A stretch of 64,000 bases of DNA. Source: Candidatus Bathyarchaeia archaeon. Lineage in GTDB: Bacteria > Patescibacteriota > Microgenomatia > PFEM01 > JAFGMK01. Shown here in pieces: positions 1 to 64,000 of this stretch. The stretch spans positions 317,904 through 381,903 of the forward strand of contig DATKWK010000035.1 of the NCBI GenBank assembly GCA_035529595.1, read 5' to 3'. Numbering within the stretch: position 1 is the stretch's first letter; every line of letters begins with the position of its first letter. The notes under the pieces were generated by a model, which was not told the DNA's origin, made no database searches, and was given only the letters and a program-made list of their open reading frames with translations. The translations under genes and the position numbers were made by a program.

Positions 1-562
1 ACAGACTATCCCTTAACCATTTGGCTTTCGTACGCAGATCAGCCTGTAAATCTTGTTCTCTTCCGAATCCTCTTCTGCGAATATCGGCTACGGTTATATC
101 AGCTGTTAGTCGGTAAACGATCTTAAAGGGAGCGTAATAGCAGTCCTGATGTCTTGTTCCTAGCTTAGTCATCAGTTCTGTCAGCCACAGGCACTGAAGA
201 TAGGTAAGCTCACATCGACAAATTCCAGGATCAACCAACCGCTTCAGGCAAACCTCCAAACACGCTTTTTCCAGATCACCTGGTTCAAGGGAAATAATTC
301 TGTTATCAGCAAGCTGTCTTTTATAGACAGCGATATCGGTTAACTCTTGACACTCAGCTTCCCAGTGAACATATTCCGGTTGCTTACGCTCTTGACTAAT
401 AGTCGGATATTTATTCATTTCCGCTCTTAACATTGCCCGTCTCTGTTTCAGATCACCAATCGGAGTAGTTAGAATGACGCGAAGGTAAGTATTAGCATCA
501 CTAATATGCTTCAAGCCTTCGTGGGTAAAATCATTTTCTACAGTTACCGTCTGTTCGTTCAT
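1..562 (-). CDS. Hypothetical protein, partial. Start codon at 560-562 (complement); the frame runs off the window start with no stop.
   Basis: Manual reverse-complement translation gives MNEQTVTVENDFTHEGLKHISDANTYL...KAKWLRDSL with no stop through position 1. The ATG abuts the stop of the downstream gene. No motif recognised. Confidence 0.45.
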   Translation of the reverse strand, partial: MNEQTVTVENDFTHEGLKHISDANTYLRVILTTPIGDLKQRRAMLRAEMNKYPTISQERKQPEYVHWEAECQELTDIAVYKRQLADNRIISLEPGDLEKACLEVCLKRLVDPGICRCELTYLQCLWLTELMTKLGTRHQDCYYAPFKIVYRLTADITVADIRRRGFGREQDLQADLRTKAKWLRDSL

Positions 563-2299
563 TTAAGGATAATAGGTCCCAAGCTCGATTTCCTCTCCGG
601 TGCTTGATAAATAACTCCACTTATAAGGAGGATATCCGATTTTATCATAAGCCAGTTCAAAACCCCTAACTTCACCGGCTTTTAAAACCAAATTGGTAAG
701 TGCCGGTTCCGGTGCCGTTCCCTGAGTTTGGCTTTTTAGCGAAAGCCGAACCGGGAAAATGGCCACTTCATCAGCAGAGACATTGGCAAAAGTTACTTTA
801 ATCTTGATTTTCTCTCCTTCTTTCCAAGCCAAATTAATATTGGCGGCGGCATTTTTTTCAATCATCTTTTGACCGAAGGAGAAGAATTCGTTTGAAGTTA
901 CCGGTTGTTGATTTTGGCTCAAGCCGGGTGTCGGCGTATTTTTCAGCAAAGGAATATTAGGCAGCGAAACTTCCAGCTTGGCAAAAAAAGCTTCCAGCTT
1001 TGGATCATTTTCTTCAACCAATTGATAATAGCGATCGGCTTGCTCATAATCGAGCCATTCTCCACGGGTAATTATTTGCTTCATCTGACTGGCAATTTGG
1101 TAAGATTCAGCTACTGCACTGACCAACTCCCGTAACTGGCTTTGGTCATAACCTGACGCGCCGACAAAGCTCTGTAAAAAATTAAGCAATTCAGCAGAAT
1201 CAGTCGCCTGCTGGTTCCAAAAATCAATTACTTCCTGGCCATAAGTTGGGACACTGGGCCAGCCGATAATCAGGTCAATAATCGGAAAACTACAGTCAAG
1301 ATTGGTTATTTCAACCGTCCCCAGCCCAATTTCGACAAAGTTACTTGAAAGAAAAGCAGACTCGTCTGCCGATGACTCAAGAATTTGTTTAATGATAGTT
1401 TCCTCATCAAGGTAACCGAAGGTAATAAATTCGTGAACCAGATTATACTGATAGCCCTTATCTTGCAGAAGTTTTTCAACTGAAACCGATTGTTCTTTCC
1501 AACTATCAAAATGCTCGTTAATTGAACCAACCCGGCTTTTGGAAACTTCGGAAAGAAGATCGTTAATCATGAGCGGCGAAATTCCATGTTCGCTCCGCAT
1601 AAGATTAATCTTTTCCAGGAGTAATTCAGTTTCAATGTTGGTTCTTAAGATTTGTCTTTGCCGCTGACTGGTAACAAACCTTTCCTTTGTCTGAGATTTA
1701 ATTACACCTTCGATATCACCCTTATCAATAAATCCAACCACCCGTGAGTCAAGACTTACAGTTCGATTATCTCCCAAGACTAAATAGTGGTCTGGAGGAA
1801 CCGTATATCGGTTACACTCCGCCAAAAAGGTGTTGCCAAAAGTCGGCAATTGATTAAGAACATAATCTTCCTCCAAAATATGACCATTAATCGTCACAAA
1901 GCCATTTTTGATCGATATTCTTTCACCGGGCAAGCCGACCACCCGCTTCAGATAGTAAAGATTGGCGGTTTCCAGGTTTTTAAAAGAAACTATGTCGCCT
2001 CGGCTAATCCCGTATTTTTTTACGCTATGAAGCTGAACAGCGTCTCCGTCTTTGATGGCAGGCAGCATTGATTCGCCACTGACATCTACTTCCGACAATC
2101 TATCAGCCAAGCCCAGTTCGAAAAAAGTTAATTTTATCAGACGGATAGCCGCTCGATAGCCTCCGTACCATGAAATTCCAAATAAAACAAAAATCAGCAA
2201 AACATAACCGATCTTCCTTGCCAGCAATCGTGGAGATCGGCAAACATCACCGATAAGTACGAAAGGCAGAAACAGAATGTTTCTAATCAACAACCACAT
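563..2299 (-). CDS. lepB: Signal peptidase I (S26 family) with an unusually long C-terminal extension of about 400 aa.
   Basis: N-terminal TM segment. S26 boxes are present: GESMLPAI (box B, SM.P), YLKRVVGLPGE (box D, KRVIGLPGD-like) and VLGDNRTVSLDSR (box E, GDNRxxSxDSR). The C-terminal 400 aa have no recognised motif. Confidence 0.85.
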   Translation of the reverse strand: MWLLIRNILFLPFVLIGDVCRSPRLLARKIGYVLLIFVLFGISWYGGYRAAIRLIKLTFFELGLADRLSEVDVSGESMLPAIKDGDAVQLHSVKKYGISRGDIVSFKNLETANLYYLKRVVGLPGERISIKNGFVTINGHILEEDYVLNQLPTFGNTFLAECNRYTVPPDHYLVLGDNRTVSLDSRVVGFIDKGDIEGVIKSQTKERFVTSQRQRQILRTNIETELLLEKINLMRSEHGISPLMINDLLSEVSKSRVGSINEHFDSWKEQSVSVEKLLQDKGYQYNLVHEFITFGYLDEETIIKQILESSADESAFLSSNFVEIGLGTVEITNLDCSFPIIDLIIGWPSVPTYGQEVIDFWNQQATDSAELLNFLQSFVGASGYDQSQLRELVSAVAESYQIASQMKQIITRGEWLDYEQADRYYQLVEENDPKLEAFFAKLEVSLPNIPLLKNTPTPGLSQNQQPVTSNEFFSFGQKMIEKNAAANINLAWKEGEKIKIKVTFANVSADEVAIFPVRLSLKSQTQGTAPEPALTNLVLKAGEVRGFELAYDKIGYPPYKWSYLSSTGEEIELGTYYP

Positions 2300-3275
2300 G
2301 ATTTAACCTGTCTTTTAATTGAATTAATAAAGTATAGGCTAAAGCCAAAATGATCATCGTAGAGAAGGTCTCAAACTGAAGAATGAAATTAAACGGAGTA
2401 AAAAAAGACACTAGACTGAAAAATAAAACCGGCAGAAAACTAACCGCTGCGGAAAAGGAATAGATCCGACCAAAGCCGAAAGTCAGGCAATTAATCTTAA
2501 CTAAAATCCAGACTAAAAGACTGGTAAAAAAAATATTTGCCAAATAGATTAGAAAGGTTCCGCCAACGATAATGAATATAACCAGAACTAAACCTATTTT
2601 TAGGAAACTTTCAATACGATTATCTTGATTGTACTCATCAAATTTGGAGAAAAGATAATCCTGGTTAATATTTAAATCCTGAATATTTCTTAATGACTTA
2701 ATATTGATCTTTTCATCACCGTAGTAGACTAAACTGCTTCTTGTCAATAAAGCCAAAGCTTGATATTTCTCAAAATCTTCAGCTTTTCCTCGGGTATCGA
2801 TCGCCAATAGCCTCACCTTGGAATGGGAGCCCGGCTTTTCTTTTTCTTCTGAAACAAAAATATCTACAAAATCTTTGGAAATATTAACGTAATAAGGTTC
2901 GGGAACATTCGTCGAAACATAGCCATTCTTAATCGTTATCGTCAGCTCTGCCGGATAGACAGTCCGGATAATTGACTTTACTTTTTCTTCAAAATCGGTT
3001 ATGAGCGGATAGCCGATACTTATTAGACGATAAGCCGGTTTCAGGCTGACAGAAAAAGCAATCAACAAATAAAGTAAAAAAAACTTAATCCGCCGTTGTC
3101 CCACCAGAATGCCGGTATAATACCCGGAAGAGATAAATGGTACCGGTCTTTTGGGAACAGGCAGAGGAACTTGGCCGGTTTTCTGATCCTCGTTGTAATA
3201 AACGAAATCCTTAACCGGCGGCAATGGTACTTCCTTTAGTAATGAGTTATTAATCACTTTTAATCGCTGCTTCAA
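2283..3275 (-). CDS. Membrane protein, hypothetical. Overlaps lepB by 17 nt.
   Basis: Multiple hydrophobic segments at both termini (LLYLLIAFSVSL; LVLVIFIIVGGTFLIYLANIFFTSLLVWILV). No catalytic motif seen. Confidence 0.5.
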   Translation of the reverse strand: MKQRLKVINNSLLKEVPLPPVKDFVYYNEDQKTGQVPLPVPKRPVPFISSGYYTGILVGQRRIKFFLLYLLIAFSVSLKPAYRLISIGYPLITDFEEKVKSIIRTVYPAELTITIKNGYVSTNVPEPYYVNISKDFVDIFVSEEKEKPGSHSKVRLLAIDTRGKAEDFEKYQALALLTRSSLVYYGDEKINIKSLRNIQDLNINQDYLFSKFDEYNQDNRIESFLKIGLVLVIFIIVGGTFLIYLANIFFTSLLVWILVKINCLTFGFGRIYSFSAAVSFLPVLFFSLVSFFTPFNFILQFETFSTMIILALAYTLLIQLKDRLNHVVVD

Positions 3276-4356
3276 CTCCCCCTTCGGGATAACTGTAAAC
3301 CAAAACCCGGTCGGGACTGATTTTTAATCCCACATGCTCACCCTTTTCCAACGAAGCCCGATGCGAAGAAAGGGCGACCTTCACCCGCACTATTTCCCCT
3401 CCTTTCAGCTTAACCTCAAAAAATACCTGCCCTCCTAAAAAACTGACCGAATCAATTAAACCGGACAATCCACCTTGGTTAGGTTCTTCTTTAAATAGGT
3501 TTATCTCTTCCGGTCTGAAGGCAATCACGACTCGGCTCCCGCTTTTAAACTGATTATCTCGTGTTTCAAAACGTTGGTTATGAGACAAAACCAAACTGCT
3601 GCCTTTTTTTGACCTGTCGGCAATCTTTGCTTCCAGAAAATTTGATTGACCGATAAAATTGGCCACAAAAATAGTGCCGGGGAATTGATATAGTTCCCGC
3701 GGCGTCCCGATTTGCTCTACTTCACCTTTTCTTAGAAGAACAATCCGATCGGAAAGAAACATCGCCTCATCTTGATCGTGAGTGACATGAATGGCAGTAA
3801 AGTGAAGCCTTTTGGCCAATTTCTTCAGTTCAACCTTAATCTCATTTTTAATCTGGGCATCCAAAGAACTTAACGGTTCATCCAAAAGAATCAGTTTGCT
3901 GCCTGATGCAAGAGCCCGAGCCAGTCCAACCCGCTGCTGCATTCCACTTGAAAGCTGGGAAGAATAGGCTTTTCTCCTGGCTGACAACTTAATCATTTTT
4001 AAAAGTTGATTACCTACTTCTTCAATTTTTGCCTTATCGAAACCGCGAATTCTTGGCCCATAAGTGATATTCTGCCAAACATCAAGATGGGGAAAAAGGG
4101 CGAAATTTTGAAAAACGAAACCAATATTCCGCTCTTCAGGCGGTAACCCGTTAACCGGCTGATTGTCGATAATAATTTGACCGTAATCGGAGGTTTCCAG
4201 ACCGGCAATAATCCGTAAAAGAGTTGTCTTACCACACCCTGAAGGCCCCAAGACTGTCACATACTCCTGGTCTTGAACATCAAAAGTAATATCTTTTAAG
4301 GCAACGATTTTGCCGGTGAAAGTTTTTTTAATATTTTTCAGATTAACCTGCGGCAT
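3250..4356 (-). CDS. ABC transporter ATP-binding protein with a C-terminal TOBE-like domain (importer ATPase of the Fe3+/thiamine/polyamine/sulfate type).
   Basis: Walker A GPSGCGKTT, ABC signature LSSGMQQRVGLARAL, Walker B LILLDEPLSSLD, H-loop VTHDQDEA. The C-terminal region of about 120 aa matches the pattern of a transport-associated OB fold. Confidence 0.85.
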   Translation of the reverse strand: MPQVNLKNIKKTFTGKIVALKDITFDVQDQEYVTVLGPSGCGKTTLLRIIAGLETSDYGQIIIDNQPVNGLPPEERNIGFVFQNFALFPHLDVWQNITYGPRIRGFDKAKIEEVGNQLLKMIKLSARRKAYSSQLSSGMQQRVGLARALASGSKLILLDEPLSSLDAQIKNEIKVELKKLAKRLHFTAIHVTHDQDEAMFLSDRIVLLRKGEVEQIGTPRELYQFPGTIFVANFIGQSNFLEAKIADRSKKGSSLVLSHNQRFETRDNQFKSGSRVVIAFRPEEINLFKEEPNQGGLSGLIDSVSFLGGQVFFEVKLKGGEIVRVKVALSSHRASLEKGEHVGLKISPDRVLVYSYPEGGVEAAIKSD

Positions 4357-4363
4357 AGCTTAA

Positions 4364-5935
4364 TTATAAATAGCTTTTGGATTTAATAAACTTTCCGGTT
4401 ACCAAAAAGAAAAGGAAAGAAAAAAGAATCAAGATTACGGAGGCAAAGGCTGCCTGATTAGTCCTTCCGGAGGTAACCAGATTAACGATATAAACCGGGG
4501 CGGTAATTGCTCGGGGCGCGACCGACATCGTCGCTCCGGTTTCCGACAGGCTTCTGGTGAAAGCCATAATCGCACTTGACTCTAAAGTAGGAACAACCAG
4601 AGGAAGAGTAACTGTCTTAAAAACTGTTGCGGGACTGCCACCGAGCATTCTCGCCGCTTCTTCAAAGCTGGACCGAGTATTTCTGAAAGCTACTACCAAT
4701 GGCTTGACAATATAAGGAAAAGTGAACGCCAAATGAGCCAATATAATTAGAACAAATAAGGGAAGATTGGCTGCCACCCCCTGCCAATATAGAGCTAACG
4801 AAAAACCTAAGACCGAGGTGGGAATGATTAACGGAAAATCAACCAGTGTTTCCAAAAAAGCATTAAGGTGTCTAAAGCGACTGCGGGCAATCAGGAAAGC
4901 CAGGAACAGCCCGCTGATTAAATTAATGATTGTTGCCGCTACCGCAATAAGAATCGAAGAAATAAGGCTGTCAATTAAAAGCGAATCCTCATCAAGCGGT
5001 AATAAACGAAATCGAGAAAGAATAAAGAACGAAGGAATGATTATGACAACAGTGAGTAACGAAAAGACCAGTATATTCTTGAAATTACTGGCACTTTTTC
5101 TGCTCAAGAAATGTTCCAACTTTGGTTGATAAAAAAGACAAGGAGCTCCGGTTTTACCTGATAAATGTTTTACCATCAAGAAAAGAAACCAGGAAATAAG
5201 AATCAAAATTGCGCTTATTACAACAGCAACCGCCATAAATTGAGCGGTACCGGAGGTTTGTTTCCATGAAGCAATCAATACCGGCGCCGTCTTGAGGCGG
5301 CTTCCTATTGTCGTTAGAGCGATAATCGTCGCTCCGGTTTCACTCAAACTCCTGGCAAATGTCAAAATGGTACCTAAGGCAATTCTTTCTTTAATTAACG
5401 GCAGGGTGACAGTTCGTGCGGCCGTCAAACTCGAAGCTCCCAAAACCCGAGCCGCTTCTTCAGAAGACAAATTTAATTCTTCAAAAGCAACAACCAGGGA
5501 TCCAATAATATAAGGAGAAGAAAAGGCCAGGTGAACTAAAGCCACCAGTAAAAAGGGCGAGAAAGATAGTCCAGTTTGAAGCCAAAAATAGACGACGGAA
5601 AATCCTAAAGCAGAAGTAGGTACCGACAGGGGTAATTTAATTAAGGCTTTAACTGCTGTTTTCCCCCAAAAATCATAACGTGCTAAAACCCAAGCAGTTA
5701 AAATTCCTAGAAATAAGTCAAATAGAGTCACACAGAAAGCTACTTTAAAAGAAAACGCTAAACTTTGAAGAATCAAACTGAAGGTTGGTCGATTAAAAAT
5801 CACCGACTCAATGCTTTTCCAATCCTTAAGCGGGTACAAAAGCACATAAACACTGGGAATAAGAACAAACAATAAAAAGAAAATTACCCCGATGACTCCC
5901 AGAACTTTTAGCCAGCCCTTGTTTATTGATCCCAT
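4364..5935 (-). CDS. ABC transporter permease with duplicated (fused two-domain) transmembrane regions, FbpB/ThiP-like.
   Basis: 523 aa with about 12 TM segments. Two internal repeats each carry an EAA-like loop (SSEEAARVLGASSLTAARTVTLPL and SFEEAARMLGGSPATVFKTVTLPL). Adjacent to the ABC ATPase. Confidence 0.8.
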   Translation of the reverse strand: MGSINKGWLKVLGVIGVIFFLLFVLIPSVYVLLYPLKDWKSIESVIFNRPTFSLILQSLAFSFKVAFCVTLFDLFLGILTAWVLARYDFWGKTAVKALIKLPLSVPTSALGFSVVYFWLQTGLSFSPFLLVALVHLAFSSPYIIGSLVVAFEELNLSSEEAARVLGASSLTAARTVTLPLIKERIALGTILTFARSLSETGATIIALTTIGSRLKTAPVLIASWKQTSGTAQFMAVAVVISAILILISWFLFLMVKHLSGKTGAPCLFYQPKLEHFLSRKSASNFKNILVFSLLTVVIIIPSFFILSRFRLLPLDEDSLLIDSLISSILIAVAATIINLISGLFLAFLIARSRFRHLNAFLETLVDFPLIIPTSVLGFSLALYWQGVAANLPLFVLIILAHLAFTFPYIVKPLVVAFRNTRSSFEEAARMLGGSPATVFKTVTLPLVVPTLESSAIMAFTRSLSETGATMSVAPRAITAPVYIVNLVTSGRTNQAAFASVILILFSFLFFLVTGKFIKSKSYL

Positions 5936-6063
5936 ACTCTCATCTTTACTTTAACCTCTTAAACCCAATAAACCACCCGCCCTGACGGGATTTAACAAAA
6001 TCCAATTCAGCCACCTTTAATAGTAATCTTCCTCGAAAAACCAAAAATCTATCTTAACGATTC

Positions 6064-6089
6064 AAAAAGGGGTGTTCACTTTAAACCCC
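6064..6089 (-). terminator. Putative intrinsic terminator downstream of the RRM-protein gene.
   Basis: Minus strand reads GGGGTttaaagtgaacACCCC followed by TTTTT, within 50 nt of the stop at 6137. Confidence 0.4.
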
Positions 6090-6136
6090 GGCTTGAACCT
6101 TGCATATATTTCAGATAGGACCAGCGGTAATTATTG

Positions 6137-6544
6137 CTACTCTGAATCAGAAGCTTGATCAGCAGATTCTGCCGCTACTTCTTCGGCTTCAGGTTCGACG
6201 GGTAGTTCTGATGATGGTGCTGGTTCCGGTTCAACGGTAACTTCAACAGCCGGCGCTGGGCTTTCTACTTGAGATTCTTGAGCAGACGGCTCGGTTTCTC
6301 TTGGCTGAGCTTCGGCTACCGACAATTTTCGACTCAGATCTTCCTGACCGTCAAACATTTCGATTGCCTTCTGAGCCTCCTCGACATTGCTCATTTCCAC
6401 AAAACCGAAACCCTTGGAACGACCAGTGCGCTTTCGTGTAATGACCGTTGCGCTGACAACAGTACCTGCTTTCGAAAATAAGTCCTTCAGCTGGTCGCTG
6501 GTCACACCATAATCAAGGTTACCAACATAAAGTCTGGGGTTCAA
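6137..6544 (-). CDS. RRM-type RNA-binding protein with an acidic, Pro/Glu-rich C-terminal tail.
   Basis: RNP-2 LYVGNL and RNP-1 KGFGFVEM motifs. The C-terminal 55 aa are Glu/Pro/Ala/Ser-rich low complexity. Confidence 0.8.
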   Translation of the reverse strand: MNPRLYVGNLDYGVTSDQLKDLFSKAGTVVSATVITRKRTGRSKGFGFVEMSNVEEAQKAIEMFDGQEDLSRKLSVAEAQPRETEPSAQESQVESPAPAVEVTVEPEPAPSSELPVEPEAEEVAAESADQASDSE

Positions 6545-6759
6545 ATTTTCTCACCTCCTTTTTTGAGTTTAATAAGCTTCTAAATAAAGCTTGCCGAAAT
6601 AAATCTAGAACTAGTTTATCAGGAAAGCGAATCAAAATAAATAGATAAATTTACCATGGTCCGATACTGCCCTTGACATGAGGACGGAAATATTATTAAA
6701 TGGTATTCAGAATTGCTTTGTGCCGGTCATTACGAAGCAAATACCGGCGAGAACGGAAA

Positions 6760-7266
6760 ATGAAGATTAAACTGCCTTTTTTTATTATTGTCTTTTTTTT
6801 GGCGACTTTTTACTTTACTTCTCAGGTACGAGCAGCAGATTTTAAATTAACCGCAATCGGTACTCTGGATGTTTCGGAAACACTTTACTCCCATATGTGG
6901 TACACCGGCAATCAACCGAATTTTTCTGGAACCGGGAACAAAGGTGCCGCTGTCAGCATTACCGTTGATGGCAACTCATATTCAACTACTGTCAATGATA
7001 ATGATCAATGGAGCTGGAAACCGCCGGCTCCCTTAGAAAATACGGATCATAGTCTCTCCTTTGTCTCGGAAGAAAAAACTGTCTTATTAACTCTAACTAC
7101 CGGGTCAACCGTACCGGAAAACGTTATCACTACGCCAAGCGCCAGTCCATCAGGTTTACCCCAAGCCGGACTTGTATGGCCTACGATACTCACTCTTGGC
7201 TCAGGCTGTATTTTAATTCTTTATCCGCTTCTGAAAAAACTTGCTTATAAACTAGGTAGCGATTAA
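6760..7266 (+). CDS. Secreted or cell-surface protein with a signal peptide and a C-terminal LPxxG-like sorting signal. The ORF track starts at 6700; the ATG at 6760 is preferred here.
   Basis: MKIKLPFFIIVFFLATFYFTSQVRA is a classic signal peptide. The C-terminus reads LPQAG, then a hydrophobic stretch (LVWPTILTLGSGCILILYPLL), then a basic tail KKLAYK. That is the sortase-substrate architecture. Confidence 0.5.
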   Translation: MKIKLPFFIIVFFLATFYFTSQVRAADFKLTAIGTLDVSETLYSHMWYTGNQPNFSGTGNKGAAVSITVDGNSYSTTVNDNDQWSWKPPAPLENTDHSLSFVSEEKTVLLTLTTGSTVPENVITTPSASPSGLPQAGLVWPTILTLGSGCILILYPLLKKLAYKLGSD

Positions 7267-7314
7267 GAAGTTATCCGCTATCTCGGTAGAAGTCAGTCTT
7301 AAACATATAAAGCC

Positions 7315-9723
7315 TTACTGTTTACTTTCGGCGTCTTTAAGAGCCAGTTTAAAAACTTCATCCACGCTATTAACATAAACAAATTCTATGTCTTTCTTTA
7401 CTTTCTTGGGAACATCAACCAAGTCCTTCCGATTATCCTTTGGTAAGATCACCTTTTTTAAACCAGCGCGGTGGGCAGCAATTACTTTCTCTTTGATCCC
7501 GCCGATTTCCAAAACCTGACCTCTTAAAGTTACCTCGCCTGTCATACCTATTTCTCGATGAATTGGACGTCTGCTGAAGGCCGAATATAAGGCAGAAGCG
7601 ATGGCAATCCCTGCGGAAGGACCATCCTTGGCAATTGCCCCTTCCGGAACATGAATATGAATATCCAGATTTTGATAGAAGTCCTTATCCAGGCCTAATT
7701 TTTCCCAACGGCTGCGAATATAAGAAAAGGCAGCCTTACAAGATTCTTTCATTACTTTTCCCAATTTACCAGTAAGCAGCAAGCTCCCCTTTCCTGGCAT
7801 CAAAGCCACTTCAATGAAAAGAATGTCGCCACCCGTCTGGGTATAAGCAAGACCGGTAGCAATTCCGATTTCGTCACTTTTTTCAGCCAGAACGGGACTA
7901 AATTTAGGCGGGCCCAAAAATCTCTGCAAACGAGCTATTTTTACTACCCGGGGAGCGTTCTTATTCTCAGCTACTCTTCGGGCAAGTTTCCGGCAAATAG
8001 TGGCTAAATTTCTCTCCAGTTCCCTTACTCCCGCCTCCCGAGTGTAACGATTGATTATTTCCCTCAATACCGATCCGTCGATTGAAACATCCTTTTCTCC
8101 CAGGCCGTTAAACCTAAGCTGTTTTTTCCACAAGAATCTTTTAGCAATATAAAACTTTTCATCTTCGGTATAACCTGGAAAACGAATAACTTCCATTCGA
8201 TCCCTCAAGGCTGGCGGAATCGTATCAAGAACATTGGCCGTAGTAATAAACATTACCTTAGAGAGATCAAAGGGGACTTCAAGATAGTGATCGGAAAATT
8301 CAAAATTCTGTTCCGGATCCAAAGCCTCAAGTAAAGCTGCTGAAGGATCACCGCGAAAATCTGTCCCCACCTTATCAATCTCATCGAGCATAAACACCGG
8401 ATTATTGGTCCCGGCGTTTTTAATTCCTTGAATAATCCGCCCGGGCATTGCGCCGACATATGTTCGTCGGTGACCGCGAATTTCTGCTTCATCCCGAATC
8501 CCTCCCAAACTCATGCGAACAAACTCCCGATCCAGAGACCGGGCAATCGATTTTCCTATTGAGGTTTTACCTACCCCCGGAGGACCAACGAAACATAGAA
8601 TAGTCGGCCCACCAGCTTCTTTTCTCTTCTCTTTCTTTCTTTTTTCACCAACCTCCTCAGTTACTGATTTTTCCTTTAACTTCATCACCGCAAGATATTC
8701 GGCAATCCTTTCCTTAATTTTCTCTAAACCATAATGATCGGCATCAAGGATCTTTACTGCCTCAGCTATATCTGCCTGATTGGGGCTGGATTTAGACCAG
8801 GGTAATTCCACCAATAAATCAAGATAAGTCCGAATGTAACCCTTCTCCGGATGATAGGCCGGAAGACGCATTAATCTTGATAATTCTTTTTTTGCCTTCT
8901 TAGTAACTTTAACTGGCATCTTAGCGGCCTTAATTTTTGTCTTCAGCTCCTTAATTTCCTGATCATCCCCGTCCTCTTCGCCTAATTCTTTCTCGATTAT
9001 TTTCTTCCTTTCCCTTAACATCGCTTCTCTAACCGATTTATCGAATTTATCTTTGGTTTTAGAGGAAATGCTCTGTTCAAGCTTAAGAACCTTAATTTCG
9101 TGAGACAGGTATTCGGCCACTTTTTCCATTCGTTTTCTAACCGAGACCAATTCTAGAAGTTCCTGTTTTTCTTTTGTCTCAATCTCAAGAACCGAAGCGA
9201 CCTGGTCAACCAACTCATTCGGGCTAATATCTGCTCCAATCAGTCTCATTACTGCCATTAAATCAACCGATTTACCTAAATTGACTGCACGTTTAAAACT
9301 TCTTTTCAAATACTGAGCCAGCGCTCTAGTATCATCATCTTTAACCACCATTTCCGGCATTGGCTTAATTTTGACTTGAAAAAAAGGCTCATCTTGAACA
9401 AAGGCCTCGATTCTTACACGACCGATTCCTTTTATTAAAGCATTAACTGCCTCTTCTGAAGGAAAAAGACGAATCAGTTTGGCCAATGTTCCGACCTGAT
9501 ATAAGTCATCCTCAGTCGGATTATTTATCTGTGATCTCTTCTGAGTAACCAAACAAATAAGATTATCCTTTTTTGAAGCCGCTTCAACGGCAGTAACTGA
9601 TTTTGCCCGGCCAAAAGTTAAGGCCACTTCGGTATAGGGAAAAACAACTGCACCTCTAACCGGCACCAGCGGTATTATTTGACTTTCAATAATTTTTTTA
9701 CCTTGTTTAAGTAGTAGAGTCAT
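7315..9723 (-). CDS. lon: ATP-dependent Lon protease.
   Basis: 802 aa. N-terminal LON domain, AAA+ Walker A GPPGVGKTS, Walker B FMLDEID, and proteolytic Ser motif DGPSAGIAI with a downstream Lys (catalytic dyad). Confidence 0.95.
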   Translation of the reverse strand: MTLLLKQGKKIIESQIIPLVPVRGAVVFPYTEVALTFGRAKSVTAVEAASKKDNLICLVTQKRSQINNPTEDDLYQVGTLAKLIRLFPSEEAVNALIKGIGRVRIEAFVQDEPFFQVKIKPMPEMVVKDDDTRALAQYLKRSFKRAVNLGKSVDLMAVMRLIGADISPNELVDQVASVLEIETKEKQELLELVSVRKRMEKVAEYLSHEIKVLKLEQSISSKTKDKFDKSVREAMLRERKKIIEKELGEEDGDDQEIKELKTKIKAAKMPVKVTKKAKKELSRLMRLPAYHPEKGYIRTYLDLLVELPWSKSSPNQADIAEAVKILDADHYGLEKIKERIAEYLAVMKLKEKSVTEEVGEKRKKEKRKEAGGPTILCFVGPPGVGKTSIGKSIARSLDREFVRMSLGGIRDEAEIRGHRRTYVGAMPGRIIQGIKNAGTNNPVFMLDEIDKVGTDFRGDPSAALLEALDPEQNFEFSDHYLEVPFDLSKVMFITTANVLDTIPPALRDRMEVIRFPGYTEDEKFYIAKRFLWKKQLRFNGLGEKDVSIDGSVLREIINRYTREAGVRELERNLATICRKLARRVAENKNAPRVVKIARLQRFLGPPKFSPVLAEKSDEIGIATGLAYTQTGGDILFIEVALMPGKGSLLLTGKLGKVMKESCKAAFSYIRSRWEKLGLDKDFYQNLDIHIHVPEGAIAKDGPSAGIAIASALYSAFSRRPIHREIGMTGEVTLRGQVLEIGGIKEKVIAAHRAGLKKVILPKDNRKDLVDVPKKVKKDIEFVYVNSVDEVFKLALKDAESKQ

Positions 9724-9781
9724 ATCCAGAAAATTATTTTTAGCAGTCTAACACGCTAAGTGCTAGTTGTCAACCTCCAGT

Positions 9782-10489
9782 TTATTCATGAATAACCACT
9801 TTTAAACCAGGGTTATCAGCTGTTGCCCGAACCAAACTCTGTCCTTTAGGCAAGACTGGAGAGGCCCAATAGAAAAGTTTTTCAGCATCAGGCGTGGCCA
9901 GATTGATACAACCATGACTCATGGGCTCACCGAAATTTTGATGCCAATAAGTACCGTGCATCCCGTAACCATTATAAAAATACATTACATAAGGGACATT
10001 CGGGAGATAATAATAGGTTCTCTTTTCTTTTGAACCACCGCTCATTTTTGTATATTTAAACTTTGACCAAATACGAAAAGTACCCACTGGCGTAAGTGCC
10101 CACTTGCCACTGGACATTAAGAAATTATAGACGATTCTCTCACCTTCATGCGCTAAAAGTCTTTGATCGCTTAAATCTATCTCAATCCAGCGTTCATCGG
10201 TGGTCGCCCCCAAAATGGCGCCTTCCGCTAATAGTAGATTTTCTGGCTTGGCCGGTCCTTCTTCAAAACCAAAATCAGTCGGCTGATTATTAAAATATGC
10301 AATATTATCATCTTCCTCAAAATCCCCGGTCCCTTGGCCATCAACTGAATAGCAACCGCAAGTTTCTTTATCATTAACAGCCCGAACCGAGATAAAAATA
10401 ATTGCCAATCCTAAAAGAAAAGCCAAAGGTATGAAGAATAAAAAAAACCTTCTTTTACCTGCTATTTTTTTATTATTTTTCAGGGTCAC
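9782..10489 (-). CDS. L,D-transpeptidase (YkuD family) with an N-terminal membrane anchor.
   Basis: N-terminal TM segment. Catalytic signature HGTYWHQNFGEPMSHGCINL (His...Ser-His-Gly-Cys) is typical of YkuD L,D-transpeptidases. Confidence 0.8.
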   Translation of the reverse strand: MTLKNNKKIAGKRRFFLFFIPLAFLLGLAIIFISVRAVNDKETCGCYSVDGQGTGDFEEDDNIAYFNNQPTDFGFEEGPAKPENLLLAEGAILGATTDERWIEIDLSDQRLLAHEGERIVYNFLMSSGKWALTPVGTFRIWSKFKYTKMSGGSKEKRTYYYLPNVPYVMYFYNGYGMHGTYWHQNFGEPMSHGCINLATPDAEKLFYWASPVLPKGQSLVRATADNPGLKVVIHE

Positions 10490-10538
10490 TGACCTATCTT
10501 AGCATATTTTAACTTGGACGAAAAACTGATCACATTCA

Positions 10539-13208
10539 TTATAAGACTAGCCTGACGTTAAACATCTCTCCTTCACGAGTAAATTCAAATCGCCTCTTTC
10601 TGAGAATGTAAGCCATAACCTGGTTGTCCTCTAAAAGGTAAGCGTAAAGCTTCCTAATCCGCCGCTGTCGGGCGATTTTTATGAGGTAATCGGTAAGCAT
10701 ACTTCCCAGGCCCTGTCCCTGCCAAGGATCACCAACAACAAGAGCAAATTCTGCATCCTTATTGTAAGGATCCGCAATCAGGCGGCCGACACCGACTAGT
10801 TTTTTTCCTTCGTGATTTTCGATTTCGGCAACAATGGCCACCTCTCGATCGTAATCAATGTGAGTATAGCGGGTCAGTCTTTCATGGGTCATTTCTTTGA
10901 TGATGCTAAAAAAACGGAATCTTTTAGTTTCATCCGAAAATGTCTGGAAGAGTTCTTTTTCTAAAGGTTCATCCTCAGGCTTTACCGCCCTTAAAAGAAC
11001 TCTCTGGCCACCTTTAAGATTTACCATTTTCTCATACTGCTTCGGGTAAGGAGAAATCGACAAGTGGTCATAGGGCTTGGTACCAACTTTGATAGCGGCT
11101 TGATCCAAAACGATTTCGGCATCCAGAACCACCCCCCCGATCTCATCAATAGCAAAAGGATTAATGTCAATTTCCTTGATTTCGGGAAAATCCATCACTA
11201 AATAAGCAAACTTATAAAGCAAATATGCAACTGAATCTAGATTAACTCCTTTTATCCCCCGGTAACCCCTAAGAAGATTGTAGATTTTGGTTCCCTCAAT
11301 AAGCCTGCGTGCCAACATCATATTTAAAGGAGGCAAACCGACATTGACGTCTTTAAAAACCTCCACCGCCACACCACCCATTCCGAATAAGATAACCGGA
11401 CCGAAAAGAGAATCTTTTTTACTGCCAACGAGCAATTCGTAACGTTTGCTAATCATTGCCTCGACTAATACTCCTTGAATCTCCGTATCGGGAAAACAAG
11501 ACCGGCAGTTATTAATCACTTCCAAGAAACCGGACTGTACCGCTTCAGATGAAATAAGATCCAGTTTCACTCCACCAATCTCAGTTTTGTGAACAATCGC
11601 TGGCGCAGAAATTTTAAGCGCTACCGGATAACCGATTTTTTTTGCCAGATTGACTGCTTCAGAAGCATTTCGAGCCAGACCACCGCGAGGAACAGGGATA
11701 CCATAGTTTGCTAAGACTCTTTTAGTTTCGTACTCAGCCAAAATAAATCTTTTTCCTGTAATTACCCGGCTTATTAGTTTTCGAGCCGATAAAGTATCAG
11801 GGCTAAATTCTTCGGGGATATTTGGCGGCGTTTGGTAAAGAAGCTTCAAATTGGCATAATAACTATACATATGGATAAAGGTCTCGACTGCTTGTTCAGG
11901 AAATGAAAAAACCGGAATTCCCCGACTCTGGAGAACCCTTATTCCCGCTGATACTTTGTCACCCCCCATCCATACGGCTAAGAATGTCTTCTGCTGCTCG
12001 TTTGGTAAGGCGGTAATGTTTTTGGCAATTTTGACCGGATTAGTCATTGCCTGGGGAGTCAAAATCACCAAGATTCCATCGACGTTATGGTCCTTTAAAC
12101 AACAATGGACTGCCTCCCGATACCGCACTTCATTAGCATCACCGAGCAAATCTATCGGATTTTTACAGCGACATGCCGAAGGAAGAGCCTTTTTCAATTC
12201 CTTGACGGTTGAGGCAGAAAGTTTAGCCAGACAACCCCCTCTCTCGACCAAGGTATCGGCAGCGATAACCGCCGCGCCTCCGGCATTAGTTACAATTGCC
12301 AACCGGTTACCCTCGGGCATTTTTTCCACTGCCAAAGCATTAGCGCAATTGAACAGTTCATCTAAACGATCCACTCTTAAAATTCCCGCCCGCTGAAAGG
12401 CAGCATCAAAAACGGTATCATCTCCGGCAAGGTTTCCCGTATGAGAAAGAGCCGCCTGGGCACCTTCCGGACTGATACCGGCCTTTAAAACTATAATCGG
12501 TTTGCTTGAGGCAAATGCCCGAGCCGCACTTAAAAACCGGCGGCTATTAGTTAACGATTCCATATAGAGAAGGATACTGGAAACCGTAGAATCATTGCCT
12601 AAATAATCAATAAGATCGGCGAAGTCAACGTCAATCATCTCGCCGATTGAGATAAAATAACTAAAACCAATCTTTTGTCTGATTGCCCAATCAAGGATAG
12701 CGGCACCTAGTGCCCCGCTTTGGGAAATAAAAGCGATTTTCCCCGGTGACGGATTTTGCGACGCAAAACTGGCATTTAGATCCATAGAAGGCCGGATGAA
12801 GCCCAGGCAGTTAGGACCAACTACCCGGATAGGATATTTTTGGACTATTTGACGTAATTGCCTATCGAGTTGCTTGCCTTTAATACCTGACTCTTTAAAC
12901 CCTGAGGAAGTAATGATAACTCCACCGGCTTTCGCCTTTCCGCATTGCTTCAATATCTCAGGAACCGTCTCGGCCGGAGTTGCGATAAGAACCAAATCTG
13001 TCATCTCGGGAAGCGACGAAACCGAAGGATAAGCTTTTAAACCGATAACCCGACTCCTTTTTTGATTAACCGGATAAACTTTACCTTTGAAACCAGCGTC
13101 AATAATATTTTTGATTAAGGCATAGCCGACCCGGTCCGGTTTGTTGCTGGCACCAACGACGGCAACGCTCCGGGGATTAAATAAACGATAAAGATTTTCT
13201 TCCCGCAC
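10539..13208 (-). CDS. Bifunctional acyl-CoA synthetase (NDP-forming) fused to a GNAT acetyltransferase; Pat/YfiQ-like protein acetyltransferase.
   Basis: N-terminal CoA-binding domain (RSVAVVGASNKPDRVGY), succinyl-CoA-synthetase-like and ATP-grasp segments, and a C-terminal GNAT motif (LVVGDPWQGQGLGSMLTDYLIKIARQRRIRKLYA). This is the same architecture as Pat/YfiQ. Confidence 0.75.
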   Translation of the reverse strand: MREENLYRLFNPRSVAVVGASNKPDRVGYALIKNIIDAGFKGKVYPVNQKRSRVIGLKAYPSVSSLPEMTDLVLIATPAETVPEILKQCGKAKAGGVIITSSGFKESGIKGKQLDRQLRQIVQKYPIRVVGPNCLGFIRPSMDLNASFASQNPSPGKIAFISQSGALGAAILDWAIRQKIGFSYFISIGEMIDVDFADLIDYLGNDSTVSSILLYMESLTNSRRFLSAARAFASSKPIIVLKAGISPEGAQAALSHTGNLAGDDTVFDAAFQRAGILRVDRLDELFNCANALAVEKMPEGNRLAIVTNAGGAAVIAADTLVERGGCLAKLSASTVKELKKALPSACRCKNPIDLLGDANEVRYREAVHCCLKDHNVDGILVILTPQAMTNPVKIAKNITALPNEQQKTFLAVWMGGDKVSAGIRVLQSRGIPVFSFPEQAVETFIHMYSYYANLKLLYQTPPNIPEEFSPDTLSARKLISRVITGKRFILAEYETKRVLANYGIPVPRGGLARNASEAVNLAKKIGYPVALKISAPAIVHKTEIGGVKLDLISSEAVQSGFLEVINNCRSCFPDTEIQGVLVEAMISKRYELLVGSKKDSLFGPVILFGMGGVAVEVFKDVNVGLPPLNMMLARRLIEGTKIYNLLRGYRGIKGVNLDSVAYLLYKFAYLVMDFPEIKEIDINPFAIDEIGGVVLDAEIVLDQAAIKVGTKPYDHLSISPYPKQYEKMVNLKGGQRVLLRAVKPEDEPLEKELFQTFSDETKRFRFFSIIKEMTHERLTRYTHIDYDREVAIVAEIENHEGKKLVGVGRLIADPYNKDAEFALVVGDPWQGQGLGSMLTDYLIKIARQRRIRKLYAYLLEDNQVMAYILRKRRFEFTREGEMFNVRLVL

Positions 13209-13235
13209 CGGTTTCCCTCCGTTTTTTATCTTAAA

Positions 13236-14531
13236 TTATTCACGGGTTTGCTCGCTAAAATACCAATCAGGGCTTGAAGCATTTCCGACAAGCTTTTCTT
13301 TAATTCCGGTCTCCAGATGAAATTTCCATAACTCGTTCTTGCCGGCATTATCTTCAACGCTTAAAATTAGCCAATTTCCATCTGTACACCAATAATCGGT
13401 CCGATTGATCTTCAAACCTGTTTTTATCTTCTGAATCTTTCCTTCAGCCAATCTGACAATGATAATATCCTCCTCTTTTCCAACTTTAACATTTATTAAA
13501 CGGCCTTTTTGGTCGTCCAGTTTGCTGCCTGATAAATTCAGGTTTTCCGGTACCGGTTTTATTTTTTGGATATTGTTGGTACCAATATCCATTTGCCAAA
13601 ATGAATCTTCGGTCCAGAAAAATACTTTTTTTCCGTCATCAAACGGGGTGAGTGAAGAGGTAAAACGAATATCTTTAGTTAAAAAAACCGGGTCTTTCTC
13701 ACCTAAATCGGCCAGTACTGCTGCAGAATTCTCAAGTATCGGTGGTTGATTGACATATTTTACGTATAAAAACTCGTTCTCAGTCAACCAAACGGGTTTT
13801 TCGGGCCATTTTCCGGGTGGGCCAGGATCTTCAAAAACTTGTTCACTACCATCGTCAATATCTATAACGACAATAACAACTTCACTATTTTTTAAACCAA
13901 AAAGGGCGATTTTTTTTGAATCCGGAGACCAGGAAATATCATTCGGAATAAGAATGGCCGTTGTTAAAAGTTCGCGATAACCTGATCCGTCAGCACGCAC
14001 CAGTCTGACCTGGTTTTTAACATCACCATAAAGCAAACAATTCCCTTGGATGATTTGTTTCTTCGTTTTTTCGTCTACCGATAGATAGGCAAGCCATCTT
14101 CCGTCGGGTGAGAAAGTCGGCCGATCATTAGTCCCTTCCGTGGTTAGTTTTTGTTCCCTCGAACCATCGGCGTTAATTATCCAAATATCCCGTTCACCGC
14201 GACAAATATCTCCCCTGACAAAAGTAATCTGACCCTCGATTTCCTCTACCGAAGAAACAACGGAAGGTAAATTAGTGGGAGAAAGAAGCACCCGGGTTTC
14301 CTGGACCGAAGGGGATGGAGATAATAAGTCCTTCCCGGAGATATTTTTTGCGTCATTGGAACCGTATTTGCGTGATCCGACAGCAAAAAAAACGGCAGTT
14401 GACAGAACAAAAAAAACGGCCAAAATTAAAAACAAACTTTTATGCTTATCAAGCTTGCTGAATGACGGACTAGAGGAGGCAACGACGATTGGTTTCTGCT
14501 CTACAAGCTCTTTTTGATTTTGATTTTCCAT
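13236..14531 (-). CDS. TolB-like beta-propeller protein with an N-terminal TM anchor.
   Basis: TM helix LFLILAVFFVLSTAVFFAV. Repeated TolB-type blades (DGSREQKLTTEGTNDRPTFSPDGRWLAYLS; SWSPDSKKIALFG). Confidence 0.7.
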   Translation of the reverse strand: MENQNQKELVEQKPIVVASSSPSFSKLDKHKSLFLILAVFFVLSTAVFFAVGSRKYGSNDAKNISGKDLLSPSPSVQETRVLLSPTNLPSVVSSVEEIEGQITFVRGDICRGERDIWIINADGSREQKLTTEGTNDRPTFSPDGRWLAYLSVDEKTKKQIIQGNCLLYGDVKNQVRLVRADGSGYRELLTTAILIPNDISWSPDSKKIALFGLKNSEVVIVVIDIDDGSEQVFEDPGPPGKWPEKPVWLTENEFLYVKYVNQPPILENSAAVLADLGEKDPVFLTKDIRFTSSLTPFDDGKKVFFWTEDSFWQMDIGTNNIQKIKPVPENLNLSGSKLDDQKGRLINVKVGKEEDIIIVRLAEGKIQKIKTGLKINRTDYWCTDGNWLILSVEDNAGKNELWKFHLETGIKEKLVGNASSPDWYFSEQTRE

Positions 14532-14676
14532 TTCTCTATTTTTTCAGTATAGCATAGAGAACTTAAACCGGCCGAAAGGCGAAAGATTTATCAAGAGCAA
14601 AATAATCAGGTAGACTATTCCCCATACTCTTCACCAACAAATACTGTTTGAGACTGTTGAATATCGTTTTCCGGTT

Positions 14677-14768
14677 TGTCATCCTGAGCGCAGCCGAAGG
14701 ATCTAGCGTTAGCGCAAATACGGTCCGGTTTAATCGGACCTAGATTCTTCACTTCGTTCAGAATAACA
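14677..14768. repeat. Imperfect palindromic element of about 92 bp (family B-pal, copy 1).
   Basis: tgtcatcctgagcgcagccgaaggatctagcg ... ggtccgg/ccggacc centre ... ctagattcttcacttcgttcagaataaca. The arms are imperfect reverse complements. The left arm matches the reverse complement of the right arm of the 38484-38580 element (aaggaatctagcgtaagcgc). Confidence 0.6.
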
Positions 14769-14800
14769 CGGAGTTATTCAACACTCTCACCGTTTACTTA

Positions 14801-14829
14801 TTGACATAATTCAGTAAAACACTAATATT
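14801..14829 (+). promoter_or_regulatory. Candidate sigma70-type promoter for the 14876 gene.
   Basis: TTGACA (14801-14806), 17-nt spacer, TAATAT (14824-14829), about 46 nt upstream of the ATG. Confidence 0.35.
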
Positions 14830-14875
14830 ACTTTATTGATCTTAATTCATAAAGATTTTTTAATTTATCAAATCA

Positions 14876-16402
14876 ATGGCAATTAAAGGGATACCAGAAG
14901 AATCTAAAAAAGAAGATAAACCTCCGGACAGCGGCTCTGAAAAAAAGAATAATAAAACTTTAGACTTCTCGCAAAAGGAGCCTTTTTTAATGCCGGCAAA
15001 CTTCCAAGTAATATCCACAAACGAACTAAACGGTAATAAAAAAAGTGATTTGGTCGTTTATGTGTATAACATAGTCGAAGATGAGTGGTCTTTTTTCAAT
15101 GCCATTTCTGATCTCCGGGAAAGGAAAGAACAGATCGAACGTTGCGAAAGTTACACTGATTGTTTTTTCTTGCGGATGGCTGCCCAGGGAAATTTTGTCT
15201 ATCTTTCTCCTCAAAACATCAGTGCTGATTTCCAGAATTATATCCGGTCTCTTCTCAAATGCAAAGATAGTGAAGTAATTGTTCCCCAAATGAAATCCCA
15301 CCAAATTTGTTTGGATTTTATCAAAGACAAAAAGGCTTTTGGTTTATTTGTTAAAAAAGCCGAAAACTACAAACGGGTAGTTCTTCTAAGTTATGTGGCT
15401 TCTCCCCAGTTTTACCTATTAAAAGAAGCTCTGGTAAGGAAAGGAATCGAAGTTTATACCCCCGAGGCGCCGGAGTTAGATTGCGCTTGGACGGTCAATT
15501 TTTTCGGCAGTAAATCCGGCATCCGCCAACTGGCTCAACAAAGCGTTGCTGCCGAGCCGGATTTTATGATGCCTGACGGCGTCATCTGCGTCGGTAAATT
15601 TGACGCTGCCAAAATTGCCGCCAATAAATACATCAAGCAAAAAGGAGTAGTGGTTAAAACTAACAAAGGCAGTGGCGGAAACGGTGTTTTGATCTTCCGG
15701 GAAAACGATCTGCCTTTTAATTACCTGGAATGCGAGAAGAAAATCAGGGAATATTTAAACCGCGATATCTACTGGGAAAAGTTTCCCATAATCATCGAGG
15801 ACCTGATTAATATCAATTATGCTGTCGGTGGCGGTTTTCCCAATGTCGAGTTCAAAATCCACAAAAACGGCCGGATCGAAATGGTTTTTTACTGTGCCTG
15901 TATGGTAACCGACAAGGGCGCCTATTACGGCTTGGATATTAATGACGAAATCATCAATGACCGAATCGCGACGCGGATTGTGGATACCGGTTATTATATT
16001 GCCGAGCAATACAGCAGCGCCGGCTATCGCGGACATTTTGATGTTGATATGATGGCCGCCAAAAATAACCATATTTACGTTTGTGAGTCAAATACCCGTA
16101 ATACCGGCGGCACCGATATTTATTATCTGGCCAGCAAGCTGGCCGGCAAGGACTTTATGTCCGATGTGTACGTGATCAGCCGTAGCCATTTCCGTTTGTC
16201 GGCCAAAAAAATCTATACTTTTAACCAGATAATTGGACGGTTGGAAACTTTACTTTATTCGTATTCAACCGGAGAAGGGGTGATTGTTAATTCGGAAAAT
16301 ATTCTCAAGGAAAAAGAACTTATCTATACTATTATCGGCCGAGACAAGAAAAGGGCTTATGAGATCGAGGCCAAGATGAGGGAAGCTTTGGCGGTATCCT
16401 GA
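14876..16402 (+). CDS. Hypothetical protein, possibly ATP-grasp-like.
   Basis: 508 aa. Gly-rich VVKTNKGSGGNGVLIF resembles an ATP-grasp nucleotide-binding loop. No other diagnostic motif recognised. Confidence 0.5.
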   Translation: MAIKGIPEESKKEDKPPDSGSEKKNNKTLDFSQKEPFLMPANFQVISTNELNGNKKSDLVVYVYNIVEDEWSFFNAISDLRERKEQIERCESYTDCFFLRMAAQGNFVYLSPQNISADFQNYIRSLLKCKDSEVIVPQMKSHQICLDFIKDKKAFGLFVKKAENYKRVVLLSYVASPQFYLLKEALVRKGIEVYTPEAPELDCAWTVNFFGSKSGIRQLAQQSVAAEPDFMMPDGVICVGKFDAAKIAANKYIKQKGVVVKTNKGSGGNGVLIFRENDLPFNYLECEKKIREYLNRDIYWEKFPIIIEDLININYAVGGGFPNVEFKIHKNGRIEMVFYCACMVTDKGAYYGLDINDEIINDRIATRIVDTGYYIAEQYSSAGYRGHFDVDMMAAKNNHIYVCESNTRNTGGTDIYYLASKLAGKDFMSDVYVISRSHFRLSAKKIYTFNQIIGRLETLLYSYSTGEGVIVNSENILKEKELIYTIIGRDKKRAYEIEAKMREALAVS

Positions 16403-16466
16403 AAACGAAGCAGGCTCCCTGAATAGTCCTCTATTAGAAAGATTGATAACCCGATAAAGGTAATTT

Positions 16467-16922
16467 TCATTTACTTTTTAAGTATTCGGTAATCGTCGGT
16501 GTAAATTGGGGATAACTGTCAATAATCATCCCATGCAAATCAGATATCGCAAACCACCTATAATTAATATGTTCTTGATTATTAACCTTCAGGTCGATTA
16601 AACTTCTGACACAAACTTCAAAAAAAACACAATATTTTGTTTGGTATGGGTCTTTCACTAAAGCAACTGCTACCGGAGAAAATCCAGTTGTTTCTAAACT
16701 AGTTTCTTCTTTAACCTCCCTAATAAACGCTTTTTCCCAATCCTCTCCCTGATTTAATCGGCCCCCTGGGAGAGACCAAAGCTTCGATCTAACTCTCTGG
16801 AGGAGTAAGATTTCCTTCTTCGGATTAAGAATCAAAGCATATTGACCGATGGTTGCCAAAAGGTGATTATTTGTCATTTTATTCCTTATAGCTCTCCGAC
16901 TGAATCCTAAATAGTCTAGCAT
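16467..16922 (-). CDS. NUDIX hydrolase.
   Basis: Perfect Nudix box GGRLNQGEDWEKAFIREVKEETSL (Gx5Ex7REUxEExGU). Confidence 0.85.
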   Translation of the reverse strand: MLDYLGFSRRAIRNKMTNNHLLATIGQYALILNPKKEILLLQRVRSKLWSLPGGRLNQGEDWEKAFIREVKEETSLETTGFSPVAVALVKDPYQTKYCVFFEVCVRSLIDLKVNNQEHINYRWFAISDLHGMIIDSYPQFTPTITEYLKSK

Positions 16923-18681
16923 ATAAACCGTTTTTCTCCATCAGCTCTTTGTGGTTACCTTCTTCAATTACCCGACCGGACTCAAGGACAATAATCCGAT
17001 CCGCTCGTTTAACGGTTGAAAAACGATGAGAAATCAAAAACATCACCCGATTTTTTACGACTCTCACAAGTTTATTAAATACTTCCTCCTCGCTTTCCGG
17101 ATCCATGTTACTGGTCGGTTCATCCAGAATAATCATCTTCGATTTTCTAAATAAAGCCCTTGCTAAAGCAACTTTCTGCCACTGGCCAATCGAAAGATCG
17201 ACTCCTCCCTCAAGCTCTCTGATTAAGGAAGTATCATAGCCTTGCGGTAAACAGGAAAGGTATTTATCTATTCCGGTCAATCTGGCCGCTTTTCTGATAG
17301 CTTTCCTTTTACTAATCCTATCTATATCCCCATAACCGATACTCTCCCAAGCAGAAATACCATAGGTTTCAAAGTCCTGAAAAAGCGCACTGATTAACCG
17401 CCAGTAGGAATAAATATTGAACTTTTCTATATTGATGCCATTAACCAGAATTTGTCCCGATCTGGGAATATAGAAACGGCAAAGAAGTTTCACTAAAGTA
17501 GTCTTACCGGCGCCGTTATGGCCGACGATAGCAATGTTCTCATTGGGATTAACTTTAAAGGAGACATTCTCTAAAACCAATTTCTTAACATTTGGGTATT
17601 GAAAAGAAACATTCTTAAACTCGATTGAATTGATCTTATCAATTAAGGCTTTTTTTCCCCGAGAAGCTTCACCTTGATGATTTAAAACACTAATCAATTT
17701 ATCAATATACACCGAAGATTCTTGCAGTTGTCCCCCCCGATCGATCGCATCTTTCGAGTAATCAACAAATCTTAAACAAGTACTTAAAGCTAATTGCCAA
17801 TCACCAATGGTAAATAGCCCCTTAATTATTCGCCGCAAGAGTAAATAACTGATTGAAAAAACCCCGACCATCGGTAGAACAGCATTAGCTAGTCTCAGTT
17901 TTAAAAGTTCGTGTTCGGTTTTTTCAAACATCCCTATAGTGATCTCCTGAATCTTTTCCAACTGCTTCTTTACCAGAGTTTTTATTCCTAATATTCTTCC
18001 CTCACAACTCCCCCGGCCACTCTCTAAATAGTTAAGATAAATATCTCGTTTCCGACTAAACTTGGCTGAGTTTGAGGCCACGGTTAATGATTTCTTCACA
18101 GCCGGCTTAAGGCCAAGCAAGCGGGGAAAAAGAGTCAACAAAAGAATCAACCAGTAAAAGGGATTGAATTTAATAATCACGGCCGAGGCGATTATCCAAG
18201 AAATTACTGCGGCAATTAAACCGACAGCTTGATCAACGATAGGAGAAATCCTGAACCTGCTTTCTCTCTTTACCAAAACGTATTCATCTTTAAACTGGGA
18301 ATCTTCAACTACCGTTATCGGCAATGAAGCATGTTTATAAGCCAAGTCGATTTCGATGGTGGAAGGCAACTTTTCTCTTAAAATTCTGGTTAAGATTAAG
18401 TGGTGACGAAAAGCAAATTGATCCCAGGAATCAACCAAAAAGTGCAGTAATAAAATTATTGCCACGTATCTGGTTACCAAGGGAACCCCTAAGCTATTAA
18501 TCCTTGTAAGAGCATCAATAATTAATTTGATAAAGTAGGCATTAATAAGAGGATGGATATTCAAATAGATATTATAGAAGGATATTAGCCAGATTTGACC
18601 GCCGACGACTTTCTGGCTATAAGTCCAACAGAACCGGATTACTCGGAAAAGAGATTTTATAAACTGGGCAGTTTTCCTCAT
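16879..18681 (-). CDS. ABC exporter with fused TMD-NBD (MsbA/lipid-multidrug type).
   Basis: N-terminal six-TM domain. Walker A GHNGAGKTTL, signature LSIGQWQKVALARAL, Walker B MIILDEPTSNMD, H-loop ISHR. Overlaps the Nudix gene by 44 nt. Confidence 0.85.
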   Translation of the reverse strand: MRKTAQFIKSLFRVIRFCWTYSQKVVGGQIWLISFYNIYLNIHPLINAYFIKLIIDALTRINSLGVPLVTRYVAIILLLHFLVDSWDQFAFRHHLILTRILREKLPSTIEIDLAYKHASLPITVVEDSQFKDEYVLVKRESRFRISPIVDQAVGLIAAVISWIIASAVIIKFNPFYWLILLLTLFPRLLGLKPAVKKSLTVASNSAKFSRKRDIYLNYLESGRGSCEGRILGIKTLVKKQLEKIQEITIGMFEKTEHELLKLRLANAVLPMVGVFSISYLLLRRIIKGLFTIGDWQLALSTCLRFVDYSKDAIDRGGQLQESSVYIDKLISVLNHQGEASRGKKALIDKINSIEFKNVSFQYPNVKKLVLENVSFKVNPNENIAIVGHNGAGKTTLVKLLCRFYIPRSGQILVNGINIEKFNIYSYWRLISALFQDFETYGISAWESIGYGDIDRISKRKAIRKAARLTGIDKYLSCLPQGYDTSLIRELEGGVDLSIGQWQKVALARALFRKSKMIILDEPTSNMDPESEEEVFNKLVRVVKNRVMFLISHRFSTVKRADRIIVLESGRVIEEGNHKELMEKNGLYARLFRIQSESYKE

Positions 18682-18851
18682 CTGTCATCATTTTACCAGA
18701 AGTTTGTCATTTAGGAAAAGCCAAAATTTATTCTCAAGTTATTCGAGAAAGTGAAATCCGCAGACCACCAAAAGGGAGTGGATTTATCAAAGAATCTGAG
18801 TAGTTACATAATTTTTTCCAGATAGGTATTTTTTTAACATTTTATGATAAG

Positions 18852-19886
18852 ATGTCTAGTATGGGAAAATTACTTATCGCTTTTTTATTCAATGTTCGGC
18901 ATCGTTATCATGACCCGCATGACCCCCGGTTCGAGCTGGAAGTTGATTTTGATGATCCGAAGACAATCAAGGCTATTGAAGATAATTTACAGCAAGCCGG
19001 TTATCAGGTTTTACCCATAGAAGCTAATCGGCAGGCTTATGCAATTCTCAAAAAAAATCGCCGAAGAATCGATCTGGTTTTTAATTACGCGGAAGGTATC
19101 TACGGCCACGACCGCGAAGCTCAACTGCCGGCGATACTTGAGATGCTACAAATTTCTTACACCGGTTCCGGACCCCTGACCCAATGTCTGTGCCTCAATA
19201 AGGCCAAAGCTAAAGAGGTTTTACTGATAAATCAAGTACCGGTTTTACCAAGCCAACTTTTTGAAACGAGCAAAGATAAATTACCAAGAAAGCTGCAGTT
19301 TCCTCTACTGGTTAAACCCTTATCCCAAGGATCTTCGGCCGGAATTACCCAACAAAGCATTGTTAACAACTACGACCAATTAAGAGCCCAGGTAAAAAAG
19401 ATTATCCGTACTTTTAAACAGCCGGCTTTGGTAGAACCGTTTCTTAAAGGCAGGGAGTTTTCTATCGGCATGTGGGGCAATCCGCCGAAACTGCTGCCGA
19501 TCATTGAACCTGATTTTACTAAATTACCCAAGAATTATTTACCCTTGGATTCTTTGGAAGTAAAATGGATTTATGAAGAGGAGGGAAAAGAGAACCATTT
19601 ACAATGTCCGGCCAAAGTCAGCCGTCAATTAAGCCAACTTCTCGAAAAAATTTGTCTTAAAACTTGGGAAGCCTTGGAAATTCAGGATTGGTGCCGGGTA
19701 GATTTACGTTGCGATGAAGCCAACCGGCCATATGTCTTGGAAGTCAACTCGCCGGCGGGGCTGATTCCACCGGAGTTGTCACAAGCCTCTTATTTTCCCC
19801 TGGCAGCACGGGCGGCTGGTATCAAATATCAAGAATTGCTGAAGAAAATCGTCAATACCGCACTAAGAAGATACGGAAAAATCTGA
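18852..19886 (+). CDS. ddl: D-alanine--D-alanine ligase.
   Basis: ATP-grasp with Ddl-typical segments LVKPLSQGSSAGI and LEVNSPAGL (EVNTxPG-like). Length of about 340 aa fits. Confidence 0.8.
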   Translation: MSSMGKLLIAFLFNVRHRYHDPHDPRFELEVDFDDPKTIKAIEDNLQQAGYQVLPIEANRQAYAILKKNRRRIDLVFNYAEGIYGHDREAQLPAILEMLQISYTGSGPLTQCLCLNKAKAKEVLLINQVPVLPSQLFETSKDKLPRKLQFPLLVKPLSQGSSAGITQQSIVNNYDQLRAQVKKIIRTFKQPALVEPFLKGREFSIGMWGNPPKLLPIIEPDFTKLPKNYLPLDSLEVKWIYEEEGKENHLQCPAKVSRQLSQLLEKICLKTWEALEIQDWCRVDLRCDEANRPYVLEVNSPAGLIPPELSQASYFPLAARAAGIKYQELLKKIVNTALRRYGKI

Positions 19887-19919
19887 AACGTTCAAGATAT
19901 GGATAGTAGATTTGCATAA

Positions 19920-20375
19920 TCAATCCTGCTTTTTGATTTTTTCAAGATCATCGACAATTAACCAAGCAGCCATCGCTCCAAAACCGGTCTTATTAATCTC
20001 AAACGGTTTGACCTTCTGAACATTGCCAAAAAAAACCAAAATACAATAGTTCTTGTCATTAAAATAGTCTTGTAAATCTGCCGGTAGATCTTTAGTTACT
20101 CCTAAATCACTTTCACCATACTCATCAAGAATTTCTTTAGTTTTTTGGGGAGTTAAATTCTCAAACTGGAGGACTTTAATCACTTCTGCCTTAACGGTCA
20201 CCGGTTCGCCCGAATCTTTAAAGTAAATCGTATCGCCTGGAAAGATCCGGTCCCAAGGCCTGTATCGGTTCTTATACCAACGGGATTCAACTGCTTTTTC
20301 ACCAGTTAAAATCTTTTGGATTAATCCCCAAGATTTTCTCATTATCGCGATGTGGATTCTTTTCTCCCGGGTCAT
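19920..20375 (-). CDS. ASCH (PUA-like) domain protein.
   Basis: 151 aa. Core beta-barrel pattern IHIAIMRKSWGLIQKILTGEKAVESRW. Weak assignment. Confidence 0.5.
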   Translation of the reverse strand: MTREKRIHIAIMRKSWGLIQKILTGEKAVESRWYKNRYRPWDRIFPGDTIYFKDSGEPVTVKAEVIKVLQFENLTPQKTKEILDEYGESDLGVTKDLPADLQDYFNDKNYCILVFFGNVQKVKPFEINKTGFGAMAAWLIVDDLEKIKKQD

Positions 20376-20462
20376 CTCTTTTCATCGCTCCAAGTCAAAC
20401 GTTTAATCTTTTCCAATTCTCGATGATAATCAACATTTGGCGATACCACCTTGTTTTTTACT

Positions 20463-21614
20463 TTAACCGTTTCCGTCCTTAAGTTGGGGAAGATCTAATC
20501 CCTTCAGCTGAGGAATAGCAGAAGTCCCCGCTAAACCCTGAATACTACCATAAATTCCCGCAGTGGACATTAATAACCTCTGTAGTTGTTTTTCCCTTTG
20601 CTTCCAAGCCTTCTCGAAAGAGGCTTTCTCTTGATTAAGCTGGCCCTGCATTTCTTGGAAAACCTCGACCAACGTTTCAACTTGTTGGCGGAATTCATGA
20701 CCAGTGATAAAATCGTAAATCAAGTCAGCTTTTCGGCCTTGATGTTCAGAAATCGCTTTCTGATAGCCTACATCCAAAATACTTTTTCTAAGAAGTATTG
20801 CCAGCGGAATAATTAATGGATGGCTGCAAATCCACACCCCCTCCTTAAGACCAATACCGGTTTTAGCTTCATCAGGAAGCCTTTGGCTAACAATCGCCGG
20901 AATATCGGCCTTTTCCCGCCGAAGATCGGTTTTCAGTTTACCGAGCCAGCCATCAGACCAAGCCTTGGTTCGCTTTGACTCCCAAAGAATAACTCCCCAA
21001 ACTCTACCTTTCGGACTCTTTACTATCTGACGGATATCTGCTCCCTTAACCCCCTTTTCTACCGGTTCTATTTTATCGTTGGGGAACTGTTTATTGAGAA
21101 TCTCCTCCAAATCAAGCTCTAAAACCTCTCCTTGCAGTTGCTGAGAGCCGACTTGAGCTTTTCTACGAAGTTCATCGACAGATTTTTTCAAGTCTCTAAT
21201 AATCTTTTGACTTTCAAGATCCTTATACCGATATTCCTCTTCCGCTTCCAGGCGAGCTTTTTCTCCGATATTTTTTCTTTCGGCATCTAACTTTCTTTGC
21301 GCTTCAAGCTCCAATTCTCTTTCTTTGTCCTCAAGCCGTCTTTTTTCTACCCGAAGCTGCAGTTCCTGCTCACGAAGTCCCTTGATTTTCTCTCTATCTT
21401 CTTGCACTTGCCTTTTAAGATCAGTAATTTCCAAAACGCCTTTTTCTTCAATTTCTCTTCGGATTTTTTCTTCCGCTTCTTTTTTGGCATTGACTATTTC
21501 CTGCTGATGTTTCGCCAGTACATCAGTCTTCACCTCGACTTCTATTTGCTGCCGAAAAGCCTCGGTTACTTCGACTTCTCTGCCACAATGGGGACATTTG
21601 ATAATATTGGCCAT
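20463..21614 (-). CDS. Coiled-coil protein with an N-terminal zinc ribbon (DUF2130-like).
   Basis: N-terminal CPHCG...(C at the C-terminal side). A long E/K/R-rich heptad region (aa 30-160). Globular C-terminal domain. Confidence 0.55.
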   Translation of the reverse strand: MANIIKCPHCGREVEVTEAFRQQIEVEVKTDVLAKHQQEIVNAKKEAEEKIRREIEEKGVLEITDLKRQVQEDREKIKGLREQELQLRVEKRRLEDKERELELEAQRKLDAERKNIGEKARLEAEEEYRYKDLESQKIIRDLKKSVDELRRKAQVGSQQLQGEVLELDLEEILNKQFPNDKIEPVEKGVKGADIRQIVKSPKGRVWGVILWESKRTKAWSDGWLGKLKTDLRREKADIPAIVSQRLPDEAKTGIGLKEGVWICSHPLIIPLAILLRKSILDVGYQKAISEHQGRKADLIYDFITGHEFRQQVETLVEVFQEMQGQLNQEKASFEKAWKQREKQLQRLLMSTAGIYGSIQGLAGTSAIPQLKGLDLPQLKDGNG

Positions 21615-22047
21615 ATAATCACTCTGGATGGAAAAGCTAAATTTACCAGATTATATTACAGTTTTATTAAATACTTATCAAAGCCGGCTACTTGGTATTT
21701 TTTTTCTCTTTTATGCATGGCATTATAGCAAGGGAAACGCTTTTCCAGTTTTAAAATTTTGGGAAAGTTCTTTCTATTCTCTAACTTTTCTAGCCAAGTT
21801 TTTTTCATAGCCGTAAAACATTTTGGTTATATGACATCATCTCAGTCGCTGTAATTAACATAGTCGCCGATCTGAATCTGGATTTCCAGAAACTAAAAGT
21901 CATCAACCAACTGGTAATAATTATTATTCCGAAAACAGTAATCAGTATTGGAATTTTGTTTTTCTGATGAATTTTCGGATCCAGTTTCATTGTTAAATTC
22001 TCAGATTTTTATTCCATTACGCCTAAGCCAGAATAAGCCGACTGATT

Positions 22048-22428
22048 TCAATTTCGATCTCTCGATTCCAAAGCTGAACTCTTTGGAACCCGGTATTTGG
22101 AATTAAGACTGGCAGCGTAATTAAAAGCATAAAAATAGTTATGCCATAGCTTGTCTGAAGAAGAGAATTGATTTTCGCCGAAAAAATAATCAACCAGAAC
22201 TTCGCGTAACCTGGTTAACTCACGTAATCTGTCTTTATTTTTCGCATCTTCAATCGTCAGGTCCAACAGTTCAAGGGTCCGGAAAAATGCCTTTTGACTG
22301 TATAAATTATTACCTTTCTTCTTCCATGAAATCGTTCTTTCTACTTCACTGCCAATATTGGCCATTTGCTCGATGAAGCTTAAAGTCTTCCAGCGACCGG
22401 AAGAGAGACTTTGGTGCTGATAAGTCAT
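22048..22428 (-). CDS. Hypothetical protein.
   Basis: 126-aa ORF with no overlaps. No motif recognised. Confidence 0.4.
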   Translation of the reverse strand: MTYQHQSLSSGRWKTLSFIEQMANIGSEVERTISWKKKGNNLYSQKAFFRTLELLDLTIEDAKNKDRLRELTRLREVLVDYFFGENQFSSSDKLWHNYFYAFNYAASLNSKYRVPKSSALESRDRN

Positions 22429-22755
22429 TTTTTGACTAAATTATTGATAATTGTGATTATTTTCTCCCGGATTCTCGGATCATCTACCCCCGGCTAAGAT
22501 TTGCTATTTTTTTTGACATCAACAACCGCTTTAATTAAATTTCCAAACATCCGTCCGGACATCTTTTTCAGTTCACTGACAGAAATTTGGCTGCTAATAA
22601 TTTTCATCAGTTAATACCAGACCTTAATTATGCTTCTTTCTGGCTGAGCCTTTCGGTTTAGACTAGTTCTATTCTTAAAATTCGCCTACTCTTAGTTTAT
22701 CACTTCAATAGTAAATGAGACAGTATAAAAAAGGGTACTTGGCTGATGATATAAT

Positions 22756-22941
22756 TTGTTTATGGATATTTTGATCGGAACTAAAAATGAATATAAAGCA
22801 ACGGAAATCGTCTCTCTTTTGAGAAATCTACCCAGGGTAAGAATTCACTTCTGGGAAGAACTTGGTTTAGAGATAAAAGTCGAAGAAAATCAAGCAACTC
22901 TTAGAAAATCAATCAGGTCCTTCTCATTCTCGGCCAAATAA
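22756..22941 (+). pseudogene. N-terminal fragment of a Ham1/RdgB-type non-canonical NTP pyrophosphatase (truncated).
   Basis: MFMDILIGTKNEYKATEIVSLL...EELGLEIKVEENQATL parallels the RdgB N-terminus (VVLATGNVGKVRELASLL...DLGVDSAEETGLTF), then diverges and stops at 61 aa. Its 3' end is overlapped by the convergent 22890-23342 gene. Confidence 0.4.
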
Positions 22942-23342
22942 TCAAAACAGCATCTAATCATTGGGTTTAGTTTTGCATCAAGAAAAGCCGCCCGGATATC
23001 AGTCTGTAAACCAATAATCAGTCTTTTCTTTTTCTGATTGATTTTTTGTTGATAGGCTATTCCCAGCTCAAAACAGGCCCCTTCATCCGGCACTCTGCCA
23101 TCAAGAATGAAAAGAAAAACATCCGACTCTTTAATTTTTTCAAGGTCCAGTTCAAACATTAGCTTTCTTCGTTTTTCCTTTGGCATCTTACTATAGAAAG
23201 TCTTGTTTTTTTCCACCCCATCTCTTTGGGGTAAAAACACTTTAAAACCCAAAGACTCAAGTTTATGGGTAAGATCGAGATTAAATTCTTTTTCCGCCTG
23301 AGAAAATAATAGTCCGGCAAAATAGATTTGTTTCATCGGCAT
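22890..23342 (-). CDS. Nucleoside 2-deoxyribosyltransferase-like protein.
   Basis: IYFAGLLFSQAE (YxAGxxF) and DGRVPDEGACFELGIAY (D.G..FELG.A) match the N-deoxyribosyltransferase/Rcl fold signature. Confidence 0.6.
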   Translation of the reverse strand: MPMKQIYFAGLLFSQAEKEFNLDLTHKLESLGFKVFLPQRDGVEKNKTFYSKMPKEKRRKLMFELDLEKIKESDVFLFILDGRVPDEGACFELGIAYQQKINQKKKRLIIGLQTDIRAAFLDAKLNPMIRCCFDYLAENEKDLIDFLRVA

Positions 23343-23469
23343 AGCTTAATACAGGTTGATTCTTGACCTGATATAGATTAATTTTATCACAGCAAACGAG
23401 TCTTTTTTTACTGCCTGATAAAAGCATAGAGAAATATACCTTAAAGACTGAGAGATTGCGTCGAGCTTT

Positions 23470-23736
23470 TTAACTGTATATTTCTTTTCTATGTCCGATT
23501 CTTAAAATAACAATCCTGCTCTTATCGATATCAAAAACAACACGATACTTTCCTATTCGCCAACGATATGATCCCAAAGAGGGCTTTATTAACTTTCTGG
23601 CATAAAAATAGGGTTTTTGGGAATAAAGCTCGATTTTCTTTTTGATTTTTTTCTTGACCACACGATCAAGTTTTTGAATATCTTTGACAGCGGTTTTTGT
23701 GTAAAGAAGATTAAATTTCGCCGAAAACTTGCTCAT
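23470..23736 (-). CDS. RelE/ParE-family type II toxin.
   Basis: 88 aa. C-terminal YRVVFDIDKSRIVILRIGHRKEIY is the typical RelE/ParE pattern. Overlaps the upstream antitoxin gene by 26 nt. Confidence 0.75.
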   Translation of the reverse strand: MSKFSAKFNLLYTKTAVKDIQKLDRVVKKKIKKKIELYSQKPYFYARKLIKPSLGSYRWRIGKYRVVFDIDKSRIVILRIGHRKEIYS

Positions 23737-23959
23737 GAGTAAATATTTCTCTTTTTTTATATTCTTTCCTTGCCTTTTTAATACTATTTAAATACTTTTT
23801 GTTGGCTAAAGCGAGTAAATCTTCAAACAATTCAATACTTACAAGTGCAGAACTAATTTCACCCCTTTTGGATACGAGTAAATAGTCTCTTTTTTTAGAA
23901 ACCTCATCAATGACATCAGCTAAATTATTTCTTAACGTAGTCGTACTAACAATATTCAT
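23711..23959 (-). CDS. Phd/YefM-family antitoxin.
   Basis: 82 aa. The opening TLRNNLADVIDEVSKKRDYLLVSKRGEISSALVSIELFEDLL is the classic Phd/YefM N-terminus. Confidence 0.8.
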   Translation of the reverse strand: MNIVSTTTLRNNLADVIDEVSKKRDYLLVSKRGEISSALVSIELFEDLLALANKKYLNSIKKARKEYKKREIFTHEQVFGEI

Positions 23960-24077
23960 GTTAGTTTTAACTTAACATTTAAAACGTACATTGTCAATTA
24001 TCAAAAGAATTCCAATCCTTTAATTTGCTATATGGTACAAGAATTAAAGCAACTGGAAAGTGTAAAACATTGAATTT

Positions 24078-24839
24078 TTATGGTTTTAAGAAATTAATCA
24101 AGGCCTGGGCAATCGCTTGGGCAGGGATTTGAGGGTTTTTAATTAGCATTCTCGCTTCAGTCGGATTGGTTAAAAAACCGGTCTCCAAAATCGCTGCCGG
24201 AGTCATCGGGTGGATGGCATGTTCAAATCTTCTCCAGGAAAAAGCGTAATAGCCGCTCATATTCATGGTAATGTTTGGGTCTTCATCAAAACCGGTAATT
24301 TTGGCGTATTCCTGTTTAATAAGGGCGATCAAACCATTTGCTTTTCCGGTCAGATCTCTTCTAGGGGCTGCGACTTTAAAGCCTGATGTTTTCGGACTGG
24401 TGCTGCCGTCAGCATGGATTGATACGAAGGCGTCTGCCCAGTAACTAGTCGGGACAGTTGCCGGTAAAATGTCAACGACAATGTCTTCTTTCTCAAGTAT
24501 TTTTTTGATTTCTTTACAAATCGCCAGATTTACTTCCCACTCGGCAGTATTACCGTTACTCGTCCCGCCACTGGTCTTTCTGAGCTTGACTAGTTCATCA
24601 GGCAATTCACTGTTTTTCCAATGTCCGGCTTGTAGCCCAACTCTTAACGGCCCTTCCGGGCGCACCCACTTTAAAAGATTGCCAAATCTGCCCAAATCCT
24701 GTTCGGTTCCGTCTTCCTCCTCAAAATAGGGAGGCGCACCGTAATTTGGAAAATTATACTGACGCCTTAAAGATAACAAACTTCCGCCAAAAATCACTAA
24801 AGCTACTAAGGTCAGACCTAGTAAAACTATTTTTTTCAT
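24078..24839 (-). CDS. N-acetylmuramoyl-L-alanine amidase (Amidase_3 family), secreted.
   Basis: Signal peptide MKKIVLLGLTLVALVIFG. GHW...EWEVNLAI...FVSIHADGS (sIHaDg) is Amidase_3-like. Confidence 0.7.
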   Translation of the reverse strand: MKKIVLLGLTLVALVIFGGSLLSLRRQYNFPNYGAPPYFEEEDGTEQDLGRFGNLLKWVRPEGPLRVGLQAGHWKNSELPDELVKLRKTSGGTSNGNTAEWEVNLAICKEIKKILEKEDIVVDILPATVPTSYWADAFVSIHADGSTSPKTSGFKVAAPRRDLTGKANGLIALIKQEYAKITGFDEDPNITMNMSGYYAFSWRRFEHAIHPMTPAAILETGFLTNPTEARMLIKNPQIPAQAIAQALINFLKP

Positions 24840-25172
24840 AAACTTTATTCAATAATTGATTAATGGTAAATAAGAATGATGAATAGTATAACAGCCTCCT
24901 GAAAATGAGCTGAGTTTAAATAGTTTATCATGGTTCTTCAACCAATCTTGCTATTCACCATCAATTTCTTTCTGATATCCGGTATCGATATACCCGAGTG
25001 CGCTTAACTCCAAAATTTTCTGAGGTTCTTTGACCGTACCAAGAGAAAGACATCTTGAAGACCTATATTAGGTGTCTGTTAATGTCTCAGCAAAAATTAA
25101 GATTATTTGGGTAATCTTAATATAGAAAGGAGGAGCATATAATGGACTGCCATCATCGCATAAGAGATAAAC

Positions 25173-25463
25173 CTAAGCGTGAGTACTATAACTGTTTCCA
25201 TTCCTGTTTTTCCCTTTTTTAAGAAAATCTACTAATATTTCAAGTCCTACAAGATAACTTTGCTCCTTGAGGCCAGAAATTTTTTGTAAAACAAGGCCGT
25301 CTAAAATATCAATCCGGCGAAATTTTTCTCTTTGATTAATTTTAGATAAATCGATTACACCAGTAATGTTGGTTAAGATATTCTTACCAATAATAATATC
25401 GCAAGCTAATGGCAATCTTGAGACTTCTATGTTTAATCTTTGAAGGTCACCCTTTTTAGCCAT
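25173..25463 (-). CDS. Hypothetical small protein.
   Basis: 96-aa ORF with no motif recognised. Confidence 0.35.
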   Translation of the reverse strand: MAKKGDLQRLNIEVSRLPLACDIIIGKNILTNITGVIDLSKINQREKFRRIDILDGLVLQKISGLKEQSYLVGLEILVDFLKKGKNRNGNSYSTHA

Positions 25464-25610
25464 TGAAAACTCCTTTGGTCCAACTGGTTAATATATAATC
25501 CCAAGTCGCCTACCATCTACACAAACTAACTCTATAAGTTATACTATAAACGGCAATAAATACCAAATAAATCGGTTTTTAAATAGTTCCCCAGCACCGT
25601 TTCGTGAAGT

Positions 25611-26084
25611 TTATTTAATCTGATTAATCTTGAGAAGATCCTTATCCTTGCGATTGAGAGTCCCAAGAATGAAGTAACCAAAATTTCCAAAAAAAGAATC
25701 CTTTAAATATTGAGATAAATCCGAAATTGAATTAAGCCTGATGATGGGAATCAGTTTAAGCGGCCTTTTTTCGGCAATCAAACAAACGACCTCGGAGGCA
25801 TTCTCGATCAGAGTATCTTTATCAATAAACATCAGCGTATAAACTCTCTCCTCAAAGTTACGATCCAGCATTAAAAATCTTACTCTCTCAGGCCGATTCG
25901 TATTGGTGATATTCCGCAACAACTCTTTTGTAGCTTCGACTTCCCGGTAATTCTTCCCAACAAGGCCTTTAATCTTATTTTTGACCGCATCGACCACCTC
26001 GGTTATTCTCTTGAAGCTGCCTAAAATTACTACCCCACTGATAATACTGGCATTATATTTTCTGACGATTTTCATGTTACTCAA
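25611..26084 (-). CDS. Hypothetical protein.
   Basis: 157-aa ORF. The overlapping plus-strand ORF is judged spurious. Confidence 0.45.
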   Translation of the reverse strand: MSNMKIVRKYNASIISGVVILGSFKRITEVVDAVKNKIKGLVGKNYREVEATKELLRNITNTNRPERVRFLMLDRNFEERVYTLMFIDKDTLIENASEVVCLIAEKRPLKLIPIIRLNSISDLSQYLKDSFFGNFGYFILGTLNRKDKDLLKINQIK

Positions 26085-26150
26085 GTATAGCAGATCTTAC
26101 AGCAATTATTTTGATTACAAGGGTGAAACACCTCGAGGGTATAAGTGTGT

Positions 26151-26771
26151 TCAATTAACCAAATCCATTAACGAATCAACTGTCATTTTTGCCCCAACTA
26201 AATCTTTTTTAGAGTGGGTGGTCGTTAAACCCAATGAAAATATTTTTGCTCTATTTAAAGCCTTTATTCCGGAAGGCGTATCTTCAATACCAATGGCATC
26301 ATCGGGTTTAAGTTTCATCCTTGAGAGTGCCGCCCGATAGCACTCCGGGTGAGGTTTACTCTGAACATACTGTTCGGCAGTGATTTGAACGCTAAAATAA
26401 TCTTCTAATCGATGATGCTTCAAAACCTCTTTAATAAGCACTTTTTCAAGTCCGGTCGTACAGGCAAGAATTGGTTTAGCGACTAATTTACCGATTTTAT
26501 TAAGCTGAATTCCACCCTGACTCACTTTGAAGATAAAATCATCCGGATTGGAGGTAAACCTGACTTTGACTTCCGAAAGCAGAGAAAGCATTCCACCTTT
26601 GATCGATTTCCCGCTAAAGTATCGCTTATAGGCGCTTTTGGTAAGATGATAACCGTAAGCTTTTAAAACCTTCCTGAACGCCTTAAAGTGAATCTCTTCT
26701 GTATCGATAATTACCCCATCAACATCGAATATTATCCCTTTAATCATAGATATATTTGTTCCCTGTAACAA
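26151..26771 (-). CDS. HAD-superfamily hydrolase (beta-phosphoglucomutase-like subfamily).
   Basis: Motif I IIFDVDGVIIDTE and downstream HAD motifs (SG at about aa 100; GIEDTPSGIKA motif IV region). Confidence 0.75.
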   Translation of the reverse strand: MLQGTNISMIKGIIFDVDGVIIDTEEIHFKAFRKVLKAYGYHLTKSAYKRYFSGKSIKGGMLSLLSEVKVRFTSNPDDFIFKVSQGGIQLNKIGKLVAKPILACTTGLEKVLIKEVLKHHRLEDYFSVQITAEQYVQSKPHPECYRAALSRMKLKPDDAIGIEDTPSGIKALNRAKIFSLGLTTTHSKKDLVGAKMTVDSLMDLVN

Positions 26772-26883
26772 AACAATGATAACTTCAAAGTGCCTCCGAC
26801 AATCTAAGAATATTATAACAGAGACGATAGAAGGAAAAACTTACACAAGCATCAAGGATAAATCATCTTGAATGTCTTATTTT

Positions 26884-28254
26884 TTAATAGTGAACTATCT
26901 GTCTTAATAATCGTTTGTGAAACTCGGTGATACGCTCATCGATCAAAATATCATTACGCCATATTCTTTTGGTCAAAATTATCCCCTCTAAACTCCGGCA
27001 CCGGCTCAGGGCGACATAAGTTTGGCCATGGGCAAAGGGCGACCGGCTGAAATCAACACAAACTTTATCCAGAGACATGCCCTGGCTTTTATGAACGGTA
27101 ATCGCCCAGGCTAGCCGGAGCGGATATTGTTTCAGTTTGCCGATGACTTTTTCCACGAGCCCTCCGGTTTCCTGATTATATTCGTATTCGATGTTGTCCC
27201 ACTCGTTGATATCGACCGCCACAATTTTTTTGGTTTCATTAATTTTGACCTCGATTAAATCCTCAGCCAACTCGTCAACCTTACCCAATGTCCCGTTTAC
27301 CCACCGTCTACCCGGATCGTTTTTGACAAATAAAACTCTCGCCCCTTTCTTAAGCTTTAATTCCAAATCAACCGGCAAATTCCGGTTCTCGGTCGGAAAG
27401 TCGCCCTCGATCGCCGCCTGGTAAACAAACAACGGCTTTTTTATCTTGTCGAGTTTTCTTTGATTAATTGCCTCGGCGGTTTTATTGACCGTGCATAAAA
27501 CAATATGGCTCCCGGGCGGTTGTTTGGCCGTTACTCTTTGATTAATTAAACTGAAAGTATCAGCAGAGACGTCACCCGATCTAACCTGGTTAAGGAATTC
27601 AATAAAATGAAGTTCCTTTTGCCGGAAAATTGTTTTTAGCTCAATCACATTAAAATCGTCCAGTTCAAAAGAATTGGCGCTGAAAAAATAGGGAGAATCA
27701 TAAAGCTGGCTATAGGTCGAGATATCCTGATAGGTAATCACCGGCGGCAGCTGGTATAAATCGCCGACGATAACTACTTGAATACCCCCAAACGGCAATC
27801 TTTCGTCCCGGCCATTAAGTCTTAAAAAACGGTCAACACCGTCAAACAGATCCGCCCTGACCATGGAGATCTCATCAATCACCAGGCAGTCCAAATCGGC
27901 AAAGATTCGCTTTCCGGTCCTCCTGATGGCTTTCGGTTCAATTAACCGGGGAGGAAAACCGAAAAATGAGTGGATTGTTTGCCCGCGGATATTTAAAGCG
28001 GCAATTCCGGTTGGTGCCAGGACGACCACTTTCTTTTTGGTCTGGTTACGGAAGTATTGGATCAGCATCGACTTGCCGGTCCCGGCTTTACCAATGATAA
28101 AGAGATTTTGGTTGGTATTCTCCAAGATCTCCAAGCACTTTTTATGTTCCTCCGTTAAGACATAGGCATTGTCTCTTTTAAACTTATTCAGAATCTTTTT
28201 AAAGATTTTGGGTTGGCTCATGTTTGTGTTTTCTTCATGTTTTAAAGTATACAC
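26884..28254 (-). CDS. PIF1/RecD-family SF1 DNA helicase. The start may instead be the internal ATG at 28221-28223.
   Basis: Walker A IIGKAGTGKSMLI, Walker B LVIDEISMV, and helicase motifs through the C-terminus (VHKSQGMSLD). The 28254 start is a GTG that overlaps a repeat element. Confidence 0.85.
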   Translation of the reverse strand: MYTLKHEENTNMSQPKIFKKILNKFKRDNAYVLTEEHKKCLEILENTNQNLFIIGKAGTGKSMLIQYFRNQTKKKVVVLAPTGIAALNIRGQTIHSFFGFPPRLIEPKAIRRTGKRIFADLDCLVIDEISMVRADLFDGVDRFLRLNGRDERLPFGGIQVVIVGDLYQLPPVITYQDISTYSQLYDSPYFFSANSFELDDFNVIELKTIFRQKELHFIEFLNQVRSGDVSADTFSLINQRVTAKQPPGSHIVLCTVNKTAEAINQRKLDKIKKPLFVYQAAIEGDFPTENRNLPVDLELKLKKGARVLFVKNDPGRRWVNGTLGKVDELAEDLIEVKINETKKIVAVDINEWDNIEYEYNQETGGLVEKVIGKLKQYPLRLAWAITVHKSQGMSLDKVCVDFSRSPFAHGQTYVALSRCRSLEGIILTKRIWRNDILIDERITEFHKRLLRQIVHY

Positions 28255-28369
28255 CAGAATTATCGGCTGTAGGCTGGATACTTTTTTAAATCAGGAGAAG
28301 GAAAAAGTTAAAAAAGGTAATTGAAGAAAATTTTACCGAGGTGCAATGGAAAAAGTACCTTGAAGGTGG
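28239..28369. repeat. Composite palindromic element, family A-pal (core GTTTTAAAGTATACACCAGAATTATCGGCTGTAGGCTGGATAC ... right end GTACCTTGAAGGTGG).
   Basis: Shares the AAGTATACACC..TCGGC core and the ACCTTGAAGGTGG hairpin end with copies at 32014, 33645, 37291, 38390 and 42316. Confidence 0.6.
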
Positions 28370-28581
28370 TTGCCTTATTTCAATCGGCAGCCCAAATTAC
28401 TAATGTTTTATGGTCACTTTCATTTACGAGTTTGATAATTTGTTTATCCATGCTCGTAACTGCTAATTTTGGACTTTCCATCTTATTTTTTGCCGGCTAA
28501 ACGTACTTTCTATAAAAAATTATATCAGTGTTAATAACTTTGAAGTAAAAAAGGGGATCTCGGGCTTAGATGATTTTAGAA

Positions 28582-29121
28582 CTAACTTTTTATCTTGCTA
28601 AGTTTTTCTTTGGCGATCTCAAATACTGGCTGGTGGTGAAATTTTACTTGTATGTTGTCATCAAGTTTAAGACTGACCATCGGAAACATCGGCTGATTCA
28701 TTTTACTTTTATCCCAAGCTAAGTGAGGGTATTTTTGGGTAAAAGATTCAAAGTCTTCGTCAATAATAAATTCCGCATGTTCTAATGCCGACGGGCAAAC
28801 TTGTTCTTCTTTTGGAGCGATTAATTCTAAGGCAGTAATAGAGTAGTTTTTATAAAACAGGGGTTGTTTGAGCATGAAAAGTCCAACCCGCCGGCCGCCA
28901 ACTAAGTTTTCGTCTAAAAAGTCTCCTTCTTTTTGTAACTCTTGTTTTAACTGGTCATAGTCCTCATTCGAGGAAGCCTGGTAACCAAGATGGTCCATTT
29001 CATACTGAGAAATATCGATACCAACCTCGTTTAGTTTTTGAAAGAAAAAGTTTAAGAAAGTAGTCTGGTCAAGTTTAATCATAGTGATGATTTTAACACC
29101 GGCGTGCCAAGGGTAAAACAA
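28582..29121 (-). CDS. Hypothetical protein. Its N-terminal third is duplicated at 33146-33408.
   Basis: 179 aa. Nucleotides 28836-29100 are near-identical to 33146-33400. Confidence 0.5.
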   Translation of the reverse strand: MFYPWHAGVKIITMIKLDQTTFLNFFFQKLNEVGIDISQYEMDHLGYQASSNEDYDQLKQELQKEGDFLDENLVGGRRVGLFMLKQPLFYKNYSITALELIAPKEEQVCPSALEHAEFIIDEDFESFTQKYPHLAWDKSKMNQPMFPMVSLKLDDNIQVKFHHQPVFEIAKEKLSKIKS

Positions 29122-29144
29122 CTGGGATACGTATTTTTATCGTT

Positions 29145-30152
29145 TCAGATTTTGGAAACTTCTTTATTAATCTCATCCTCGGAAAACTGGCTCAGACTAA
29201 GACCGAGAAAATGTTTTATTTGACCCGAATCCCAAGGATTTTTGAAGGGCAGGCTGGCGCCATGTTTTTCAAGCAGGGTGACTCCCAAAACATCGCCTGC
29301 CAAAACATCCTTGGAGGCCAGATAAACTTTGGTTTCGGCAATCTCCCCTTTAGAGGGACCGCCTCTGATAAGCGCCCGGGTGCCGTCAATGACCACCAGG
29401 CTTGGTTTGATCGCCAGAGAAATCTCGGCGATCATTTCCTCCCGATTTTTGGAGGCATGAAAGACCATCCGGTCGATCGGATCGATTAGACCAACCAGAT
29501 TTTTAATCGCTAAAGAATGGCCGGTAATCGAATGGGTATGTAAAACCGGAACCGAAATAATATGGTCAACCTCTTGCAGCCTTTTGGGGATTCTGAATCC
29601 GTTGGGCCAAAACTTCGCTTTTTCCGGAGAAACTCTGATCCATTCTTCATCTTCAAAGCCGACAATTTCATCCGCACCCGCTTCTTGGGCAGCGCTATAC
29701 ATTCCGGTCGTTTTCATTGCCGGAATCGTTTTCCAGTTGGGATTTGACCGATCACCAACAATCACATAAGCACCCCGGGCTTTGGCCAGCCGGACCACTT
29801 CCGCCAAAGCCTCAGGGTGGGTGGTTCCAGGCGCCGGATCATCACTGTTAACATTGGGTTTTATCAGAACCTTTTGGCCGGGTAAAATAAAATTCAGGTT
29901 GCCGGTTTTTTGGATGACTTCGTCAATTCCTCTAGCAATGTTGTCGGAATAAACGATTGAAGCAACTACCTGCTCTTCTTTTTGAGGAGTAACCGTAACT
30001 ACGTTTTTATCGCCGACAATATACTCATTCTCGGGTAAATTGAGGGCTTTACCGCCGAGGATTTTTTGATAAACATAGCTAAATCCGGCAAAAATCACTC
30101 CGGCAAAAAGGACAAAGATAATCTTCATTTTTTTAGAAATTTGGATAGCCAT
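29145..30152 (-). CDS. Exported or membrane-anchored hypothetical protein (DUF362-like?).
   Basis: N-terminal signal/TM segment MKIIFVLFAGVIFAGFSYV. 335 aa. No catalytic motif identified confidently. Confidence 0.45.
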   Translation of the reverse strand: MAIQISKKMKIIFVLFAGVIFAGFSYVYQKILGGKALNLPENEYIVGDKNVVTVTPQKEEQVVASIVYSDNIARGIDEVIQKTGNLNFILPGQKVLIKPNVNSDDPAPGTTHPEALAEVVRLAKARGAYVIVGDRSNPNWKTIPAMKTTGMYSAAQEAGADEIVGFEDEEWIRVSPEKAKFWPNGFRIPKRLQEVDHIISVPVLHTHSITGHSLAIKNLVGLIDPIDRMVFHASKNREEMIAEISLAIKPSLVVIDGTRALIRGGPSKGEIAETKVYLASKDVLAGDVLGVTLLEKHGASLPFKNPWDSGQIKHFLGLSLSQFSEDEINKEVSKI

Positions 30153-30174
30153 AGATCGAATATCAGCTTGTTAA

Positions 30175-30852
30175 TTAAAAGAGGATATCTTCCTGAGCAC
30201 CCCTTGGCTTTTGAGTACAAATCCGGTAATAACACCATTTGCAACTATCAGGATTTTCAGGCGGGGGAGGGCCGTTTAATAACTTTGAAACTTCGGAAAT
30301 GAAGGCATAAAACCGATCCATATCTTCGGCAATTTCAAACCACTGGGGTTTGGCTTTAAAAATCACGTCTTCAGCCGGAAATGAAATTTCTTCGGGATTA
30401 ATCGCAATGATTCCCATTTTACTGACCTTTTTGGGTTCTCCAAAATCAGGATTTTCTAATGCGAACTTGTAGGCGTGAAGTTGGGCAAAGAATCTCTGAA
30501 TCTTGTCTTCCGTCGGGTCAGTAATTTTAAAATCAATTACGGAATAAGTTCCGTCTTCAAGGCGGGAAATAAAATCAAACCTGCCGCCGATATAACAATC
30601 ATTGGCCGGCGGAATGGGTTTTGATTTTAGGAAACCTTCTTTTACCTCGACCTTTCCGGCCGGAAGAAGCGAATTAATTTCTCTTAAATCCATGCCGATA
30701 ATTGCATTTTGCAAAAGTGAATTCATTTTTGTAAAAACACCGGGCATGCCGATTGAAGGCAATTCTTTAATTAAGCCTTTTGCTTTCTGGTAATAGCAAT
30801 GCTTGCAATCCTCGTATAAATACTTGAAATCCGAAGGAGATAATTTGTACAT
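30175..30852 (-). CDS. Cas4/RecB-like PD-(D/E)xK nuclease-family protein with 4 Cys (putative Fe-S); orphan.
   Basis: N-terminal C-x2-C... (DCKHCYY). Central D...VIDFKITD (D/ExK). C-terminal CKWCYYRIC. This is the Cas4/DUF83 arrangement of Cys around a PD-(D/E)xK core. No CRISPR array or cas1/cas2 nearby. Confidence 0.55.
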   Translation of the reverse strand: MYKLSPSDFKYLYEDCKHCYYQKAKGLIKELPSIGMPGVFTKMNSLLQNAIIGMDLREINSLLPAGKVEVKEGFLKSKPIPPANDCYIGGRFDFISRLEDGTYSVIDFKITDPTEDKIQRFFAQLHAYKFALENPDFGEPKKVSKMGIIAINPEEISFPAEDVIFKAKPQWFEIAEDMDRFYAFISEVSKLLNGPPPPENPDSCKWCYYRICTQKPRGAQEDILF

Positions 30853-30863
30853 ATCTTTATTCT

Positions 30864-30915
30864 ACACCATTTAAGGTGTCTCAGATATCATACTGGGAGC
30901 CAAAGTGTATAATAA
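30864..30915. repeat. A-pal family hairpin end (ACACCATTTAAGGTGTCTCAGATA...).
   Basis: Perfect-arm hairpin ACACC-ATTTA-AGGTGT immediately upstream of the 30852 start codon. Confidence 0.5.
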
Positions 30916-31073
30916 AAAAATGAAGAAAAATTGGCTGCTGGGTTTTTTGGGATTTCTTGGTCTTTTGGGTATTCCGGGAATTTTCAGCCGAGATTGGAAA
31001 GATTTGCTTTGGCTCGTTTGGTTTATTTGGTTTGTCTATTTTATTCCACAAAAAAAGGTATAAAACTCCCAAA

Positions 31074-31220
31074 TTACACGTTAAGGTGTCTTAGATAAAA
31101 AAAGCTTTCTGGTAAAAATCCGTTTAACTTCCTGGGGTGTTTACAACCCTGAGCGAATTATAATCCTGAGTGAAATCGAAGGAGTCGAGGTGTCAAGGAT
31201 AAAACACCTTTAAGGTGTAT
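31074..31220. repeat. A-pal family element with a B-pal-like interior (..CCTGAGCG..ATCCTGAGTG..CGAAGGAG..).
   Basis: Left end ACACGTTAAGGTGTCTTAGATA. Right end GAGGTGTCAAGGATAAAACACCTTTAAGGTGTAT. The interior carries CCTGAGCG/ATCCTGAG/GAAGGAG motifs reminiscent of the 14677 and 38484 palindromes. Confidence 0.5.
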
Positions 31221-31237
31221 GTTGTCAATTGCAGAGA

Positions 31238-31954
31238 CTAGTCAAACAATTCGGCCACTTTTAGCTCAGTAAAATTATGGATCGTCTTAACCACTCCGGG
31301 CAGGCTACCTAATACTTTCAGGCGCTCGTCATTTCCAATAACAATGATATTCCTAACACCAGCGGCAAACGCCGACTGGATTCCCGACTTAGCGTCTTCA
31401 ATTACCAGACATTCTACTGGCTTTAAATTGATTATTTTAGCAGCCAACAAATACGGGTCAGGCGCTGGTTTCCCTTTATGCCTGCCATCGTTATAAAGTA
31501 TTTTCTGCTTGTTAAACCACTGATCAAGACGCAATTTTTTAAAAGAAAAACTAAAAATTCCTACTGCTGAAGAGGTGGCAATCGTCCGGGGAATATTTCT
31601 GTCTTGAACTTGGTTTAAGAATTCTTCCAATCCGATATTGAGATGAAACAACGGACTGGTTCTACATAAATGTTCTGTTATTTGATCTTTCTTTTTGGCT
31701 AACTTTTCGATTTCTTCAGTACTCATTTTGTTACCGGACAACCATTTGATTGTCTCCTTAGAAGGTACTCCTCGGATTCGATGAACCATTTCTCCATCAG
31801 TAACCATTTGTCCTCTTAACTCCCGGGAAATTTGACTCCACGCTTCTTTTTGAATCGGATAATCATCAACCAGCACTCCATTGAAATCAAAAATTATTCC
31901 GATTGGTCTTGGCGTATTTAAGCTTTGTTGATTAATAATCTTTTTCTGGGCCAT
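31238..31954 (-). CDS. HAD-superfamily hydrolase (phosphatase/beta-PGM-like).
   Basis: Motif I IGIIFDFNGVLVDD. Downstream Ser/Thr and Lys motifs. C-terminal IEDAKSGIQSA (motif IV). Confidence 0.75.
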   Translation of the reverse strand: MAQKKIINQQSLNTPRPIGIIFDFNGVLVDDYPIQKEAWSQISRELRGQMVTDGEMVHRIRGVPSKETIKWLSGNKMSTEEIEKLAKKKDQITEHLCRTSPLFHLNIGLEEFLNQVQDRNIPRTIATSSAVGIFSFSFKKLRLDQWFNKQKILYNDGRHKGKPAPDPYLLAAKIINLKPVECLVIEDAKSGIQSAFAAGVRNIIVIGNDERLKVLGSLPGVVKTIHNFTELKVAELFD

Positions 31955-32013
31955 CTTTGAGAAAATAATTTATTGACCACACCTCAAATTATTTCTTCTT
32001 TTTATCTGTTTTT

Positions 32014-32108
32014 CTTATTAATTACACCTTCAAGATGCCTTAGATATGATTCTTCTTGTTTTAAGTATACACCCAAATTATCGGTTGCAAGTTTTAGGGA
32101 AGACACCT
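32014..32108. repeat. A-pal family element, complete copy.
   Basis: ACACCTTCAAGATGCCTTAGATATGATTCTTCTTGTTTTAAGTATACACCCAAATTATCGGTTGCAAGTTTTAGGGAAGACACCTTGAGGGTGTAG. Confidence 0.6.
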
Positions 32109-32178
32109 TGAGGGTGTAGTAGGCTAGCTCCGTAAGAAATGCCCTGCGAGACAGACAACGTTTAGCCTTTTTTAAAAG

Positions 32179-32508
32179 TTATTGAGCCAGCTTTGAAAGA
32201 AACATATTCACAAGCGACAAAACGATAGCTGCAATCAAGGCCGTTCTAAATCCTGCAACACTAAAACCGGGCACAATTTTGCTCATTATCATTAAGAGGA
32301 GTGCGTTAATAACAAAAGTGAACAACCCTAATGTTAAAATATTTATCGGTAGCGTCAATAGTATTACTACGGGTTTAACTAACAAAGTTAACAATCCCCA
32401 TACGACTGAAATAACAAGCAAGGCTTGCCAACCACTAACTATAAAACCTGGCACTAAGTATGCGGTCACGTAGAATGCAAGGGCACTGACCAATAATTGT
32501 ATAAACAT
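32179..32508 (-). CDS. Phage-holin family 4-like small membrane protein (YvlD/PF04020-like).
   Basis: 109 aa with 4 TM segments and the pattern ..YLVPGF.V.GW..LL.....GLL...VKP...LLTLP.N..TLGLFTFVINALLL.....VPGF.V.GF..ALIAAIVLSLVN. Confidence 0.55.
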   Translation of the reverse strand: MFIQLLVSALAFYVTAYLVPGFIVSGWQALLVISVVWGLLTLLVKPVVILLTLPINILTLGLFTFVINALLLMIMSKIVPGFSVAGFRTALIAAIVLSLVNMFLSKLAQ

Positions 32509-32811
32509 ATTATTATTCTAAACCACGAACCCTGTACTGTAAATCACTTACTGAATCATCAATTCTACGCCGATAAACCCAGTCTTCCCCTAGTTAACAA
32601 TAGGTAGTATGCTCGCTTAATCCCTGACCTTTATCAAATGCAAAAGGGGTGATTGTTCCAGTCGGTTTATTAATAATTTCTTTGCTGACAACGGAACCCT
32701 CTTGATAATTTATTGTTTGATTAATATTCTTAGAATTGGTCATAAAATAAGATTTTATCACAGAAAAATATCAGCCTAATCAATTAGCTGTATAATTAAT
32801 TAGGTAAAATT

Positions 32812-33030
32812 ATGAAAATATCGGTAATAGTCCATCCGAATTCAAAAAATCCAAGAATAGAAAAAGACTTAATGAGCGTATTACATATTTATGTAAAGGC
32901 ACCGCCATTGGAAGGAAAGGCTAACAAGGCAGTCATTGAAGCATTGGCAATATTTTTTAAAACCAAAAAGGGAAAGATAATCTTAAAACGGGGAGAGAAA
33001 TCGAGAAATAAAGTATTTGAAATAGGCTGA
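32812..33030 (+). CDS. DUF167/YggU-family protein.
   Basis: 72 aa. VKAPPLEGKANKAVIEALAIFFKTKKGKIILKRGEKSRNKVFEI matches the DUF167 core (P.eGkAN.alI..La..). Confidence 0.7.
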   Translation: MKISVIVHPNSKNPRIEKDLMSVLHIYVKAPPLEGKANKAVIEALAIFFKTKKGKIILKRGEKSRNKVFEIG

Positions 33031-33145
33031 AATTTACCGATATTGATTGCTCCCAGGTGGGGCTCAGACTTCAAAAAAATTAGGTTTATAAAATAAAACA
33101 ATGTCAATCCTTATGGGATTAGATTTTTAGATAGTTGTTGAAGCT

Positions 33146-33408
33146 TAATTCCAAGGCAGTAATAGAGTAGTTTTTATAAAACAGGGGTTGTTTGAGTCTG
33201 AAAAGTCTCCTTCTTTTTGTAACTCTTGTTTTAACTGGTCATAGTCCTCATTCGAGGAAGCCTGGTAACCAAGATGATCCATTTCATACTGAGAAATATC
33301 GATACCAACCTCGTTTAGTTTTTGGAAGAAAGAGTTTAAGAAAGTAGTCTGGTCAAGTTTAATCATAGTGATGATTTTAACACCGGCGGCGCTCCAAAGG
33401 AAAGACAC
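33146..33408 (-). pseudogene. Truncated duplicate of the 5' third of gene 28582-29121.
   Basis: About 250 nt near-identical to 28836-29100, with a 45-nt internal deletion. The ORF ends after 87 aa with unrelated residues. Confidence 0.6.
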
Positions 33409-33644
33409 CTTGAAGGTGGTTAACTACCTATTAAAAATAAGGGTAATCTCTACCAAATACCTTTTACTTCAAGATAGATAATTGAAACAATCATCATCAC
33501 AATCATAAAAAGAAAAATATATATAAATCTGGCCTTTTTATTGCGCGGTAGTTTTAAGTAACCCTCTTTAGTAATCAAAGGCGAAAAAACCTTGTGCAAA
33601 ATTTTAATTAAAAAATTTTCCATGCCGGCAATCCTTTTATGATT

Positions 33645-33722
33645 ACACTTTTAAAGTGTCTCAGATTAGCCACTTCTTGTTAAGTATACACCAAAGTTCT
33701 CGGCCGTAAGCTTGATGTTTTC
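33645..33722. repeat. A-pal family element (left hairpin plus core).
   Basis: ACACTTTTAAAGTGTCTCAGATTAGCCACTTCTTGTTAAGTATACACCAAAGTTCTCGGCCGTAAGCTTGATGTTTTC. A right-end-type hairpin (GACACCTTGAAGGTGG) lies at 33398-33424. Confidence 0.55.
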
Positions 33723-34347
33723 AAAAATATCAGCATTAAAGTATCTATCGAGATTTTAAACAGAGTTCTGATTAAATGATGCAAAGGCACTAAGTTCTGA
33801 TACAAAAATTGATAATAAGCCGTTTCTCTGGTGTCGGGATTGGGAACAACCGCTTCCGCAGTTAACTCAGAATACCGATAAAACTATAAAATTCAAACTT
33901 CCGTTTCCATAAAAATCTACCAGCTGATATAATTTGTTGTAAGATTCAAGGTTATCTTTTCTGAAAGTAGAAAATTCCTTAACCTTGGAATTGAAGAAAG
34001 CACTGACACTAAAATTATTCTAATCGGTAAGAAAGTCTGACTGCATATCTTAATCGATTATGACCGAAGATAGATCAACCCAAGAAACCAAATCAAAACC
34101 CCCGACACCTGAGGATATAAAAGAAGCCTACCATTAGCACCAACTATTTAAAGATGGCTGGCTAACTGCCCATGAATTATCAGAACTAAAACCAGGAGAT
34201 AAACCCGGTTCAACTGGCGAAGTTTTTAAGGTCGAGACCAAAAGTCTTCGGGCAATAAAAGCAATTCTCGACAGAGACTTACCCGATGACGAATTTCGAG
34301 CCGGACTGGAAGAAATAAGATCGTTACTACCCCGGCCCTTTGAGAAA

Positions 34348-35973
34348 ATGAAAGGTATGTTGCAAACCCAACCCCATAAAGACATTGATCCGGTTGATCA
34401 TACTCTTTATGCTCTAAATGAATTAGATACCGAAGCTTTATCAAGAGAGGACCGGCTGATAGCCAGAACAGTCTTGATATTTCATGATATTGGGAAAGTT
34501 CACGATGCTTTCAGTCGGGAGCACCCAAGAAGATCAGTTGATATTAGCAGAGACTACTTAGTAAAAACGGGTTATTCTGCCAATCAAGTTAAACGGGTTA
34601 TTCATCATATTTGCTGGCATGACGCGCTTGGTGATGTTGCCAGAATTGATGGAAGAAATATATTTGATGAAAGGGACGTGCTTACCTTTTTTCCAGACGA
34701 AACCGAACTGCGCCTTCATCGGGAGATTGTTATCGCTGACGTTGCCTCGATACCGGATCTGGCAAGATATGTTTCCAATATTCAAATAACCTATCAACGA
34801 CTACTGGAAAAACTGGCTGACCATAGAGGTAAAAAAGCCATTGAACCCGAAAAAGAGCTTCCTTTTGAAACAATCGGCGTTTATCAGTACCATCAAATAT
34901 ATAAAAGCTTAGACCGAACTACGGAATTTGATGATGTCGATATCGTCACCGAGATGGCCTCAAGAAGAGCTGATTTCGAAGCCTTATCAGCCAAGGATCA
35001 GGAAATCGTTGAAAAAACTATTATCCAAGGAATTACCAGCGGCTCCCCCCGAGCCCTGAACGCACTTAAACTGACAGGAAGAGAGACCGATACTACTTTT
35101 ATTGATCAACTAGAAGAAAAATATGACCTAGATTTAGAACCACTCCGAGCCTTAACCTATTTATTTGGCTTCACCTATTTATTATGGGAGTTAAATTGGA
35201 ATGTTCAGGATCGCTATTTACCGAATACCCCAGGATTAATGACCCAAATCAGAGGCAAATTAATCAGGGTACGCACTCTTGCTCAAAAACTTGGTCAATA
35301 CGAACTAGTCGCTACCCATGCAACCACCGAAGAAGGAAAAGTGATGATTGATCAAAGCATGGCCTTATTAAAATCGACCGATTTTAGTTCCCACTATGAA
35401 GGCGAAGGGGTTTACACCGGAATTTTTGGCTGTTTCAGAACCTGGGCCACCGGCGGTTGTTACGAAATGGTCATTGCCTTAGCAGATACACTGCCAATTA
35501 TTTCGAATTATAGAAATCCTGGAGCGATGACTAATAATCTGTGCGAAATGTTGGATATCGAATACGACGGTAGAGCGATCGCCCATGGCCTGGTTCAATG
35601 GTATAAAATGGACTCCGATTATGATGAGATTCCAGAATGGAAAGTTGCTTTACTTGAAAACTTACTAGGATCTCCGGCCGAAATCATAACCGATGAATAC
35701 GATCGTCCTTGCATAACTATGGATACTCAAGAAAATCCGATCATTTGGGCAAGTCTCTGCCGTGGTCTAAGAATAAGACGTTTTATCCCCAAAAAATTCC
35801 TCCACCTTGCCGAGTTTGCTACCAGACAAAAAAGGGATAAATTACCCCAACCAGAAAGACCGGCAACCGAAAGATTAGCAATTAAATATCCCTATGAAGA
35901 AAAGCCAATTCCTATCTTGAGGATTCACGGACTTAGTCCAATGGAACTGGAACGAATGATGGCCGAGGCTTAA
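34348..35973 (+). CDS. HD-domain (metal-dependent phosphohydrolase) protein, 541 aa.
   Basis: N-terminal H...HD motif (VDHTLYAL ... IFHDIGKVHD). The remainder is unassigned. The same frame is open upstream to 34060, apart from a single TAG at 34135-34137. Confidence 0.65.
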   Translation: MKGMLQTQPHKDIDPVDHTLYALNELDTEALSREDRLIARTVLIFHDIGKVHDAFSREHPRRSVDISRDYLVKTGYSANQVKRVIHHICWHDALGDVARIDGRNIFDERDVLTFFPDETELRLHREIVIADVASIPDLARYVSNIQITYQRLLEKLADHRGKKAIEPEKELPFETIGVYQYHQIYKSLDRTTEFDDVDIVTEMASRRADFEALSAKDQEIVEKTIIQGITSGSPRALNALKLTGRETDTTFIDQLEEKYDLDLEPLRALTYLFGFTYLLWELNWNVQDRYLPNTPGLMTQIRGKLIRVRTLAQKLGQYELVATHATTEEGKVMIDQSMALLKSTDFSSHYEGEGVYTGIFGCFRTWATGGCYEMVIALADTLPIISNYRNPGAMTNNLCEMLDIEYDGRAIAHGLVQWYKMDSDYDEIPEWKVALLENLLGSPAEIITDEYDRPCITMDTQENPIIWASLCRGLRIRRFIPKKFLHLAEFATRQKRDKLPQPERPATERLAIKYPYEEKPIPILRIHGLSPMELERMMAEA

Positions 35974-36029
35974 AATCCCCAAAAAATCCATGCAGAAAGT
36001 GCTTTCAAGATGCCTCAGGCCTATCTTTT

Positions 36030-37190
36030 TTATTTAGTCTTTAAGCAGTTCTTATAATAGATTAATAAGGCACCTAAACCGGTTAAAGTAACCAAAATAG
36101 ATAAAAAGAAACCCAAAAACGGAATTTTCATTATTATATAAGTTGCCAGTAACCCGATGGTAAACTTGCCGTACGATGACATTTCTTTCCAGCCAAATCT
36201 GTCGCTGATGATTACCCCGGCACTAATTCCGATTGCCAGTTTGGAAAAATAAACATTTAACATAAGAAAGGTAAAAGCGATTCCGGCTAGGGGCAGGCCG
36301 ATTAAGGTTAGCGCCGCTAAGACCAAAGTCGGCACCGCCAGCACCATAACCAATAGACCAATTCCCAGACTTTTAAAAAATGAATTTTTAACCTGTTCGG
36401 AAACTGCCAAGACCGGTTTTGGAAAAAGTTTTATTAAAATAAAACCGACAATTAAGGCACCCAAAAAGGAAATTAGCTTGAAAACATTTTTTGTCACAGA
36501 AGCGACCCGGGAAAGGTCTTTGTTTATTTTTTTAGGAGATATCGGCTTAGCTTCATATTTTTTAATTTCTCCGGCAACAGTTGCCTTGGAAGACAGGCTA
36601 AAATCTTCATTATCTTCAATTAAGTAAGACAGGTTTTTGCCGATTATGGTCTTTGAGCCGATATCAATCTTACCGCCGCCCAGTCTCGCTTCTCCGCCGA
36701 TTTTTGAATCCAAAATAATCATTCCTGCGCCGATAAAAACATTTCTTCCAACCGGCGCCTGGTTATTTAATGTCCCGCAGCCGGAGATTAATGACCCGCC
36801 GATGCTGCTTTCAGAATCAATATTCAAAATTCCGCTGCCTGAAATGACTGAACCGCGAACCTCTGCCTTGTTTAAATTAATTGAGCCTCCTCCTAGATAA
36901 AGATTTCCGGAAACTAAACCGCCGACGGTCATATTAGCGGCGCCGATATGTAAATTACCGTTAACTACTCCTGATTCTCTGACTGACGCGGCGCCGATAA
37001 AAACATCGCCGTTTACGGTTCCTTCAAGATTCACAGTTTCCGCACCGATAAAAAGATCGTCATTGATTACTTCGTCTTTGGCAATCTCGACAGTGCCTTT
37101 TTCCTGGACAATTACTTTGGCAAGAGTCTTATCGGCAAAAATAAAACAGAATAAAGAAAAGAAAGGCAGAATATAAAATATTTTCTTCAT
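36030..37190 (-). CDS. Bactofilin-like (CcmA/DUF583-type beta-helical repeat) protein with a signal peptide and a C-terminal polytopic membrane anchor.
   Basis: Signal peptide. Repeats of the type VNGDVFIGAASV / VNGNLHIGAANMTV / VSGNLYLGGGSINL. C-terminal 130 aa contain about 4 TM helices. Confidence 0.6.
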   Translation of the reverse strand: MKKIFYILPFFSLFCFIFADKTLAKVIVQEKGTVEIAKDEVINDDLFIGAETVNLEGTVNGDVFIGAASVRESGVVNGNLHIGAANMTVGGLVSGNLYLGGGSINLNKAEVRGSVISGSGILNIDSESSIGGSLISGCGTLNNQAPVGRNVFIGAGMIILDSKIGGEARLGGGKIDIGSKTIIGKNLSYLIEDNEDFSLSSKATVAGEIKKYEAKPISPKKINKDLSRVASVTKNVFKLISFLGALIVGFILIKLFPKPVLAVSEQVKNSFFKSLGIGLLVMVLAVPTLVLAALTLIGLPLAGIAFTFLMLNVYFSKLAIGISAGVIISDRFGWKEMSSYGKFTIGLLATYIIMKIPFLGFFLSILVTLTGLGALLIYYKNCLKTK

Positions 37191-37290
37191 GATTTATATT
37201 ATATTTTAAAAATAATTTTTGAGCAATATTGAATATTTTTTATCTGGCTTTATCAGTAATTTTCTTCATATTCAATAAATCTATAGAATT

Positions 37291-37384
37291 ACACCTTCAG
37301 GGTGTCTCAGATATGGCACTTCTTGTTAAGTATACACCAAAATTACCGGCCGTAAGCTTGAGGGAAGACACTTTGAAGGTACAG
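37291..37384. repeat. A-pal family element, complete copy.
   Basis: ACACCTTCAGGGTGTCTCAGATATGGCACTTCTTGTTAAGTATACACCAAAATTACCGGCCGTAAGCTTGAGGGAAGACACTTTGAAGGT. Confidence 0.6.
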
Positions 37385-37400
37385 TTAGCCGGTTTTATTT

Positions 37401-38366
37401 TCACCTTTGCTGGTTAACAGCTGAAAGAAAATCATATAACTGTCGTTCTGCTGCAATTGACTCCTGATCCCATATTCGATTTTCTCTTCTAATTGGTTCT
37501 TCAAATTTTCTGGAAAGTTCTACAAATTTTTTAATTCCCCCTTGTTCTCTAAATGCTGATGCCATTAATTTAAATGGTAACGAATAATACTCAGCAGAAA
37601 AATATCCTGACTGTAATATTGCTAAAATATCTTCCTCGGTAACCCCGTTTTCAGTAATTTCTTTGTCAATAATTCCTGCTCTTCTAGCTGTATCAATAAC
37701 ATCCCTTGCTCCCCCCTTGGCACAATAGTCAGTTAAGCACATAATCAAGGATCCAAGCATTCGCGTTTCCGTCATATAGCCAGAACCAATCGAAAAACTG
37801 ATTCGATTTACTGAGCCAGGGTCCTTATTGATTAACTGAGATTGTTGTACCAGCCCTGATTCTATTAGGACTTGTCTTGTCGTGACTTCGGTTATAGCCT
37901 CCTTGAACCATAATAAACTCCATTCTTTCGATTTTTGACTATATACTTCACCCATTTTAACTGGAACATTATCTTGAACGGCTCTTAGTCCAGCATCATG
38001 TACCTTCTCGTGAGCATACTCTTCTGCAAAATCGCTATCCACGGCAATCTGAATCACTCCATCGTAGTCGCAGAACCCTGCACTCCCAATCCATCGTACA
38101 TATCCTAAGACAATTTGATCCTCATTAAACTGACCAACCGAGACCCCAAACTTTCGAAATATTCTATTCATACCCTCATTGATTATTATTCCTTGCCTAC
38201 ATTGTTCTTTAGTTAACTTTAATTTATTGGGATCTCCATTTTCGGCCAGGGCTCTATTAGAATATTCAGCCCTTTTTTGTTGTGCAGAATAGATACCACG
38301 TTGAGAAAATACATGTACTCGAAGATCAATGTCTTGGTGCGTTGGCTCTTCTGCTATATTATCCAT
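37401..38366 (-). CDS. Hypothetical protein.
   Basis: 321-aa ORF flanked on both sides by A-pal elements. No motif recognised. Confidence 0.45.
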   Translation of the reverse strand: MDNIAEEPTHQDIDLRVHVFSQRGIYSAQQKRAEYSNRALAENGDPNKLKLTKEQCRQGIIINEGMNRIFRKFGVSVGQFNEDQIVLGYVRWIGSAGFCDYDGVIQIAVDSDFAEEYAHEKVHDAGLRAVQDNVPVKMGEVYSQKSKEWSLLWFKEAITEVTTRQVLIESGLVQQSQLINKDPGSVNRISFSIGSGYMTETRMLGSLIMCLTDYCAKGGARDVIDTARRAGIIDKEITENGVTEEDILAILQSGYFSAEYYSLPFKLMASAFREQGGIKKFVELSRKFEEPIRRENRIWDQESIAAERQLYDFLSAVNQQR

Positions 38367-38389
38367 GCTCTGGTAATTTATATATTTGG

Positions 38390-38663
38390 TACACCTTCAA
38401 AATGTCTCAGATTAGACACTTCTTTTATAAGTATACACCAAAATTCTCGGCCGAAAGCTTGATATTTTCACAAATTTTGCATCCTTGTCATCCTAATCCC
38501 GACTTTAGGTCGTGGAGAAGGATCCAGCGAAGCCAAGTCTGACTTGGCGAAGCGCTTACGCTAGATTCCTTGGAATGACAATAGAGTCTTGAAATAGGTT
38601 CTGATTTTTTTAAATCAGTAGAAAAAGTACCAAGGTGTCAAGGGAAAGACACCTTGAAGGTGT
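38390..38663. repeat. A-pal family element carrying a nested B-pal palindrome.
   Basis: Left ACACCTTCAAAATGTCTCAGATTAGACACTTCTTTTATAAGTATACACCAAAATTCTCGGCCGAAAGCTTGA. Right ...AAAAAGTACCAAGGTGTCAAGGGAAAGACACCTTGAAGGTGTT. Interior 38484-38580 is the second B-pal palindrome. Confidence 0.6.
38484..38580. repeat. Imperfect palindromic element, family B-pal, copy 2 (TTGTCATCC...GGAATGACAA), nested in an A-pal element.
   Basis: Terminal arms ttgtcatcc / ggaatgacaa are exact reverse complements. The interior gaaggatccagcgaagccaagtc-tgac-ttggcgaagcgcttacgctagattcc is palindromic. Its right arm matches copy 1 (14677-14768) in reverse orientation. Confidence 0.6.
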
Positions 38664-38747
38664 TAAATGGGGCGCTAAATGACAGTTTGATAATTAAATC
38701 TCGAAAGCTAAGGACTTCGAATAGTTACCTATGATATTATAAATATT

Positions 38748-41700
38748 GTGAATGAAAAAATTTTAAGCAAGAAACGTTTTCTTAAATTTCTTTTTTTTGC
38801 TTGGTTGTTCTTTGCTTTTTTAATCCGTCGCAATGGTTCCTGGCTAAAAATAGGAACTACAGAAACCACCCAGGCTAAATCTCCAGCTAATTCTTTTCCT
38901 ATTTCTTCTTATCGTTACCTGCCAGGAGAAATAATCGTCAAATTTAAAAAAGAACCTCTTTTAAAATCACAAGGGCTGGAGCTTAGTGAAGCAACTCAGT
39001 TTTCTTCGGTTAACTCAATTCTCGAAAAATCTCCCGTTAGGAATATTCAACCGCTTTTCGATACTAAACAAGGTGAACTAAAAAAAATAGTCAAAATAAA
39101 ATTAGAATCTGACCAGAAGGCAATTAATCGTCCCTTTGGTATCGAGAGCAATTTTTTTATCGGGGAACCCTCGGAAGAAAAGCGGCTAATTTCAAAATTA
39201 AAAGAAGACCCTAATGTTGAATATGCTGAGCCGAACTATCTTTATCAAACCAGCCTAACTCCTGATGATCCTTTTTTGGATCAGCAATGGGGCTTAACTC
39301 AAATCCAGTCTCAGGAAGGTTGGGATATTAATACCGGAAGCATAGACATGGCTATCGCTATTATTGACACTGGTATTGATTATTCTCACGAGGATCTAGG
39401 AGACCGAATCTGGCAGAATATTGATGAGATCCCAGGCAATGGGATAGATGATGATTTAAACGGATTCACCGATGATATTGCCGGTTGGGATTTTGTTAAT
39501 ACTGAAAATGCTCTTTGCTCGACTGACGAGGACTGTCAAATAGAAGACAATGACCCCAGTGATAAATTAGGTCACGGAACCCATGTTGCCGGTATTGTTA
39601 ATGCAACTACTAATAACAGTACAGGGATAGCCGGCATCTGTTGGACTGGAAAAATCATGAACATTAGAGCCGGCTGGAAAGGAAATGATGGAAGCGGGTA
39701 TTTGGATACGGAAGCAATTAGTAAAGCGATTGTATACGCTGTCGACAACAAGGCCGACCTTATTAATATGAGCTTTGGCTCAGACGACTTTTCAGAGACA
39801 ATAGCAAACAGTTTAAGCTATGCTAATGATAATCATGTCTTAATGATTGCCTCAGCCGGAAACTCAGGTCTTGAAATCAGCAGTTTTCCCGCTAGCTCAC
39901 CTCATGTTTTTTCAATTGGGGCTACTGATAAATCAGATCAAAAAACCTTTTTTTCTAATTATGGCACTACAATAGATTTAGCCGCACCCGGAATAGATAT
40001 CTTGTCTCTTCGTGCTGAGGGAACGGATATGTACGGAGACGGCCAGCATATCGTTGAGGAAAAGTACTATCTCGCTTCGGGAACATCAATGTCTGCTCCT
40101 TTTGTCAGCGGAGTCTTCGGTTTAGTAAAAGCACTTCATCCCTCTTGGGATAAAAAGGAGTTTGAAAAAATGACTAAACTTGCCGTCGATCCTTTAAGCT
40201 CAAACTTTTATGTTGGCCATGGAAGGATTAACCTTTATAAAGCCCTTTCAATCACCCTCCCCGAAGCAGAAGCTTTTCTGAGATATCCCTACGAAAAAAG
40301 TTATTTCCTTTTATCAATCGGTGAACCCCTGGAAATCAGGGGGGTGGTTGTCGGCGAAAGTTTCAAAATTGAATACGAAGAGGGTTATTACCCCGATCAA
40401 TGGGTTGAAATACACCGTCAAGACGCTCCTATTGATACCGGACCAAACGGCGCCAGTTTGACAACCTGGAACACGACTAATTTAAAAGAGAAAATTTATA
40501 CTCTTAAATTAACCGCTTATGATGTGCAAGGACTATCCATTTACTCTTATGCTTTTGTTGAATTCTACGACCCCAGTTTAGGCTGGTTTAAAAGGCTGAG
40601 CAATGATTATTCTTCTGCCCCAAATGTCGCGGACCTCCATAATAATGGCCAAAAAGAGATTATTGTCACTAGTGCCCAAGAGACATTTGAAAATGGTTTA
40701 AATCTTTATATTTTTGGTCCGGAGGGCAACAACTTCCTTCCGGCGAACCCAATTATTTTAGAGGGCGGTTACGGGGCTTCTTCTTCTCCTGCCGTCGGGG
40801 ACATGGACAGCGATGGCAATTTGGAGATTGTCGTCGCGGGAGAAAACGTATACGATACCCCCTTCAGTAGCGAAGGAATTATCTATATTATCAGAAATAA
40901 TGGCAATCCCCTGACTGGCTGGAATCCAAAAAAAGTATCAGACGAAATCTCTCTCGAATCACGTTGGTGTCAAGGTTGGGGAAATGACCGACCTTGCGGC
41001 GGGTTCCCTTCTTCGCCGGTTCTAGCGGATTTAAACAACGACGGCAATCTGGAGATCATTCTTCTCAGCCGATATGGTAAACTTTATGTCTTCGAGATTA
41101 ACGGCAATAGTCTTCCCGGTTTTCCTCTGCTTCTAGGTGAAGGCTTCTGGTTTGGAAATACGTTTAACACTCCGGCAGTTGGCGACCTTGATAATGACGG
41201 TCGTCCTGAAATCGTTGTCGCTCTTGGAGAAAATAATCAACCTGAGGAAGGTACTTTTATTTACGTTGTCGAAAGTGATGGCACTATTGCCCCAGGCTGG
41301 CCTAAGAAAATTATCGGTGATAATACCTCTTACACTTATTACAGTTCTCTTTTTTCTTCACCAGTAATAGGCGATATAAACAAAGATCGACAAATGGAAA
41401 TCTTTATTAGTTCATGGAACGAAGAAGGCGGCAGAATTAACGGCTGGAACTACAACGGTGAGCCAGTCAACAATTGGCCTGTCTCTGCTCCTGGTGTTAT
41501 ATGGAATGTCTCACTCGGAAGTATTCAGGCTGAAACCGACACTCTGATTTTAGCCGGGGCTTACGATATGCAACATCAAGCGGCCTACGCTATCTCTTCC
41601 CAAGGAAATCTCCTTCCCGGTTGGCCGCCTCAAAATTCTCCCCGAAGCATCAGCGCCCAACCTTTAATAGTTGATATTGACCAGGAAGACGATCAAGAAT

Positions 41701-42146
41701 TAATCTTTGTTTCTGCTTACGATTCCTCCGCCTATGCTTATAAGTCCTCGGGCCAAAATGTAGAAAACTGGCCGATTCAAATCCGTCAGCCAACTTATCG
41801 TACCCCGACGATCGAAGACATCGACTCAAACGGTACCCTGGAAATAGTCACTGTCAGTATCGAGGGTAACCTTTACCTTAAAAGACTGATCGGAACTGCT
41901 CCGAAAGCCTACTCATGGAACACTTTTCATCATGACAGGCAACATACCGGTGCCTATACTTTCGAAGGTTGTTCCCCCGGCGATTCTAACCAAGATAAAA
42001 AAATCGATCTTTTAGACTTCATGTGTATTTTTCAAAATTATCGAGAGGCTAGTGAAAGTAGCTGCCCTTGCTCTGACAGCAACCTGGATTCGGTCGTTAA
42101 CTCTATCGATCTTGGTTTTGTCCTAAATAAATATCGACTTCAATAA
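38748..42146 (+). CDS. Secreted subtilisin-like serine protease (S8) with I9-like propeptide, FG-GAP/VCBS beta-propeller repeats and a C-terminal dockerin-like module.
   Basis: N-terminal TM/signal. Catalytic triad motifs AIIDTGID (Asp), HGTHVAG (His), GTSMSAPFVSG (Ser). At least 6 repeats of the type DMDSDGNLEIVV / DLNNDGNLEIIL / DLDNDGRPEIVV (FG-GAP). C-terminal paired Ca-binding segments GDSNQDKKIDLLDF and SDSNLDSVVNSIDLGF (dockerin type I pattern). Confidence 0.85.
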   Translation: MNEKILSKKRFLKFLFFAWLFFAFLIRRNGSWLKIGTTETTQAKSPANSFPISSYRYLPGEIIVKFKKEPLLKSQGLELSEATQFSSVNSILEKSPVRNIQPLFDTKQGELKKIVKIKLESDQKAINRPFGIESNFFIGEPSEEKRLISKLKEDPNVEYAEPNYLYQTSLTPDDPFLDQQWGLTQIQSQEGWDINTGSIDMAIAIIDTGIDYSHEDLGDRIWQNIDEIPGNGIDDDLNGFTDDIAGWDFVNTENALCSTDEDCQIEDNDPSDKLGHGTHVAGIVNATTNNSTGIAGICWTGKIMNIRAGWKGNDGSGYLDTEAISKAIVYAVDNKADLINMSFGSDDFSETIANSLSYANDNHVLMIASAGNSGLEISSFPASSPHVFSIGATDKSDQKTFFSNYGTTIDLAAPGIDILSLRAEGTDMYGDGQHIVEEKYYLASGTSMSAPFVSGVFGLVKALHPSWDKKEFEKMTKLAVDPLSSNFYVGHGRINLYKALSITLPEAEAFLRYPYEKSYFLLSIGEPLEIRGVVVGESFKIEYEEGYYPDQWVEIHRQDAPIDTGPNGASLTTWNTTNLKEKIYTLKLTAYDVQGLSIYSYAFVEFYDPSLGWFKRLSNDYSSAPNVADLHNNGQKEIIVTSAQETFENGLNLYIFGPEGNNFLPANPIILEGGYGASSSPAVGDMDSDGNLEIVVAGENVYDTPFSSEGIIYIIRNNGNPLTGWNPKKVSDEISLESRWCQGWGNDRPCGGFPSSPVLADLNNDGNLEIILLSRYGKLYVFEINGNSLPGFPLLLGEGFWFGNTFNTPAVGDLDNDGRPEIVVALGENNQPEEGTFIYVVESDGTIAPGWPKKIIGDNTSYTYYSSLFSSPVIGDINKDRQMEIFISSWNEEGGRINGWNYNGEPVNNWPVSAPGVIWNVSLGSIQAETDTLILAGAYDMQHQAAYAISSQGNLLPGWPPQNSPRSISAQPLIVDIDQEDDQELIFVSAYDSSAYAYKSSGQNVENWPIQIRQPTYRTPTIEDIDSNGTLEIVTVSIEGNLYLKRLIGTAPKAYSWNTFHHDRQHTGAYTFEGCSPGDSNQDKKIDLLDFMCIFQNYREASESSCPCSDSNLDSVVNSIDLGFVLNKYRLQ

Positions 42147-42315
42147 ACTTCCCCTCTGACTTCCATCTTATTGGATATTGCGAATATTACTAAGTGATAC
42201 TTTTACCTTATTCTTGATGATTTTTTTCCCGGATATTGCCTTTTTAGCTCTTTGATTACTTTATCAACATATATATTAAAAAAATAGGACTTTAAAAAAA
42301 TATTCTATTTGCTGT

Positions 42316-42403
42316 TTAAATCAAAAACAGTGAAAAGGCAAAAAGGGCAATTGGAGAAAAAAAATTCACCGAGGTTCAATGGGAAAAGTACCTTGAAGGT
42401 GGT
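42316..42403. repeat. A-pal family right-end element (TTTAAATCAA..GAAAAGGCAA..TTCACCGAGGTTCAATGGGAAAAGTACCTTGAAGGTGG).
   Basis: About 75% identical over about 80 nt to 28290-28369. Directly abuts the stop of the 42413 gene. Confidence 0.55.
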
Positions 42404-42412
42404 TACCTTTAT

Positions 42413-45259
42413 TCATAGGTTGTATTTGTCTTTTCTTTTTTCAAATGCCGCCTCACCGCCATCAAGAATGTCGCAAGCGTGTTCTCTAATTCCACAAGAC
42501 AGCAAAACAATTTCTTGAGTTTTATCCCTTTCTTTCGTGTACTCTAATGAGCCACTTAGATAATCAAACTTCTGGTTATCTTTATTTTTTCGGTCGTCGC
42601 CGTGCTGATTAGCAACCATGACTTGCTCCGAGTCAGCACCAACGACTAAATTTGCATTATGGCTAACCATAATAATTTGTCGCCTTTTCTTTTGCTCTTT
42701 CAAATAGGGAACAATCGAAAAATACATTGACCGGCTATCAAGGTCGTCCTCTGGCTGGTCAATCAAAAGAGGCCATGTGTCCGATTCTTTGGTTAACAGA
42801 AGGGTAAGCGCAAATAATGCCTGCTTTCCTTCTGTCATCGAACTACTACTGAAACCACCAATTGTGTCGTTTTCCATAGTTGAGTTGAACCGAATATCTT
42901 CAACGAAGGTTAAAACTTCCTTAGCGCAAAGTTGCGAATCTTCATCAAACAACACCTTTTGTTTTTTGGCAAACACGGCATCAAGAAAATTGTGAGGGTC
43001 ACTTCTTATTAAGTCGATTTTTAATAAATCTTTCTCTCTGTCAATAAAATCACTGCTCTCTTTTCTATTAAAGCGTGCGGATAGCTCTTCAAATTTTTGG
43101 GGATGGAATTGAATTTCAACCCCGAAACGGATTTTGCTATCTGACTGCTCAAGTGCAGCAAATTTCGTCTTTAGGGTATCTAGGGCTGAAGTTCTGTCGC
43201 TAACACTTTTTTTAATTAGTTCAGACAAATCTCTTAACTCGGTGTTTTTATCGGCGATTTCCTGTGTCAACTTTTCTATTGCCGATTTTCTTTCCTTCTG
43301 CTTGTCTAACTTCTCGATCAAATCCTGCAATTGCTCGTTTTTCTTACACTTTTCGATTAAATCCTTATTTGAATCGTATAGGGTTTTAATTTCAGACTGA
43401 ACTCGTGACTTCTCCTTATCCAAATCAGATTTATAGGCAAGAATTCTTTTTTGTACCAGCCCGCTAACGGTACTTGACCATTGAGTAACATCTTGGGTAA
43501 TCTTCTTCTGTAAATTTAACGGCAACGACTCGATTGCGGGCATAAAAGAAACTTTCGTAGTAATAGAGATAACCTTATCTTTCCTGTCGCTATCGTCTCG
43601 GTAAATAAATCCTTCAAGTTCGCCAAGCTCTTCATCAATCTTTTTTAATCTTGCTTCCTTGTTATGGATATCCTGACTTAGTTCCTTGTATTTTTTGACG
43701 TCTTCGTCGCTAAGGGAAGCAATTTTCTTAAGCTCATCGATCTTTTTTTCAAAATCCGCAATAACCTTTTCAATAGCTGTTTTGTCACCTTGCTCTTTAA
43801 TCTCTAGTTCTAGAGATCTAACTTCCTCTTTCGTGACAAACCACTTTGTAACTGATTCGGTAATGCTTTTGTTGTAAGTGTCTCTAATATCAATCTGGAG
43901 TCGCTCATAAACTTGTTTAATTTCCGGATAATTCTCAAACAACACAGGTTTAATCATGGCTGTAATATCATCCGGACGACTGCTTAATTCAGCCAGATAA
44001 TTTTGTGGAATATAAACAACTTTTCCGTGTTGCGTTAGTCCGTTACCCCACTCAACGGCAACCTCAAAGTTCACATCTTCCCAACTAACTTTTGCCGCGG
44101 GACCTTCGGGCTTGATCCCCTTTGCGCTTTCAGGGTCAACTGAACAAGCGAGATAGGCCAAAAGCGCTGATTTACCAGACGATCTACTTCCAATAATTGA
44201 GCTAAGGTTATCGTTAAACAGAATTTCATTCGGAAAATCAGAAGTGTTTTTAAAAATTATTTTACGAATAACACGGTCGGGCAACTTTCCACCCGGAGGA
44301 ATCGAGCCCATAAATACTCTTTCGCCGCTAATTGGCTCATAGACAATTTGTTTTAAGCCTTCATAAGTCAAATCGGCCTTTATCCAAGTAATCTCTTTCT
44401 CTACCTCACCTTTAGCATTTACAACTTTTTTGCCTAGGAAGTTGTCAACATCCTCGAAAGAATGCGCATCGCTACCAGACAATACCGGTTTTGGTGCTGT
44501 TTCTTCACCGTTATCTAGGCGTTCTTTATCCGAGAAGTGATCAACATTAGTTGAGCTTCCAAAAAACCCGTGACTAAACTTGTCTATCTCATCAGTAATT
44601 ACCGCCTTTCTCTGTTTGCCTCTAACTTTTCCAGCCACTTTTTCAGTATCCGTTCTAATGCCATCATTGTTTGCGGCGGCAATAATAAGCATATAATCAG
44701 TAAGATCAATCTTACTTCCAAAGGTTGCCTTAATTGCATCCTCTATGAACTGCCTTGTTGTTGTAGCTTTCTCAAAATCTTTGGTTGACGAAAGTTCAGA
44801 AGCCTTTATGTTTTTGCCTGAAAGGTTGTTGGTTTCATTTGTTTTGAGACTACTTAAAAACTCCCCAAGTCTGCTTTTGATATTCGGCATATCAGAATTA
44901 ACAATAAGGTGCAGATTTACTTCCTCCCCAGCTTTATTAACTACATCATTAGTACATACTTCAATATTTGGGAAAAACACTTTTGAGGAGTCGGGGTATT
45001 TATTTTTAAATTTATCTATAAAGGTAAAATAATTATCAACCGAAAAATAATCAGTGATACCAATTGCTACGACATCAGATTCCTCAATCTTCTTACAAAA
45101 TATATCCCAGGGATCACCGTCCTTTAATTTATATTGGTCATTCTTTTTGGTTCCAGGTGTATGAACTTGCAAATCCCATTTTCTCCATAGAGAACCCCGC
45201 GGATCGTTGATTCGTGTGTCTCGATCGTTCTGGTTATTGTTGCCACTACGTTTAGTCAT
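42413..45259 (-). CDS. PHP-domain phosphoesterase fused to an SMC/OLD-like ABC ATPase with a long coiled-coil insert; Ppl-like candidate antiviral defence protein.
   Basis: N-terminal PHP motifs WDLQVHTPGT (DLHVHT-like), GITDYFS, NIEVCTN, NLHLIV. Walker A GSRSSGKSALLAYLA at about aa 370. About 250 aa of E/K-rich coiled coil. C-terminal signature-like SMTEGKQALFAL, Walker B LLIDQPEDDLD, H-loop MVSHNANLV. This architecture (PHP plus ABC ATPase) matches the single-gene 'Ppl' defence system described among recently catalogued anti-phage genes. Confidence 0.65.
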   Translation of the reverse strand: MTKRSGNNNQNDRDTRINDPRGSLWRKWDLQVHTPGTKKNDQYKLKDGDPWDIFCKKIEESDVVAIGITDYFSVDNYFTFIDKFKNKYPDSSKVFFPNIEVCTNDVVNKAGEEVNLHLIVNSDMPNIKSRLGEFLSSLKTNETNNLSGKNIKASELSSTKDFEKATTTRQFIEDAIKATFGSKIDLTDYMLIIAAANNDGIRTDTEKVAGKVRGKQRKAVITDEIDKFSHGFFGSSTNVDHFSDKERLDNGEETAPKPVLSGSDAHSFEDVDNFLGKKVVNAKGEVEKEITWIKADLTYEGLKQIVYEPISGERVFMGSIPPGGKLPDRVIRKIIFKNTSDFPNEILFNDNLSSIIGSRSSGKSALLAYLACSVDPESAKGIKPEGPAAKVSWEDVNFEVAVEWGNGLTQHGKVVYIPQNYLAELSSRPDDITAMIKPVLFENYPEIKQVYERLQIDIRDTYNKSITESVTKWFVTKEEVRSLELEIKEQGDKTAIEKVIADFEKKIDELKKIASLSDEDVKKYKELSQDIHNKEARLKKIDEELGELEGFIYRDDSDRKDKVISITTKVSFMPAIESLPLNLQKKITQDVTQWSSTVSGLVQKRILAYKSDLDKEKSRVQSEIKTLYDSNKDLIEKCKKNEQLQDLIEKLDKQKERKSAIEKLTQEIADKNTELRDLSELIKKSVSDRTSALDTLKTKFAALEQSDSKIRFGVEIQFHPQKFEELSARFNRKESSDFIDREKDLLKIDLIRSDPHNFLDAVFAKKQKVLFDEDSQLCAKEVLTFVEDIRFNSTMENDTIGGFSSSSMTEGKQALFALTLLLTKESDTWPLLIDQPEDDLDSRSMYFSIVPYLKEQKKRRQIIMVSHNANLVVGADSEQVMVANQHGDDRKNKDNQKFDYLSGSLEYTKERDKTQEIVLLSCGIREHACDILDGGEAAFEKRKDKYNL

Positions 45260-45355
45260 TGTTTTTCTCCACCACTTTTATTTCGTCATCTGTAAGTCCG
45301 CAGAGCTTATAAACCATTTGATCAATTTATTTTTCGTATTCGCGGACTTTCGTCC

Positions 45356-47209
45356 TTATATTTCCGGTAAATGACTTTTAAGATATTTTTCTGTATCTTT
45401 ATCAATAAAATAAACATATACTCCCTTATGGGCCCGAGAAAGAAGTACGCGATAAACGTTTTTTAAGTGATTCGTGAGATTTGGATTATTACGTTTTACT
45501 TGCGTATCATGAGAATTTTCCGGAATCGCTCGCCACTTACTTTCAACCGGATCAAAAACCAAATCATTTCCAAAAATAACTGCAATATAGTCAAATTCAA
45601 ACCCTTGAGCTGTATAAACAGTTCCCACCTGTTCCATCCCCGAATCATCGGTAGCCCATTTCCAAAACTGGTCTTTTTTTTCCCATGGCATTTCGAAGTT
45701 TCCTATTTTTACGTCGTTAACTAAAGAATTATCTGGGATTGGTTTACTCCACGACCAACAAAATCCTGCAGTAATCCTCGCGGAATTAGGTTTCTCATGA
45801 TTTCTCTTCCGAATTTCTTCCATCATCTCTTGCGGGCTTTTAAAAATTTTAAATTCCATTTTAGGATCATATTCCGAAAATTCACTATCACCAATTCTTA
45901 AAACAAAATCTAACCATTGAAGGTAAGCATCGGAACCTGAACATCTAAATTGTGTTTTAAGCTCAAATTCAGAGATATCAGATTTTTTAATTCCCAAACG
46001 TTGCACTGCTTTTTTTATCATCTCGACGCTTCCTATTTCGTTCGGTCTCACGATCTGATTTTCGTCAATAAAGAAAATGCTTAATTTCGCTACATTTAAC
46101 AATTCGTCTATTTGGGGCAAATCTGTTCTTTGAACTTTCGGTGTATATCTATCTATGCTTGATTCTCTTATACGATGTGCCTCGTCGCAAATAAGCACAT
46201 CAAAAGAACCTGACTTCGTTGCAATAAAGCTGTTGAAAAATTTGAACAGGTTTTTTGCCCGAACACCAACTATATTTCTTAATGTATTTGTAAACGCGGA
46301 CGATCCCGTGGCATGTACGACCTTTCTCCCTTGCCTCAAAAGCTCCCCCATAACTTCTAATGCTATTACAGACTTCCCTGTGCCGGGACCACCCTTTACT
46401 ATCACTACTGATTTTTGCTTTGTTTTTGCGAACTGCTTAACTTTGTGCCTTATTGCATTGTAGGCAACAATTTGTTCATCAATTAAATTAAAAATTTGCC
46501 GTTTATTTATCATCTCCGATGTATGATCAAGTAGTTTTCTAGACGGTTCGATTGGGCTTCTTGCAAATCGTTCGTAAATCAATTTACCCTTACCACCCTG
46601 AAGGCGCTTTTTTAGATATCTTCCCAATTCAATAGCGTCTTCTTTTGCAAACAATGGAAAGGTTTTGATTAATTTAGAAAATTCCGAAGAAAAAAGTATG
46701 GCATCTTTATTCTTTGAATAATTATGTAGATATACAGATGCGCTTAATTCTGGCGAGTTCTTTTCTTGAAAAATCCTAAGAAAATCCTTTAGGCCGAAAT
46801 AGTATCCTTGCACTTGTAGCACGGGGTGTGGTTGTTCCCTCTTAAATTGCCCATAATCGACGACTACATTACCTTCACTTTCGGCGTCTTGCACGTGTTG
46901 ATTTGACCATTGTTTGAGTTCCATCATTACAACATTTTCTTCTCCATCCACGTCATGCCCAAAAAGCAAAACATCAATTCTTCGCGACGAAAAAGGAAGT
47001 TCGTATTCGACAATTATATGGTTGTCTTTAAGGCCGGCGTAATGAAAACTATTATTTAGGATTGCAAGCGAAATTGCCCATGATCTATATTCACGATCAG
47101 CTGGATCCTTTTTGTAGTAAGCTCGATATTTTTCGGCCGCACGATCCGCAATGCAGTTTTGCATTACATCTTCGTTAAATCGCTCGATTGTGCCTTCATA
47201 AAGAATCAT
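45356..47209 (-). CDS. DUF2075-like protein: N-terminal PD-(D/E)xK-type nuclease fused to an SF1/RecD-like P-loop helicase-like ATPase.
   Basis: N-terminal IDVLLFGHD...VVMMELKQW (D...ExK). Walker A VIVKGGPGTGKSVIALEVM. Walker B VLICDEAHRI. C-terminal TVYTAQGFEFDYIAVIFGNDLVFD, characteristic of DUF2075/UvrD_C_2-type domains. Confidence 0.7.
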   Translation of the reverse strand: MILYEGTIERFNEDVMQNCIADRAAEKYRAYYKKDPADREYRSWAISLAILNNSFHYAGLKDNHIIVEYELPFSSRRIDVLLFGHDVDGEENVVMMELKQWSNQHVQDAESEGNVVVDYGQFKREQPHPVLQVQGYYFGLKDFLRIFQEKNSPELSASVYLHNYSKNKDAILFSSEFSKLIKTFPLFAKEDAIELGRYLKKRLQGGKGKLIYERFARSPIEPSRKLLDHTSEMINKRQIFNLIDEQIVAYNAIRHKVKQFAKTKQKSVVIVKGGPGTGKSVIALEVMGELLRQGRKVVHATGSSAFTNTLRNIVGVRAKNLFKFFNSFIATKSGSFDVLICDEAHRIRESSIDRYTPKVQRTDLPQIDELLNVAKLSIFFIDENQIVRPNEIGSVEMIKKAVQRLGIKKSDISEFELKTQFRCSGSDAYLQWLDFVLRIGDSEFSEYDPKMEFKIFKSPQEMMEEIRKRNHEKPNSARITAGFCWSWSKPIPDNSLVNDVKIGNFEMPWEKKDQFWKWATDDSGMEQVGTVYTAQGFEFDYIAVIFGNDLVFDPVESKWRAIPENSHDTQVKRNNPNLTNHLKNVYRVLLSRAHKGVYVYFIDKDTEKYLKSHLPEI

Positions 47210-47323
47210 AATTGAAGTTTATTGTTTTAGTATGATTACCTTTTTGCTTTACCTAATGATTATAAATTTATTTCCGATCTCACTCACCTCTAAATTTAAT
47301 AATTTCTTTAATCAGACATGAAC

Positions 47324-48016
47324 TTATATTAAGTTTTGTTCCTTTAAACTGTAAAATTTGTTTTTAGTAACGATAATGTGATCGAGAAGTTCAATACCAA
47401 AAATTTTAGCTGCTTCTTCCAAGCGTCTCGTTAGCGCAACGTCTTCCGGTGAGGCTTCAGGATTTTCCGATGGATGGTTATGGGCAATTATTATTTGTGC
47501 AGCAAAGGACTGAATCGCTTCTTTAAAAACTTCCCGGGGGTGTACAATACTTGAATTAAGCGAACCTACTGAAATATTACTGATTTTTATTAAACAATTA
47601 TGTGCATCAAGAGACAGCACAACAAAATGCTCTTTCTTTTCCCGTCCGATAGATTTTTGCAAAAAGTTAGCTACTGCCCTTGATGAATTAAGTGTAATTT
47701 TCTCTGGTAGGTGCTCTCTTGCGAGGCGCTCAGCTACTGCCTGAAAAAGTTTTATACCAAATGCATTAGATGGTCCAATACCTTTAATCTTTTGTAAATC
47801 TTCCAGCGAAGCATCAAGTACTCCTCGTAAACCACTAAGCTCTTTAATAGCTTGTTTTGCCATTTGCTTACAATCTTTCCGAGGGGTACCCAACGTTAAA
47901 AGTAATTCCACAATTTCATAATCAAGAAAACCGTCAAATCCACTTTTCAAGAAACGTATTCTTAATCTTTTCCTGTGGCCTTCCATTTTTTGTGGATCCT
48001 TAAGGGAAATTGTCAT
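47324..48016 (-). CDS. radC: RadC-like JAB/MPN-domain protein.
   Basis: N-terminal HhH region (IKGIGPSNAF). JAMM motif IIIAHNHPSENPEASPEDVALTRRL. Confidence 0.85.
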   Translation of the reverse strand: MTISLKDPQKMEGHRKRLRIRFLKSGFDGFLDYEIVELLLTLGTPRKDCKQMAKQAIKELSGLRGVLDASLEDLQKIKGIGPSNAFGIKLFQAVAERLAREHLPEKITLNSSRAVANFLQKSIGREKKEHFVVLSLDAHNCLIKISNISVGSLNSSIVHPREVFKEAIQSFAAQIIIAHNHPSENPEASPEDVALTRRLEEAAKIFGIELLDHIIVTKNKFYSLKEQNLI

Positions 48017-48022
48017 TATTAC

Positions 48023-48370
48023 CTACAATTTGTCGTATTTAGCATGACGTCCCTTCGCTTTCTCGATAGGATATTTTTCTTCGTTTTTGTCCATCTTTTT
48101 GCTTAAAGCATCGACAATATCTATCTCCAAATCATGGCTCATCAATAATATCCAATAAAGAACATCGGCCAACTCTTCTCCGATATGTTCCTTGTGAGCT
48201 GAAATGTATTCCTCCAATTCTTTTCCGTTTTTCCATTGAAAATGCTCAACAACCTCTGAGGCTTCCAATGTAAGGGAAAGGGCTACATCTTTTGGGTTAT
48301 GAAATTGTTTCCAATCACGAGCGTCTCGGAAGGCAATTATTCGTTTTATTAATTTGTCAAGATTTTTCAT
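48023..48370 (-). CDS. MazG-like nucleoside triphosphate pyrophosphohydrolase (small all-alpha NTP-PPase).
   Basis: 115 aa. EASEVVEHF...EELADVLYWILLMS is the MazG/HisE EExxD/E metal-binding helix pair. Confidence 0.7.
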   Translation of the reverse strand: MKNLDKLIKRIIAFRDARDWKQFHNPKDVALSLTLEASEVVEHFQWKNGKELEEYISAHKEHIGEELADVLYWILLMSHDLEIDIVDALSKKMDKNEEKYPIEKAKGRHAKYDKL

Positions 48371-48443
48371 AATACTTTGTCAGAAAATCAACATCAATCC
48401 TAAAAGCCTTGACGATCCCTGCCTATTGGCAGAAGAAGGGGAT

Positions 48444-48484
48444 AGTTTAAATTTGGCCACTTTAAGCTGATTCTACCACTTTTT
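48444..48484. repeat. 41-bp direct repeat, copy 1 (AGTTTAAATTTGGCCACTTTAAGCTGATTCTACCACTTT).
   Basis: About 38/41 identical to 49441-49479. The two copies bracket the PIG-L gene. Confidence 0.6.
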
Positions 48485-48554
48485 ACCTAGCAGGTCATAC
48501 TGGTTGGCTAATATGACAGATCATCATACGATAACCACTCCGGCAATTGTTATT

Positions 48555-49277
48555 TCACAGAAAATATTCCCTGGAAAGCATCTTGTTCTTGAGAAAGAAT
48601 AAAAAAGACTGCCAGTGAAGCATGTCAAACCTGAACTGCGACTGATGGGACTTTAACGCCAGCAGTTTTTTTATACTGGCGGCAAGGCCCAGTTTCATAA
48701 TAAATTGAGGCTTACTAGGCTTGACTACCTTTTCGGCCAACTTTATGGCTTGTCGAGGTAAAATATAATTAATAGAAACTGTCGCGTATAGAGTTTTGAC
48801 TGGCGGGTCTGAAACCTCAGAGACAAACTTGCTCAGAGAGATATGGTCAGGGTGTCCGTAAATTCCGTTTGGCTCAAGGGTAATTATGTGCGAGGGTCGG
48901 TATAGGGATATTTCTTTTCTTAAACATGACAGTATTTCTTCTCCCCGATTCTTCAAATTTCCATCGCCGAAATCAAATATTTTCAGATCTTTTATCCCCA
49001 ATATCTTCAAAGCATTTTTCAGCTCGATCGATCTTACTTTACCAAGATCCGCAGACTTATCCAGTCTATAGCGAAGAGAACTTCTTTCACCCCGGCTGAA
49101 AGTCAAAACCCGGGTGGGTATTTTACCTAAAAATAGCTTATATAAAGTACCGCCAATAAAAACTGCTTCGTCATCCGGGTGAGGCATACAAACCAAAATC
49201 CGGCTATTTAAAGAAATACCTAATGAGTAAACATCCTTGACAATCTGCATAAAAAAATTTGTCACAGACACCTTCAA
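48555..49277 (-). CDS. PIG-L/LmbE-family N-acetylglucosaminyl deacetylase.
   Basis: N-terminal VCMPHPDDEAVFIGGT (HPDDE motif). Downstream HPDH pair (GIYGHPDHISL). Confidence 0.75.
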   Translation of the reverse strand: MKVSVTNFFMQIVKDVYSLGISLNSRILVCMPHPDDEAVFIGGTLYKLFLGKIPTRVLTFSRGERSSLRYRLDKSADLGKVRSIELKNALKILGIKDLKIFDFGDGNLKNRGEEILSCLRKEISLYRPSHIITLEPNGIYGHPDHISLSKFVSEVSDPPVKTLYATVSINYILPRQAIKLAEKVVKPSKPQFIMKLGLAASIKKLLALKSHQSQFRFDMLHWQSFLFFLKNKMLSREYFL

Positions 49278-49282
49278 AGTGC
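49266..49282. repeat. A-pal family hairpin (GACACCTTCAAAGTGCC) overlapping the PIG-L start.
   Basis: Same hairpin class as the other A-pal ends. Lies at the 5' end of the gene. Confidence 0.45.
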
Positions 49283-49440
49283 CTTAGGTTTCCTGACGTT
49301 TTTTAAAGTTTTAAACTAGGACTAACAATTTTTAGAATATCTTTCTTTTAATTTTCATAAGCAAAAAGATTTTTGGTAAAAATCACAAGAACCAGGGAAA
49401 GCAGGAAAACCAAGCCGGTTTTTTTGACAGAAAGAGAGAG

Positions 49441-49479
49441 AGTTTTAATTTGGCCACTTTAAGCTGATTTTACCACTTT
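49441..49479. repeat. 41-bp direct repeat, copy 2 (AGTTTTAATTTGGCCACTTTAAGCTGATTTTACCACTTT).
   Basis: See copy 1 at 48444-48484. Confidence 0.6.
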
Positions 49480-49551
49480 GTGGCTTAAAGGGGTATTAAT
49501 TAGGTTTAAAAAATCTTTTTTCTCTCGGACGCTAGGTCTCCTACGCTAAAA

Positions 49552-49863
49552 CTACTGCTTATCCTTCAGGTGATAGGCTTGGCTTAACCACCGAATAAGT
49601 TCTTCATTAATTTCTTCTATTGCCTTTAGATCGATACAGTTCTTAAAGACTTTTGCAGACATGGGCACACAGATTTTTAACCTTGGACTATCTAATTTTT
49701 GATCCAGGGCAAATCTGATTTCCAGCTTATCTTTCTTTGGCAAAGCCGCTAAGAAATCATAGTTACCAAACAAATGGATACAACAGGGAATAGAAATTTT
49801 GTGACAGCTATGAGGCTGTTTTGCTTTTTCAAAAACTCTTCCGCACTTGGAACAGGTCCACAT
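49552..49863 (-). CDS. Hypothetical protein with an N-terminal Cys/His zinc-ribbon-like motif.
   Basis: MWTCSKCGRVFEKAKQPHSCH. Confidence 0.4.
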   Translation of the reverse strand: MWTCSKCGRVFEKAKQPHSCHKISIPCCIHLFGNYDFLAALPKKDKLEIRFALDQKLDSPRLKICVPMSAKVFKNCIDLKAIEEINEELIRWLSQAYHLKDKQ

Positions 49864-49989
49864 ACAGCTATTTTACTTCAAATAATAAAATATTTTTTAT
49901 AGTGCATCTTGAGGGCGCATTACATTAATTAGGTTGAGAAAATCCTTTTCGTGTCACTTACTGGGACAATTCTAGAACCAATTTCTTCA

Positions 49990-50445
49990 TTAGTGAATAC
50001 TTCTCAACCACAAGTTTGCGAAATATATCGTAGCTATTATTGATACCACCGTTACACACTGCCAATAAATCTGGTAAATAAACCAAATCGAATCATTCTT
50101 GAATAATCGATAACCCCTTAATCTTTCTGGGGGATTCCGATTAATTGTCGAGAACTGCTGATTAAACCAATAGCTAGTTTCACCCATACTTCTTACCACC
50201 CAAAAAACAGATAGTATTAAAAGAAATAAGATCCAATCTTTTACTAATAAACAGACGAGAGAAGATAAAAACCAAAAAAGTCCGATAATTACCGCATCAC
50301 CCCAAACAAAGATCCCCAGCCAAGAGAGAAAAGCTGTTTCTCCGAATGAATTTTTCTTTTTAACTGACTCATATAATCCTTTGATAAAAAATATAAAAGA
50401 CAATGCCCCGTAAATCACTATTATTCCCGTTTGTAACATGCTCAC
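49990..50445 (-). CDS. Hypothetical integral membrane protein.
   Basis: 151 aa with about 4 TM helices, Trp/Phe rich. Confidence 0.45.
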   Translation of the reverse strand: MSMLQTGIIVIYGALSFIFFIKGLYESVKKKNSFGETAFLSWLGIFVWGDAVIIGLFWFLSSLVCLLVKDWILFLLILSVFWVVRSMGETSYWFNQQFSTINRNPPERLRGYRLFKNDSIWFIYQIYWQCVTVVSIIATIYFANLWLRSIH

Positions 50446-50569
50446 AAGGTAATTATATCAAAGGTTTGAAAAAATGAATGAGCAGGGTACCTAGATGGAA
50501 TGATTTTAGAATCTGCTCTACTTGACGGACAACGCTCAAATCTATTTTAATTTTTTTACGATACCACCT

Positions 50570-51301
50570 TTAACAACTAATTCCCAATTTCGCGAATGTC
50601 GAGGAAAGTGTCCGTCCCATCAGGTCAAAAAAATCATCGGTCATTTTGTCATCCAGACCGTACTTCCGATACACCCAATCGGCATAGTGATAGTTCATCC
50701 GGTCAACTATTACATAGTCAACCTTTCCCTCAAGGATTTCCGCAAGACCTTCTGCCCCGGGAAGCATCGGTGCGATCATGACATATGTCCTTATCCCAGC
50801 CCGGTGTAATTCATCAAGTGCTCTCACTCTAGCCCTGATTGTAGGAACATCCGGTTCAAATAGTTTCCTGATACTATCATCAGCCGTGGCAATACTAAAA
50901 CCGACTTCAAAATCTTTTCCTTTTTTTAGAATATCGATATCTCGTAGAACTAAAGGAGATTTGGTTTGGATTATGACCGACCAGTTGTTTTGTGCCAGTA
51001 TTTCCAGACATTGGCGCGTAAGTTTATATTTTACCTCTAGCGGCTGGTATGGATCACATACTCCACTGATCCAAACCTTCCCTGGCTTTTTCTTAGTGAT
51101 TTCCAGCCTTAATAGATCGGGGGCATTAACCTTGACATCGACAAATTGACCCCAGGGCTCCCGGTGCCCGGTAAATCTTTTCATAAAACGGGCGTAGCAG
51201 TACGAACAACCATGTTGACAACCCGTATAAGGATTAAGGTCATACTGATAGACCTTCGATACGGATAGAATAGTTTTTGACTGTATTTCTTTTACAATCA
51301 T
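50570..51301 (-). CDS. Radical SAM protein of the SplB/'DNA repair photolyase' (COG1533-like) type.
   Basis: CQHGCSYCYARF (CxxxCxxC embedded in the COG1533-typical ...GC.HGC.YCYAR context) near the N-terminus. Confidence 0.7.
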   Translation of the reverse strand: MIVKEIQSKTILSVSKVYQYDLNPYTGCQHGCSYCYARFMKRFTGHREPWGQFVDVKVNAPDLLRLEITKKKPGKVWISGVCDPYQPLEVKYKLTRQCLEILAQNNWSVIIQTKSPLVLRDIDILKKGKDFEVGFSIATADDSIRKLFEPDVPTIRARVRALDELHRAGIRTYVMIAPMLPGAEGLAEILEGKVDYVIVDRMNYHYADWVYRKYGLDDKMTDDFFDLMGRTLSSTFAKLGISC

Positions 51302-51387
51302 GGCTATATTCTACCAGAAAAGATATTACCCAACAGTCTCTTAATTTTTTGGTGGGGAAAAAACTAAAAGAAATTCTTTTGCTAACT

Positions 51388-52290
51388 TTAACGAAACATT
51401 TCAATCGCTAGGACTGTATCTTTCACATCAAGGTAGGCTATCATACAACCACATCGGCTACAGTCAATTGTTACTTTCTTTTGATCGGGGCTTCCCATCT
51501 GGCAAGGATAAAGCTTTTTACCCTCGAAATTTAAATTTAATCGCGTTTTAAATTTAGCACTGCATTTTTTGATCCATTTGCCGGCCTGTCTTGAACTCAT
51601 CTTTTGCAAAATTCTTTCGCTATTCCAGGGCATAAACTTAGGTCTTTTTAATCTAAGAGTTTTTAATTTGTCAATCACTCTGTCTCTCTCGCTGAAGGTG
51701 AGGCACAAAGTGTCATCTTCACCTTTTTGGGGAGTATAAAAGTCATAGATTACACCCGCTACTTCAGTTTCAGACCATTCCTTATAAAAGTCTTCAATGT
51801 TATCTTTGTTTTCTTTGCTAATAGTCATAAGTATGTATATTTTTAAACCCTTGGCGGCCCCATCCAGGATGTTTTTTTTGATTAAATCATACTGTTTGCC
51901 GTTGAAACCATTGCCTCTGATTTTTTCGTGGTATTTTTTGGTTCCGTCAACTGAAACACCAAAGGTGACATCTTTCCAATCCGGCAAAGGAATGGTTCCG
52001 TTTGTAATTATCATGTTTACAGGAAAGTATTTTTTTCCAATTTTAATTAGATCTTGTCTAAGTAATGGCTCGCCTCCCACATAGGCCATTGATATGGTCC
52101 CTTGTTTAATCAAACTTCTGAACACTTTTATCCATTTGTCTTCTGGCAAGTCTTGGCTTTTAGAGTTTTTCCTGAAGCAATGTAGGCAATTCAGGTTGCA
52201 CTTATTAGTTACTTCCATTCCCACGGATTTTATTTTTCCAAAAGACAAGACAGATAACTTAATAATCTTTAAAAAACTTTTTACTCTCAT
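51388..52290 (-). CDS. Radical SAM enzyme with a C-terminal Cys-rich (SPASM/twitch-like) region.
   Basis: EVTNKCNLNCLHCF (CxxxCxxC). GGEPLL glycine-rich SAM motif. C-terminal C..C..CSRCGC cysteines. Confidence 0.7.
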   Translation of the reverse strand: MRVKSFLKIIKLSVLSFGKIKSVGMEVTNKCNLNCLHCFRKNSKSQDLPEDKWIKVFRSLIKQGTISMAYVGGEPLLRQDLIKIGKKYFPVNMIITNGTIPLPDWKDVTFGVSVDGTKKYHEKIRGNGFNGKQYDLIKKNILDGAAKGLKIYILMTISKENKDNIEDFYKEWSETEVAGVIYDFYTPQKGEDDTLCLTFSERDRVIDKLKTLRLKRPKFMPWNSERILQKMSSRQAGKWIKKCSAKFKTRLNLNFEGKKLYPCQMGSPDQKKVTIDCSRCGCMIAYLDVKDTVLAIEMFR

Positions 52291-52416
52291 ATTTCTAAAA
52301 TATACTAAATTAACTTCAATTGTAATATTAAACTGACTTTTCCAGTGCCGTTTTATTTCTTACCTAGCCTTCGATACTAAATATACCTCAAACCAATCTG
52401 AAGGAAACTCTGATTA

Positions 52417-52452
52417 CCAAGGTGTCAAGGGTGAGACACCTTAAAGGTGTAT
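52417..52452. repeat. A-pal family right-end hairpin (CCAAGGTGTCAAGGGTGAGACACCTTAAAGGTGTAT).
   Basis: Near-identical in form to 38627-38663 (CCAAGGTGTCAAGGGAAAGACACCTTGAAGGTGTT). Confidence 0.55.
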
Positions 52453-52454
52453 TT

Positions 52455-53288
52455 TTAACCAACCCTAAAGCTTTCTAGAAAGTAGTACCACTGAGCAGTT
52501 TCTTGAACATAGGCATCAATCTGCCGCCAATCGGGGCCGATTCCTTTACCTTGGCTTTGATCAACTATCATTCCCATTTGGCTAAATCTTCTTGGATCAG
52601 GAGCAAAAACAGCCTGGCTGATCCCCAATTCATTTTGGTTCCAAGGTTGGGCCGGTAAAATTTTTATCATTAAACAATCAGCAACAAAATCTCTCATCGT
52701 TGACGGCCGGTCATCAATAAAAACCTGCAGATTAAATCGAGTTATCATGCCGAGTTTAAAATCTAAGTCGGTTACCCCCGGAGAGCGAATAATCAGTCTG
52801 TTTTCGTCGACTACCCAATCCAGGCCGAGATTCTTAAACCAGTCTTGAGTTGCCTGGCCAATTCCATATTGGTCGACTCTACCGCTGATAAAGAAAACTT
52901 CATATCCCTGATTTCGCCAGTCGCAAATTACTTCCAGAGCACCCGGGTAAACGACCGCGTTTTGAAAAACATCAGTTCTCTCATAGTAAAGCTGCTTGAG
53001 AAATTCTTTGGCTCCCGGAGTATCGGCAACTAAAGGATGTTTGGCCAGATCCCAATCAAGAGTATCCTCAACCCGAAGATGAACCTCCTCTCCCCTTATT
53101 TGGCTTAGATATTGACTCATAACTGCAAGTGCGTAAGGATGACTATCGGCAAATGTCCCATCCAGGTCAACACCGATTCCTAACCTTCTGATATCCCACT
53201 CCGGAGTCGACCGGCCAGTTCTTTCTATAGCCATAAAAATGAAGTGGTATATCTTCCACTTTTTCCCACTGTAAGACGATTTTACCAC
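52455..53288 (-). CDS. HAD-like 5'(3')-deoxyribonucleotidase-family protein (putative nucleotidase).
   Basis: IGVDLDGTFADSHPY resembles the NT5C-family motif I (DMDGVLAD). 277 aa. Weak overall. Confidence 0.5.
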   Translation of the reverse strand: MVKSSYSGKKWKIYHFIFMAIERTGRSTPEWDIRRLGIGVDLDGTFADSHPYALAVMSQYLSQIRGEEVHLRVEDTLDWDLAKHPLVADTPGAKEFLKQLYYERTDVFQNAVVYPGALEVICDWRNQGYEVFFISGRVDQYGIGQATQDWFKNLGLDWVVDENRLIIRSPGVTDLDFKLGMITRFNLQVFIDDRPSTMRDFVADCLMIKILPAQPWNQNELGISQAVFAPDPRRFSQMGMIVDQSQGKGIGPDWRQIDAYVQETAQWYYFLESFRVG

Positions 53289-54108
53289 TTCCTGTAAAAA
53301 GTACCTCTTGAAGCTATTGAGTAACTCCGCATCATTCTCTGTAAAGGTTTTTGAAACGATAATGAGACTCTTCTTCTATTTCTCTTGCCCGAGAAGAAAA
53401 ACTCTCCCCTCTTTTTTCAAGTAAACCATCTACTTCCTGCTGCGTATATAGCTTTTCCGGCCAAACAGTCACGTTCCCCTTTTGATCATTTAATTTAATA
53501 TCCATATTTATTTTCACCCCTTTTAATTCTCTGAACGAAACCGAAAACTTTATATCATTCGACTAATAAAGAGCGCAAGCAGCGCGCTACCACAAATTAA
53601 GAAGCTTGTTGTTCACGAGAAAGGACTTGCACCAGTTTAACAATTCTCCAAGCCAAAAAAGCGTACACAATAATTGCTACCGTCATTATTATTTCATCCC
53701 CTTTTGTTTTTTTAAATTATCACAGATTTTTTCTTTATTCTCTGCGTTTGTTAATTTGATAACGTGAGTTTAAGGATCAAGCCACTTTAATATCAGGCTT
53801 CTTAATTATTGTTTCTTTGGGTAAATACTTCATTAAAGCCCTTTCTACTAGAAAGGTTAAGCTGCGTCCCTCAACCACAGCTTGTGCTCTGGCGTGTCTT
53901 AATAGGTCCGGATTAAGAAAAAGAGTTACCCGTTGTTTATTGTTATTTATTGTCATAGTTCACATGGTACCACTAGTTAAAGTTATTATCAAGTATCAGT
54001 TTGGAGCTAGCCCACGAGGTCTATAAAAAGATTAATTGGAAAACCGAGTCCATATTTATCGAAACCCAAGAGTTGGATTGTAAAGAATGGGGGAGAAATC
54101 AAGCTTTC

Positions 54109-54450
54109 TTATTTTTCTGTCGGAGTAGCTATCTGTTCTGACTGGAGTATAAACTGCGTAGATAGATCTTTCATTTGGGCAAGTTTGTCTCCATAGCCAA
54201 GAGAAGCCGGACTTATACCTTGTCCTCCTAAAACTGACTCTGCCATTACCGTCGAAACTCCATCTAAATAAGCCATAATAGCCGCTTCGCCGTAGCCTCT
54301 GCTCCGCAGGTCCTGTAAAGATCCGACTATGCCCCCAACATATCCGAATTCAGTTGCATCTCTTTTGCCTTGTTCTCTAAGAGTTATACGAGCTTTTTCA
54401 TCTCGTGTAGCCTGTGAAGTAGAATAGTTATCTTCCCCATTTGTTGCCAT
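54109..54450 (-). CDS. Hypothetical protein.
   Basis: 113-aa ORF with no motif recognised. Confidence 0.4.
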   Translation of the reverse strand: MATNGEDNYSTSQATRDEKARITLREQGKRDATEFGYVGGIVGSLQDLRSRGYGEAAIMAYLDGVSTVMAESVLGGQGISPASLGYGDKLAQMKDLSTQFILQSEQIATPTEK

Positions 54451-54642
54451 TGGATTGATTATATGGTAATTTGTAATCCATTACAAATTTCTTTTATACG
54501 AGGAAAAAACGTAGATTAGCTCAAATTAAAGACCTTTATTTCTATTGACCACCACCTGGTCCATGTTAATGGAATCCGGTCTTTCCAGCATAAAAACAAT
54601 GATTTTGGCAATTTCTGCCGGCTTCCCCAAAAAGGCCAAGCT

Positions 54643-55521
54643 TCAGTCTACCAGTCCTTCAGATTTAAAAATTTCAGGATATACTTGATAAAGCTTGGCA
54701 ATCAGCTCATCAAAATCGCGACAACTCATTATCATCCTGACTACCTGCCGGTTACTCCGGTTCCTGGTTATGTCTTTAACAAATTGGCACATGGAGCTTA
54801 CTAGCTCATCGATCGGATACTCCGTTTTCTTGCCGGTGGCTAAAATTTTCATCAATGAAGGAGAAAAACGGCTGACATCCCGAAAAACCTGTCTCCAAAA
54901 TCCGGGTATCGAATCAACCGTCAATAAATCACCTTCAGGATCAGTCACTTCTCCGATGACTGCGATTAATTCATTCAAAGCCGGGGCATCAGATGTTTTC
55001 CTCTCATATATCAGTGGGTCTGTAGCATGGATTTTTTCATGCCTTTTTATCTGCCTGGGCTCTAAATGACCTCTAATATACTCTGCACAAACGAAAACAA
55101 TTGAAAGCGGCCTCATATCCTCTTCGACATCTAATGCCAGCGTCGTACCTTGAACCAAAGACAGATCAGTCCGACGCAAAAAAGATTGATAATGTCTCTG
55201 CCGGCGAAATTCAAAGACCGGAACTAAAAGACCGCCGTCAGTAATCTGTGAGACCGGCTCGAGGGCAAATTTAGCACCTGCCAGTGATCTTCCAGGAAGA
55301 GCGTATTGTTCACAGAACCGGCTTCTCAACCAACCTTCAAAATTTGGCCGCTGGCTTTCCTGCATCATAAATTCATACCAGCGGCTTGCTCTTGGACTCA
55401 TTTTAACTATTTCTGCGTACGGCGGGGCAATTTCCTGGGGAATTGGTTGCTCGGTTTTCTCTATATCCTCTGCTGCCCCAAAGATTATTCTAGGCCCTAA
55501 CATCTTTATCTCCTTTATCAA
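54643..55521 (-). CDS. Hypothetical protein.
   Basis: 292-aa ORF. Overlaps the upstream NTPase gene by 32 nt (probably co-transcribed). Confidence 0.45.
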   Translation of the reverse strand: MIKEIKMLGPRIIFGAAEDIEKTEQPIPQEIAPPYAEIVKMSPRASRWYEFMMQESQRPNFEGWLRSRFCEQYALPGRSLAGAKFALEPVSQITDGGLLVPVFEFRRQRHYQSFLRRTDLSLVQGTTLALDVEEDMRPLSIVFVCAEYIRGHLEPRQIKRHEKIHATDPLIYERKTSDAPALNELIAVIGEVTDPEGDLLTVDSIPGFWRQVFRDVSRFSPSLMKILATGKKTEYPIDELVSSMCQFVKDITRNRSNRQVVRMIMSCRDFDELIAKLYQVYPEIFKSEGLVD

Positions 55522-56368
55522 TTAAATCTAAAATCACCGACTGGATATGGGAACATTCTCCGACTTTCCCGGCATAATCTTTTCTGCCTTTAAACAGATC
55601 GCAATCACAGTAGAAATTATTATTAACCAAACTTAGTCTGACCAAGTGACTGTCATGCTTTCCAATCACCCGATAGATTTCTTCGTTGGCAGTCTCTTTT
55701 TCAAGAGCGATTTTTTTGTTGATCACATAAAAAAGAGCGTTATTAAACAGCTTCCTGATTTGGATAAATTGGTTTTGAGAAAAATATTGCCTGGTAAGTT
55801 GTAAAAACTTATCTCTCTGAGATAAAGATAATCGGTTTATTTGACTGATACTACGATAAATAAGAAGCAGCAGTTCAGGTAATATTTCCCTATTAGTCTC
55901 GTCAACCTCAATCAAAACCGCCCCAGGGTGTTTTTTAAATTCAATTGACCAAGGCTCGGGATCAAAAACAATCGTTGCCAAGATATTACATTCACTATTA
56001 AGAGTTTCACGAATCGCTTGCATAAATAATTTTGAGAACGACTGCATCCGGCCAATTTCATCAATCAAAATCACTGAATCCGGATCCTGAATGCCTCGTT
56101 TAATTTCCGGAACAACAAAATCATCAATCGCCTTAATGTCAACATGATATTTTCCACCGACTATAAATTCGGATTTAATTTTGTATTTATGGGCAAAGAC
56201 TTTTTCTTTTTTGGCCGAGTTTTCCGCTGAAAAACCAACCCGGTTGTTATCCTCATCCCTTAATTCCCTGGCAACTATTCCATAGATTTTTCCGGTAAAA
56301 CCGCCCCTGAATTTTTGAAGGATAGTGCTTTTGCCGATACCCGGCCGGCCGGTAAGTAAAATTTTCAT
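55490..56368 (-). CDS. THEP1/COG1618-like P-loop NTPase fused to a C-terminal SWIM-type zinc finger.
   Basis: MKILLTGRPGIGKSTIL (Walker A at the extreme N-terminus, as in THEP1 NTPases). Walker B ILIDEIG. C-terminal CDCDLFKGRKDYAGKVGECSHIQS (CxCxnCxH). Confidence 0.65.
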   Translation of the reverse strand: MKILLTGRPGIGKSTILQKFRGGFTGKIYGIVARELRDEDNNRVGFSAENSAKKEKVFAHKYKIKSEFIVGGKYHVDIKAIDDFVVPEIKRGIQDPDSVILIDEIGRMQSFSKLFMQAIRETLNSECNILATIVFDPEPWSIEFKKHPGAVLIEVDETNREILPELLLLIYRSISQINRLSLSQRDKFLQLTRQYFSQNQFIQIRKLFNNALFYVINKKIALEKETANEEIYRVIGKHDSHLVRLSLVNNNFYCDCDLFKGRKDYAGKVGECSHIQSVILDLIDKGDKDVRA

Positions 56369-56416
56369 AATAGGCTGTTGATTGAAGTATGGAAACAGTG
56401 TACAAAAAACTACCGA

Positions 56417-57721
56417 TTAAATCAAACCAACTACCGCCGCTACCTGATAGATTAGATCGTAAACTAAAGCGGAATATTCTGGAGCGTCTACGTCTCCCAG
56501 CATTCCCCCAAGGCCACACTGAGGACTAACCATTAGGCCTCTCATAACTTCTTCAAGAGTCATTCTGGAATCAGGTGGCAGTTTTTCGTTGGTTAAAATT
56601 TTGATAACCTTTTCGACTCTTGCAGCACAAGCTTGAACGAAAGCAGTTCTTAACTCATTATCTTTAAATAAAGTTTTTATTTGGCCATCTCCGCCTATCT
56701 GCTTGATTAGTTCTCTCGTATCGTCAGGATTAGTCGGAACAACTCCAGTCACCAATCTTCCGCCTCTTAAAATGAATGCCTTAAGCGCTGGCTCATTTCC
56801 GGCTGCCAGTTCGGCATTTTTATAAACATCCCAATTCAAAAGGTCAACATATTCCAGAAATTCAGGTACAATAACGTCGCAGACATGAATCATCCGCGAA
56901 TAAGGAAGATAATCGGGATTTGCCCAAAGTAACTCATAAGTATCCAAAGCTGTCCTTAATCTTGGTCCACCCCGTTCTTGGTCTAAATATTTAAAGCAAG
57001 GTTCATCAAAGGAGCAGACAACATTGCAGCCGTATTTCTCAAGAGCTTTAGCCCAAAGTATGGAACGGGCTAAAATTAATAGTGAATGAGTAGCCAAAGC
57101 TTCGTAGCTTCTGACGATTAATTTATCTTCGAATTCGCCCGATTCGTTTTGGACTTTAGAATAGTAAGCAGTATTAATCGGACCGGCTATCTGAATCTTA
57201 ACCGTCCTATTTGTTAAATCAATCCTACCTTGTTCAGCCGCTTCGATTATTATTTGTATCCCTACTGGTAATTCGGCCATTCCAGGACATAAACTGACTA
57301 AAGTGCTTAAGGCTTCATCTCGCATCCTAATACCTTCACTAGGATTACGGGCATATCCACCACCGGCTAGACTAATGCAAGCAGCGTGGATCTGATCGAA
57401 TAATTCTCTTTTTGAATCTGGCACAATGAAGTCGCCTAACCTTGCGCCATCATCCAGGGTAACTTGAAGATCATAACAAGGATCAGCAGGGCTTTCAGAA
57501 TGAAAAGATACAAACGGTAAACCAGCCATTGCTTCAGAATTCATATAATATCGAGGTCCAAGTTGAGGCAGTTGAGGTGCAACGATCATTTGCCCTTTTT
57601 CCATCTGCTTATGGACTGACAGATCAAAGGCTACCCCAAGAATTTCTCCTTGCGTCCCTGGAGGGACAAACAGACTACCAATAAAAGTAACTTTATCTCG
57701 CGCTTCAATACGAGGAGTCAT
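56417..57721 (-). CDS. MetE C-terminal domain/URO-D-superfamily protein (cobalamin-independent methionine-synthase-like Zn methyltransferase).
   Basis: IHVCDV (His-x-Cys Zn ligands) and C-terminal SPQCGLGGM (the PDCGL Cys-ligand motif of MetE-like enzymes). Confidence 0.5.
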   Translation of the reverse strand: MTPRIEARDKVTFIGSLFVPPGTQGEILGVAFDLSVHKQMEKGQMIVAPQLPQLGPRYYMNSEAMAGLPFVSFHSESPADPCYDLQVTLDDGARLGDFIVPDSKRELFDQIHAACISLAGGGYARNPSEGIRMRDEALSTLVSLCPGMAELPVGIQIIIEAAEQGRIDLTNRTVKIQIAGPINTAYYSKVQNESGEFEDKLIVRSYEALATHSLLILARSILWAKALEKYGCNVVCSFDEPCFKYLDQERGGPRLRTALDTYELLWANPDYLPYSRMIHVCDVIVPEFLEYVDLLNWDVYKNAELAAGNEPALKAFILRGGRLVTGVVPTNPDDTRELIKQIGGDGQIKTLFKDNELRTAFVQACAARVEKVIKILTNEKLPPDSRMTLEEVMRGLMVSPQCGLGGMLGDVDAPEYSALVYDLIYQVAAVVGLI

Positions 57722-57856
57722 AAAAACTCAAAAAAACTTAACAAGAATATTATAAGATATTTGTCAAGAAGATATCGGGTAAGTAGAAAATATAAAAAGA
57801 CTACCGGTAAACATGACAAAGATAAAGCACCTGAGAAGTGAAATTACTGCCAACAA

Positions 57857-58105
57857 TTAATCTTTAAAAGCTGGTAAGCTAGATTTCTTTTTAAATTTAA
57901 TCTCATAATACTTTTCCCTTTCAGCTAACAATCTTTCGGCTTCTTTTTTTGAAAAACTGTTGATAAACCTTGGCAACTTTACTTTTCTTATTCCTTGAAG
58001 CCATTTTTTATTCGAATCGTAATCAAAAGTCGGCCTGATTAAGCTAATATCTGTTCCTCCCAGAACATCAGCTTCCATTAAAACCAGCTCATCAACATCT
58101 TTCAA
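57857..58105 (-). CDS. Hypothetical small protein.
   Basis: 82-aa ORF with no motif recognised. Confidence 0.35.
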   Translation of the reverse strand: MKDVDELVLMEADVLGGTDISLIRPTFDYDSNKKWLQGIRKVKLPRFINSFSKKEAERLLAEREKYYEIKFKKKSSLPAFKD

Positions 58106-58118
58106 TGCTTCGAATTCG

Positions 58119-58499
58119 TCATGTATATAAACTAAATGAATCGCCCTCTTTTTTTTGTTCCCTAGTTAAGAAATTGAAAAATTTATTTCTTAATAACCCT
58201 GCTAGTTTTTTGGCTCCAATCTCTCGATGGTCGTTTTTAGCATCATTAACCTCTTTAAGTTGAACCGGCATTCCGTCTTGGAAAAGACCGGCATAACCCC
58301 AATCATGGCTATAGGCAGCAATAATTAAAACTATCTTATCGAGTTTCAAAGCCGGAGAGTTTTTTAAAATTTCTTTTAATTTTTTAACCACAGCTACAGT
58401 ATGCGGTTTATCAAAATCAGGCCGGCCTTTTTCAAGTTCAGGAAAAATCTTCTTTTGTAAATAGTCTTCTAATTGACTTAATTTCATTTTAACAATCAA
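58119..58499 (-). CDS. HD-domain phosphohydrolase (small).
   Basis: H...(VAVVKKL) and LIIAAYSHDWGY HD motif. Confidence 0.6.
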   Translation of the reverse strand: MIVKMKLSQLEDYLQKKIFPELEKGRPDFDKPHTVAVVKKLKEILKNSPALKLDKIVLIIAAYSHDWGYAGLFQDGMPVQLKEVNDAKNDHREIGAKKLAGLLRNKFFNFLTREQKKEGDSFSLYT

Positions 58500-58617
58500 C
58501 CTTGATAGCCTAATTAACTTTTCTAACTAAGGTATATTTCTTTTTTCCGTCAAAGATCTTCTCAAATCAAAAAGCAGATCATGTCGAATAATTCTTCTAT
58601 TAGACTTATGGATAAAC

Positions 58618-59421
58618 TTAGTCTTTAAGGCTAAATCCCTTACTTTTTAAGAACTTGACTATCAGTTTATGTGTTGCCCGTTCATTGGCAGCAATAATTC
58701 CACGCTCTCGATGCTTAAAACTTTTGGTATGATAAAAATTACTGCAGTAACCCCCTGCTTCTTGAAGAATCAGCGCTCCGGCCGAATGGTCTTCGACGTA
58801 GGTAATGTTACAAACCAGTGCATGTATTCTTCCCTCAGCGATCCGGCATAAGCCTAAGGCAGGTGCAAACTGGGGAACCACCCTTCTGGCAAACATTTCC
58901 GGAAGAAAGAAATGTTTAAGATATGAAAGACCTTCTTTCCTTTCTTCTTTCTTGTTTCCCCAGTCCACCACCACAAACATTTCCTTTAGAGGAATATTCT
59001 TAACCGGTTTAATCGGCTTGCTGTTTCTCGTGGCGCCCCGGTTTTTCTCAGCATAGAAAAACTCTTTCATTACCGGGTCGTAGACTGCCCCGACAACAAT
59101 TTGTCCCTTATCTTCTAGCGCAACTGAGATTGAAAAACCAGAATTTCCCCAAACCCAAGGTGTAGTCCCGTCTAACGGATCTACAATCCATCTTGTCCGG
59201 CATTGACTTTTATCTTTAGTTCCTTCTTCAGAGAAAATCGGAATTTCAGGGTACTTTTTTGATAGTTGTTCAGTAATGTATTCATTGGCGGCAATATCCG
59301 CCGGCGTGACAATTTCGTTTTTTTTCTTTTCTTCTGTTTTTCCGATTTTAGCCCGATAAGAAAGTATTAGCCTACCAGTTTGGCAAAGAACCGAATGTAA
59401 GGTTAGTTTATAATCTTTCAT
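58618..59421 (-). CDS. Inositol-monophosphatase/CysQ-family phosphatase.
   Basis: EE motif (FSEEG). WIVDPLDGTTPW (DPxDGT). GFSISVAL and WD..AG motifs of the IMPase fold. Confidence 0.8.
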   Translation of the reverse strand: MKDYKLTLHSVLCQTGRLILSYRAKIGKTEEKKKNEIVTPADIAANEYITEQLSKKYPEIPIFSEEGTKDKSQCRTRWIVDPLDGTTPWVWGNSGFSISVALEDKGQIVVGAVYDPVMKEFFYAEKNRGATRNSKPIKPVKNIPLKEMFVVVDWGNKKEERKEGLSYLKHFFLPEMFARRVVPQFAPALGLCRIAEGRIHALVCNITYVEDHSAGALILQEAGGYCSNFYHTKSFKHRERGIIAANERATHKLIVKFLKSKGFSLKD

Positions 59422-59514
59422 TTTTTCATCAGCTCCTGCCAGTTTTTAGAGCTAATGCCTTCCGTTAATTTTTGACGCTTTAAAGTTTATATCCTTTTTT
59501 TAATTGGATAATGA

Positions 59515-60021
59515 TTAGATTACTTTTTCAAAAATATAAGATTTGAGGTATTTACCTGGAGCAACTTCCCAGCTGGTCTCACCGGTAATTTGGTAAGCAT
59601 TCTTTTCCCAAAAGTGAAGCACACCTTCTTTAAGATAGGGATGCAGTTTGTTAACCGGACAATAAATTCTTTGGCCGCCAGAGCTATCTGCTAACTTGTC
59701 GATGGCTTTTAAAAGCATAGACCCGATTCCTTTGCTTCTAAATTTCTTGCTTATCGTAATCACTGAAAGATAGAATAACTTTCCTTTGTCAGAGTGGGTA
59801 CGACCGACATCATGAACATAAGGAGGAAACAGTCTTTTCTGATGCTGCTCGCAGAAAGCAACCCCAACGACTTTCTTACCTTGAACCGCGACAAAGGCAC
59901 CGTCGGGAAAAACATTAAGTTGGGACCTGATCATCGTTTGAGTTATCCCGCCTTTACCGAAAGCTTCTCGATCAATTTTTTCTATTTCAAAAGCATCCTT
60001 CTCAGTCGCCTGCCTAATCAT
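59515..60021 (-). CDS. GNAT-family N-acetyltransferase.
   Basis: Motif A RSKGIGSMLLKAIDKLA (R/Q-x-x-G-x-G/A). Confidence 0.8.
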   Translation of the reverse strand: MIRQATEKDAFEIEKIDREAFGKGGITQTMIRSQLNVFPDGAFVAVQGKKVVGVAFCEQHQKRLFPPYVHDVGRTHSDKGKLFYLSVITISKKFRSKGIGSMLLKAIDKLADSSGGQRIYCPVNKLHPYLKEGVLHFWEKNAYQITGETSWEVAPGKYLKSYIFEKVI

Positions 60022-60566
60022 TTTAATTTATTGATTATCTTAAGTAATTCCGGAAAGGTGGTGTAACCGGTATCGGTATTCAGATGACCACCACTCGCGA
60101 AAACCTGAGGTTTTACTCCCAGCCTATCGGCCAGAGATTTTAAGATTTCTTGGGGAACATAGGGATCGTTATCGCCGTAAGAAACAAACGCCTTTTTCAA
60201 ATTTCGGTTTATTTGATCAAAATCAATCTCTTTTTCTTTCAAAAAGTAACTGTTTAACTCTGCCCCGTAGTCTTGGCTGAAACCGGAAACGGAGATCAGG
60301 GCTTTTACCGGACAATTTAATTCTTCAATTACATCCAGGGCCGTAACCACCCCCAACGAATGGCCGATAATCACCAAATCTTTTAAATCAACACCCTTGA
60401 TTACCTTCCGGACGACTTTTGTCCATTTAGTCCGATCCGGGTGATCGGGATTGGGTAAACCAGGCATAATCACTTGGTAACCTTTTTCAATCAACCGATC
60501 ATACAACCATTGCTGCCAGTGAATACCGGCATAACCGCCGATACCGTGAAGAATCAAGATAGTCAT
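60018..60566 (-). CDS. Alpha/beta-fold serine hydrolase (RBBP9/YdeN-like).
   Basis: 182 aa. Nucleophile elbow IIGHSLG. The N-terminal ILILHG loop is typical of this small hydrolase family. Confidence 0.65.
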   Translation of the reverse strand: MTILILHGIGGYAGIHWQQWLYDRLIEKGYQVIMPGLPNPDHPDRTKWTKVVRKVIKGVDLKDLVIIGHSLGVVTALDVIEELNCPVKALISVSGFSQDYGAELNSYFLKEKEIDFDQINRNLKKAFVSYGDNDPYVPQEILKSLADRLGVKPQVFASGGHLNTDTGYTTFPELLKIINKLK

Positions 60567-60595
60567 GATGATATTTTACCAGAAATAACTACTTT

Positions 60596-61510
60596 TTATA
60601 AAAGCCTCTCCTGGGGATATTTTTGAAAAGCATAAGAATAAATCAGATAAAAAGCGGCCTTACCCTGGTACTTTCCAAACGGCTTAAGTAATTTTCTGAC
60701 TTCTTTTTCAGATACTCTTTCTTTTTTACCTAAATATTTAGTCACCGCTGCTCTTAATCCCATATCACCGGCCGGCAGCGCATCGTATCTGCCCATTCCC
60801 CGGCACATCATATATTCAACGGTCCAGGGACCGATGCCTTTAATCCTGGTCAGAACATCAAGAACTTTTTCAACCGGCCAATTTTTCATCGCTTCCAAAT
60901 CGATCTCACCGGCGGCAACTTTTCGAGAAACGTTAATGAGATAATCGGCTTTCCGGGAACTGAATTTTAATTGTCTGACTTCCTCGGACTGGGCTTTGGC
61001 TAATTGTTCCGGGGTCGGGAAAGCAAAGTAGTCTTTATGGTTTGTTTTTATTGAATTACCATATTTTTCAACCAGCCTTTTTCTTAAAGCGATCGCCACC
61101 GGTAAGGCAATCTGCTGTTCGGTAATGGCGATAATCAGAGCTTCAAAAACGGTCGCGGTTTTGGGAGCTCTCAACCCGTAAAGCTCGTCGATCAGCCGCT
61201 TAAAATTCTTTTTCCCGGATGCCAGCCAATAGAATTTTAAAACATCCTCATCTGCCCCGACTAGCCATTTCACTTTTTCTTTTATGAATCTTTCTTTGCC
61301 AACAGGAGGCGAAACTTTTACCGCCAGCTTTGGCAGTTTAACCGAACCGACGGAGGTAACTTCAATCAGGCAATATTTACCATCAACCGCTAACACCCGC
61401 CGGTAGGTTCCTTTTTCATACAAATCGACACACTGGACGGGAAACCTTGAATACAGGCTGGCCACCAGATCAAAATCAAAAGGGGATTTAGGTTTAATAA
61501 AAAACTTCAT
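60596..61510 (-). CDS. HhH-GPD DNA glycosylase (AlkA/3-methyladenine glycosylase II-like).
   Basis: Helix-hairpin-helix LTRIKGIGPWTVEYMM followed by a Gly/Pro-rich loop and catalytic Asp (RYDALPAGDMGLR). Confidence 0.75.
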   Translation of the reverse strand: MKFFIKPKSPFDFDLVASLYSRFPVQCVDLYEKGTYRRVLAVDGKYCLIEVTSVGSVKLPKLAVKVSPPVGKERFIKEKVKWLVGADEDVLKFYWLASGKKNFKRLIDELYGLRAPKTATVFEALIIAITEQQIALPVAIALRKRLVEKYGNSIKTNHKDYFAFPTPEQLAKAQSEEVRQLKFSSRKADYLINVSRKVAAGEIDLEAMKNWPVEKVLDVLTRIKGIGPWTVEYMMCRGMGRYDALPAGDMGLRAAVTKYLGKKERVSEKEVRKLLKPFGKYQGKAAFYLIYSYAFQKYPQERLL

Positions 61511-61533
61511 TTTGACGACTTAAACTGAGCGGT

Positions 61534-61947
61534 TTAGATTTCGTTAATAATTCTCAAGAAAAAATCTTTATCCTTTGGGTGCGTTAGTAATTTAGCCACT
61601 TTTTCCTTTTTCACCCATTTTACTTCTGGAGTTCGAGGATCGTTCGGCTTTAATTCAGTCTGATTAGTTCTGAAAAGAAACATAAAAATTGTTTTTAATT
61701 CCGTTTTATCTTCGCCCTTACCGCTAGGACCGATCTTGTAGCGTTGGTAATAGCCTAAATCTTTGACCAACTCCAATTTTGTGATTCCTGACTCCTCATA
61801 AACTTCTCTTTTTGCAGTTTCAAGCGGAGTTTCTTCCTCTTTAATATGCCCTTTTGGCAAGGACCAAGAATTACCGTCTTGGTTAACTGCCAGAACTAAA
61901 CCTTCACGATTAATAACCACTCCGCCAACGCTTTTTGATTGCTTCAT
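61534..61947 (-). CDS. NUDIX hydrolase.
   Basis: Nudix box GHIKEEETPLETAKREVYEESGI. Confidence 0.8.
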   Translation of the reverse strand: MKQSKSVGGVVINREGLVLAVNQDGNSWSLPKGHIKEEETPLETAKREVYEESGITKLELVKDLGYYQRYKIGPSGKGEDKTELKTIFMFLFRTNQTELKPNDPRTPEVKWVKKEKVAKLLTHPKDKDFFLRIINEI

Positions 61948-61998
61948 CTCAAGAATTTCGGATTTGCTTTTCTGACATTATAATTTCTTTCTTACCCC

Positions 61999-62376
61999 TC
62001 ATTTTCCCTCTTTCAAAATATGGTCCTCTAATACCCAACCAGGTTCGGAATAACACTCGATCCAAGTTTCGTGACCTTCAGCCCAGTGAACTTCGCCAGG
62101 ATTAATAGTTAATTCTTCGCCTGCTTTTAAAAGATAACCTTGGCCATCTTTGAAGATTTTCAGCTTTCCTTTAATGACCTTATACCTTTCGGTTGCCTTC
62201 CAGTGGACGTGAGGGAAACTTCTATCCAAAACGCTGACGGCTAAACTGTATTGCGGGTGATTTCCAGATGGATCAACTTCACAAAGAATTTCAGTTGGAT
62301 TCGTACCATTATTTTTAATAATTTTCTTTCCCGGATATCTTCTTTCTAATTTTTTTTGAATTTTAACTGGATTCAT
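61999..62376 (-). CDS. Cupin-domain protein.
   Basis: 125 aa. Two-motif cupin pattern (PHVHWKATE...; PGEVHWAEGHE). Confidence 0.55.
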   Translation of the reverse strand: MNPVKIQKKLERRYPGKKIIKNNGTNPTEILCEVDPSGNHPQYSLAVSVLDRSFPHVHWKATERYKVIKGKLKIFKDGQGYLLKAGEELTINPGEVHWAEGHETWIECYSEPGWVLEDHILKEGK

Positions 62377-62443
62377 AATTGAGACTAAGCCAGTCGATCA
62401 AGAACCTGATCTTATTATTACCAAAATATTTTAGTATTCCTGA

Positions 62444-63175
62444 TTATACTAATTGAGAAAGCAGCTTCAGCCGGCTATATCTGGTCATTCTGCCTTCAAA
62501 ACCCAAGTCTAAGTTGACGTTGATTCCTGACACAATCCCCAACCTCGCTCTGACTAAAACGATAAATTTGTCATTCGCAATGATCCGATACGGTTTTACT
62601 TTCCCCTGAAAAGTATCCGTTACCAGCTTTTCGATCTCATCTCCATTTAAGTAGGTGTCAATATCGATTTGAAAATGAGGCAGCCAGTAGTTTTTCCATT
62701 TATCTTGGATATTTTCATTAAAAATTAGCTCAACTAAAGGATCCGGCCAAAGATTTCTCTCGCCAATAAACAGCCAAGCAGAATTATCATTTGAACTCTC
62801 CTGGTATAAATGCCAGTTGGCGCTTTTGGCTTCTTTGATCAATCTTTCCCTTTCGGCTTTAACCGACTCAACCGGGTAACAAAATCCCAGGTGGTTTAAT
62901 CTTTGAAAAAGGTTATTTAAAGTCAAAATTTCAAAAAGTCTTTCTATTTGAGACTGGGAAACAAAATTATCCGCTAATGGGCTGGGCTTTTGATAAAAAC
63001 CGTTGGCGATAGAGATACCCGGTATTTGGATATCGGACGCAGAAATTTTTAATAAAACTCGGCCGTTAGACAAAGCCACATTGGCGCTTTTTTCGCCATT
63101 ATCAGTGAAAGTTATCCCTTCGGGAAGTAACCTCAAAATCTTAAATATTTTGTTGGTAAACTTGGGTTTAATCAT
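62444..63175 (-). CDS. Hypothetical protein.
   Basis: 243-aa ORF with no motif recognised. Confidence 0.45.
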   Translation of the reverse strand: MIKPKFTNKIFKILRLLPEGITFTDNGEKSANVALSNGRVLLKISASDIQIPGISIANGFYQKPSPLADNFVSQSQIERLFEILTLNNLFQRLNHLGFCYPVESVKAERERLIKEAKSANWHLYQESSNDNSAWLFIGERNLWPDPLVELIFNENIQDKWKNYWLPHFQIDIDTYLNGDEIEKLVTDTFQGKVKPYRIIANDKFIVLVRARLGIVSGINVNLDLGFEGRMTRYSRLKLLSQLV

Positions 63176-63193
63176 AGACTCAGGATTTGTAAA

Positions 63194-63574
63194 TTATTTT
63201 ATTTCTTCGAATTTTTTTTCGTAGTAAGCGACCCAGTCATCATCGTCTTCTAAATCTACCGTCTCGATATAAATTTGTTGGTCAAAAGCGCCGGCTTCTT
63301 TGATTCTCTTTTTTTGAATCGCCAGTAGCTCTTTTTTGGAGATCTGAAGAATTTTTAACAGGCAATCAACGACTAATTGGATGTCAGCTAATTCATGCTT
63401 GGCATTTTCAAGATCATGAGGGTTGAGTTCATCGGCCTCTTCTTTTAGCTTTTTGGTTAATTCGTCCAAAAATTCGTCGTTTTCGATCCTTCTGGAAACG
63501 ACTTTTGATTTTCTTTTTAAAATATTTTCTTCAATCTTATCCCGAACCAATTTCCGGACTTTAAACCGTCTCAT
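63194..63574 (-). CDS. MazG-like nucleotide pyrophosphohydrolase domain protein.
   Basis: KLVRDKIEE N-terminus and ELADIQLVVDCL EExxD-type helix, as in MazG/YpjD-type NTP-PPases. Confidence 0.6.
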   Translation of the reverse strand: MRRFKVRKLVRDKIEENILKRKSKVVSRRIENDEFLDELTKKLKEEADELNPHDLENAKHELADIQLVVDCLLKILQISKKELLAIQKKRIKEAGAFDQQIYIETVDLEDDDDWVAYYEKKFEEIK

Positions 63575-63618
63575 AAGGAAATGATATCATAATCAACATC
63601 GGTTTTTGGTGATGTTTT

Positions 63619-63942
63619 TTAGCCATTTAAAGAGGTAATCGTAATCTGTAAAACCGTGGCAAACGAAACCCAGAGCAGATAGGGGATGTTGATCAAAGCA
63701 ATCCAACGGATATGGGGCCAAATAGCACTCAGCACCCAGATAAGGGTAATCAGAACCAAAACAATATCGACGGCAGCCAGCAAATTATTCTTTAATCCAA
63801 ACTGCAACGGTGTAAAGGCAAAATTAAAAATCAGATTAAGGATAAAGGGAAGCAGAACGACAAAAGAAATCTTGCCCTTGAAAAAAAAATAACCTGCATA
63901 ACCAAAAGAAACGGCAATAACCACATATAACACCGTCCACAC
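63619..63942 (-). CDS. TspO/MBR-like tryptophan-rich membrane protein (possibly N-terminally incomplete at the window edge).
   Basis: Hydrophobic segments containing the pattern NFAFTPLQFGL..NLLAAVDIVLVL...W, which resembles the TspO C-terminal half. The frame is still open toward 64000. Confidence 0.45.
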   Translation of the reverse strand: MWTVLYVVIAVSFGYAGYFFFKGKISFVVLLPFILNLIFNFAFTPLQFGLKNNLLAAVDIVLVLITLIWVLSAIWPHIRWIALINIPYLLWVSFATVLQITITSLNG

Positions 63943-64000
63943 CGGCCCAAATAGCCAGTTCGGCGGCGCCCAGGAGGGTTTGACTAATTGCTGGTACCAG

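Follow-up and report, generated by a model that had tools for sequence, protein, structure and literature searches.

A candidate stand-alone defence gene of the TrlF family with an altered PHP-like metal site

Ppl, an anti-phage protein reportedly described by Gao et al. in 2020, is the one member of the TrlF family that has been tested experimentally, the clade considered here being known from sequences and models. It protects against phages T7 and Bas63 (PMC11482910). According to the accounts given in citing papers, Ppl is an NTP-inhibited 3'-5' exonuclease of single-stranded DNA that detects overhangs with a 3'-OH as well as a depletion of NTPs (Xu et al., Mol Cell 2026;86:180, via PMC13434339 and PMC12904381); the statement in the original prediction for this locus that the Ppl mechanism is unknown is thus outdated by the 2026 publication. 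In one of these papers, NTPs are reported as inhibitors that bind the Ppl PHP domain (PMC12904381). The family model NF045780 takes its name from trlF, a gene of the temperature-restriction locus trlR-trlF-trlG of Photorhabdus laumondii, where no mutation of trlF altered the phenotype and the role of the gene was left open (PMC7554251).

In the window, by which we mean the whole 64,000-nucleotide stretch of DNA that was analysed, an uninterrupted frame of 948 codons with an ATG start and a TGA stop occupies the minus strand (Table 1), with GGAG 9 nt upstream of the ATG. This frame had been predicted with no strand given and is confirmed, and every motif quoted for it is found in the translation: the PHP-type motifs DLQVHT (aa 29-34), GITDY (67-71), NIEVC (98-102) and NLHLIV (115-120), and the ATPase motifs GSRSSGKS (Walker A, 357-364), LLIDQPEDD (831-839) and VSHNANLV (865-872). 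SGSDAHS (aa 261-267) adds a further PHP-type motif to the four already listed. The protein is at present deposited as 'hypothetical'. Around the gene no intrinsic-terminator-like site was found and promoter-like sites were not in excess; ahead of the start codon, the 8-bp inverted repeat formed by AAGTCCGC and GCGGACTT was set aside as being at chance level (2 matches observed versus 1.5 expected).

Table 1. Features of the TrlF-family gene and its borders in the window
Feature	Position	Strand	Basis
TrlF-family gene (PHP-like phosphoesterase + Rad50/SMC-like ABC ATPase, 948 aa)	42413..45259	-	ORF; NF045780 match; AlphaFold2 model
PHP-like domain, aa ~21-320	44300..45199	-	Foldseek; motif register vs RNase AM and Ppl; conservation
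PHP motif residues: DLQVH (Q31, H33), GITDY (D70, Y71), NIEVC (E100), NLHLIV (H117), AAANNDG (N197), SGSDAHS (D264, H266)		-	
ABC head N-terminal half, aa ~321-428: Walker A GSRSSGKS (357-364), Q-loop Q419	43973..44299	-	Invariant residues; Foldseek
Antiparallel coiled-coil arm, aa ~429-701, non-helical apex aa ~549-580	43154..43972	-	DSSP of model
ABC head C-terminal half, aa ~702-948: SMTEGKQ, LLIDQPEDDLD, VSHNAN, tail	42416..43153	-	Weak Pfam; Ppl models; conservation
Fossil 3' end of Eco57I/TaqI_C-type (type IIG) restriction-modification gene	45260..45341	-	78% DNA identity to L051
Palindromic intergenic repeat, ~36 nt, one copy	42367..42402	+	Repeat family D1

The window protein matches the NCBIfam model NF045780 (TrlF family AAA-like ATPase) with 492.3 bits against a curated cutoff of 350 (E 4.7e-147), and the alignment runs end to end, from aa 21 to 947 on model positions 1-944 of 944. 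On this match the correct family label is TrlF, a family that is already named and comprises more than 1000 clusters at 50% identity, ~1086 of them with E <= 1e-30. The profile search with the Ppl family, which had been proposed as a check, missed the cutoffs of both models: NCBIfam NF042955 gave 79.9 bits against a cutoff of 1000, with its best stretch at aa 809-885 only, and PADLOC PDLC02208 gave 57 bits with only aa 807-890 aligned. Because genuine Ppl (WP_015059139, from an E. coli plasmid) scores 477 bits over its full length on the TrlF model, Ppl is by profile one clade of the broad TrlF family; on the Ppl model it scores 1330 bits. Direct comparison of the window protein with genuine Ppl gives 34% identity for the 137 residues at the C-terminus (E 2e-17) and 20% for the region from the PHP domain to Walker A, aligned over 372 columns (E 7e-6). 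The description 'Ppl-like' thus holds for the architecture and for a distant homology alignable at both ends, but it does not extend to orthology; by these scores the window protein is not a Ppl orthologue.

Conservation of the motifs was counted in 62 homologues of 42-81% identity. Invariant among them are D29, H33, D70, Y71, E100, H117 and D264 in the PHP part, and G357, R359, G362, K363, S364, Q419, D834-D838 and S866 in the ATPase part; H266 and H867 come close, with 61/62 and at least 90%, respectively. Judged from these counts, motif conservation across TrlF-family homologues is well above chance. A confident AlphaFold2 model of the 948-aa protein (pLDDT 87, pTM 0.72) predicts a PHP-fold metallo-phosphoesterase in cis with a Rad50/SMC-like ABC ATPase, an arm of ~100 residues per strand lying between the two head halves. 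Motifs, AlphaFold and Foldseek bear out the architecture originally put forward: one gene encodes an N-terminal PHP-like phosphoesterase and, behind it, an ABC ATPase that is split by a coiled-coil insertion and is here of the Rad50/SMC type. In the model, long antiparallel helices (~270 residues) separate the Walker A half from the signature/Walker B half, and DSSP assigns the outgoing helix to residues 445-548, the returning helix to 581-701 and short apex strands to 552-554 and 561-563. A CxxC zinc hook is absent, the apex sequence (aa 549-580) containing no cysteine pair.

The C-terminal head half carries a signature-like SMTEGKQ (807-813), a Walker B/catalytic LLIDQPEDDLD (831-841), an H-loop VSHNAN (865-870) and, after the H-loop, a conserved tail ILDGGxxAFxxR. 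It is matched weakly by Pfam SMC_N and AAA_21, and is the sole segment aligned by the Ppl models. The full set of ATP-binding and hydrolysis motifs, comprising Walker A, Q-loop, signature, Walker B/Glu and H-loop, is invariant or nearly so. Foldseek matched the head and coiled coil to SMC, JetC, MukB, Rad50, RecN and LmuB (E 6e-9 to 1e-3), with RecF also among the matches to the head. A sequence search of the PDB was uninformative (best E 0.0044, to MsbA; all matches of the profile search above 0.2), and no Ppl structure was found in the PDB copy searched. The ATPase had also been called OLD-like, a label that is not borne out: Toprim is absent in Pfam, PADLOC and NCBIfam, and the fold matches SMC/Rad50, not OLD.

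The upstream neighbour of the gene is a Schlafen-group-3/DUF2075 helicase with weak PADLOC matches to PDC-S41, Nhi and AbiO, followed by RadC and a MazG-like gene, and its downstream neighbour is a secreted subtilase. The claim that the gene sits next to other defence-type genes is partly true; with a subtilase on one side and RadC and MazG on the other, the immediate neighbourhood is only weakly defence-like. The helicase was considered as a functional partner and rejected, since neither the 81%-identical copies nor any of the ~90 related loci have it. GC content over 42-50 kb is ~0.37 versus ~0.38-0.44 in the flanks, a slight dip that gives no convincing island signal, and the window contains no tRNA gene to serve as the border of an island. 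The gene had further been described as bounded by an A-pal repeat. The repeat is real and lies 3' of the gene, 10 nt past the stop codon, but it is generic to the genome and no part of a TrlF module: its family, D1, has 10 copies in the window between 25029 and 52450, and most of the others lie, as judged from ORF coordinates, just 3' of unrelated minus-strand genes. Homology to related TrlF cassettes ends at 42407-42409, which excludes the repeat from the shared cassette, and the copy at 42367-42402 folds no better than shuffled sequence (z -0.59).

A survey of about 90 related loci from many phyla revealed no conserved neighbour family or partner gene. Serine recombinases and restriction-modification genes occur in 12 loci each, and TrlG-like genes in 4. 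Among the settings encountered are an island with a methylase and GmrSD, a type I restriction-modification operon on a Tn7-like element with the copy inside it, and a Klebsiella plasmid where the copy is accompanied by Abi and by GajA/GajB-like genes (inferred from 'AAA family ATPase' and 'UvrD-helicase' annotations); other copies adjoin type IV secretion/ICE genes (type IV secretion pilin, TraC/VirB4-like and TraG-like). In a tblastn search against plasmids 1129 records were matched, 815 of them conjugative, and annotated TrlF homologues are found on plasmids of Klebsiella, E. coli, Lactococcus, Staphylococcus and Citricoccus. Members are scattered patchily over the phyla and also occur on plasmids and in a phage record. 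Contexts are unrelated even among 81%-identical copies, and at the DNA level homology is confined to the ORF, give or take a few nt, which is the behaviour expected from a mobile cassette. A partner gene is thus not obligate, and siting beside restriction-modification genes and on mobile elements is recurrent; in support of the original interpretation, relatives lie in defence or mobile-element settings, with no conserved housekeeping SbcC/RecN context.

We consider it probable that the gene, a member of the same TrlF family as Ppl, spreads horizontally and encodes a defence enzyme that works on its own. Homology to Ppl, together with the analogy to Mre11-Rad50/SbcCD, allows its mode of action to be sketched. 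ATP-dependent engagement of the heads would form a dimer that recognises free DNA ends, and in healthy cells NTP binding would hold the nuclease off. In an infected cell the PHP domain would be released by a drop in NTP pools combined with the exposure of 3'-OH ends of DNA, and it would then degrade DNA exonucleolytically and so stop phage replication. The gene is in this sense a plausible but ordinary defence gene, not a new kind of system.

The same surroundings could also belong to a factor that serves mobile elements as a weapon or in their maintenance and is not directed at phages, acting in the manner of Wadjet or SbcCD against incoming plasmids or rival elements, or processing DNA ends during ICE or plasmid transfer. 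This role would agree with the conjugative nature of 815 of the matched plasmid records, with the transfer genes and serine recombinases next to homologues, and with the presence of JetC, from the anti-plasmid system Wadjet, among the best structural matches. However, such context does not discriminate, defence genes being routine cargo of these elements, no kleisin or JetD-like partner was found at the roughly 90 loci, and the tested relative Ppl protects against phages (PMC11482910). We regard a role of this type as unlikely.

The upstream border of the gene suggests another reading. The 82-nt fossil directly upstream of the start codon reads EYEK-stop-IDQMVYKLCGLTDDEIKVVEKNND-stop, and its stop codon overlaps the TrlF-family start (AATGACTAA); at a related locus (L051) an intact Eco57I/TaqI_C gene has the same end point and overlaps the TrlF start. 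Members of the GITDY subgroup are found repeatedly inside restriction-modification loci or joined to them end to start. Speculatively, and in view of the ancestral overlap with a type IIG gene, the window protein may also finish off restriction-cut DNA. Type IIG enzymes leave 2-nt 3' overhangs, which the Rad50-like module would recognise, whereupon the variant PHP site would destroy the cut DNA. Taken as a whole, with a remodelled PHP site, ancestral translational coupling to a type IIG gene and a post-restriction 'finisher' role, the proposal that GITDY TrlF is an enzyme functionally distinct from Ppl appears to us rather improbable; if true, it would link restriction and DNA-end-sensing immunity mechanistically.

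Since neither the full protein nor its isolated N-terminal 330 aa gave a significant match to Pfam PHP (PF02811/PF13263), the PHP call rests on motifs and fold matches. The best PHP-type Pfam match is PHP_C (E 0.23, aa 256-271), and genuine Ppl is likewise below Pfam PHP significance (E 0.038). Foldseek aligned the domain with the PHP domain of RNase AM (7ug9; E 4.5e-4, probability 1.00, TM-target 0.62, rmsd 4.8, 249 columns), and 9etk (RNase AM) and 4iqj (Pol III alpha) were further PHP-fold matches; the proposed structural check thus recovered both the PHP and the ABC fold, although the Pfam PHP profile stayed short of significance. An hhalign comparison of the family profile with E. coli RNase AM, which served for motif correspondence only, placed the motifs in the expected register at negligible probability.

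As to whether the PHP active site is intact, H33, D70, E100, H117, D264 and H266 are kept, but canonical metal-ligand histidines are replaced at three positions, by Q31, by Y71 and, in motif V, by AAANNDG (N197). Across the clade Y71 is found in 62/62 and N197 in 60/62 homologues, and position 31 toggles between H and Q in scattered lineages (19/181), which suggests that both residues are tolerated. Because three canonical histidines are replaced, the substrate, polarity or even catalytic competence of the variant site may differ. The near-invariance of Y71 and N197 as well as of the retained positions fits a remodelled active site, not decay. This bears on the idea that the PHP domain of the clade is no nuclease but a nucleotide- or end-sensing regulatory module or a small-phosphoester hydrolase. 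In that case the protein would work solely by binding or clamping DNA in an ATP-dependent manner, or else via an unlinked effector. PHP domains can lose catalysis with the loss of ligands, as in E. coli Pol III alpha, and this counts for the idea together with the three non-canonical residues and the non-significant Pfam match. The reported inhibitory binding of NTPs to the PHP domain of Ppl (PMC12904381) points the same way. On the other hand, the pattern of a remodelled site, the apparent tolerance at position 31 and the lack of a conserved partner effector argue against it, and we hold it to be quite improbable. A housekeeping double-strand-break repair enzyme, that is, an SbcCD/Mre11-Rad50 analogue with its nuclease in cis, is very improbable, for although Rad50, RecN and RecF are among the structural matches and a nuclease joined to a Rad50-like ATPase mirrors Mre11-Rad50, the patchy spread over phyla, plasmids and a phage record, the unrelated contexts of 81%-identical copies, the end of DNA homology at the ORF edges and the missing zinc hook all speak against it.

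If active, the stand-alone defence enzyme favoured here would extend the single-gene DNA-end/NTP-sensing immunity of Ppl/TrlF to small-genome, Patescibacteria-like bacteria. For work on Ppl, it may be useful that Ppl is a single clade of a much larger family, that the PHP metal site is altered systematically in a large subgroup of it, and that this subgroup recurs at restriction-modification loci. These findings leave the general view of bacterial immunity as it was and refine the annotation of a 'hypothetical' protein.

Among known systems, OLD/GajA/AAA_21 (AbiEii-type) proteins have in common with the window protein a DxPE-type Walker B (LLIDQPEDD) and weak AAA_21/AriA profile matches, but OLD/GajA carries a C-terminal Toprim nuclease where the window protein has the ABC signature/Walker B half. 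JetC of Wadjet and LmuB of Lamassu are among the closest head and coiled-coil matches (9qxt, 8dk2, 8q72, 9hqx, 9ux7), the PADLOC LmuB match being weak; these systems are multi-subunit, with a kleisin or separate effectors (JetD, LmuA), and such partners are not conserved with the window gene. Mre11-Rad50/SbcCD likewise combines a metallo-phosphoesterase nuclease with an ABC head whose halves are parted by an antiparallel coiled coil (Foldseek 7zr1, 5dac, 9q9i), and recognition of DNA ends is the likely shared logic. The putative nuclease of the window protein is a PHP fold in cis, whereas that of Mre11/SbcD is a separate calcineurin-like subunit, and no phosphoesterase neighbour was found in the window or at about 90 related loci; compared with Rad50, the window protein has a short coiled coil, of ~100 residues per strand, that lacks a CxxC zinc hook, and the gene is accessory and mobile. 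Ppl, like the window protein, is encoded by one gene, starts with a PHP domain and has its Walker A ~300 residues in as well as a helical insertion, and both end in a DQPEDDLD / SH(N/S)A / GG-x-x-AF tail, but the PHP histidine motifs are HNH, SDH, motif-V AH and DAH in Ppl and QxH, TDY, AAANNDG and DAH in the window protein. The trlG (AlbA_2/HATPase_c_4) and trlR genes of the founding TrlF locus are absent beside the window gene, the operon being no part of the NCBIfam definition, and a TrlG-linked TrlF of E. coli (L019) still has the canonical His in motif II, whereas the window protein belongs to the GITDY subgroup. With TrlF (NF045780) as a family, the window protein shares both the length class and the PHP-plus-ABC-ATPase architecture.

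The window protein, encoded by a single uninterrupted ORF with GGAG 9 nt 5' of its start codon, is a new and as yet uncharacterised addition to TrlF, a known family that already has a name. Its score on the NCBIfam model NF045780 ("TrlF family AAA-like ATPase") was 492 bits, above the curated cutoff of 350, with aa 21-947 aligned to model positions 1-944 of 944; an identical protein is already present in NCBI as "hypothetical protein". The original prediction had described a Ppl-like antiviral candidate in which a PHP phosphoesterase is fused to an SMC/OLD-like ABC ATPase, and while its observations were confirmed, its interpretation proved right in part. The extent of the ORF agreed, with the strand (minus) to be added, and all of the quoted motifs (DLQVHT, GITDY, NIEVC, NLHLIV, GSRSSGKS, LLIDQPEDD and VSHNANLV) were found in the translation, together with an additional PHP-type motif, SGSDAHS. 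The ATPase motifs are intact. When 62 homologues (42-81% identity) were aligned, the residues with a putative role in catalysis or nucleotide binding proved invariant or nearly so, among them D29, H33, D70, E100, H117, D264, H266, those of Walker A, Q419, D834-D838 and H867; the motifs are therefore under selection rather than chance strings.

The term "Ppl-like" holds for architecture and distant homology, but not for orthology. BLASTP against Ppl aligned the C-terminal 137 residues (34% identity, E 2e-17) and the region from PHP to Walker A (20% identity in 372 alignment columns, E 7e-6). On the other hand, the window protein fails both the NCBIfam Ppl model (79.9 bits, cutoff 1000) and the PADLOC Ppl model (57 bits), each of which aligns with it over only ~80 residues around the Walker B and H-loop. 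For WP_015059139, a PGAP-annotated Ppl from an E. coli IncF plasmid (L018), the Ppl model gave 1330 bits and the TrlF model, aligned over the full length, 477 bits; Ppl thus forms a clade that lies inside the broad TrlF family or right next to it. The name TrlF derives from the "temperature restriction locus" trlR-trlF-trlG of Photorhabdus laumondii, where temperature-tolerant mutants all fell in trlG, which encodes an AlbA_2 + HATPase_c_4 protein, and none in trlF, and where no role was assigned to TrlF (PMC7554251). The family is therefore named, but functionally uncharacterised except for the Ppl clade.

Features of the TrlF gene, its protein and its surroundings (nucleotide positions in the window unless marked aa)
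Feature	Position	Strand	Evidence or note
TrlF gene	42413-45259	minus	948 codons, ATG start
Alpha/beta N-terminal domain	aa ~21-320		AlphaFold2 model
P-loop half-head	aa ~321-428		AlphaFold2 model
Two long antiparallel helices, short non-helical apex	aa 445-548 and 581-701		AlphaFold2 model
Second half-head	aa ~702-948		AlphaFold2 model
Fossil 3' end of Eco57I/TaqI_C-type type IIG restriction-modification gene	45260-45341	minus	78% identity to L051
Schlafen-group-3/DUF2075 helicase, 617 aa	45356-47209	minus	PF09848, 283 bits
Palindromic repeat, example copies	38628-38663, 42367-42402, 52415-52450		consensus ACCGAGGTGCCAAGGGAAAAACACCTTGAAGGTGT
Second repeat family, example copies	33642-33715, 37288-37361, 38389-38462

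An AlphaFold2 model built with a 62-sequence alignment was confident (mean pLDDT 87, pTM 0.72) and gave the domain layout in the table. Foldseek against the PDB matched the heads of SMC, JetC (Wadjet), MukB, Rad50, RecN, RecF, cohesin/condensin and LmuB (Lamassu), with E values from 6e-9 to ~1e-3. The protein has no Toprim domain, so the label "OLD-like" does not apply, and the apex of its coiled coil lacks the CxxC zinc hook that characterises Rad50/SbcC, so it is not a true Rad50/SbcC either. For the N-terminal domain, Foldseek matched the PHP domains of RNase AM (7ug9: E 4.5e-4, TM-target 0.62; 9etk) and Pol III alpha (4iqj). Pfam PHP profiles stay below significance on the window protein (best PHP_C, E 0.23), as they do on genuine Ppl (E 0.038), so that the PHP call is based on the pattern of motifs combined with the fold.

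The PHP site is conserved, though variant, when its motif register is set by alignment with RNase AM, Ppl and other TrlF proteins. H33, D70, E100, H117, D264 and H266 are kept, whereas Q31 occupies the usual first-His position of HxH, Y71 stands in place of the motif-II His of Ppl and RNase AM, and AAANNDG replaces the motif-V "AH" of Ppl. Position 31 is His in 53 of 62 relatives, and Gln recurs there in scattered lineages (19 of 181 sequences, counting those where the motif could be located); Tyr is present at position 71 in all 62 clade members and N197 in 60. The replacement residues are themselves conserved, a pattern that points to remodelling of the metal site, perhaps to bind fewer metals, and not to decay.

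The TrlF family is large and patchily distributed. A phmmer search of 1.84 billion cluster representatives returned 1086 clusters at E <= 1e-30 and 2964 at E <= 1e-10, and a scan of GTDB representatives found at least 545 TrlF loci in Patescibacteria, Actinomycetota, Pseudomonadota, Planctomycetota, Bacteroidota, Bdellovibrionales, Leptospiria and others. With tblastn, 1129 plasmid records matched, 815 of them conjugative; where the plasmid has the gene in full length, its annotation is "TrlF family AAA-like ATPase". A full-length homologue annotated as hypothetical protein (30% identity, 98% coverage) lies at 16108-18786 of the 22-kb record of Microcystis phage Mwe-JY31 (PP438423.1) and would mean that a phage or satellite carries a member of the family.

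TrlF is associated with defence islands and mobile elements. The alternative named in the original prediction, a housekeeping SbcC/RecN protein with conserved genomic context, was not borne out: when every ORF within 6 kb on either side was clustered for ~90 related loci, some few of which repeat one contig, no neighbour family proved conserved. The commonest neighbours were serine recombinases (12 loci) and restriction-modification genes (12 loci; type I HsdR/HsdM-like and Eco57I-like type IIG), TrlG-like genes stood beside TrlF in four loci, and others included type IV secretion/ICE genes, Dcm-Vsr and PLD nucleases. Individual contexts are typical for defence islands and mobile elements: an 81%-identical TrlF copy adjoins T5orf172, an EcoRI-type methylase and GmrSD, and a Klebsiella IncFII/IncR plasmid carries a homologue with Abi and with GajA/GajB-like genes (our reading of the annotations "AAA family ATPase" and "UvrD-helicase"). 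On the E. coli IncC plasmid pJEF1-OXA-181 (L019:740-11510), a TrlF-TrlG pair sits between hsdR and hsdS of a type I operon that belongs to a Tn7-like element and adjoins a Tn7-like tnsD, an example of defence genes nested within restriction-modification loci. On a metagenomic 1-Mb contig (L011:10783-11961) and on a Lactococcus lactis conjugative plasmid (L016:1093-2376), two loci that are unrelated, the gene right beside the TrlF homologue encodes a DUF2130 protein, which may be a partner specific to a subgroup.

Directly abutting the TrlF start on its 5' side are 82 nt of a fossil restriction-modification gene, in which ~27 codons are left with an in-frame TAA inside (EYEK*IDQMVYKLCGLTDDEIKVVEKNND*). 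At L051, a Candidatus Collierbacteria contig, the intact Eco57I/TaqI_C-type gene precedes an 81%-identical TrlF, and its stop overlaps the TrlF start (AATGACTAA); the Nealsonbacteria-like loci L004-L007 retain a shorter 17-codon remnant behind an unrelated gene. Among these cassettes, DNA homology stops within 6 nt of the TrlF stop. Taken together, the sequences show that the ancestor of the sub-clade was coupled to a type IIG gene, later replaced at breakpoints inside the conserved tail, and such replacement directly attests to turnover of a defence island. More distant TrlF homologues (L046, L100, L082) likewise have an Eco57I-like gene abutting them. TrlF itself is a single-gene module.

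The palindromic repeat A-pal, claimed to bound the gene, does adjoin it, one copy lying 10 nt 3' of the TrlF stop, but it is not part of the module: it lies outside the homology common to TrlF cassettes, and this copy folds no better than shuffled sequence. The ~36-nt element has 10 copies between 25029 and 52450, all in one orientation, and most of them follow the 3' end of a minus-strand gene at a distance of 4-20 nt. The element is generic to the genome and may act like a terminator or be of the REP type. A second family of 40-75-nt intergenic repeats (..TTGTTAAGTATACACCAAAATT.TCGGCCGTAAGCTTGA..) has 3-4 copies within 32020-38475, and 63-nt and 199-nt stretches at 28821-29104 are duplicated at 33145-33388 with 95-97% identity; these are possibly shared promoter or leader regions.

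Upstream of TrlF, on the same strand and 96 nt away, lies a helicase gene, followed by RadC and a MazG-like gene, while a secreted subtilase gene converges from downstream. The unannotated N-terminal ~260 aa of the helicase contain a PD-(D/E)xK-like motif (RIDVLL...ELKQW), and PADLOC gave weak PDC-S41, Nhi and AbiO matches. It was found neither beside 81%-identical TrlF copies nor at any other of the ~90 loci, and is probably an independent nuclease-helicase defence candidate. TrlG, the founding TrlF partner, bears a different Schlafen-type domain, AlbA_2. The window is bacterial, as it also encodes a bacterial LonA and an S26 (type I) signal peptidase, and the closest relatives of its TrlF protein are from Patescibacteria (Nealsonbacteria, Collierbacteria). 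The MAG in which the identical protein is deposited bears the label "Candidatus Bathyarchaeia archaeon", which suggests that the contig is mis-binned or mislabelled.

Only two points go beyond routine annotation: the variant state of the PHP site and the coupling to restriction-modification genes. For Ppl, the closest relative that has been characterised, a mechanism has now been published. As summarised in PMC12904381 and cited in PMC13434339, Ppl is an ssDNA 3'-5' exonuclease inhibited by NTPs on its PHP and NTPase domains and switched on when NTPs run low and 3'-OH ends are present (Xu et al., Mol Cell 2026); phage phenotypes and a phage counter-defence gene have also been reported (PMC11482910). 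By extension from Ppl, the window protein would be an ssDNA 3'-5' exonuclease, held off while NTPs occupy both domains and released by NTP depletion plus 3'-OH ends. Cooperation with restriction enzymes making 3' overhangs is a speculative extension. In analogy to Mre11-Rad50, an ATP-engaged dimer may detect DNA ends, which the fused PHP domain would then degrade.

Follow-up and report, generated by a model that had tools for sequence, protein, structure and literature searches.

A horizontally mobile operon of mazG-like, radC and nuclease-helicase genes with a candidate role in defence

Three consecutive minus-strand genes in a 64-kb window (the whole stretch of DNA analysed here, 64,000 nucleotides) raise the question of whether they work as a unit and, if so, in defence, in DNA repair or in the service of a mobile element. 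The original prediction described them as a putative defence module, composed of a DUF2075-like nuclease-helicase, a RadC protein and a MazG-like NTP pyrophosphatase, located beside a Ppl-like gene in a repeat-bounded cassette.

Gene layout and predicted activities

Three consecutive ORFs were confirmed on the minus strand. In operon order they are the MazG-like pyrophosphatase gene (48023..48370, 115 aa), radC (47324..48016, 230 aa) and the nuclease-helicase gene (45356..47209, 617 aa). The radC ORF encodes a full-length RadC; the public gene call begins at its residue M11 (position 47986), yielding a protein of 220 aa instead of 230. The region 5' of the MazG-like gene contains a promoter-like element (48441..48498, minus strand) with an extended -10 sequence, TGGTAGAAT, within a 42-nt repeat; on the minus strand, between 48498 and 48470, TG precedes TAGAAT. 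We infer that this element is the promoter of the MazG-like gene.

The 617-aa protein does combine, as predicted, a PD-(D/E)xK-like N-terminus with a DUF2075 ATPase. Its residues 266-603 matched Pfam SLFN-g3_helicase/DUF2075 (PF09848) with an E-value of 5.7e-84, and the three motifs quoted in the prediction were located at residues 78-86 (IDVLLFGHD), 96-101 (MELKQW) and 536-545 (GFEFDYIAVI). The nuclease domain (46700..47209, minus strand; ~residues 1-170) contains the candidate catalytic residues E68, D79 and E97-x-K99, plus a Q132-x3-Y136 motif, and the SF1 helicase/ATPase domain (45356..46423, minus strand; residues 263-617, the coordinates including the stop codon) carries the Walker A motif G273-K279 (GGPGTGK) and a Walker B motif, DEAH, at 342-345. 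AF2 secondary structure and conservation delineate a helical linker between both domains (46424..46699, minus strand; ~residues 171-262), to which no family could be assigned. The 28 full-length homologues compared, the most distant with 32% identity, all retain E68, D79, E97, K99, Q132, Y136, GGPGTGK and D342/E343/H345, as well as P185, P222 and L226 in the linker; the linker residue S223 is found in 28/28 of these and in about 90% of 71 homologues. Non-conservation of the nuclease motif had been named as a possible objection to the defence reading, and it therefore fails. A PDB sequence search with this protein as query returned nothing at E<=0.01, and the PADLOC models PDC-S41, Nhi and AbiO matched it only partially; for PDC-S41 there was no full-length match (79 bits spread over two short stretches, of which the better covers positions 550-622 of 657).

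The 115-aa product is MazG-like, as had been proposed: it matched PF12643 (E = 1.6e-15; 57.5 bits for a gathering cut-off of 27) and, among PDB structures, the pyrophosphatase 4qgp (5.9e-21) and the mouse and human dCTP pyrophosphatase 1 (DCTPP1; 1.6e-17). Each of its metal-binding residues (E36, E39, E42, E66, D69) is retained by at least 95% of the 57 partners compared. The domain call holds, and the protein is predicted to be a DCTPP1/RS21-C6-type all-alpha nucleoside-triphosphate pyrophosphohydrolase. As a eukaryotic house-cleaning enzyme, DCTPP1 acts preferentially on dCTP and 5-modified dCTP; the MazG-like protein is homologous to it, with conserved metal-binding acidic residues, but its gene sits in an operon with a nuclease-helicase.

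The RadC/JAB assignment of the second gene also stood. Its 230-aa product matched Pfam RadC JAB (8.8e-44) and UPF0758_N (1.4e-09), the PDB structure 2qlc (6.4e-24) and the NCBIfam RadC equivalog NF000642 (221.6 bits, above the cut-off of 180), and its JAMM motif, H179-x-H181-x7-S189-x2-D192, is conserved together with E162 in 16 sequences. This protein resembles the canonical bacterial RadC (NF000642; 2qlc) in its full-length architecture, its intact JAMM and its score above the equivalog cut-off. However, its gene belongs to a mobile operon and is inherited together with that of a nuclease-helicase, whereas canonical RadC has a conserved chromosomal position. Earlier work predicted RadC to be a domain that is nuclease-like or processes nucleic acids (PMC5512222). 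Neither RadC nor the MazG-like protein matched any PADLOC model. Across the three proteins, the catalytic motifs are thus intact, from the nuclease and Walker A/B residues to the metal-binding residues of the MazG-like protein and the JAMM motif of RadC.

Gene pairing across related loci

Of 83 non-redundant related loci, with neighbours counted by tblastn, 59 had a same-strand MazG-like gene adjoining the DUF2075 gene. The pair occurred in 15/15 loci of the CPR clade, in 9/14 mid-identity loci (which, with or without the pair, include DPANN archaea, Omnitrophica and Planctomycetia) and in 35/54 loci of Bacillota and others. ORF calls recovered the pair in ~54 loci, without exception on one strand and often at a spacing of -4 to +5 nt; this number is too low, since an over-extended DUF2075 ORF hid the MazG gene in some loci, and we prefer the tblastn counts. 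The pair, often translationally coupled, spans bacteria and archaea, with DPANN among the latter. As ~30% of the DUF2075 family members, including all 5 Acidobacteriota loci, have no adjacent MazG gene, this partner is not obligatory. Apart from MazG and, in the CPR clade, RadC, every neighbour is shared by at most 9 of 85 loci.

RadC joins the pair in all 15 CPR-clade loci and is adjacent in that clade only. Its pairwise identities correlate with those of the DUF2075 protein (r=0.85), and the CPR proteins of the trio have mean pairwise identities of 67-72%. RadC separates the MazG-like and DUF2075 genes in the window; in most CPR loci those two are directly adjacent. In the window, RadC fills the slot held in gut Bacilli by genes for HEPN_AbiU2, HEPN Hypoth_Ymh or HNH proteins. 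The conserved core is the pair of MazG-like protein and nuclease-helicase, with RadC as a lineage-specific addition of CPR bacteria (Patescibacteria).

These counts bear directly on whether three unrelated housekeeping genes might lie side by side by chance. Each of the three families is common and found alone in many genomes, but in 59/83 loci the two core genes share a strand, overlapping or 2-3 nt apart and amid otherwise unrelated flanks, and RadC is present in 15/15 CPR loci with correlated divergence. These data refute chance adjacency, to which we give hardly any credence. A functional link between the genes of the trio is thus supported.

Mobility and genomic surroundings

It had been anticipated that synteny maintained irrespective of neighbouring cassettes would indicate housekeeping genes. 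Such synteny is literally what we observed, but the housekeeping inference is unsupported because the flanks differ in nearly every related locus, the proteins of CPR bacteria and DPANN archaea share ~60% identity (those of CPR are 59-66% identical to archaeal and Acidobacteriota proteins) and the family occurs on plasmids and near recombinases. The mazG-like, radC and nuclease-helicase genes form a horizontally mobile three-gene operon. The genes flanking related loci include Cas9, DrmD, AbiEii, Shango, restriction-modification (RM) genes and recombinases, with GmrSD and type I RM genes as further immediate neighbours. Strong PADLOC matches among the neighbours included DrmD, Cas9, HmaA, BrxHII, AbiEii, SngA/SngC and several PDC candidates. 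The pair carried by a Priestia plasmid has a restriction endonuclease on one side and a type I RM system on the other; a gene for an MrcB_N-domain protein overlaps MazG there, and a MutT gene lies nearby. The predicted defence context is borne out by such neighbours (Cas9, DrmD, AbiEii, RM) and by remote homology to a validated Nhi-like protein (see below). The remainder of the 64-kb window contains no obvious defence island.

Serine recombinases and transposase fragments lie near related loci, and the DUF2075 family is present in 112 plasmid records, most of the carriers being non-mobilizable. The trio might serve a mobile element and not its host. Its role could be counter-defence, with MazG hydrolysing signalling/alarmone nucleotides and RadC playing the part it has in conjugative-element leading regions, or else the replication, recombination or addiction of the element. 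The plasmid records, the adjacent serine recombinases and a few phage or virus-like contigs, including that of the Microcystis phage Mwe-JY31, in which MazG lies directly upstream, agree with this possibility. However, the family was found in just 4 of 50,697 phage records (INPHARED) and 7 IMG/VR loci, the plasmid carriers are mostly non-mobilizable, and the part of the window ORFs scanned against Pfam and NCBIfam yielded neither an integrase or relaxase nor a phage structural gene; we regard service to an element as distinctly unlikely. Since defence genes are typical cargo of mobile elements, the plasmid and recombinase context does not discriminate between both explanations. A phage-borne origin of the family was rejected on the same INPHARED and IMG/VR figures, although scarcity in viral collections does not prove a cellular defence role. 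Scans of the 64-kb window for tRNAs and Rfam families gave no match and, therefore, no tRNA integration site.

The gene downstream of the trio (42413..45259, minus strand; treated here as context only) had been called Ppl-like. It encodes instead a TrlF-family AAA-like ATPase (NCBIfam TrlF, 492.3 bits vs 350), which scored 79.9 bits against the NCBIfam Ppl_antiphage cut-off of 1000; its PADLOC Ppl match covers the C-terminal ~80 residues only, with no full-length match, so its likeness to Ppl is confined to the C-terminus. This gene follows the DUF2075 gene on the same strand after a 96-nt gap in which no terminator-like site was seen, and it is possibly co-transcribed with the trio in the window. 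That arrangement, the hairpin found after TrlF and an exact look-up of the 617-aa protein, which retrieved only the same arrangement in other samples of the same organism, would be compatible with a four-gene system including this TrlF/Ppl-like PHP-ATPase. Nevertheless, the TrlF and PIG-L neighbours were found in 0/84 related loci, and the position of TrlF is occupied elsewhere by an OLD-family ATPase, an HNH protein, PD-(D/E)xK proteins or a DndB-like protein, which is the pattern of a defence island and not of a fixed system. The absent co-occurrence largely refutes a four-gene system, in our view very improbable, and with it the proposed link of the trio to this neighbour.

The repeats did not support a bounded cassette either. 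They correspond to a short intergenic promoter-like 42-mer, present at 48441-48482 and 49438-49479 (93% identical, the second copy upstream of the PIG-L gene), and to a hairpin with copies at 38628-38663, 42367-42402 and 52415-52450, each at a gene end. As the same repeats flank unrelated genes, we rejected them as mobile-element ends or cassette boundaries. The hairpin copy 3' of the TrlF gene (42367..42402, strand not assigned) is likely a terminator or REP-like element and may mark the 3' end of the transcription unit.

Relation to known systems and proposed function

The supplementary Table S2 of Millman et al. 2022 (10.1101/2022.05.11.491447) contains a candidate named "Pyrophosphatase", represented by the constructs SG192 (Bacillus firmus LK28) and SG193 (B. 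thuringiensis Lr3/2), in which the gene for a ~100-aa MazG-like protein adjoins that for a DUF2075 protein of ~620-640 aa, its N-terminal domain being the one seen in the 617-aa protein. SG192 is marked 'x' (no defence) and SG193 was not cloned; the pair is thus catalogued, yet unvalidated and unnamed. In BLASTP comparisons, the 617-aa protein aligned with the SG192 DUF2075 protein from residue 1 (33% identity over 408 columns, E 3e-62) and the MazG-like protein with the SG192 pyrophosphatase (47% identity, E 4e-32), with both partners on the same strand. The two gene orders of SG192 and SG193 recur among our related loci. However, the window and all CPR-clade loci have an extra full-length RadC within the operon, and the CPR proteins form a separate clade, ~33% identical. 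With its RadC, the trio represents a new form of a MazG+DUF2075 candidate that was already known but is unvalidated. A search of the literature on MazG-like proteins paired with DUF2075, Schlafen, Nhi or defence-island helicases/nucleases found nothing relevant, that supplementary table being the sole link to the earlier candidate.

The nuclease-helicase itself has characterized relatives. Both the N-terminal PD-(D/E)xK domain with its catalytic residues and the C-terminal DUF2075 SF1 helicase with Walker A/B expected in Nhi and Nhi-like proteins are present. A profile of the family aligned by hhalign with the Nhi-like protein SG141 of Bacillus cereus FSL H8-0482, a validated single-gene defence (Millman et al. 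2022), with a probability of 98.5% (E 3.6e-15; collinear over residues 4-397), the nuclease-helicase organization and the E..(R)xD..ExK motifs matching over ~390 residues. Their identity is ~22%, which places the 617-aa protein in a different subfamily, and SG141 was cloned as one gene whereas the family studied here is usually accompanied by a MazG-like gene. Nuclease and helicase activities have been demonstrated for Nhi of Staphylococcus epidermidis (SERP2475; 10.1101/776245), which likewise has a PD-(D/E)xK N-terminus and SF1 helicase motifs overlapping DUF2075 (Bari et al. 2022). The PADLOC Nhi model matched the helicase half of the 617-aa protein (positions 192-370 of 470, E 6e-15), with no match in the nuclease part and hence none at full length. 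Nhi is a stand-alone gene with experimental evidence for its activities and defence, whereas we know the 617-aa protein from its sequence.

From these comparisons, we favour defence against phages or other invading DNA as the likeliest role of this mobile operon, a reading we hold with moderate confidence. The ATP-driven nuclease-helicase would be the effector, unwinding and degrading foreign or replicating DNA in the manner of Nhi. For the pyrophosphatase, we envisage a role either in the dNTP pool, which it would drain of dNTPs or clear of modified dCTP-type nucleotides, or in gating the nuclease-helicase; RadC may be an accessory nucleic-acid-processing subunit. Against defence stand the failure of SG192, the one homologous pair examined experimentally, to protect, the canonical chromosomal equivalog score of RadC and the classical house-cleaning nature of MazG-like/DCTPP1 enzymes. 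The missing or partial PADLOC matches of the three proteins, the lack of an obvious defence island in the rest of the window and the family members without an adjacent MazG gene count against it too.

Several of these points would suit an accessory module for DNA repair and nucleotide-pool sanitation that has nothing to do with immunity. The MazG-like protein would clear non-canonical dNTPs and the nuclease-helicase, likened to DNA2, AddAB or SLFN11, would process damaged or stalled replication intermediates with the assistance of RadC, the set spreading horizontally among reduced-genome CPR bacteria and DPANN archaea devoid of full repair pathways. The canonical RadC equivalog match, the proximity of the MazG-like protein to DCTPP1, the strong conservation of the CPR trio (the 67-72% given above), the lack of phage defence by SG192 and the MutT gene near the Priestia pair all fit such a module. 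By contrast, the patchy distribution without a conserved chromosomal position, the prevalence of defence and mobile-element genes over repair genes in the neighbourhood, the Abi-type HEPN and HNH genes inside Bacilli operons and the homology of the family to a validated Nhi-like defence protein argue against it, making repair, in our judgement, an unlikely alternative to defence.

Under the defence reading, the genes found between or beside the core pair deserve attention: this slot is occupied by RadC in CPR bacteria and by HEPN (AbiU2/Ymh), HNH or unknown proteins in Bacillota. Speculatively, and with little confidence, we suggest that MazG-X-nuclease/helicase might represent a modular immune system of three genes with interchangeable X, in which RadC would be a nuclease-like effector or a processing subunit. 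If so, the X-less two-gene SG192 construct could explain the absence of defence, the published negative covering only the two-gene version, and the long-enigmatic RadC family would gain a testable molecular role. The occurrence of RadC in the HEPN/HNH slot offers an experimental handle on a very common protein of disputed function. Were the operon functional in defence, it would be an immune module widespread in bacteria, archaea and plasmids, linking nucleotide-pool manipulation by a dNTP pyrophosphatase to DNA degradation by an Nhi-type nuclease-helicase in one operon, and one of the few candidate defence systems spreading in CPR bacteria and DPANN archaea, two groups about whose immunity little has been learnt.

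The coupling of a nuclease to nucleotide hydrolysis also recalls, in its way of working only, Gabija, in which DNA cleavage is gated by nucleotide levels (10.1101/2023.05.02.539174). Gabija is non-homologous in architecture, with an OLD-family TOPRIM nuclease (GajA) and a UvrD-like helicase (GajB) on separate proteins and no MazG; the PADLOC GajB model gave a weak C-terminal match to the 617-aa protein (6.8e-4). In the dNTP-depleting PUA-Calcineurin-CE-HAD defence system, some rare variants have a MazG-like protein that is predicted to be their NTP-targeting effector (10.64898/2026.01.15.699771).

Composition and conservation of the gene unit

Genes for Lon, signal peptidase I, D-Ala-D-Ala ligase and a peptidoglycan amidase (Amidase_3) mark the window as bacterial, and close homologues of its 617-aa nuclease-helicase carry CPR/Patescibacteria lineage labels. 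On both grounds, the label ("MAG TPA: Candidatus Bathyarchaeia archaeon") or the binning of the NCBI record for an identical protein (P0001) is probably wrong. The three minus-strand ORFs of the module lie exactly where the original prediction placed them, and domain searches upheld their identities. The 617-aa protein (45356-47209) matches the Pfam family SLFN-g3_helicase (formerly DUF2075) along residues 266-603 (E 5.7e-84); no Pfam or NCBIfam family matches its first ~260 residues. When 28 full-length homologues sharing 32-80% identity with the window protein are aligned, residues E68, P72, D79, G84, E97-L-K99-Q-W101, H128, P129, Q132, Y136, H162 and N163 of this N-terminal domain are invariant, as are Walker A (GGPGTGK) and the DEAH motif. 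The fold and the invariant E...D...ExK residues support a nuclease domain; since the motif is kept across these homologues, its loss, named beforehand as an argument against the module, can be discarded. RadC (47324-48016) is a full-length protein of 230 aa with UPF0758_N and JAB domains (NCBIfam equivalog at 221.6 bits, cut-off 180) and a complete JAMM motif (H179, H181, S189, D192). The 115-aa MazG-like protein (48023-48370; PF12643) most resembles an archaeal pyrophosphatase (4qgp, 5.9e-21) and dCTP pyrophosphatase 1/RS21-C6 (1.6e-17), and its acidic metal-binding residues are kept among 57 partners. Neither RadC nor the MazG-like protein has a matching PADLOC model.

We searched the window proteins in related loci, five retrieved by exact-protein look-up and 79 from one genome per GTDB species, and then clustered all ORFs. 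Of 83 non-redundant loci, 59 have the MazG-like gene beside the DUF2075 gene; the two invariably share a strand and are often spaced by -4 to +5 nt. This adjacency is found in 15/15 loci of the CPR clade (≥67% identity to the window DUF2075 protein), in 9/14 at 52-66% identity (including DPANN archaea, Omnitrophica, Planctomycetia and Aminicenantes, with the five Acidobacteriota loci lacking MazG-like), and in 35/54 from Bacillota, Bacteroidota and others, aligned end to end at 31-36%. RadC adjoins in all 15 CPR loci and, within this set, only there, being absent from the third group; the CPR order is mostly RadC-MazG-DUF2075, and MazG-RadC-DUF2075 in the window and two other loci (L005, L013). 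Among 14 CPR loci, the pairwise identities of RadC correlate with those of DUF2075 (r=0.85), so the two are inherited together. Each other neighbour cluster occurs in at most 9 of 85 loci. The three genes form a real unit whose conserved core is the MazG-like/nuclease-helicase pair and to which RadC is a CPR-specific addition.

Several loci depart from this arrangement. The Acidobacteriota members (L015, L016, L018, L021, L028; 62-66% identical) lack both MazG-like and RadC and are found near serine recombinases and a 650-1050-aa protein that recurs (cluster 14); L028 appears frameshifted. Two tandem DUF2075 paralogues exist in some loci, namely the Omnitrophica locus and a Hymenobacter plasmid, and the ORF is lengthened to about 800 aa in L019 and L020 (tandem or extended copies at L019:1264-3672 and 3954-5930, L020:273-2675, L085:2904-4760 and 5001-6890). 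In six CPR loci, a ~232-aa protein that is missing from the window overlaps or abuts the DUF2075 stop codon (L006:8863-9558, L007:8857-9555, L010:8847-9545, L011:8883-9569 and L030:8857-9555 among them). It has no Pfam match, shows a weak C-terminal HNH-like motif (IscB HNH region, E 0.013), and may be a fourth operon member there.

Relationship to known defence systems

The S. epidermidis nuclease-helicase Nhi joins PD-(D/E)xK to DUF2075 (10.1101/776245), and Millman et al. validated Nhi-like, which has the Nhi architecture with an unrelated sequence (10.1101/2022.05.11.491447). The 617-aa family profile aligned with Nhi-like collinearly over residues 4-397, nuclease motifs included (probability 98.5%, E 3.6e-15). 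The homology is remote, and the window protein belongs to another subfamily. That study's Table S2 lists a "Pyrophosphatase" candidate, of which SG192 (Bacillus firmus LK28) combines a 98-aa pyrophosphatase with a 643-aa DUF2075 protein and has an "x" for observed defence, and SG193 (B. thuringiensis) is marked "cloning failed" (10.1101/2022.05.11.491447). The window MazG-like and DUF2075 proteins are 47% and 33% identical to their SG192 counterparts; the two-gene core was thus known before and had shown no defence in its one test. Whereas that candidate has two genes, the window version adds RadC as a third. No paper treating MazG together with DUF2075 or Nhi was found in the literature searched. 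What is new here is a three-gene variant of a catalogued, unvalidated candidate related to Nhi-like. In rare forms of a PUA-Calcineurin-CE-HAD defence system, MazG-like phosphoesterases are predicted to take the place of the effector that depletes dNTPs (10.64898/2026.01.15.699771), so a nucleotide-directed immune effector role for MazG has a precedent.

Mobility and genomic setting

Conserved synteny irrespective of neighbours had been proposed as a sign of housekeeping genes. Synteny here does hold whatever the neighbours, but the housekeeping inference does not follow, since the remaining evidence points to a mobile module: its flanks differ in almost every genome, proteins of CPR bacteria and DPANN archaea share about 60% identity, 112 plasmid records carry the family, serine recombinases lie beside it, and few viral entries contain it (4 INPHARED records, 7 IMG/VR loci). 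In several Bacillaceae (L038 and related loci), the DUF2075 gene lies near rlmH and yycH/yycI/yycJ, as called by eye from translated N-terminal sequences. The corresponding staphylococcal region is the SCCmec integration site, and this setting hints at an SCC-like island.

At other loci, the 145 genes directly beside the module are of many kinds, with Pfam families such as serine recombinases, ResIII helicases, HNH, GmrSD, TerB, AbiEii, Fic and SLFN_AlbA_2, and strong PADLOC matches to DrmD (E 0), Cas9 (3e-264), HmaA (6e-147), BrxHII, AbiEii, SngA/SngC and several PDC candidates. A Priestia plasmid has a restriction endonuclease on one side of the pair and a type I RM system on the other, with an MrcB_N-domain gene overlapping MazG. 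Thirteen gut-Bacilli loci have a variable, non-homologous gene (71-284 aa) inserted between MazG-like and DUF2075 with 2-10-nt gaps (L032:6291-6989, L045:6423-6989, L081:5370-5936, L068:6353-6997, L040:4223-5005 and others). The ten scanned included two HEPN_AbiU2, one HEPN family Hypoth_Ymh and one HNH gene; one membrane protein and several products without family also occur. RadC occupies this slot in the window, in keeping with a published suggestion that the JAB domains of RadC take positions equivalent to those of nucleases (PMC5512222). We infer, with moderate confidence, that the module functions in defence, the best-supported reading, although the one published test of a homologous pair was negative; a role in repair or sanitation appears unlikely and an element-serving role more unlikely still. 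Nucleic-acid-related accessory genes elsewhere in the window encode a Pif1-like helicase (26884-28254, minus), a PD-(D/E)xK (PDDEXK_1) protein (30175-30852, minus), a 541-aa HD-domain protein (34348-35973, plus) and an NTPase_1 protein (55490-56368, minus).

The TrlF neighbour and the repeats

The proposed tie to a Ppl-like neighbour is not supported. That downstream gene (42413-45259, minus strand) encodes a 948-aa AAA-like ATPase of the TrlF family (NCBIfam, 492 bits against a cut-off of 350), which matches Ppl and Spaf_1101 at its C-terminus only. Neither it nor the upstream PIG-L deacetylase gene was found at any other related locus searched; it is an incidental neighbour, typical of a defence island. 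TrlF is named after the Photorhabdus temperature-restriction locus trlG-trlF-trlR; the window gene has no evident trlG or trlR partner next to it.

MazG and RadC are 6 nt apart (36 nt if the public start of RadC is used), RadC and DUF2075 114 nt, and DUF2075 and TrlF 96 nt. The proposed repeat-bounded cassette did not hold up, as both repeats of this region also flank unrelated genes and delimit no cassette. A 42-nt direct repeat precedes the MazG-like and PIG-L genes (48441-48482 and 49438-49479, 93% identical; a weaker copy at 53250-53291). Its minus strand upstream of MazG is promoter-like, with a TGnTAGAAT extended -10, and it is therefore probably a shared promoter or regulatory element. 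A ~36-nt hairpin-forming repeat (ACACCTT...AAGGTGT; 38628-38663, 42367-42402, 52415-52450) occurs at gene ends, one copy following TrlF, and looks like a REP-like element or terminator.

Follow-up and report, generated by a model that had tools for sequence, protein, structure and literature searches.

Sigma-70 promoters with a TG-extended -10 box (TGnTATAAT) work without a -35 element. The framework that they share, an extended -10 box, a discriminator and a start element, is conserved across bacteria, a CPR species among them (PMC12641261).

Direct repeats on either side of a gene are familiar from mobile DNA. Integron cassettes consist of a single gene between similar direct repeats and form arrays of small unrelated genes on one strand; they are usually promoterless, the attC site comes after the gene, most cassettes of an array carry one, and attC itself is an imperfect-palindrome hairpin with R''/R' core sites and an accompanying integrase. 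The attL and attR sites of integrative elements are direct repeats tens of bases long around inserted DNA, and such elements often target tRNA genes. Transposons leave exact target-site duplications of 2-15 bp, and REP and MITE repeats occur in many copies and in both orientations, with terminal inverted repeats or a hairpin.

Here we analysed a stretch of 64,000 nucleotides (the window) in which a gene for a PIG-L/LmbE-family deacetylase stands between two copies of a short direct repeat. With moderate confidence, we interpret this repeat as a duplicated extended -10 promoter segment that would serve the adjacent transcription units. The window comes from contig Ga0307378_10000010 (394,681 bp) of JGI metagenome 3300031566, and an 846,852-bp contig encodes the same proteins. 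Its gene products include Lon protease, signal peptidase I, D-Ala-D-Ala ligase, ABC transporters and an ADP-forming acetyl-CoA synthetase, and close homologues of the genes in the window carry the labels Microgenomates, Woesebacteria, Roizmanbacteria or Paceibacterota; the window therefore represents the chromosome of a CPR/Patescibacteria-type bacterium and not a phage or a plasmid. The genes around the repeat, and nearly all others in the window, lie on the minus strand.

The repeat pair and the gene between its copies

The two copies, A and B, are in direct orientation and identical at 39 of 42 positions (Table 1). Gapped local alignment extends their similarity to about 57 nt, beyond which the flanks align no better than shuffled sequence (p = 0.74 upstream and p = 0.14 downstream). 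A repeat of this kind is far beyond chance. Its 23-nt exact core is present at two sites only within the window, those of copies A and B, and 100 dinucleotide-preserving shuffles of the window gave no match to the repeat core with up to three mismatches allowed. The region is the same, base for base, in independent assemblies (one contig from JGI and two from Logan), so we discarded an assembly artefact. An earlier, sequence-only reading of this DNA had reported direct repeats of about 41 bp around the PIG-L gene, and in this it was right.

Read on the minus strand, copy A is AAAGTGGTAAAATCAGCTTAAAGTGGCCAAATTAAAACTCTC and copy B is AAAGTGGTAGAATCAGCTTAAAGTGGCCAAATTTAAACTATC, with the shared pattern AAAGTGG-TA(G/A)AAT-CAGCTTA-AAGTGGCC... 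Copy A is located between the DUF5655 gene and PIG-L, around 190-230 nt upstream of the PIG-L start, and copy B between PIG-L and a MazG-like gene, with its end around 70 nt upstream of the MazG-like ATG (48370). Both copies begin exactly 72 nt after the preceding stop codon, which is that of DUF5655 for copy A and that of PIG-L for copy B, and the two intervening spacers cannot be aligned with each other. This equal spacing counts against a duplicated promoter and would suit a recombination site, which we consider below.

PIG-L is the sole gene between the copies, as had been proposed on the basis of an open reading frame at 48555-49277. The extent of that frame required correction, as alignment to relatives places the start at the ATG at 49250 and not at 49277. 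The gene had also been thought to start within a palindromic hairpin ('A-pal'); with the corrected start, the palindrome lies around 18 nt upstream of the ATG. We rejected kinship of the 42-mer with the repeat family to which this palindrome belongs, as members of that family closely follow stop codons and have a different sequence. PIG-L and the segment between the repeats show nothing unusual in GC, GC3, codon usage or tetranucleotide composition (the last at the 61st percentile), and a foreign origin of the gene was rejected on these grounds. The DUF5655 gene has both termini intact and lacks 33 residues that are present in all homologues; these residues are internal, which led us to discard the idea that the gene was truncated at the copy A junction. 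Downstream of copy B, the MazG-like gene is the first of a unit that continues with RadC, a Schlafen-type helicase and an ATPase.

Table 1 Positions of the repeat copies, their predicted promoter elements and the neighbouring genes in the window.
Feature	Position	Strand	Basis or remark
Repeat copy A	49424..49479; 42-nt core 49438-49479	minus	Pairwise alignment; ~57 nt with decaying tail
Repeat copy B	48426..48482; 42-nt core 48441-48482	minus	Pairwise alignment
Diverged copy C, AAGTGGTAAAATCGTCTTACAGTGG	53266..53290	minus	Promoter core alone in common with A and B
Predicted TG-extended -10 box of copy A, TGGTAAAAT	49467..49475	minus	Predicted start near 49460 (A of CTTA)
Predicted TG-extended -10 box of copy B, TGGTAGAAT	48470..48478	minus	Predicted start near 48463
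Predicted TG-extended -10 box of copy C, TGGTAAAAT	53279..53287	minus	Predicted start near 53272
MazG-like nucleotide pyrophosphohydrolase gene	48023..48370	minus	First gene of the unit downstream of copy B
PIG-L/LmbE-family deacetylase gene, 231 aa	48555..49250	minus	Pfam PF02585, E 1.8e-26; start by homology
'A-pal' palindrome	49268..49282	.	Degenerate member of the ACACCTT-N-AAGGTGT 10-copy family
DUF5655 gene, upstream of copy A	49552..49863	minus	Domain and homologue comparison
HAD-like hydrolase gene, downstream of copy C	52455..53234	minus	JGI-called start

Promoter-like features and a third copy

On the minus strand, copies A and B and a third, diverged copy (C) each contain a TG-extended -10 box of the form TGGTA(A/G)AAT. 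The hexamers are TAAAAT in copies A and C and TAGAAT in copy B, all with the second-position A and the final T of TATAAT; TGG precedes the hexamer in all three, and a T/A start element is conserved 7 nt downstream of the box. A consensus promoter scan lists copy B as promoter-like with TG, and this copy has a weak -35 element (ATGACC) 17 nt upstream of its -10 box. Copies A and C have no recognisable -35 element, which counts against a promoter. From copy A to PIG-L there is no further TAnAAT box, nor is there one from copy B to the MazG-like gene. The predicted start sites follow the geometry of a sigma-70 promoter model (PMC12641261).

A profile built from A and B alone finds copy C (nhmmer, E 0.018 over the 82.6 kb searched of the source contig). 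This copy lies 3.8 kb upstream of the A/B locus, and the start that JGI calls for a HAD-like gene follows around 30 nt downstream of it. The block kept in all three copies, AAGTGGTAnAATCnnCTTAnAGTGG, spans approximately -19 to +8 relative to the A of CTTA, which is the part that RNA polymerase contacts in promoters that rely on the extended -10 box and have no -35 element (PMC12641261). The window has three occurrences of the motif GTGGTAnAAT, one in each copy (0.37 expected), and all three copies are intergenic, on the minus strand, upstream of a gene and within 5 kb of one another.

Boxes of this type are found before other genes as well. In the 82.6 kb of the source contig, a TAnAAT box ends 6-9 nt before the start codon in around 10 genes, several times with a preceding TGG, and relatives have TGGTAnAAT or GGTATAAT boxes 5-7 nt before the ATG, including those of MazG-like orthologues. 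As judged from its sequence and position, the TAnAAT box, in several cases with TGG before it, is the generic signal upstream of genes in the source contig and in relatives. It often lies 5-9 nt ahead of the start codon, and such spacing is what leaderless or short-leader transcription from extended -10 promoters would be expected to show. By contrast, the leaders that the repeat would imply (around 93 nt for the MazG-like gene and 210 nt for PIG-L) are long in comparison with the apparently leaderless majority of genes in this genome, and we count their length against the promoter reading.

The closest MazG-RadC orthologue (85% amino acid identity, with the same order of MazG-like gene and RadC as in the window) has AGTGGTAAAAT 24 nt upstream of its ATG, identical to the box of copies A and C. 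This match is 11 nt in length and weakly significant on its own (shuffle p 0.012-0.3), a further point that we set against a promoter. In relatives, the MazG-like gene always opens its module (MazG-like gene, Schlafen-type helicase and RadC), whereas the genes that precede the module vary; one would thus expect a promoter immediately before the MazG-like gene.

The part of the repeat downstream of the -10 box might instead act as an operator or a leader element, either by binding a regulator or by encoding a leader peptide that couples translation to the next gene; we consider this improbable. A second AGTGG box follows the first by 19 nt in all three copies and similar boxes are present in the sister locus; pairs of AGTGG within 40 nt are over-represented (10 observed versus 3.0 +/- 1.7 expected). 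In addition, a conserved GTG 9 nt after the -10 box opens mini-ORFs of 24, 26 and 14 codons; the one in copy B stops 9 nt before the downstream ATG and the one in copy C around 7 nt after it. However, the mini-ORF of copy A ends around 140 nt before PIG-L, the peptides are alike only through the duplicated DNA, and the imperfect palindrome downstream of the -10 box (TTAAAGTGGCCAAATTTAA) is broken by a T/A difference in copy A and is absent from copy C. The spacers and predicted leaders show no significant RNA structure (RNA fold z -1.2 to +1.1), and for the same reason a structured leader or a terminator was rejected. Rfam gave nothing real for the whole window at gathering thresholds or for the two spacers at permissive thresholds, and we identified no candidate regulator.

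It also seems unlikely to us that the three copies belong to a dispersed family of short repeats (REP- or MITE-like) with other members in the remaining ~90% of the genome. Several other families of short intergenic repeats occur in the window, and the nhmmer census covered 82.6 kb of the source contig, which is around 10% of a genome of ~850 kb. Within these 82.6 kb, the sequence-only reading's contrary case, in which the repeat is one of many dispersed copies with no relation to gene boundaries, did not materialise: there are three copies, all in one orientation, clustered and upstream of genes, without inverted termini or a hairpin and thus different from REP and MITE repeats. The search of the source contig and of all relatives' loci with nhmmer profiles, which the same reading had suggested, yielded copy C and no copy beyond A, B and C. 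Elsewhere, the matches are at chance level and unrelated. The exact 20-mer core has no match in species-representative genomes or in viral contigs, and its three matches in metagenome contigs are one unrelated locus that has around 21 nt in common with the repeat, dismissed as chance. A scan of genome contigs with the degenerate three-copy core gave two matches (Aquificaceae and Anaerolineae), which is the chance rate; the Anaerolineae match is merely another extended -10 promoter.

Origin of the two similar copies

The genes of the locus have other neighbours in relatives. PIG-L follows glyoxalase or GNAT genes there, and the DUF5655 relative with 89% identity is surrounded by different genes, with the MazG-like gene of that assembly on another contig. 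Because PIG-L, DUF5655 and the MazG-like gene are found in unrelated contexts in relatives, we regard the locus as a lineage-specific mosaic and the adjacency of the three genes as recent. Neither blastx nor blastn detected remnants of former neighbours (glyoxalase, GNAT or cupin) in the flanks of PIG-L.

An identity of 39/42 goes beyond the needs of a promoter and counts against selection on the promoter alone. As such selection does not explain the identity, a recent copying event, or gene conversion, is needed. Under the duplicated-promoter reading, a promoter-bearing segment of ~57 nt would have been duplicated, or homogenised by gene conversion, as PIG-L came to lie beside the MazG operon, and the outcome would be a promoter for both the PIG-L and the MazG units. 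Each copy would comprise a sigma-70-type TG-extended -10 box, a short discriminator, a T(-1)/A(+1) start element and the first 20-35 nt of the predicted transcript. Copy A would drive PIG-L; copy B would drive the unit of the MazG-like gene, RadC, helicase and ATPase; and copy C, which is older and diverged, would drive the HAD-like unit. Promoter activity and the positions of the starts, like any co-regulation and the way and direction in which the segment was copied, are predictions from the DNA sequence.

The window contains a second recent duplication. A block of ~290 nt at 33.1 kb is a copy of the promoter and 5' coding part of a YecM-like gene at 28.8 kb, with around 97% identity and an internal deletion of 40 nt. 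The YecM-like promoter in this block is TGTTAAAAT, followed by 7 nt and then the ATG, and the two sequences become identical a short way upstream of the -10 box, like copies A and B. Taken together, the two pairs suggest that short promoter-anchored duplications recur in the window. A recent duplication scar was among the explanations first offered for the repeat. The part of this idea that stands is a short duplication tied to the arrival of PIG-L, in line with the sharp bounds at ~57 nt, the unrelated contexts of PIG-L in relatives and the second promoter-bearing duplication; it missed the promoter role that we propose and the third copy.

The most serious alternative, although still an unlikely one, is that the repeat is a neutral scar of the insertion of PIG-L, left by a Campbell-type single crossover or by an illegitimate or template-switch insertion that duplicated a target of ~50 nt, so that the likeness to a promoter is incidental or only one copy is functional. 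The identity of the copies is sharply bounded, with flanks that do not align, PIG-L is relocated in comparison with all relatives and other recent small duplications are present in the window. Moreover, the 5 nt to the left of copy A (GCCAC, adjoining AAAGT) match the upstream region of MazG in the sister lineage (GCCACAAAGT), and those to the left of copy B do not, which is a weak hint that copy A may have kept the ancestral left junction. However, the additional flank match is 5 nt in length, the MazG operon without copy B has no other promoter-like box, and the older copy C keeps the promoter core alone, again upstream of a gene, which argues for selection there.

No allele without the insertion was found. 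All six contigs listed with the locus, which come from several assemblies, have PIG-L in the same neighbourhood, and the DNA is identical in the three that were compared. Searches for an empty site through the nearest relatives of the MazG-like gene, PIG-L and DUF5655 gave no syntenic locus long enough to decide, and the nearest sister contig, Logan SRR22388171 contig 180065, reaches only 126 nt upstream of the MazG-like gene.

A combination of promoter and recombination functions, in which promoter-bearing repeats double as integrase-independent recombination substrates and PIG-L is excised and re-inserted together with one copy, appears to us very improbable. If true, it would offer this CPR lineage a cassette-like means to shuffle accessory genes as single-gene units, and it would account both for the entire absence of synteny around PIG-L, DUF5655 and the MazG-like gene in relatives and for the other promoter-anchored duplications in the window.

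Comparison with mobile elements, promoters and promoter capture

The direct repeats around PIG-L had also been taken to suggest an excisable cassette or a duplicated att site. In its most general form, this explanation treats the repeat as the site at which an excisable single-gene cassette recombines (integron-like, XerCD/dif-module-like or of a new site-specific system), and PIG-L would move together with one repeat. The likeness to integron cassettes is real in that similar direct repeats stand on either side of exactly one gene, which belongs to an array of small unrelated genes on the same strand; the gene order of this array is not conserved in relatives, and the common 72-nt distance from a stop codon agrees with it. 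The structural hallmarks are nevertheless absent. The 42-mers form no hairpin as single-stranded DNA on either strand (0 to -0.8 kcal/mol; z +0.7 and +1.2), their 91-nt contexts have z values of -0.05 to -2.4 and no common structure, and neither strand of the repeat contains RYYYAAC/GTTRRRY core sites. We found no integrase or other recombinase among ~50 proteins scanned. The repeat, with its three copies in 82.6 kb, does not flank any other gene of the array, no copy lies beside PIG-L homologues elsewhere, and the repeat is promoter-like and located upstream of genes, in contrast to attC. With the ordinary composition of PIG-L and the lack of an empty site among the six contigs, we consider a cassette site highly doubtful.

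The same observations do not support a duplicated att site. The likeness to attL and attR is limited to repeat length and arrangement: the insert is less than 1 kb in length, contains PIG-L only and encodes no recombinase, and it does not differ in composition from its surroundings. The window contains no tRNA or tmRNA that could have been a target. The idea that the repeat is a tRNA fragment, which came from the D-loop likeness of AGTGGTAGAAT, was rejected because complementary D-stem flanks are missing and ARAGORN finds nothing. At 42-57 nt, the repeat also differs from the target-site duplication of a transposon; the inner repeat boundaries have no inverted repeats, and the scanned proteins include no transposase. 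We rank the alternatives to a duplicated promoter with the insertion scar first and the dispersed repeat second, followed by the cassette site and the operator or leader element on a par.

If the promoter reading is right, a streamlined, uncultivated CPR bacterium would have equipped a relocated gene by copying ~50 nt of a neighbouring promoter, and the three copies would provide a testable promoter consensus (TGGTAnAAT and, 7 nt further on, a start element) for a lineage in which transcription data hardly exist. The locus reveals no new mobile element or mechanism. Direct repeats of 42 nt could allow rare RecA-mediated loss of PIG-L, which would be relevant to strain-level variation only.

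Among known systems, promoter capture by small segmental duplication has the same layout, with a short bounded block copied to a site ~1 kb away and each copy before a different gene, and the window offers a second, larger case (28.8 kb to 33.1 kb); the present example comes without an ancestral, pre-insertion allele among the sequences searched. The sequence common to copies A and B (42-57 nt) is much longer than a promoter requires. In its core, the repeat is close to the TG-extended -10 promoters of sigma-70: TGGTA(A/G)AAT agrees with TGnTATAAT at 8 of the 9 specified positions, and the T/A start element, the weak or absent -35 element, the orientation and the position relative to genes all fit this class of promoter.

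Short repeats between genes

Copies A and B, the direct repeats that flank the PIG-L gene, each begin exactly 72 nt past the stop codon of the preceding gene, and the two 72-nt spacers do not align; the equal distance may be a coincidence. One copy of a 26-nt direct repeat (AAAAAGATTTTTTAAACCTAATTAAT on the minus strand; 23/26 identical) lies immediately upstream of copy A and the second lies upstream of the DUF5655 gene, a further short segment common to adjoining intergenic regions.

Two more families of short repeats occupy intergenic positions. The first, ACACCTTCAAGGTGTCTTTCCCTTGACACCTTGGTA (minus strand), is about 36 nt long, has 10 copies between 25029 and 52450 of the window, and contains the palindrome ACACCTT-N-AAGGTGT as well as an alternative 8-bp hairpin. 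Because its copies usually start 4–20 nt past the stop codon of a gene on the minus strand, the family resembles terminators or REP elements, although no T-run follows the copies. A degenerate member precedes PIG-L. The second family consists of AAGTATACACCAAAATTnTCGGCCGTAAGCTTGA bordered by ACACCTTCAAG-type palindromes, in 4–5 copies of 52–100 nt with 61–86% identity.

Coordinates of repeats, duplicated segments and modules in the window
Feature	Positions	Remark
Spacers next to copies B and A	48483–48554, 49480–49551	
AAAAAGATTTTTTAAACCTAATTAAT repeat	49495–49520, 49924–49949	
ACACCTTCAAGGTGTCTTTCCCTTGACACCTTGGTA family, example copies	38628–38663, 52415–52450, 42367–42402, 26842–26877	sequence given for minus strand
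Degenerate ACACCTTCAAGGTGTCTTTCCCTTGACACCTTGGTA member	49268–49282	
AAGTATACACCAAAATTnTCGGCCGTAAGCTTGA family	28240–28291, 32020–32120, 33641–33728, 37287–37385, 38387–38475	
YecM-like gene	28582–29121	
YecM-like duplicated part	28821–29104, 33145–33388	
Stretch holding the duplicate	31955–34347	
DUF5655 gene	49552–49863	
MazG-like module	42413–48370	also loci L007, L012, L023, L024
pVip-like radical SAM	51388–52290	

Duplicated and shortened genes

The promoter and 5′ coding portion of the YecM-like gene recur as a duplicate of around 290 nt (approximately 97% identity, with a 40-nt internal deletion), located in a 2.4-kb stretch with no ORFs of at least 120 aa. The duplicate is probably a pseudogene fragment, the remnant of a recent segmental duplication. 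Compared with every homologue, the DUF5655 gene lacks 33 internal residues through an in-frame deletion, so that its protein has 103 aa instead of 134–138 aa; both the N- and C-terminal ends are conserved, and the gene may be decaying.

Predicted promoter placement and taxonomic label

Many genes, across the whole window and 82.6 kb of the source contig, have a predicted −10 box (TAnAAT) ending 6–9 nt ahead of the start codon. The placement is alike in relatives, which suggests that this CPR lineage commonly has leaderless mRNAs. The genes present (Lon, signal peptidase I, Ddl, amidase_3 and YkuD) are bacterial and CPR-like, as are all close homologues. Proteins identical to window genes (exact matches P0001 and P0233) carry the NCBI label 'Candidatus Bathyarchaeia archaeon'; this label of the MAG is probably wrong.

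A recurrent module with MazG-like and RadC genes

In many CPR genomes, MazG-like, RadC and Schlafen/DUF2075-type helicase genes occur together as a module whose neighbours vary; in the window, the next gene encodes a 948-aa AAA/SMC-like ATPase. The region may be a defence-type island. PADLOC returned only weak partial matches there, to a Ppl/AriA-like ATPase and an Nhi/AbiO/PDC-S41-like helicase, and another weak partial match to a pVip-like radical SAM protein.

Follow-up and report, generated by a model that had tools for sequence, protein, structure and literature searches.

Two radical SAM genes and a putative HAD phosphatase gene side by side in a bacterial genome: probably independent neighbours rather than a conserved functional module

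When two radical SAM genes and a phosphatase gene lie next to each other on one strand, do they form a pathway or are they together by chance? The question was raised by an earlier note on a stretch of DNA of 64,000 nucleotides (the window), in which such a group had been read as a candidate nucleotide-modifying cluster, either antiviral or involved in the maturation of a ribosomally synthesised peptide (RiPP). The host genome is bacterial, low in GC (0.40 in the window) and strongly strand-biased. The features of the locus are the following, in the direction of transcription:

52455-53288, minus strand: HAD gene (NT5C-like phosphatase), an ORF of 277 aa when read from GTG 53288
52455..53234, minus strand: the same HAD gene read from its ATG start, 259 aa
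52395..52454, minus strand: repeated intergenic palindrome element, AAGGTGTCAAGG-N5-ACACCTTnAAGGTGT, just 3' of the HAD stop codon
51388-52290, minus strand: rSAM2 (radical SAM), 300 aa, with CNLNCLHC, GGEPLL and a predicted twitch-like C-terminal domain
51302..51387, minus strand: spacer between rSAM2 and rSAM1, 86 nt, with a -10-like TAGAAT
50570-51301, minus strand: rSAM1 (COG1533/SplB-like radical SAM), 243 aa

The limits of the three co-stranded ORFs match those given earlier exactly on the minus strand, and the motifs quoted for them are all present: CQHGCSYCYARF (rSAM1 residues 28-39, with the CX3CX2C cysteines at C28, C32 and C35), GGEPLL (rSAM2 residues 72-77), a C-terminal Cys cluster, and DLDGTFAD (HAD protein residues 41-48). 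Pfam Radical_SAM is matched by both rSAM1 (61 bits) and rSAM2 (48 bits; cutoff 29.5). The HAD gene, a hairpin and the radical SAM genes do adjoin each other, but not in the order described, as transcription runs from the HAD gene through the palindrome to rSAM2 and then rSAM1. All three genes are co-oriented, with gaps of 164 nt (HAD to rSAM2) and 86 nt (rSAM2 to rSAM1). ATG 53234 is a more likely start of the HAD gene than GTG 53288, since the public gene call agrees with it and the resulting N-terminal length matches that of relatives. The palindrome ACACCTTAAAGGTGT (52436-52450) is found immediately beyond the HAD stop codon, and its element occurs in seven copies across the window against 0.12 expected. 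It was rejected as a clear intrinsic terminator because it has no U-tract and folds weakly (-14.7 kcal/mol, z = -1.6); no convincing intrinsic terminator was identified between the genes in the stretch from HAD to rSAM1.

The three genes are probably (at a rough probability of 0.7) independent, separately inherited and co-stranded by chance, and do not form a conserved functional module. A co-occurrence analysis of the three families had been suggested in the earlier note as a check on its functional cluster, and the cluster did not withstand it, there being no association among the loci surveyed. For the rSAM2 family, 80 loci from species-representative genomes were surveyed (65 with at least 1 kb of downstream and 72 with at least 1.2 kb of upstream sequence), and no homologue of rSAM1 or of the HAD protein was found within 8 kb (0/80; phmmer, E<=1e-3). 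Likewise, at 80 metagenome loci around close relatives of rSAM1 (70-89% identical; 47 of the loci with at least 1.2 kb upstream), nothing matched the family profiles of rSAM2 or HAD. These rSAM1 loci have no recurrent neighbour, any one family being present in at most five of the 80. The nearest relatives of rSAM2 (46-49% identity), and those of rSAM1 in Anaerolineaceae and Parcubacteria, have no further gene in common with the window. Neither an rSAM1- nor an rSAM2-type neighbour occurs beside the three nearest HAD relatives; one of these lies directly after a thymidylate kinase gene and another before a MurA-MraY-MurD-FtsW-MurG operon. With 59 distant relatives in all, and three contexts only, the HAD family is too sparse for strong co-occurrence statistics. 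Since relatives elsewhere are never neighbours, the adjacency is probably due to chance and not to an antiviral or peptide-maturation system, although such non-conservation may be compatible with a functional link confined to this genome. We infer that chance is not a very improbable source of two neighbouring radical SAM genes where a genome has several. A HAD gene beside a pair of radical SAM genes is no evidence of a pathway.

The HAD protein has the predicted catalytic motifs I-IV (DxD, S/T, K, DD) that place it among HAD superfamily phosphatases. Alignment of its family shows D41 and D43 (motif I), R137 (in the motif II region, (I/F)(S/T)xR), K178 and D193 to be invariant. The likeness of its motif I to 5'(3')-deoxyribonucleotidases, remarked on earlier, has a parallel among its relatives, 16 of 27 of which are matched by Pfam NT5C (PF06941; best E = 4.9e-12), the HAD protein itself scoring 19 bits, below the gathering threshold of 24.8. 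It has in common with the NT5C family a DxDG(T/V)xxD motif I, as well as the Lys and Asp-Asp motifs that are conserved there. It differs from NT5C in coming from a sparse and divergent branch, for which a search of 1.84 billion representatives yielded only 59 relatives at E<=1e-3 (best 39% identical), and in possessing an insertion of ~22 residues before a conserved C-terminal Trp. A search of solved structures with its sequence gave nothing significant. The protein would be a Mg2+-dependent phosphomonoesterase of an NT5C-like branch, in which Asp41 probably acts as nucleophile and Asp43 as acid/base; a (deoxy)nucleoside monophosphate would be its likeliest substrate. Its nearest relative is translationally coupled to a thymidylate kinase.

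rSAM2 carries a CX3CX2C radical SAM core, which starts at about residue 25 and is preceded in the model by a single N-terminal helix, and a conserved Cys-rich C-terminal auxiliary-cluster domain in which C243, C263, C277, C280 and C282 are invariant across the family (C-X19-C ... C-X2-C-X-C). A full SPASM motif has seven Cys. As only five are conserved here, and as Pfam identifies no SPASM domain (Radical_SAM and a weak Fer4_12 only), the sequence of rSAM2 marks it as twitch-like and not as SPASM proper. Its structural neighbours agree, twitch/SPASM enzymes being the best, with BlsE second and viperin eighth. SkfB, BlsE, anSME and MoaA are its twitch/SPASM relatives, from which it differs in its five C-terminal Cys and in having no RRE or peptide-binding N-terminal domain. 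It scores far under the cutoff of every characterised NCBIfam family, and searches of solved structures and of GenBank phages with rSAM2 gave core-level matches only; in IMG/VR its family has just two full-length matches, about 30% identical. Members of the family are usually solitary and their genomic context is not conserved. rSAM2 would represent an uncharacterised family of about 300-340 aa whose twitch-like C-terminal domain contains a single auxiliary Fe-S cluster. Reductive cleavage of SAM by the enzyme would yield a 5'-deoxyadenosyl radical for use on a substrate that may as well be a small molecule or lipid as a peptide. In Pyrinomonadaceae the family has acyltransferase genes beside it, which suggest lipids as candidates.

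Could the three proteins nevertheless make up a lineage-specific antiviral system, in which a radical SAM enzyme produces a chain terminator or modified nucleotide, as viperin does, and the NT5C-like phosphatase processes it? The genes are adjacent and co-oriented, and nucleic-acid or nucleotide chemistry is conceivable for all of them, given the NT5C-like HAD protein, the SplB-like rSAM1 and the match of rSAM2 to BlsE, a nucleoside-acting enzyme and its second-best structural neighbour. The PADLOC pVip models match rSAM2 weakly (46 bits), and defence-like genes (Ppl-like and a DUF2075/SLFN-type helicase) are located 3-8 kb away. Identification of rSAM2 as a viperin was rejected, however: it scores 42.1 bits against NCBIfam NF038283 (cutoff 180), with only residues 23-131 aligned. 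Viperin has no auxiliary Fe-S domain, and possesses a viperin-specific C-terminal nucleotide-binding extension. rSAM2 differs from the prokaryotic viperins (pVip) in its auxiliary-cluster domain with five invariant C-terminal Cys, and in having no conserved nucleotide kinase or other nucleotide-metabolism gene nearby. A three-gene system of this kind is very unlikely.

Very unlikely as well is the proposal that rSAM2 is a RiPP maturase of the SPASM/twitch type acting on a nearby precursor peptide. SkfB, PapB and the sactipeptide and ranthipeptide maturases are indeed among its best matches in sequence and structure, but its scores against the maturase families all lie far under their cutoffs. 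With only about 24 residues ahead of the core, space excludes an RRE domain, and in most genomes the gene stands alone, with neither a peptidase nor a transporter gene next to it. It had been remarked earlier that no obvious precursor ORF is visible, and a search of the flanking intergenic regions upheld this, as it returned no plausible small ORF and only two candidates (a 24-aa TTG ORF and a 54-aa ORF). The former spans the HAD stop codon and the latter overlaps both radical SAM genes. Small ORFs beside the nearest rSAM2 homologues are mutually unrelated, and nothing in the window corresponds to them. Peptide maturation, offered earlier as the alternative, is thus left with no precursor gene, no room for an RRE and scores under the cutoffs. 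From the earlier reading as a whole, gene adjacency and motifs survive, whereas the cluster function and the viperin and RiPP readings do not. The locus is not worth pursuing in the search for new defence or natural-product systems, and its value is mostly negative.

By sequence comparison, rSAM1 belongs to a large, very tight and widespread clade of solitary genes (70-89% amino-acid identity). More than 7800 homologues were found, the best 120 all at least 79% identical, and an alignment of 27 sequences has 93 invariant columns. The protein shares a group with spore photoproduct lyase/COG1533 ('SplB / DNA repair photolyase'), PA0069, Rv2578c and radical SAM mobile pair protein B, from which it is set apart by its own very tight clade, its solitary occurrence and its horizontal mobility. 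The models of spore photoproduct lyase, PA0069 and pair protein B are much longer (338, 348 and 285 positions, respectively) than rSAM1 (243 aa), which scores 30.2 bits against the first (TIGR04070; cutoff 400) and 154.5 bits against the second (NF033668; cutoff 360; model positions 57-230 of 348); against the Pfam SPL model it reaches 19 bits versus 27. No solved structure was matched in searches with rSAM1, whether as a single sequence or as a profile. As a fold search with its model returned only generic radical SAM cores, and as the N-terminal 56 residues of the model are of low confidence, a substrate cannot be deduced from the fold. IMG/VR contains no close relative of rSAM1, and the SplB-like proteins of GenBank phages are distant (at most 42% identical). 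From these searches and those with rSAM2, a viral origin was rejected.

The best NCBIfam match of rSAM1 is radical SAM mobile pair protein B (TIGR04470, 157 bits), which brings up another explanation of the adjacency: rSAM2 and rSAM1 as a divergent form of this pair (TIGR04471/TIGR04470), known from plasmids and other mobile elements. rSAM1 and protein B of Selenomonas plasmid pSRC6 share 41% identity over 210 residues, rSAM1 is itself horizontally mobile, and the window has two adjoining, co-oriented radical SAM genes of which the B-like one comes second, as in the pair. The score is nevertheless far under the TIGR04470 cutoff of 410, and BLASTP detects no similarity between rSAM2 and pair protein A (E = 5.3), a protein of 232 aa whose cluster motif GCTVGCPYCYA is read as DUF5131/Gp37-like. 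The pair on pSRC6 consists of overlapping A and B genes preceded by a MarR regulator; in the window the two genes are 86 nt apart, and none of their neighbours is recognised as MarR by Pfam. At none of the 47 loci whose upstream sequence is long enough do close relatives of rSAM1 have a radical SAM partner. The chance that the two genes are such a pair is slight indeed. A literature search for 'radical SAM mobile pair' returned nothing.

As to what rSAM1 does, regulation by LexA has been described for COG1533 splB-like genes of several phyla (PMC4951493, PMC8565304). Mentions of COG1533 were found in SOS-regulon papers only, and a literature search for PA0069 gave nothing. If spore photoproduct lyase and these LexA-regulated genes are taken as analogues, the likeliest role of rSAM1 would be radical chemistry on damaged DNA. 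The small SplB-like clade could matter modestly, as a tractable handle on the use of COG1533 enzymes in non-sporulating anaerobes.

rSAM1 is possibly, and we suggest this only tentatively, an undescribed, self-contained single-gene mobile trait, ultra-conserved, with its own leaderless-type promoter and repeatedly acquired across phyla; the three-gene, lineage-specific system considered above is less likely than this. Its host range would take in Chloroflexota, Patescibacteria-like and other sediment bacteria (70-89% identity). If true, the target of rSAM1 should be universal (a conserved RNA, for instance, or one particular DNA lesion) and its benefit immediately selectable, as with Cfr-type resistance genes. 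On the more probable reading, that of three independent genes, rSAM1 is self-contained, often carries a -10-like hexamer of its own, is under strong purifying selection and has probably spread recently among distant bacteria.

In the window, the -10-like TAGAAT ends 6 nt 5' of the rSAM1 ATG, a leaderless-type arrangement. A TAnnnT ending 5-9 nt before the ATG was identified at 35 of 79 rSAM1 loci (10.5 expected), and an SD-like motif at only seven of the 79. The nucleotide identity of rSAM1 to copies elsewhere (84-89%) is bounded by the ATG and the stop codon; among other rSAM1 loci, the similarity runs on for a variable distance, 60-140 nt on the upstream side and 0-130 nt on the downstream side. 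As there is no fixed boundary and there are no terminal repeats, a transposon or cassette with defined ends was rejected. The clade shows signs, in its sequences, of recent movement between distant bacteria, across phyla. dS is 0.34-0.47 between rSAM1 (window GC 0.40) and copies whose flanks have a GC of 0.49-0.53. The GC of the gene is more than 8 points under that of its flanks at 16 of 55 loci, and on an Anaerolineaceae contig the rSAM1 homologue (GC 0.43) forms a sharp trough between flanks of 0.59.

Three co-oriented ORFs lie on the minus strand at exactly the limits given by the earlier note, whose quoted motifs and domain calls for all three were also confirmed (Pfam radical SAM matches of 61 bits for rSAM1 and 48 bits for rSAM2, both above the threshold of 29.5):

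52455-53288, minus strand, HAD, NT5C-like HAD-superfamily phosphatase (277 aa counted from GTG)
51388-52290, minus strand, rSAM2, radical SAM protein with a twitch-like C-terminal Cys domain (300 aa)
50570-51301, minus strand, rSAM1, COG1533/SplB-like radical SAM protein (243 aa)

Read 5' to 3' on the coding strand, HAD comes first, followed by a palindrome (ACACCTTAAAGGTGT, 5-19 nt beyond the HAD stop codon), rSAM2 and rSAM1, with gaps of 164 nt between HAD and rSAM2 and 86 nt between rSAM2 and rSAM1. HAD probably starts at the ATG at 53234, giving 259 aa, as this agrees with the public gene call and leaves 18-22 residues ahead of the DxD motif, as in its relatives.

These genes had been proposed to form a nucleotide-modifying cluster of antiviral or RiPP-maturation function. 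Neither an rSAM1 nor a HAD homologue was identified next to the rSAM2-family gene at any of 80 genome loci (one genome per GTDB species; downstream sequence reaches 1 kb or more in 65 and upstream sequence 1.2 kb or more in 72), drawn from Desulfobacterales, Pyrinomonadaceae, Planctomycetota, Saccharibacteria, Hadarchaea, Methanosarcinales and others. Likewise, no rSAM2- or HAD-family profile matches occurred near rSAM1 relatives of 70-89% identity at 80 metagenome loci (47 with at least 1.2 kb upstream), where the most recurrent neighbour family was present at no more than five loci. The neighbourhoods of the nearest HAD relatives contain no rSAM1- or rSAM2-type gene, and single-locus look-ups agree with the absence of association. 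The adjacency of the three genes is known from this genome only, recovered in several assemblies. Their interpretation as a functional cluster is thus not supported by these comparisons, and all three are uncharacterised members of known superfamilies.

A word-indexed search with the HAD protein returned only itself, and an exhaustive HMMER scan gave 59 distant relatives, the best being 39% identical. Residues D41, D43, R137, K178 and D193 are invariant in the family; Pfam NT5C is matched by 16 of 27 relatives, with the window protein slightly under threshold (19 bits vs 24.8). At locus L090 (4195-5564), a thymidylate kinase gene ends on the base with which the gene of the nearest relative begins; this apparent translational coupling supports a putative role in nucleotide metabolism for a sparse NT5C-like branch. 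Another close relative is located upstream of a MurA-MraY-MurD-FtsW-MurG operon.

The rSAM2 family is coherent (389 matches, the closest 49% identical). CNLxCxHC, GGEP, C243, C263, C277, C280 and C282 are invariant, and owing to these C-terminal cysteines and a confident predicted model (pLDDT 90) the protein is classed as a predicted twitch-like auxiliary-cluster enzyme. Every characterised radical SAM family scored well under its own cutoff (AhbC 59/650, PapB 59/340, MoaA 49/325 and viperin 42/180). A viperin-like identity was rejected on this last score, the auxiliary Cys domain and the genomic context. RiPP maturation is also very unlikely: there is no space for an RRE domain, and no credible precursor ORF was found around the window genes; small ORFs adjoining the nearest relatives are mutually unrelated and have no window counterpart.

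Among the 80 genome loci, rSAM2-family neighbourhoods are kept only inside clades. An unrelated second SPASM-type radical SAM (approximately 460-515 aa) accompanies the gene at 11 loci (L011, L012, L017, L019, L023, L025, L027, L044, L077 and others), nine of them labelled Deltaproteobacteria or Desulfobacterales/-aceae, mostly directly upstream on the same strand. In Pyrinomonadaceae the gene is flanked by a large membrane protein and acyltransferase-like genes, LpxL/DUF374-like by the look of their sequence. The extra SPASM enzyme and the acyltransferase-like neighbours hint at clade-specific roles, perhaps related to lipids.

Of the window's three genes, the rSAM1 clade alone merits further attention (window 50570-51301; compared loci L007, 6001-6738, and L096-L109). 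More than 7800 homologues were found, the best 120 being 79-88% identical and including proteins labelled Anaerolineaceae, Chloroflexi and Parcubacteria. Amino-acid identity within the clade is 70-89%, with 93 of 243 positions invariant among 27 aligned representatives. The closest copies are 84-89% identical to the window gene in nucleotides (79% for the Parcubacteria copy), a similarity bounded by the ATG and stop codon. Among other loci, compared mutually, the similarity runs on for 60-140 nt on the upstream side and 0-130 nt on the downstream side, varying from case to case and stopping at no fixed point. Against copies with flank GC of 0.49-0.53, 9-13 points off the window's 0.40, dS is unsaturated at 0.34-0.47 and dN/dS is 0.13-0.25; in remoter copies synonymous sites are saturated and dN is at most 0.15. 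The GC of rSAM1 is more than 8 points under that of its own flanks at 16 of 55 loci, and on an Anaerolineaceae contig the copy forms a sharp trough (0.43 vs 0.59). No close copy was found in 2.9 million viral contigs.

A -10-like TAnnnT ending 5-9 nt ahead of the rSAM1 ATG was identified at 35 of 79 loci (10.5 expected), being TAGAAT in the window, and an SD-like motif at seven of 79. Many copies thus appear to possess a leaderless-type -10 hexamer, and such a promoter-like site of its own would argue against obligate co-transcription with rSAM2. Together, identity, dS, GC trough, context and hexamer indicate a slowly evolving, solitary gene, often with its own putative promoter, that has probably moved recently across phylum boundaries. 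Like the "radical SAM mobile pair" of Selenomonas plasmid pSRC6, the window encodes a relative of protein B (rSAM1, 41% identical); however, protein A of that pair (232 aa, with a DUF5131-like predicted cluster motif) shows no similarity to rSAM2, and on the plasmid the two overlapping genes come after a MarR regulator, of which the window neighbours show none. This identity is very unlikely. The sole functional lead is the reported LexA regulation of COG1533 splB-like genes in several phyla (PMC4951493, PMC8565304), from which our best guess is that rSAM1 might act on damaged DNA by radical chemistry.

The palindrome beyond HAD belongs to a repeated element, ACACCTTnAAGGTGT, with seven window copies at no more than two mismatches (0.12 expected) and an eighth, gapped copy at 30864:

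30864 (gapped), 31204, 32103, 33405, 33645, 37291, 38649, 52436

The longer motif AAGGTGTCAAGG-N5-ACACCTTnAAGGTGT is found in three of them. Most of the copies lie immediately 3' of minus-strand genes and one between divergent genes. As the copies lack a U-tract, a terminator, a REP-like element and an operator are all possible. Four intergenic repeats of approximately 75-100 nt (61-86% identical) open with the same palindrome, two also closing with it, and contain CTCAGAT..CACTTCTTGTTAAGTATACACCAAA:

32020-32120
33641-33715
37287-37385
38387-38462

They had no Rfam match at gathering level, and could be a MITE/REP-like element, a small RNA or a promoter module.

Elsewhere in the window the following were identified:

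563-2299, S26 signal peptidase
7315-9723, bacterial-type LonA (LON substrate-binding domain, AAA and Lon_C)
42413-45259, Ppl-like gene (948 aa; C-terminal ATPase region matching PADLOC Ppl, 57 bits)
45356-47209, adjacent DUF2075/SLFN-type helicase gene (617 aa; PDC-S41 79 bits, Nhi/AbiO approximately 52 bits)
47324-48016, RadC
48023-48370, MazG-like gene
54643-57721, three tightly packed minus-strand genes (292, 292 and 434 aa), with a 32-nt overlap between the first and second

The bacterial-type LonA, the S26 signal peptidase and RadC are encoded here despite the public label "Candidatus Bathyarchaeia archaeon"; the bin probably represents a bacterium of low GC that may be Patescibacteria-like. 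The genes were found on contigs of up to 847 kb, and no tRNA or Rfam families were detected in the window. The defence-like ATPase and helicase pair, followed by RadC and the MazG-like gene, lies 3-8 kb from the three ORFs; an accessory character of the region is plausible, which does not link HAD, rSAM2 and rSAM1. Within 54643-57721 only the middle gene has a family match (NTPase_1, PF03266), its C-terminal CxC...CxH resembling a SWIM zinc finger. PADLOC, run on both 292-aa genes, gave no match and PHROGs only a weak 22-bit one; the three may constitute an uncharacterised operon.
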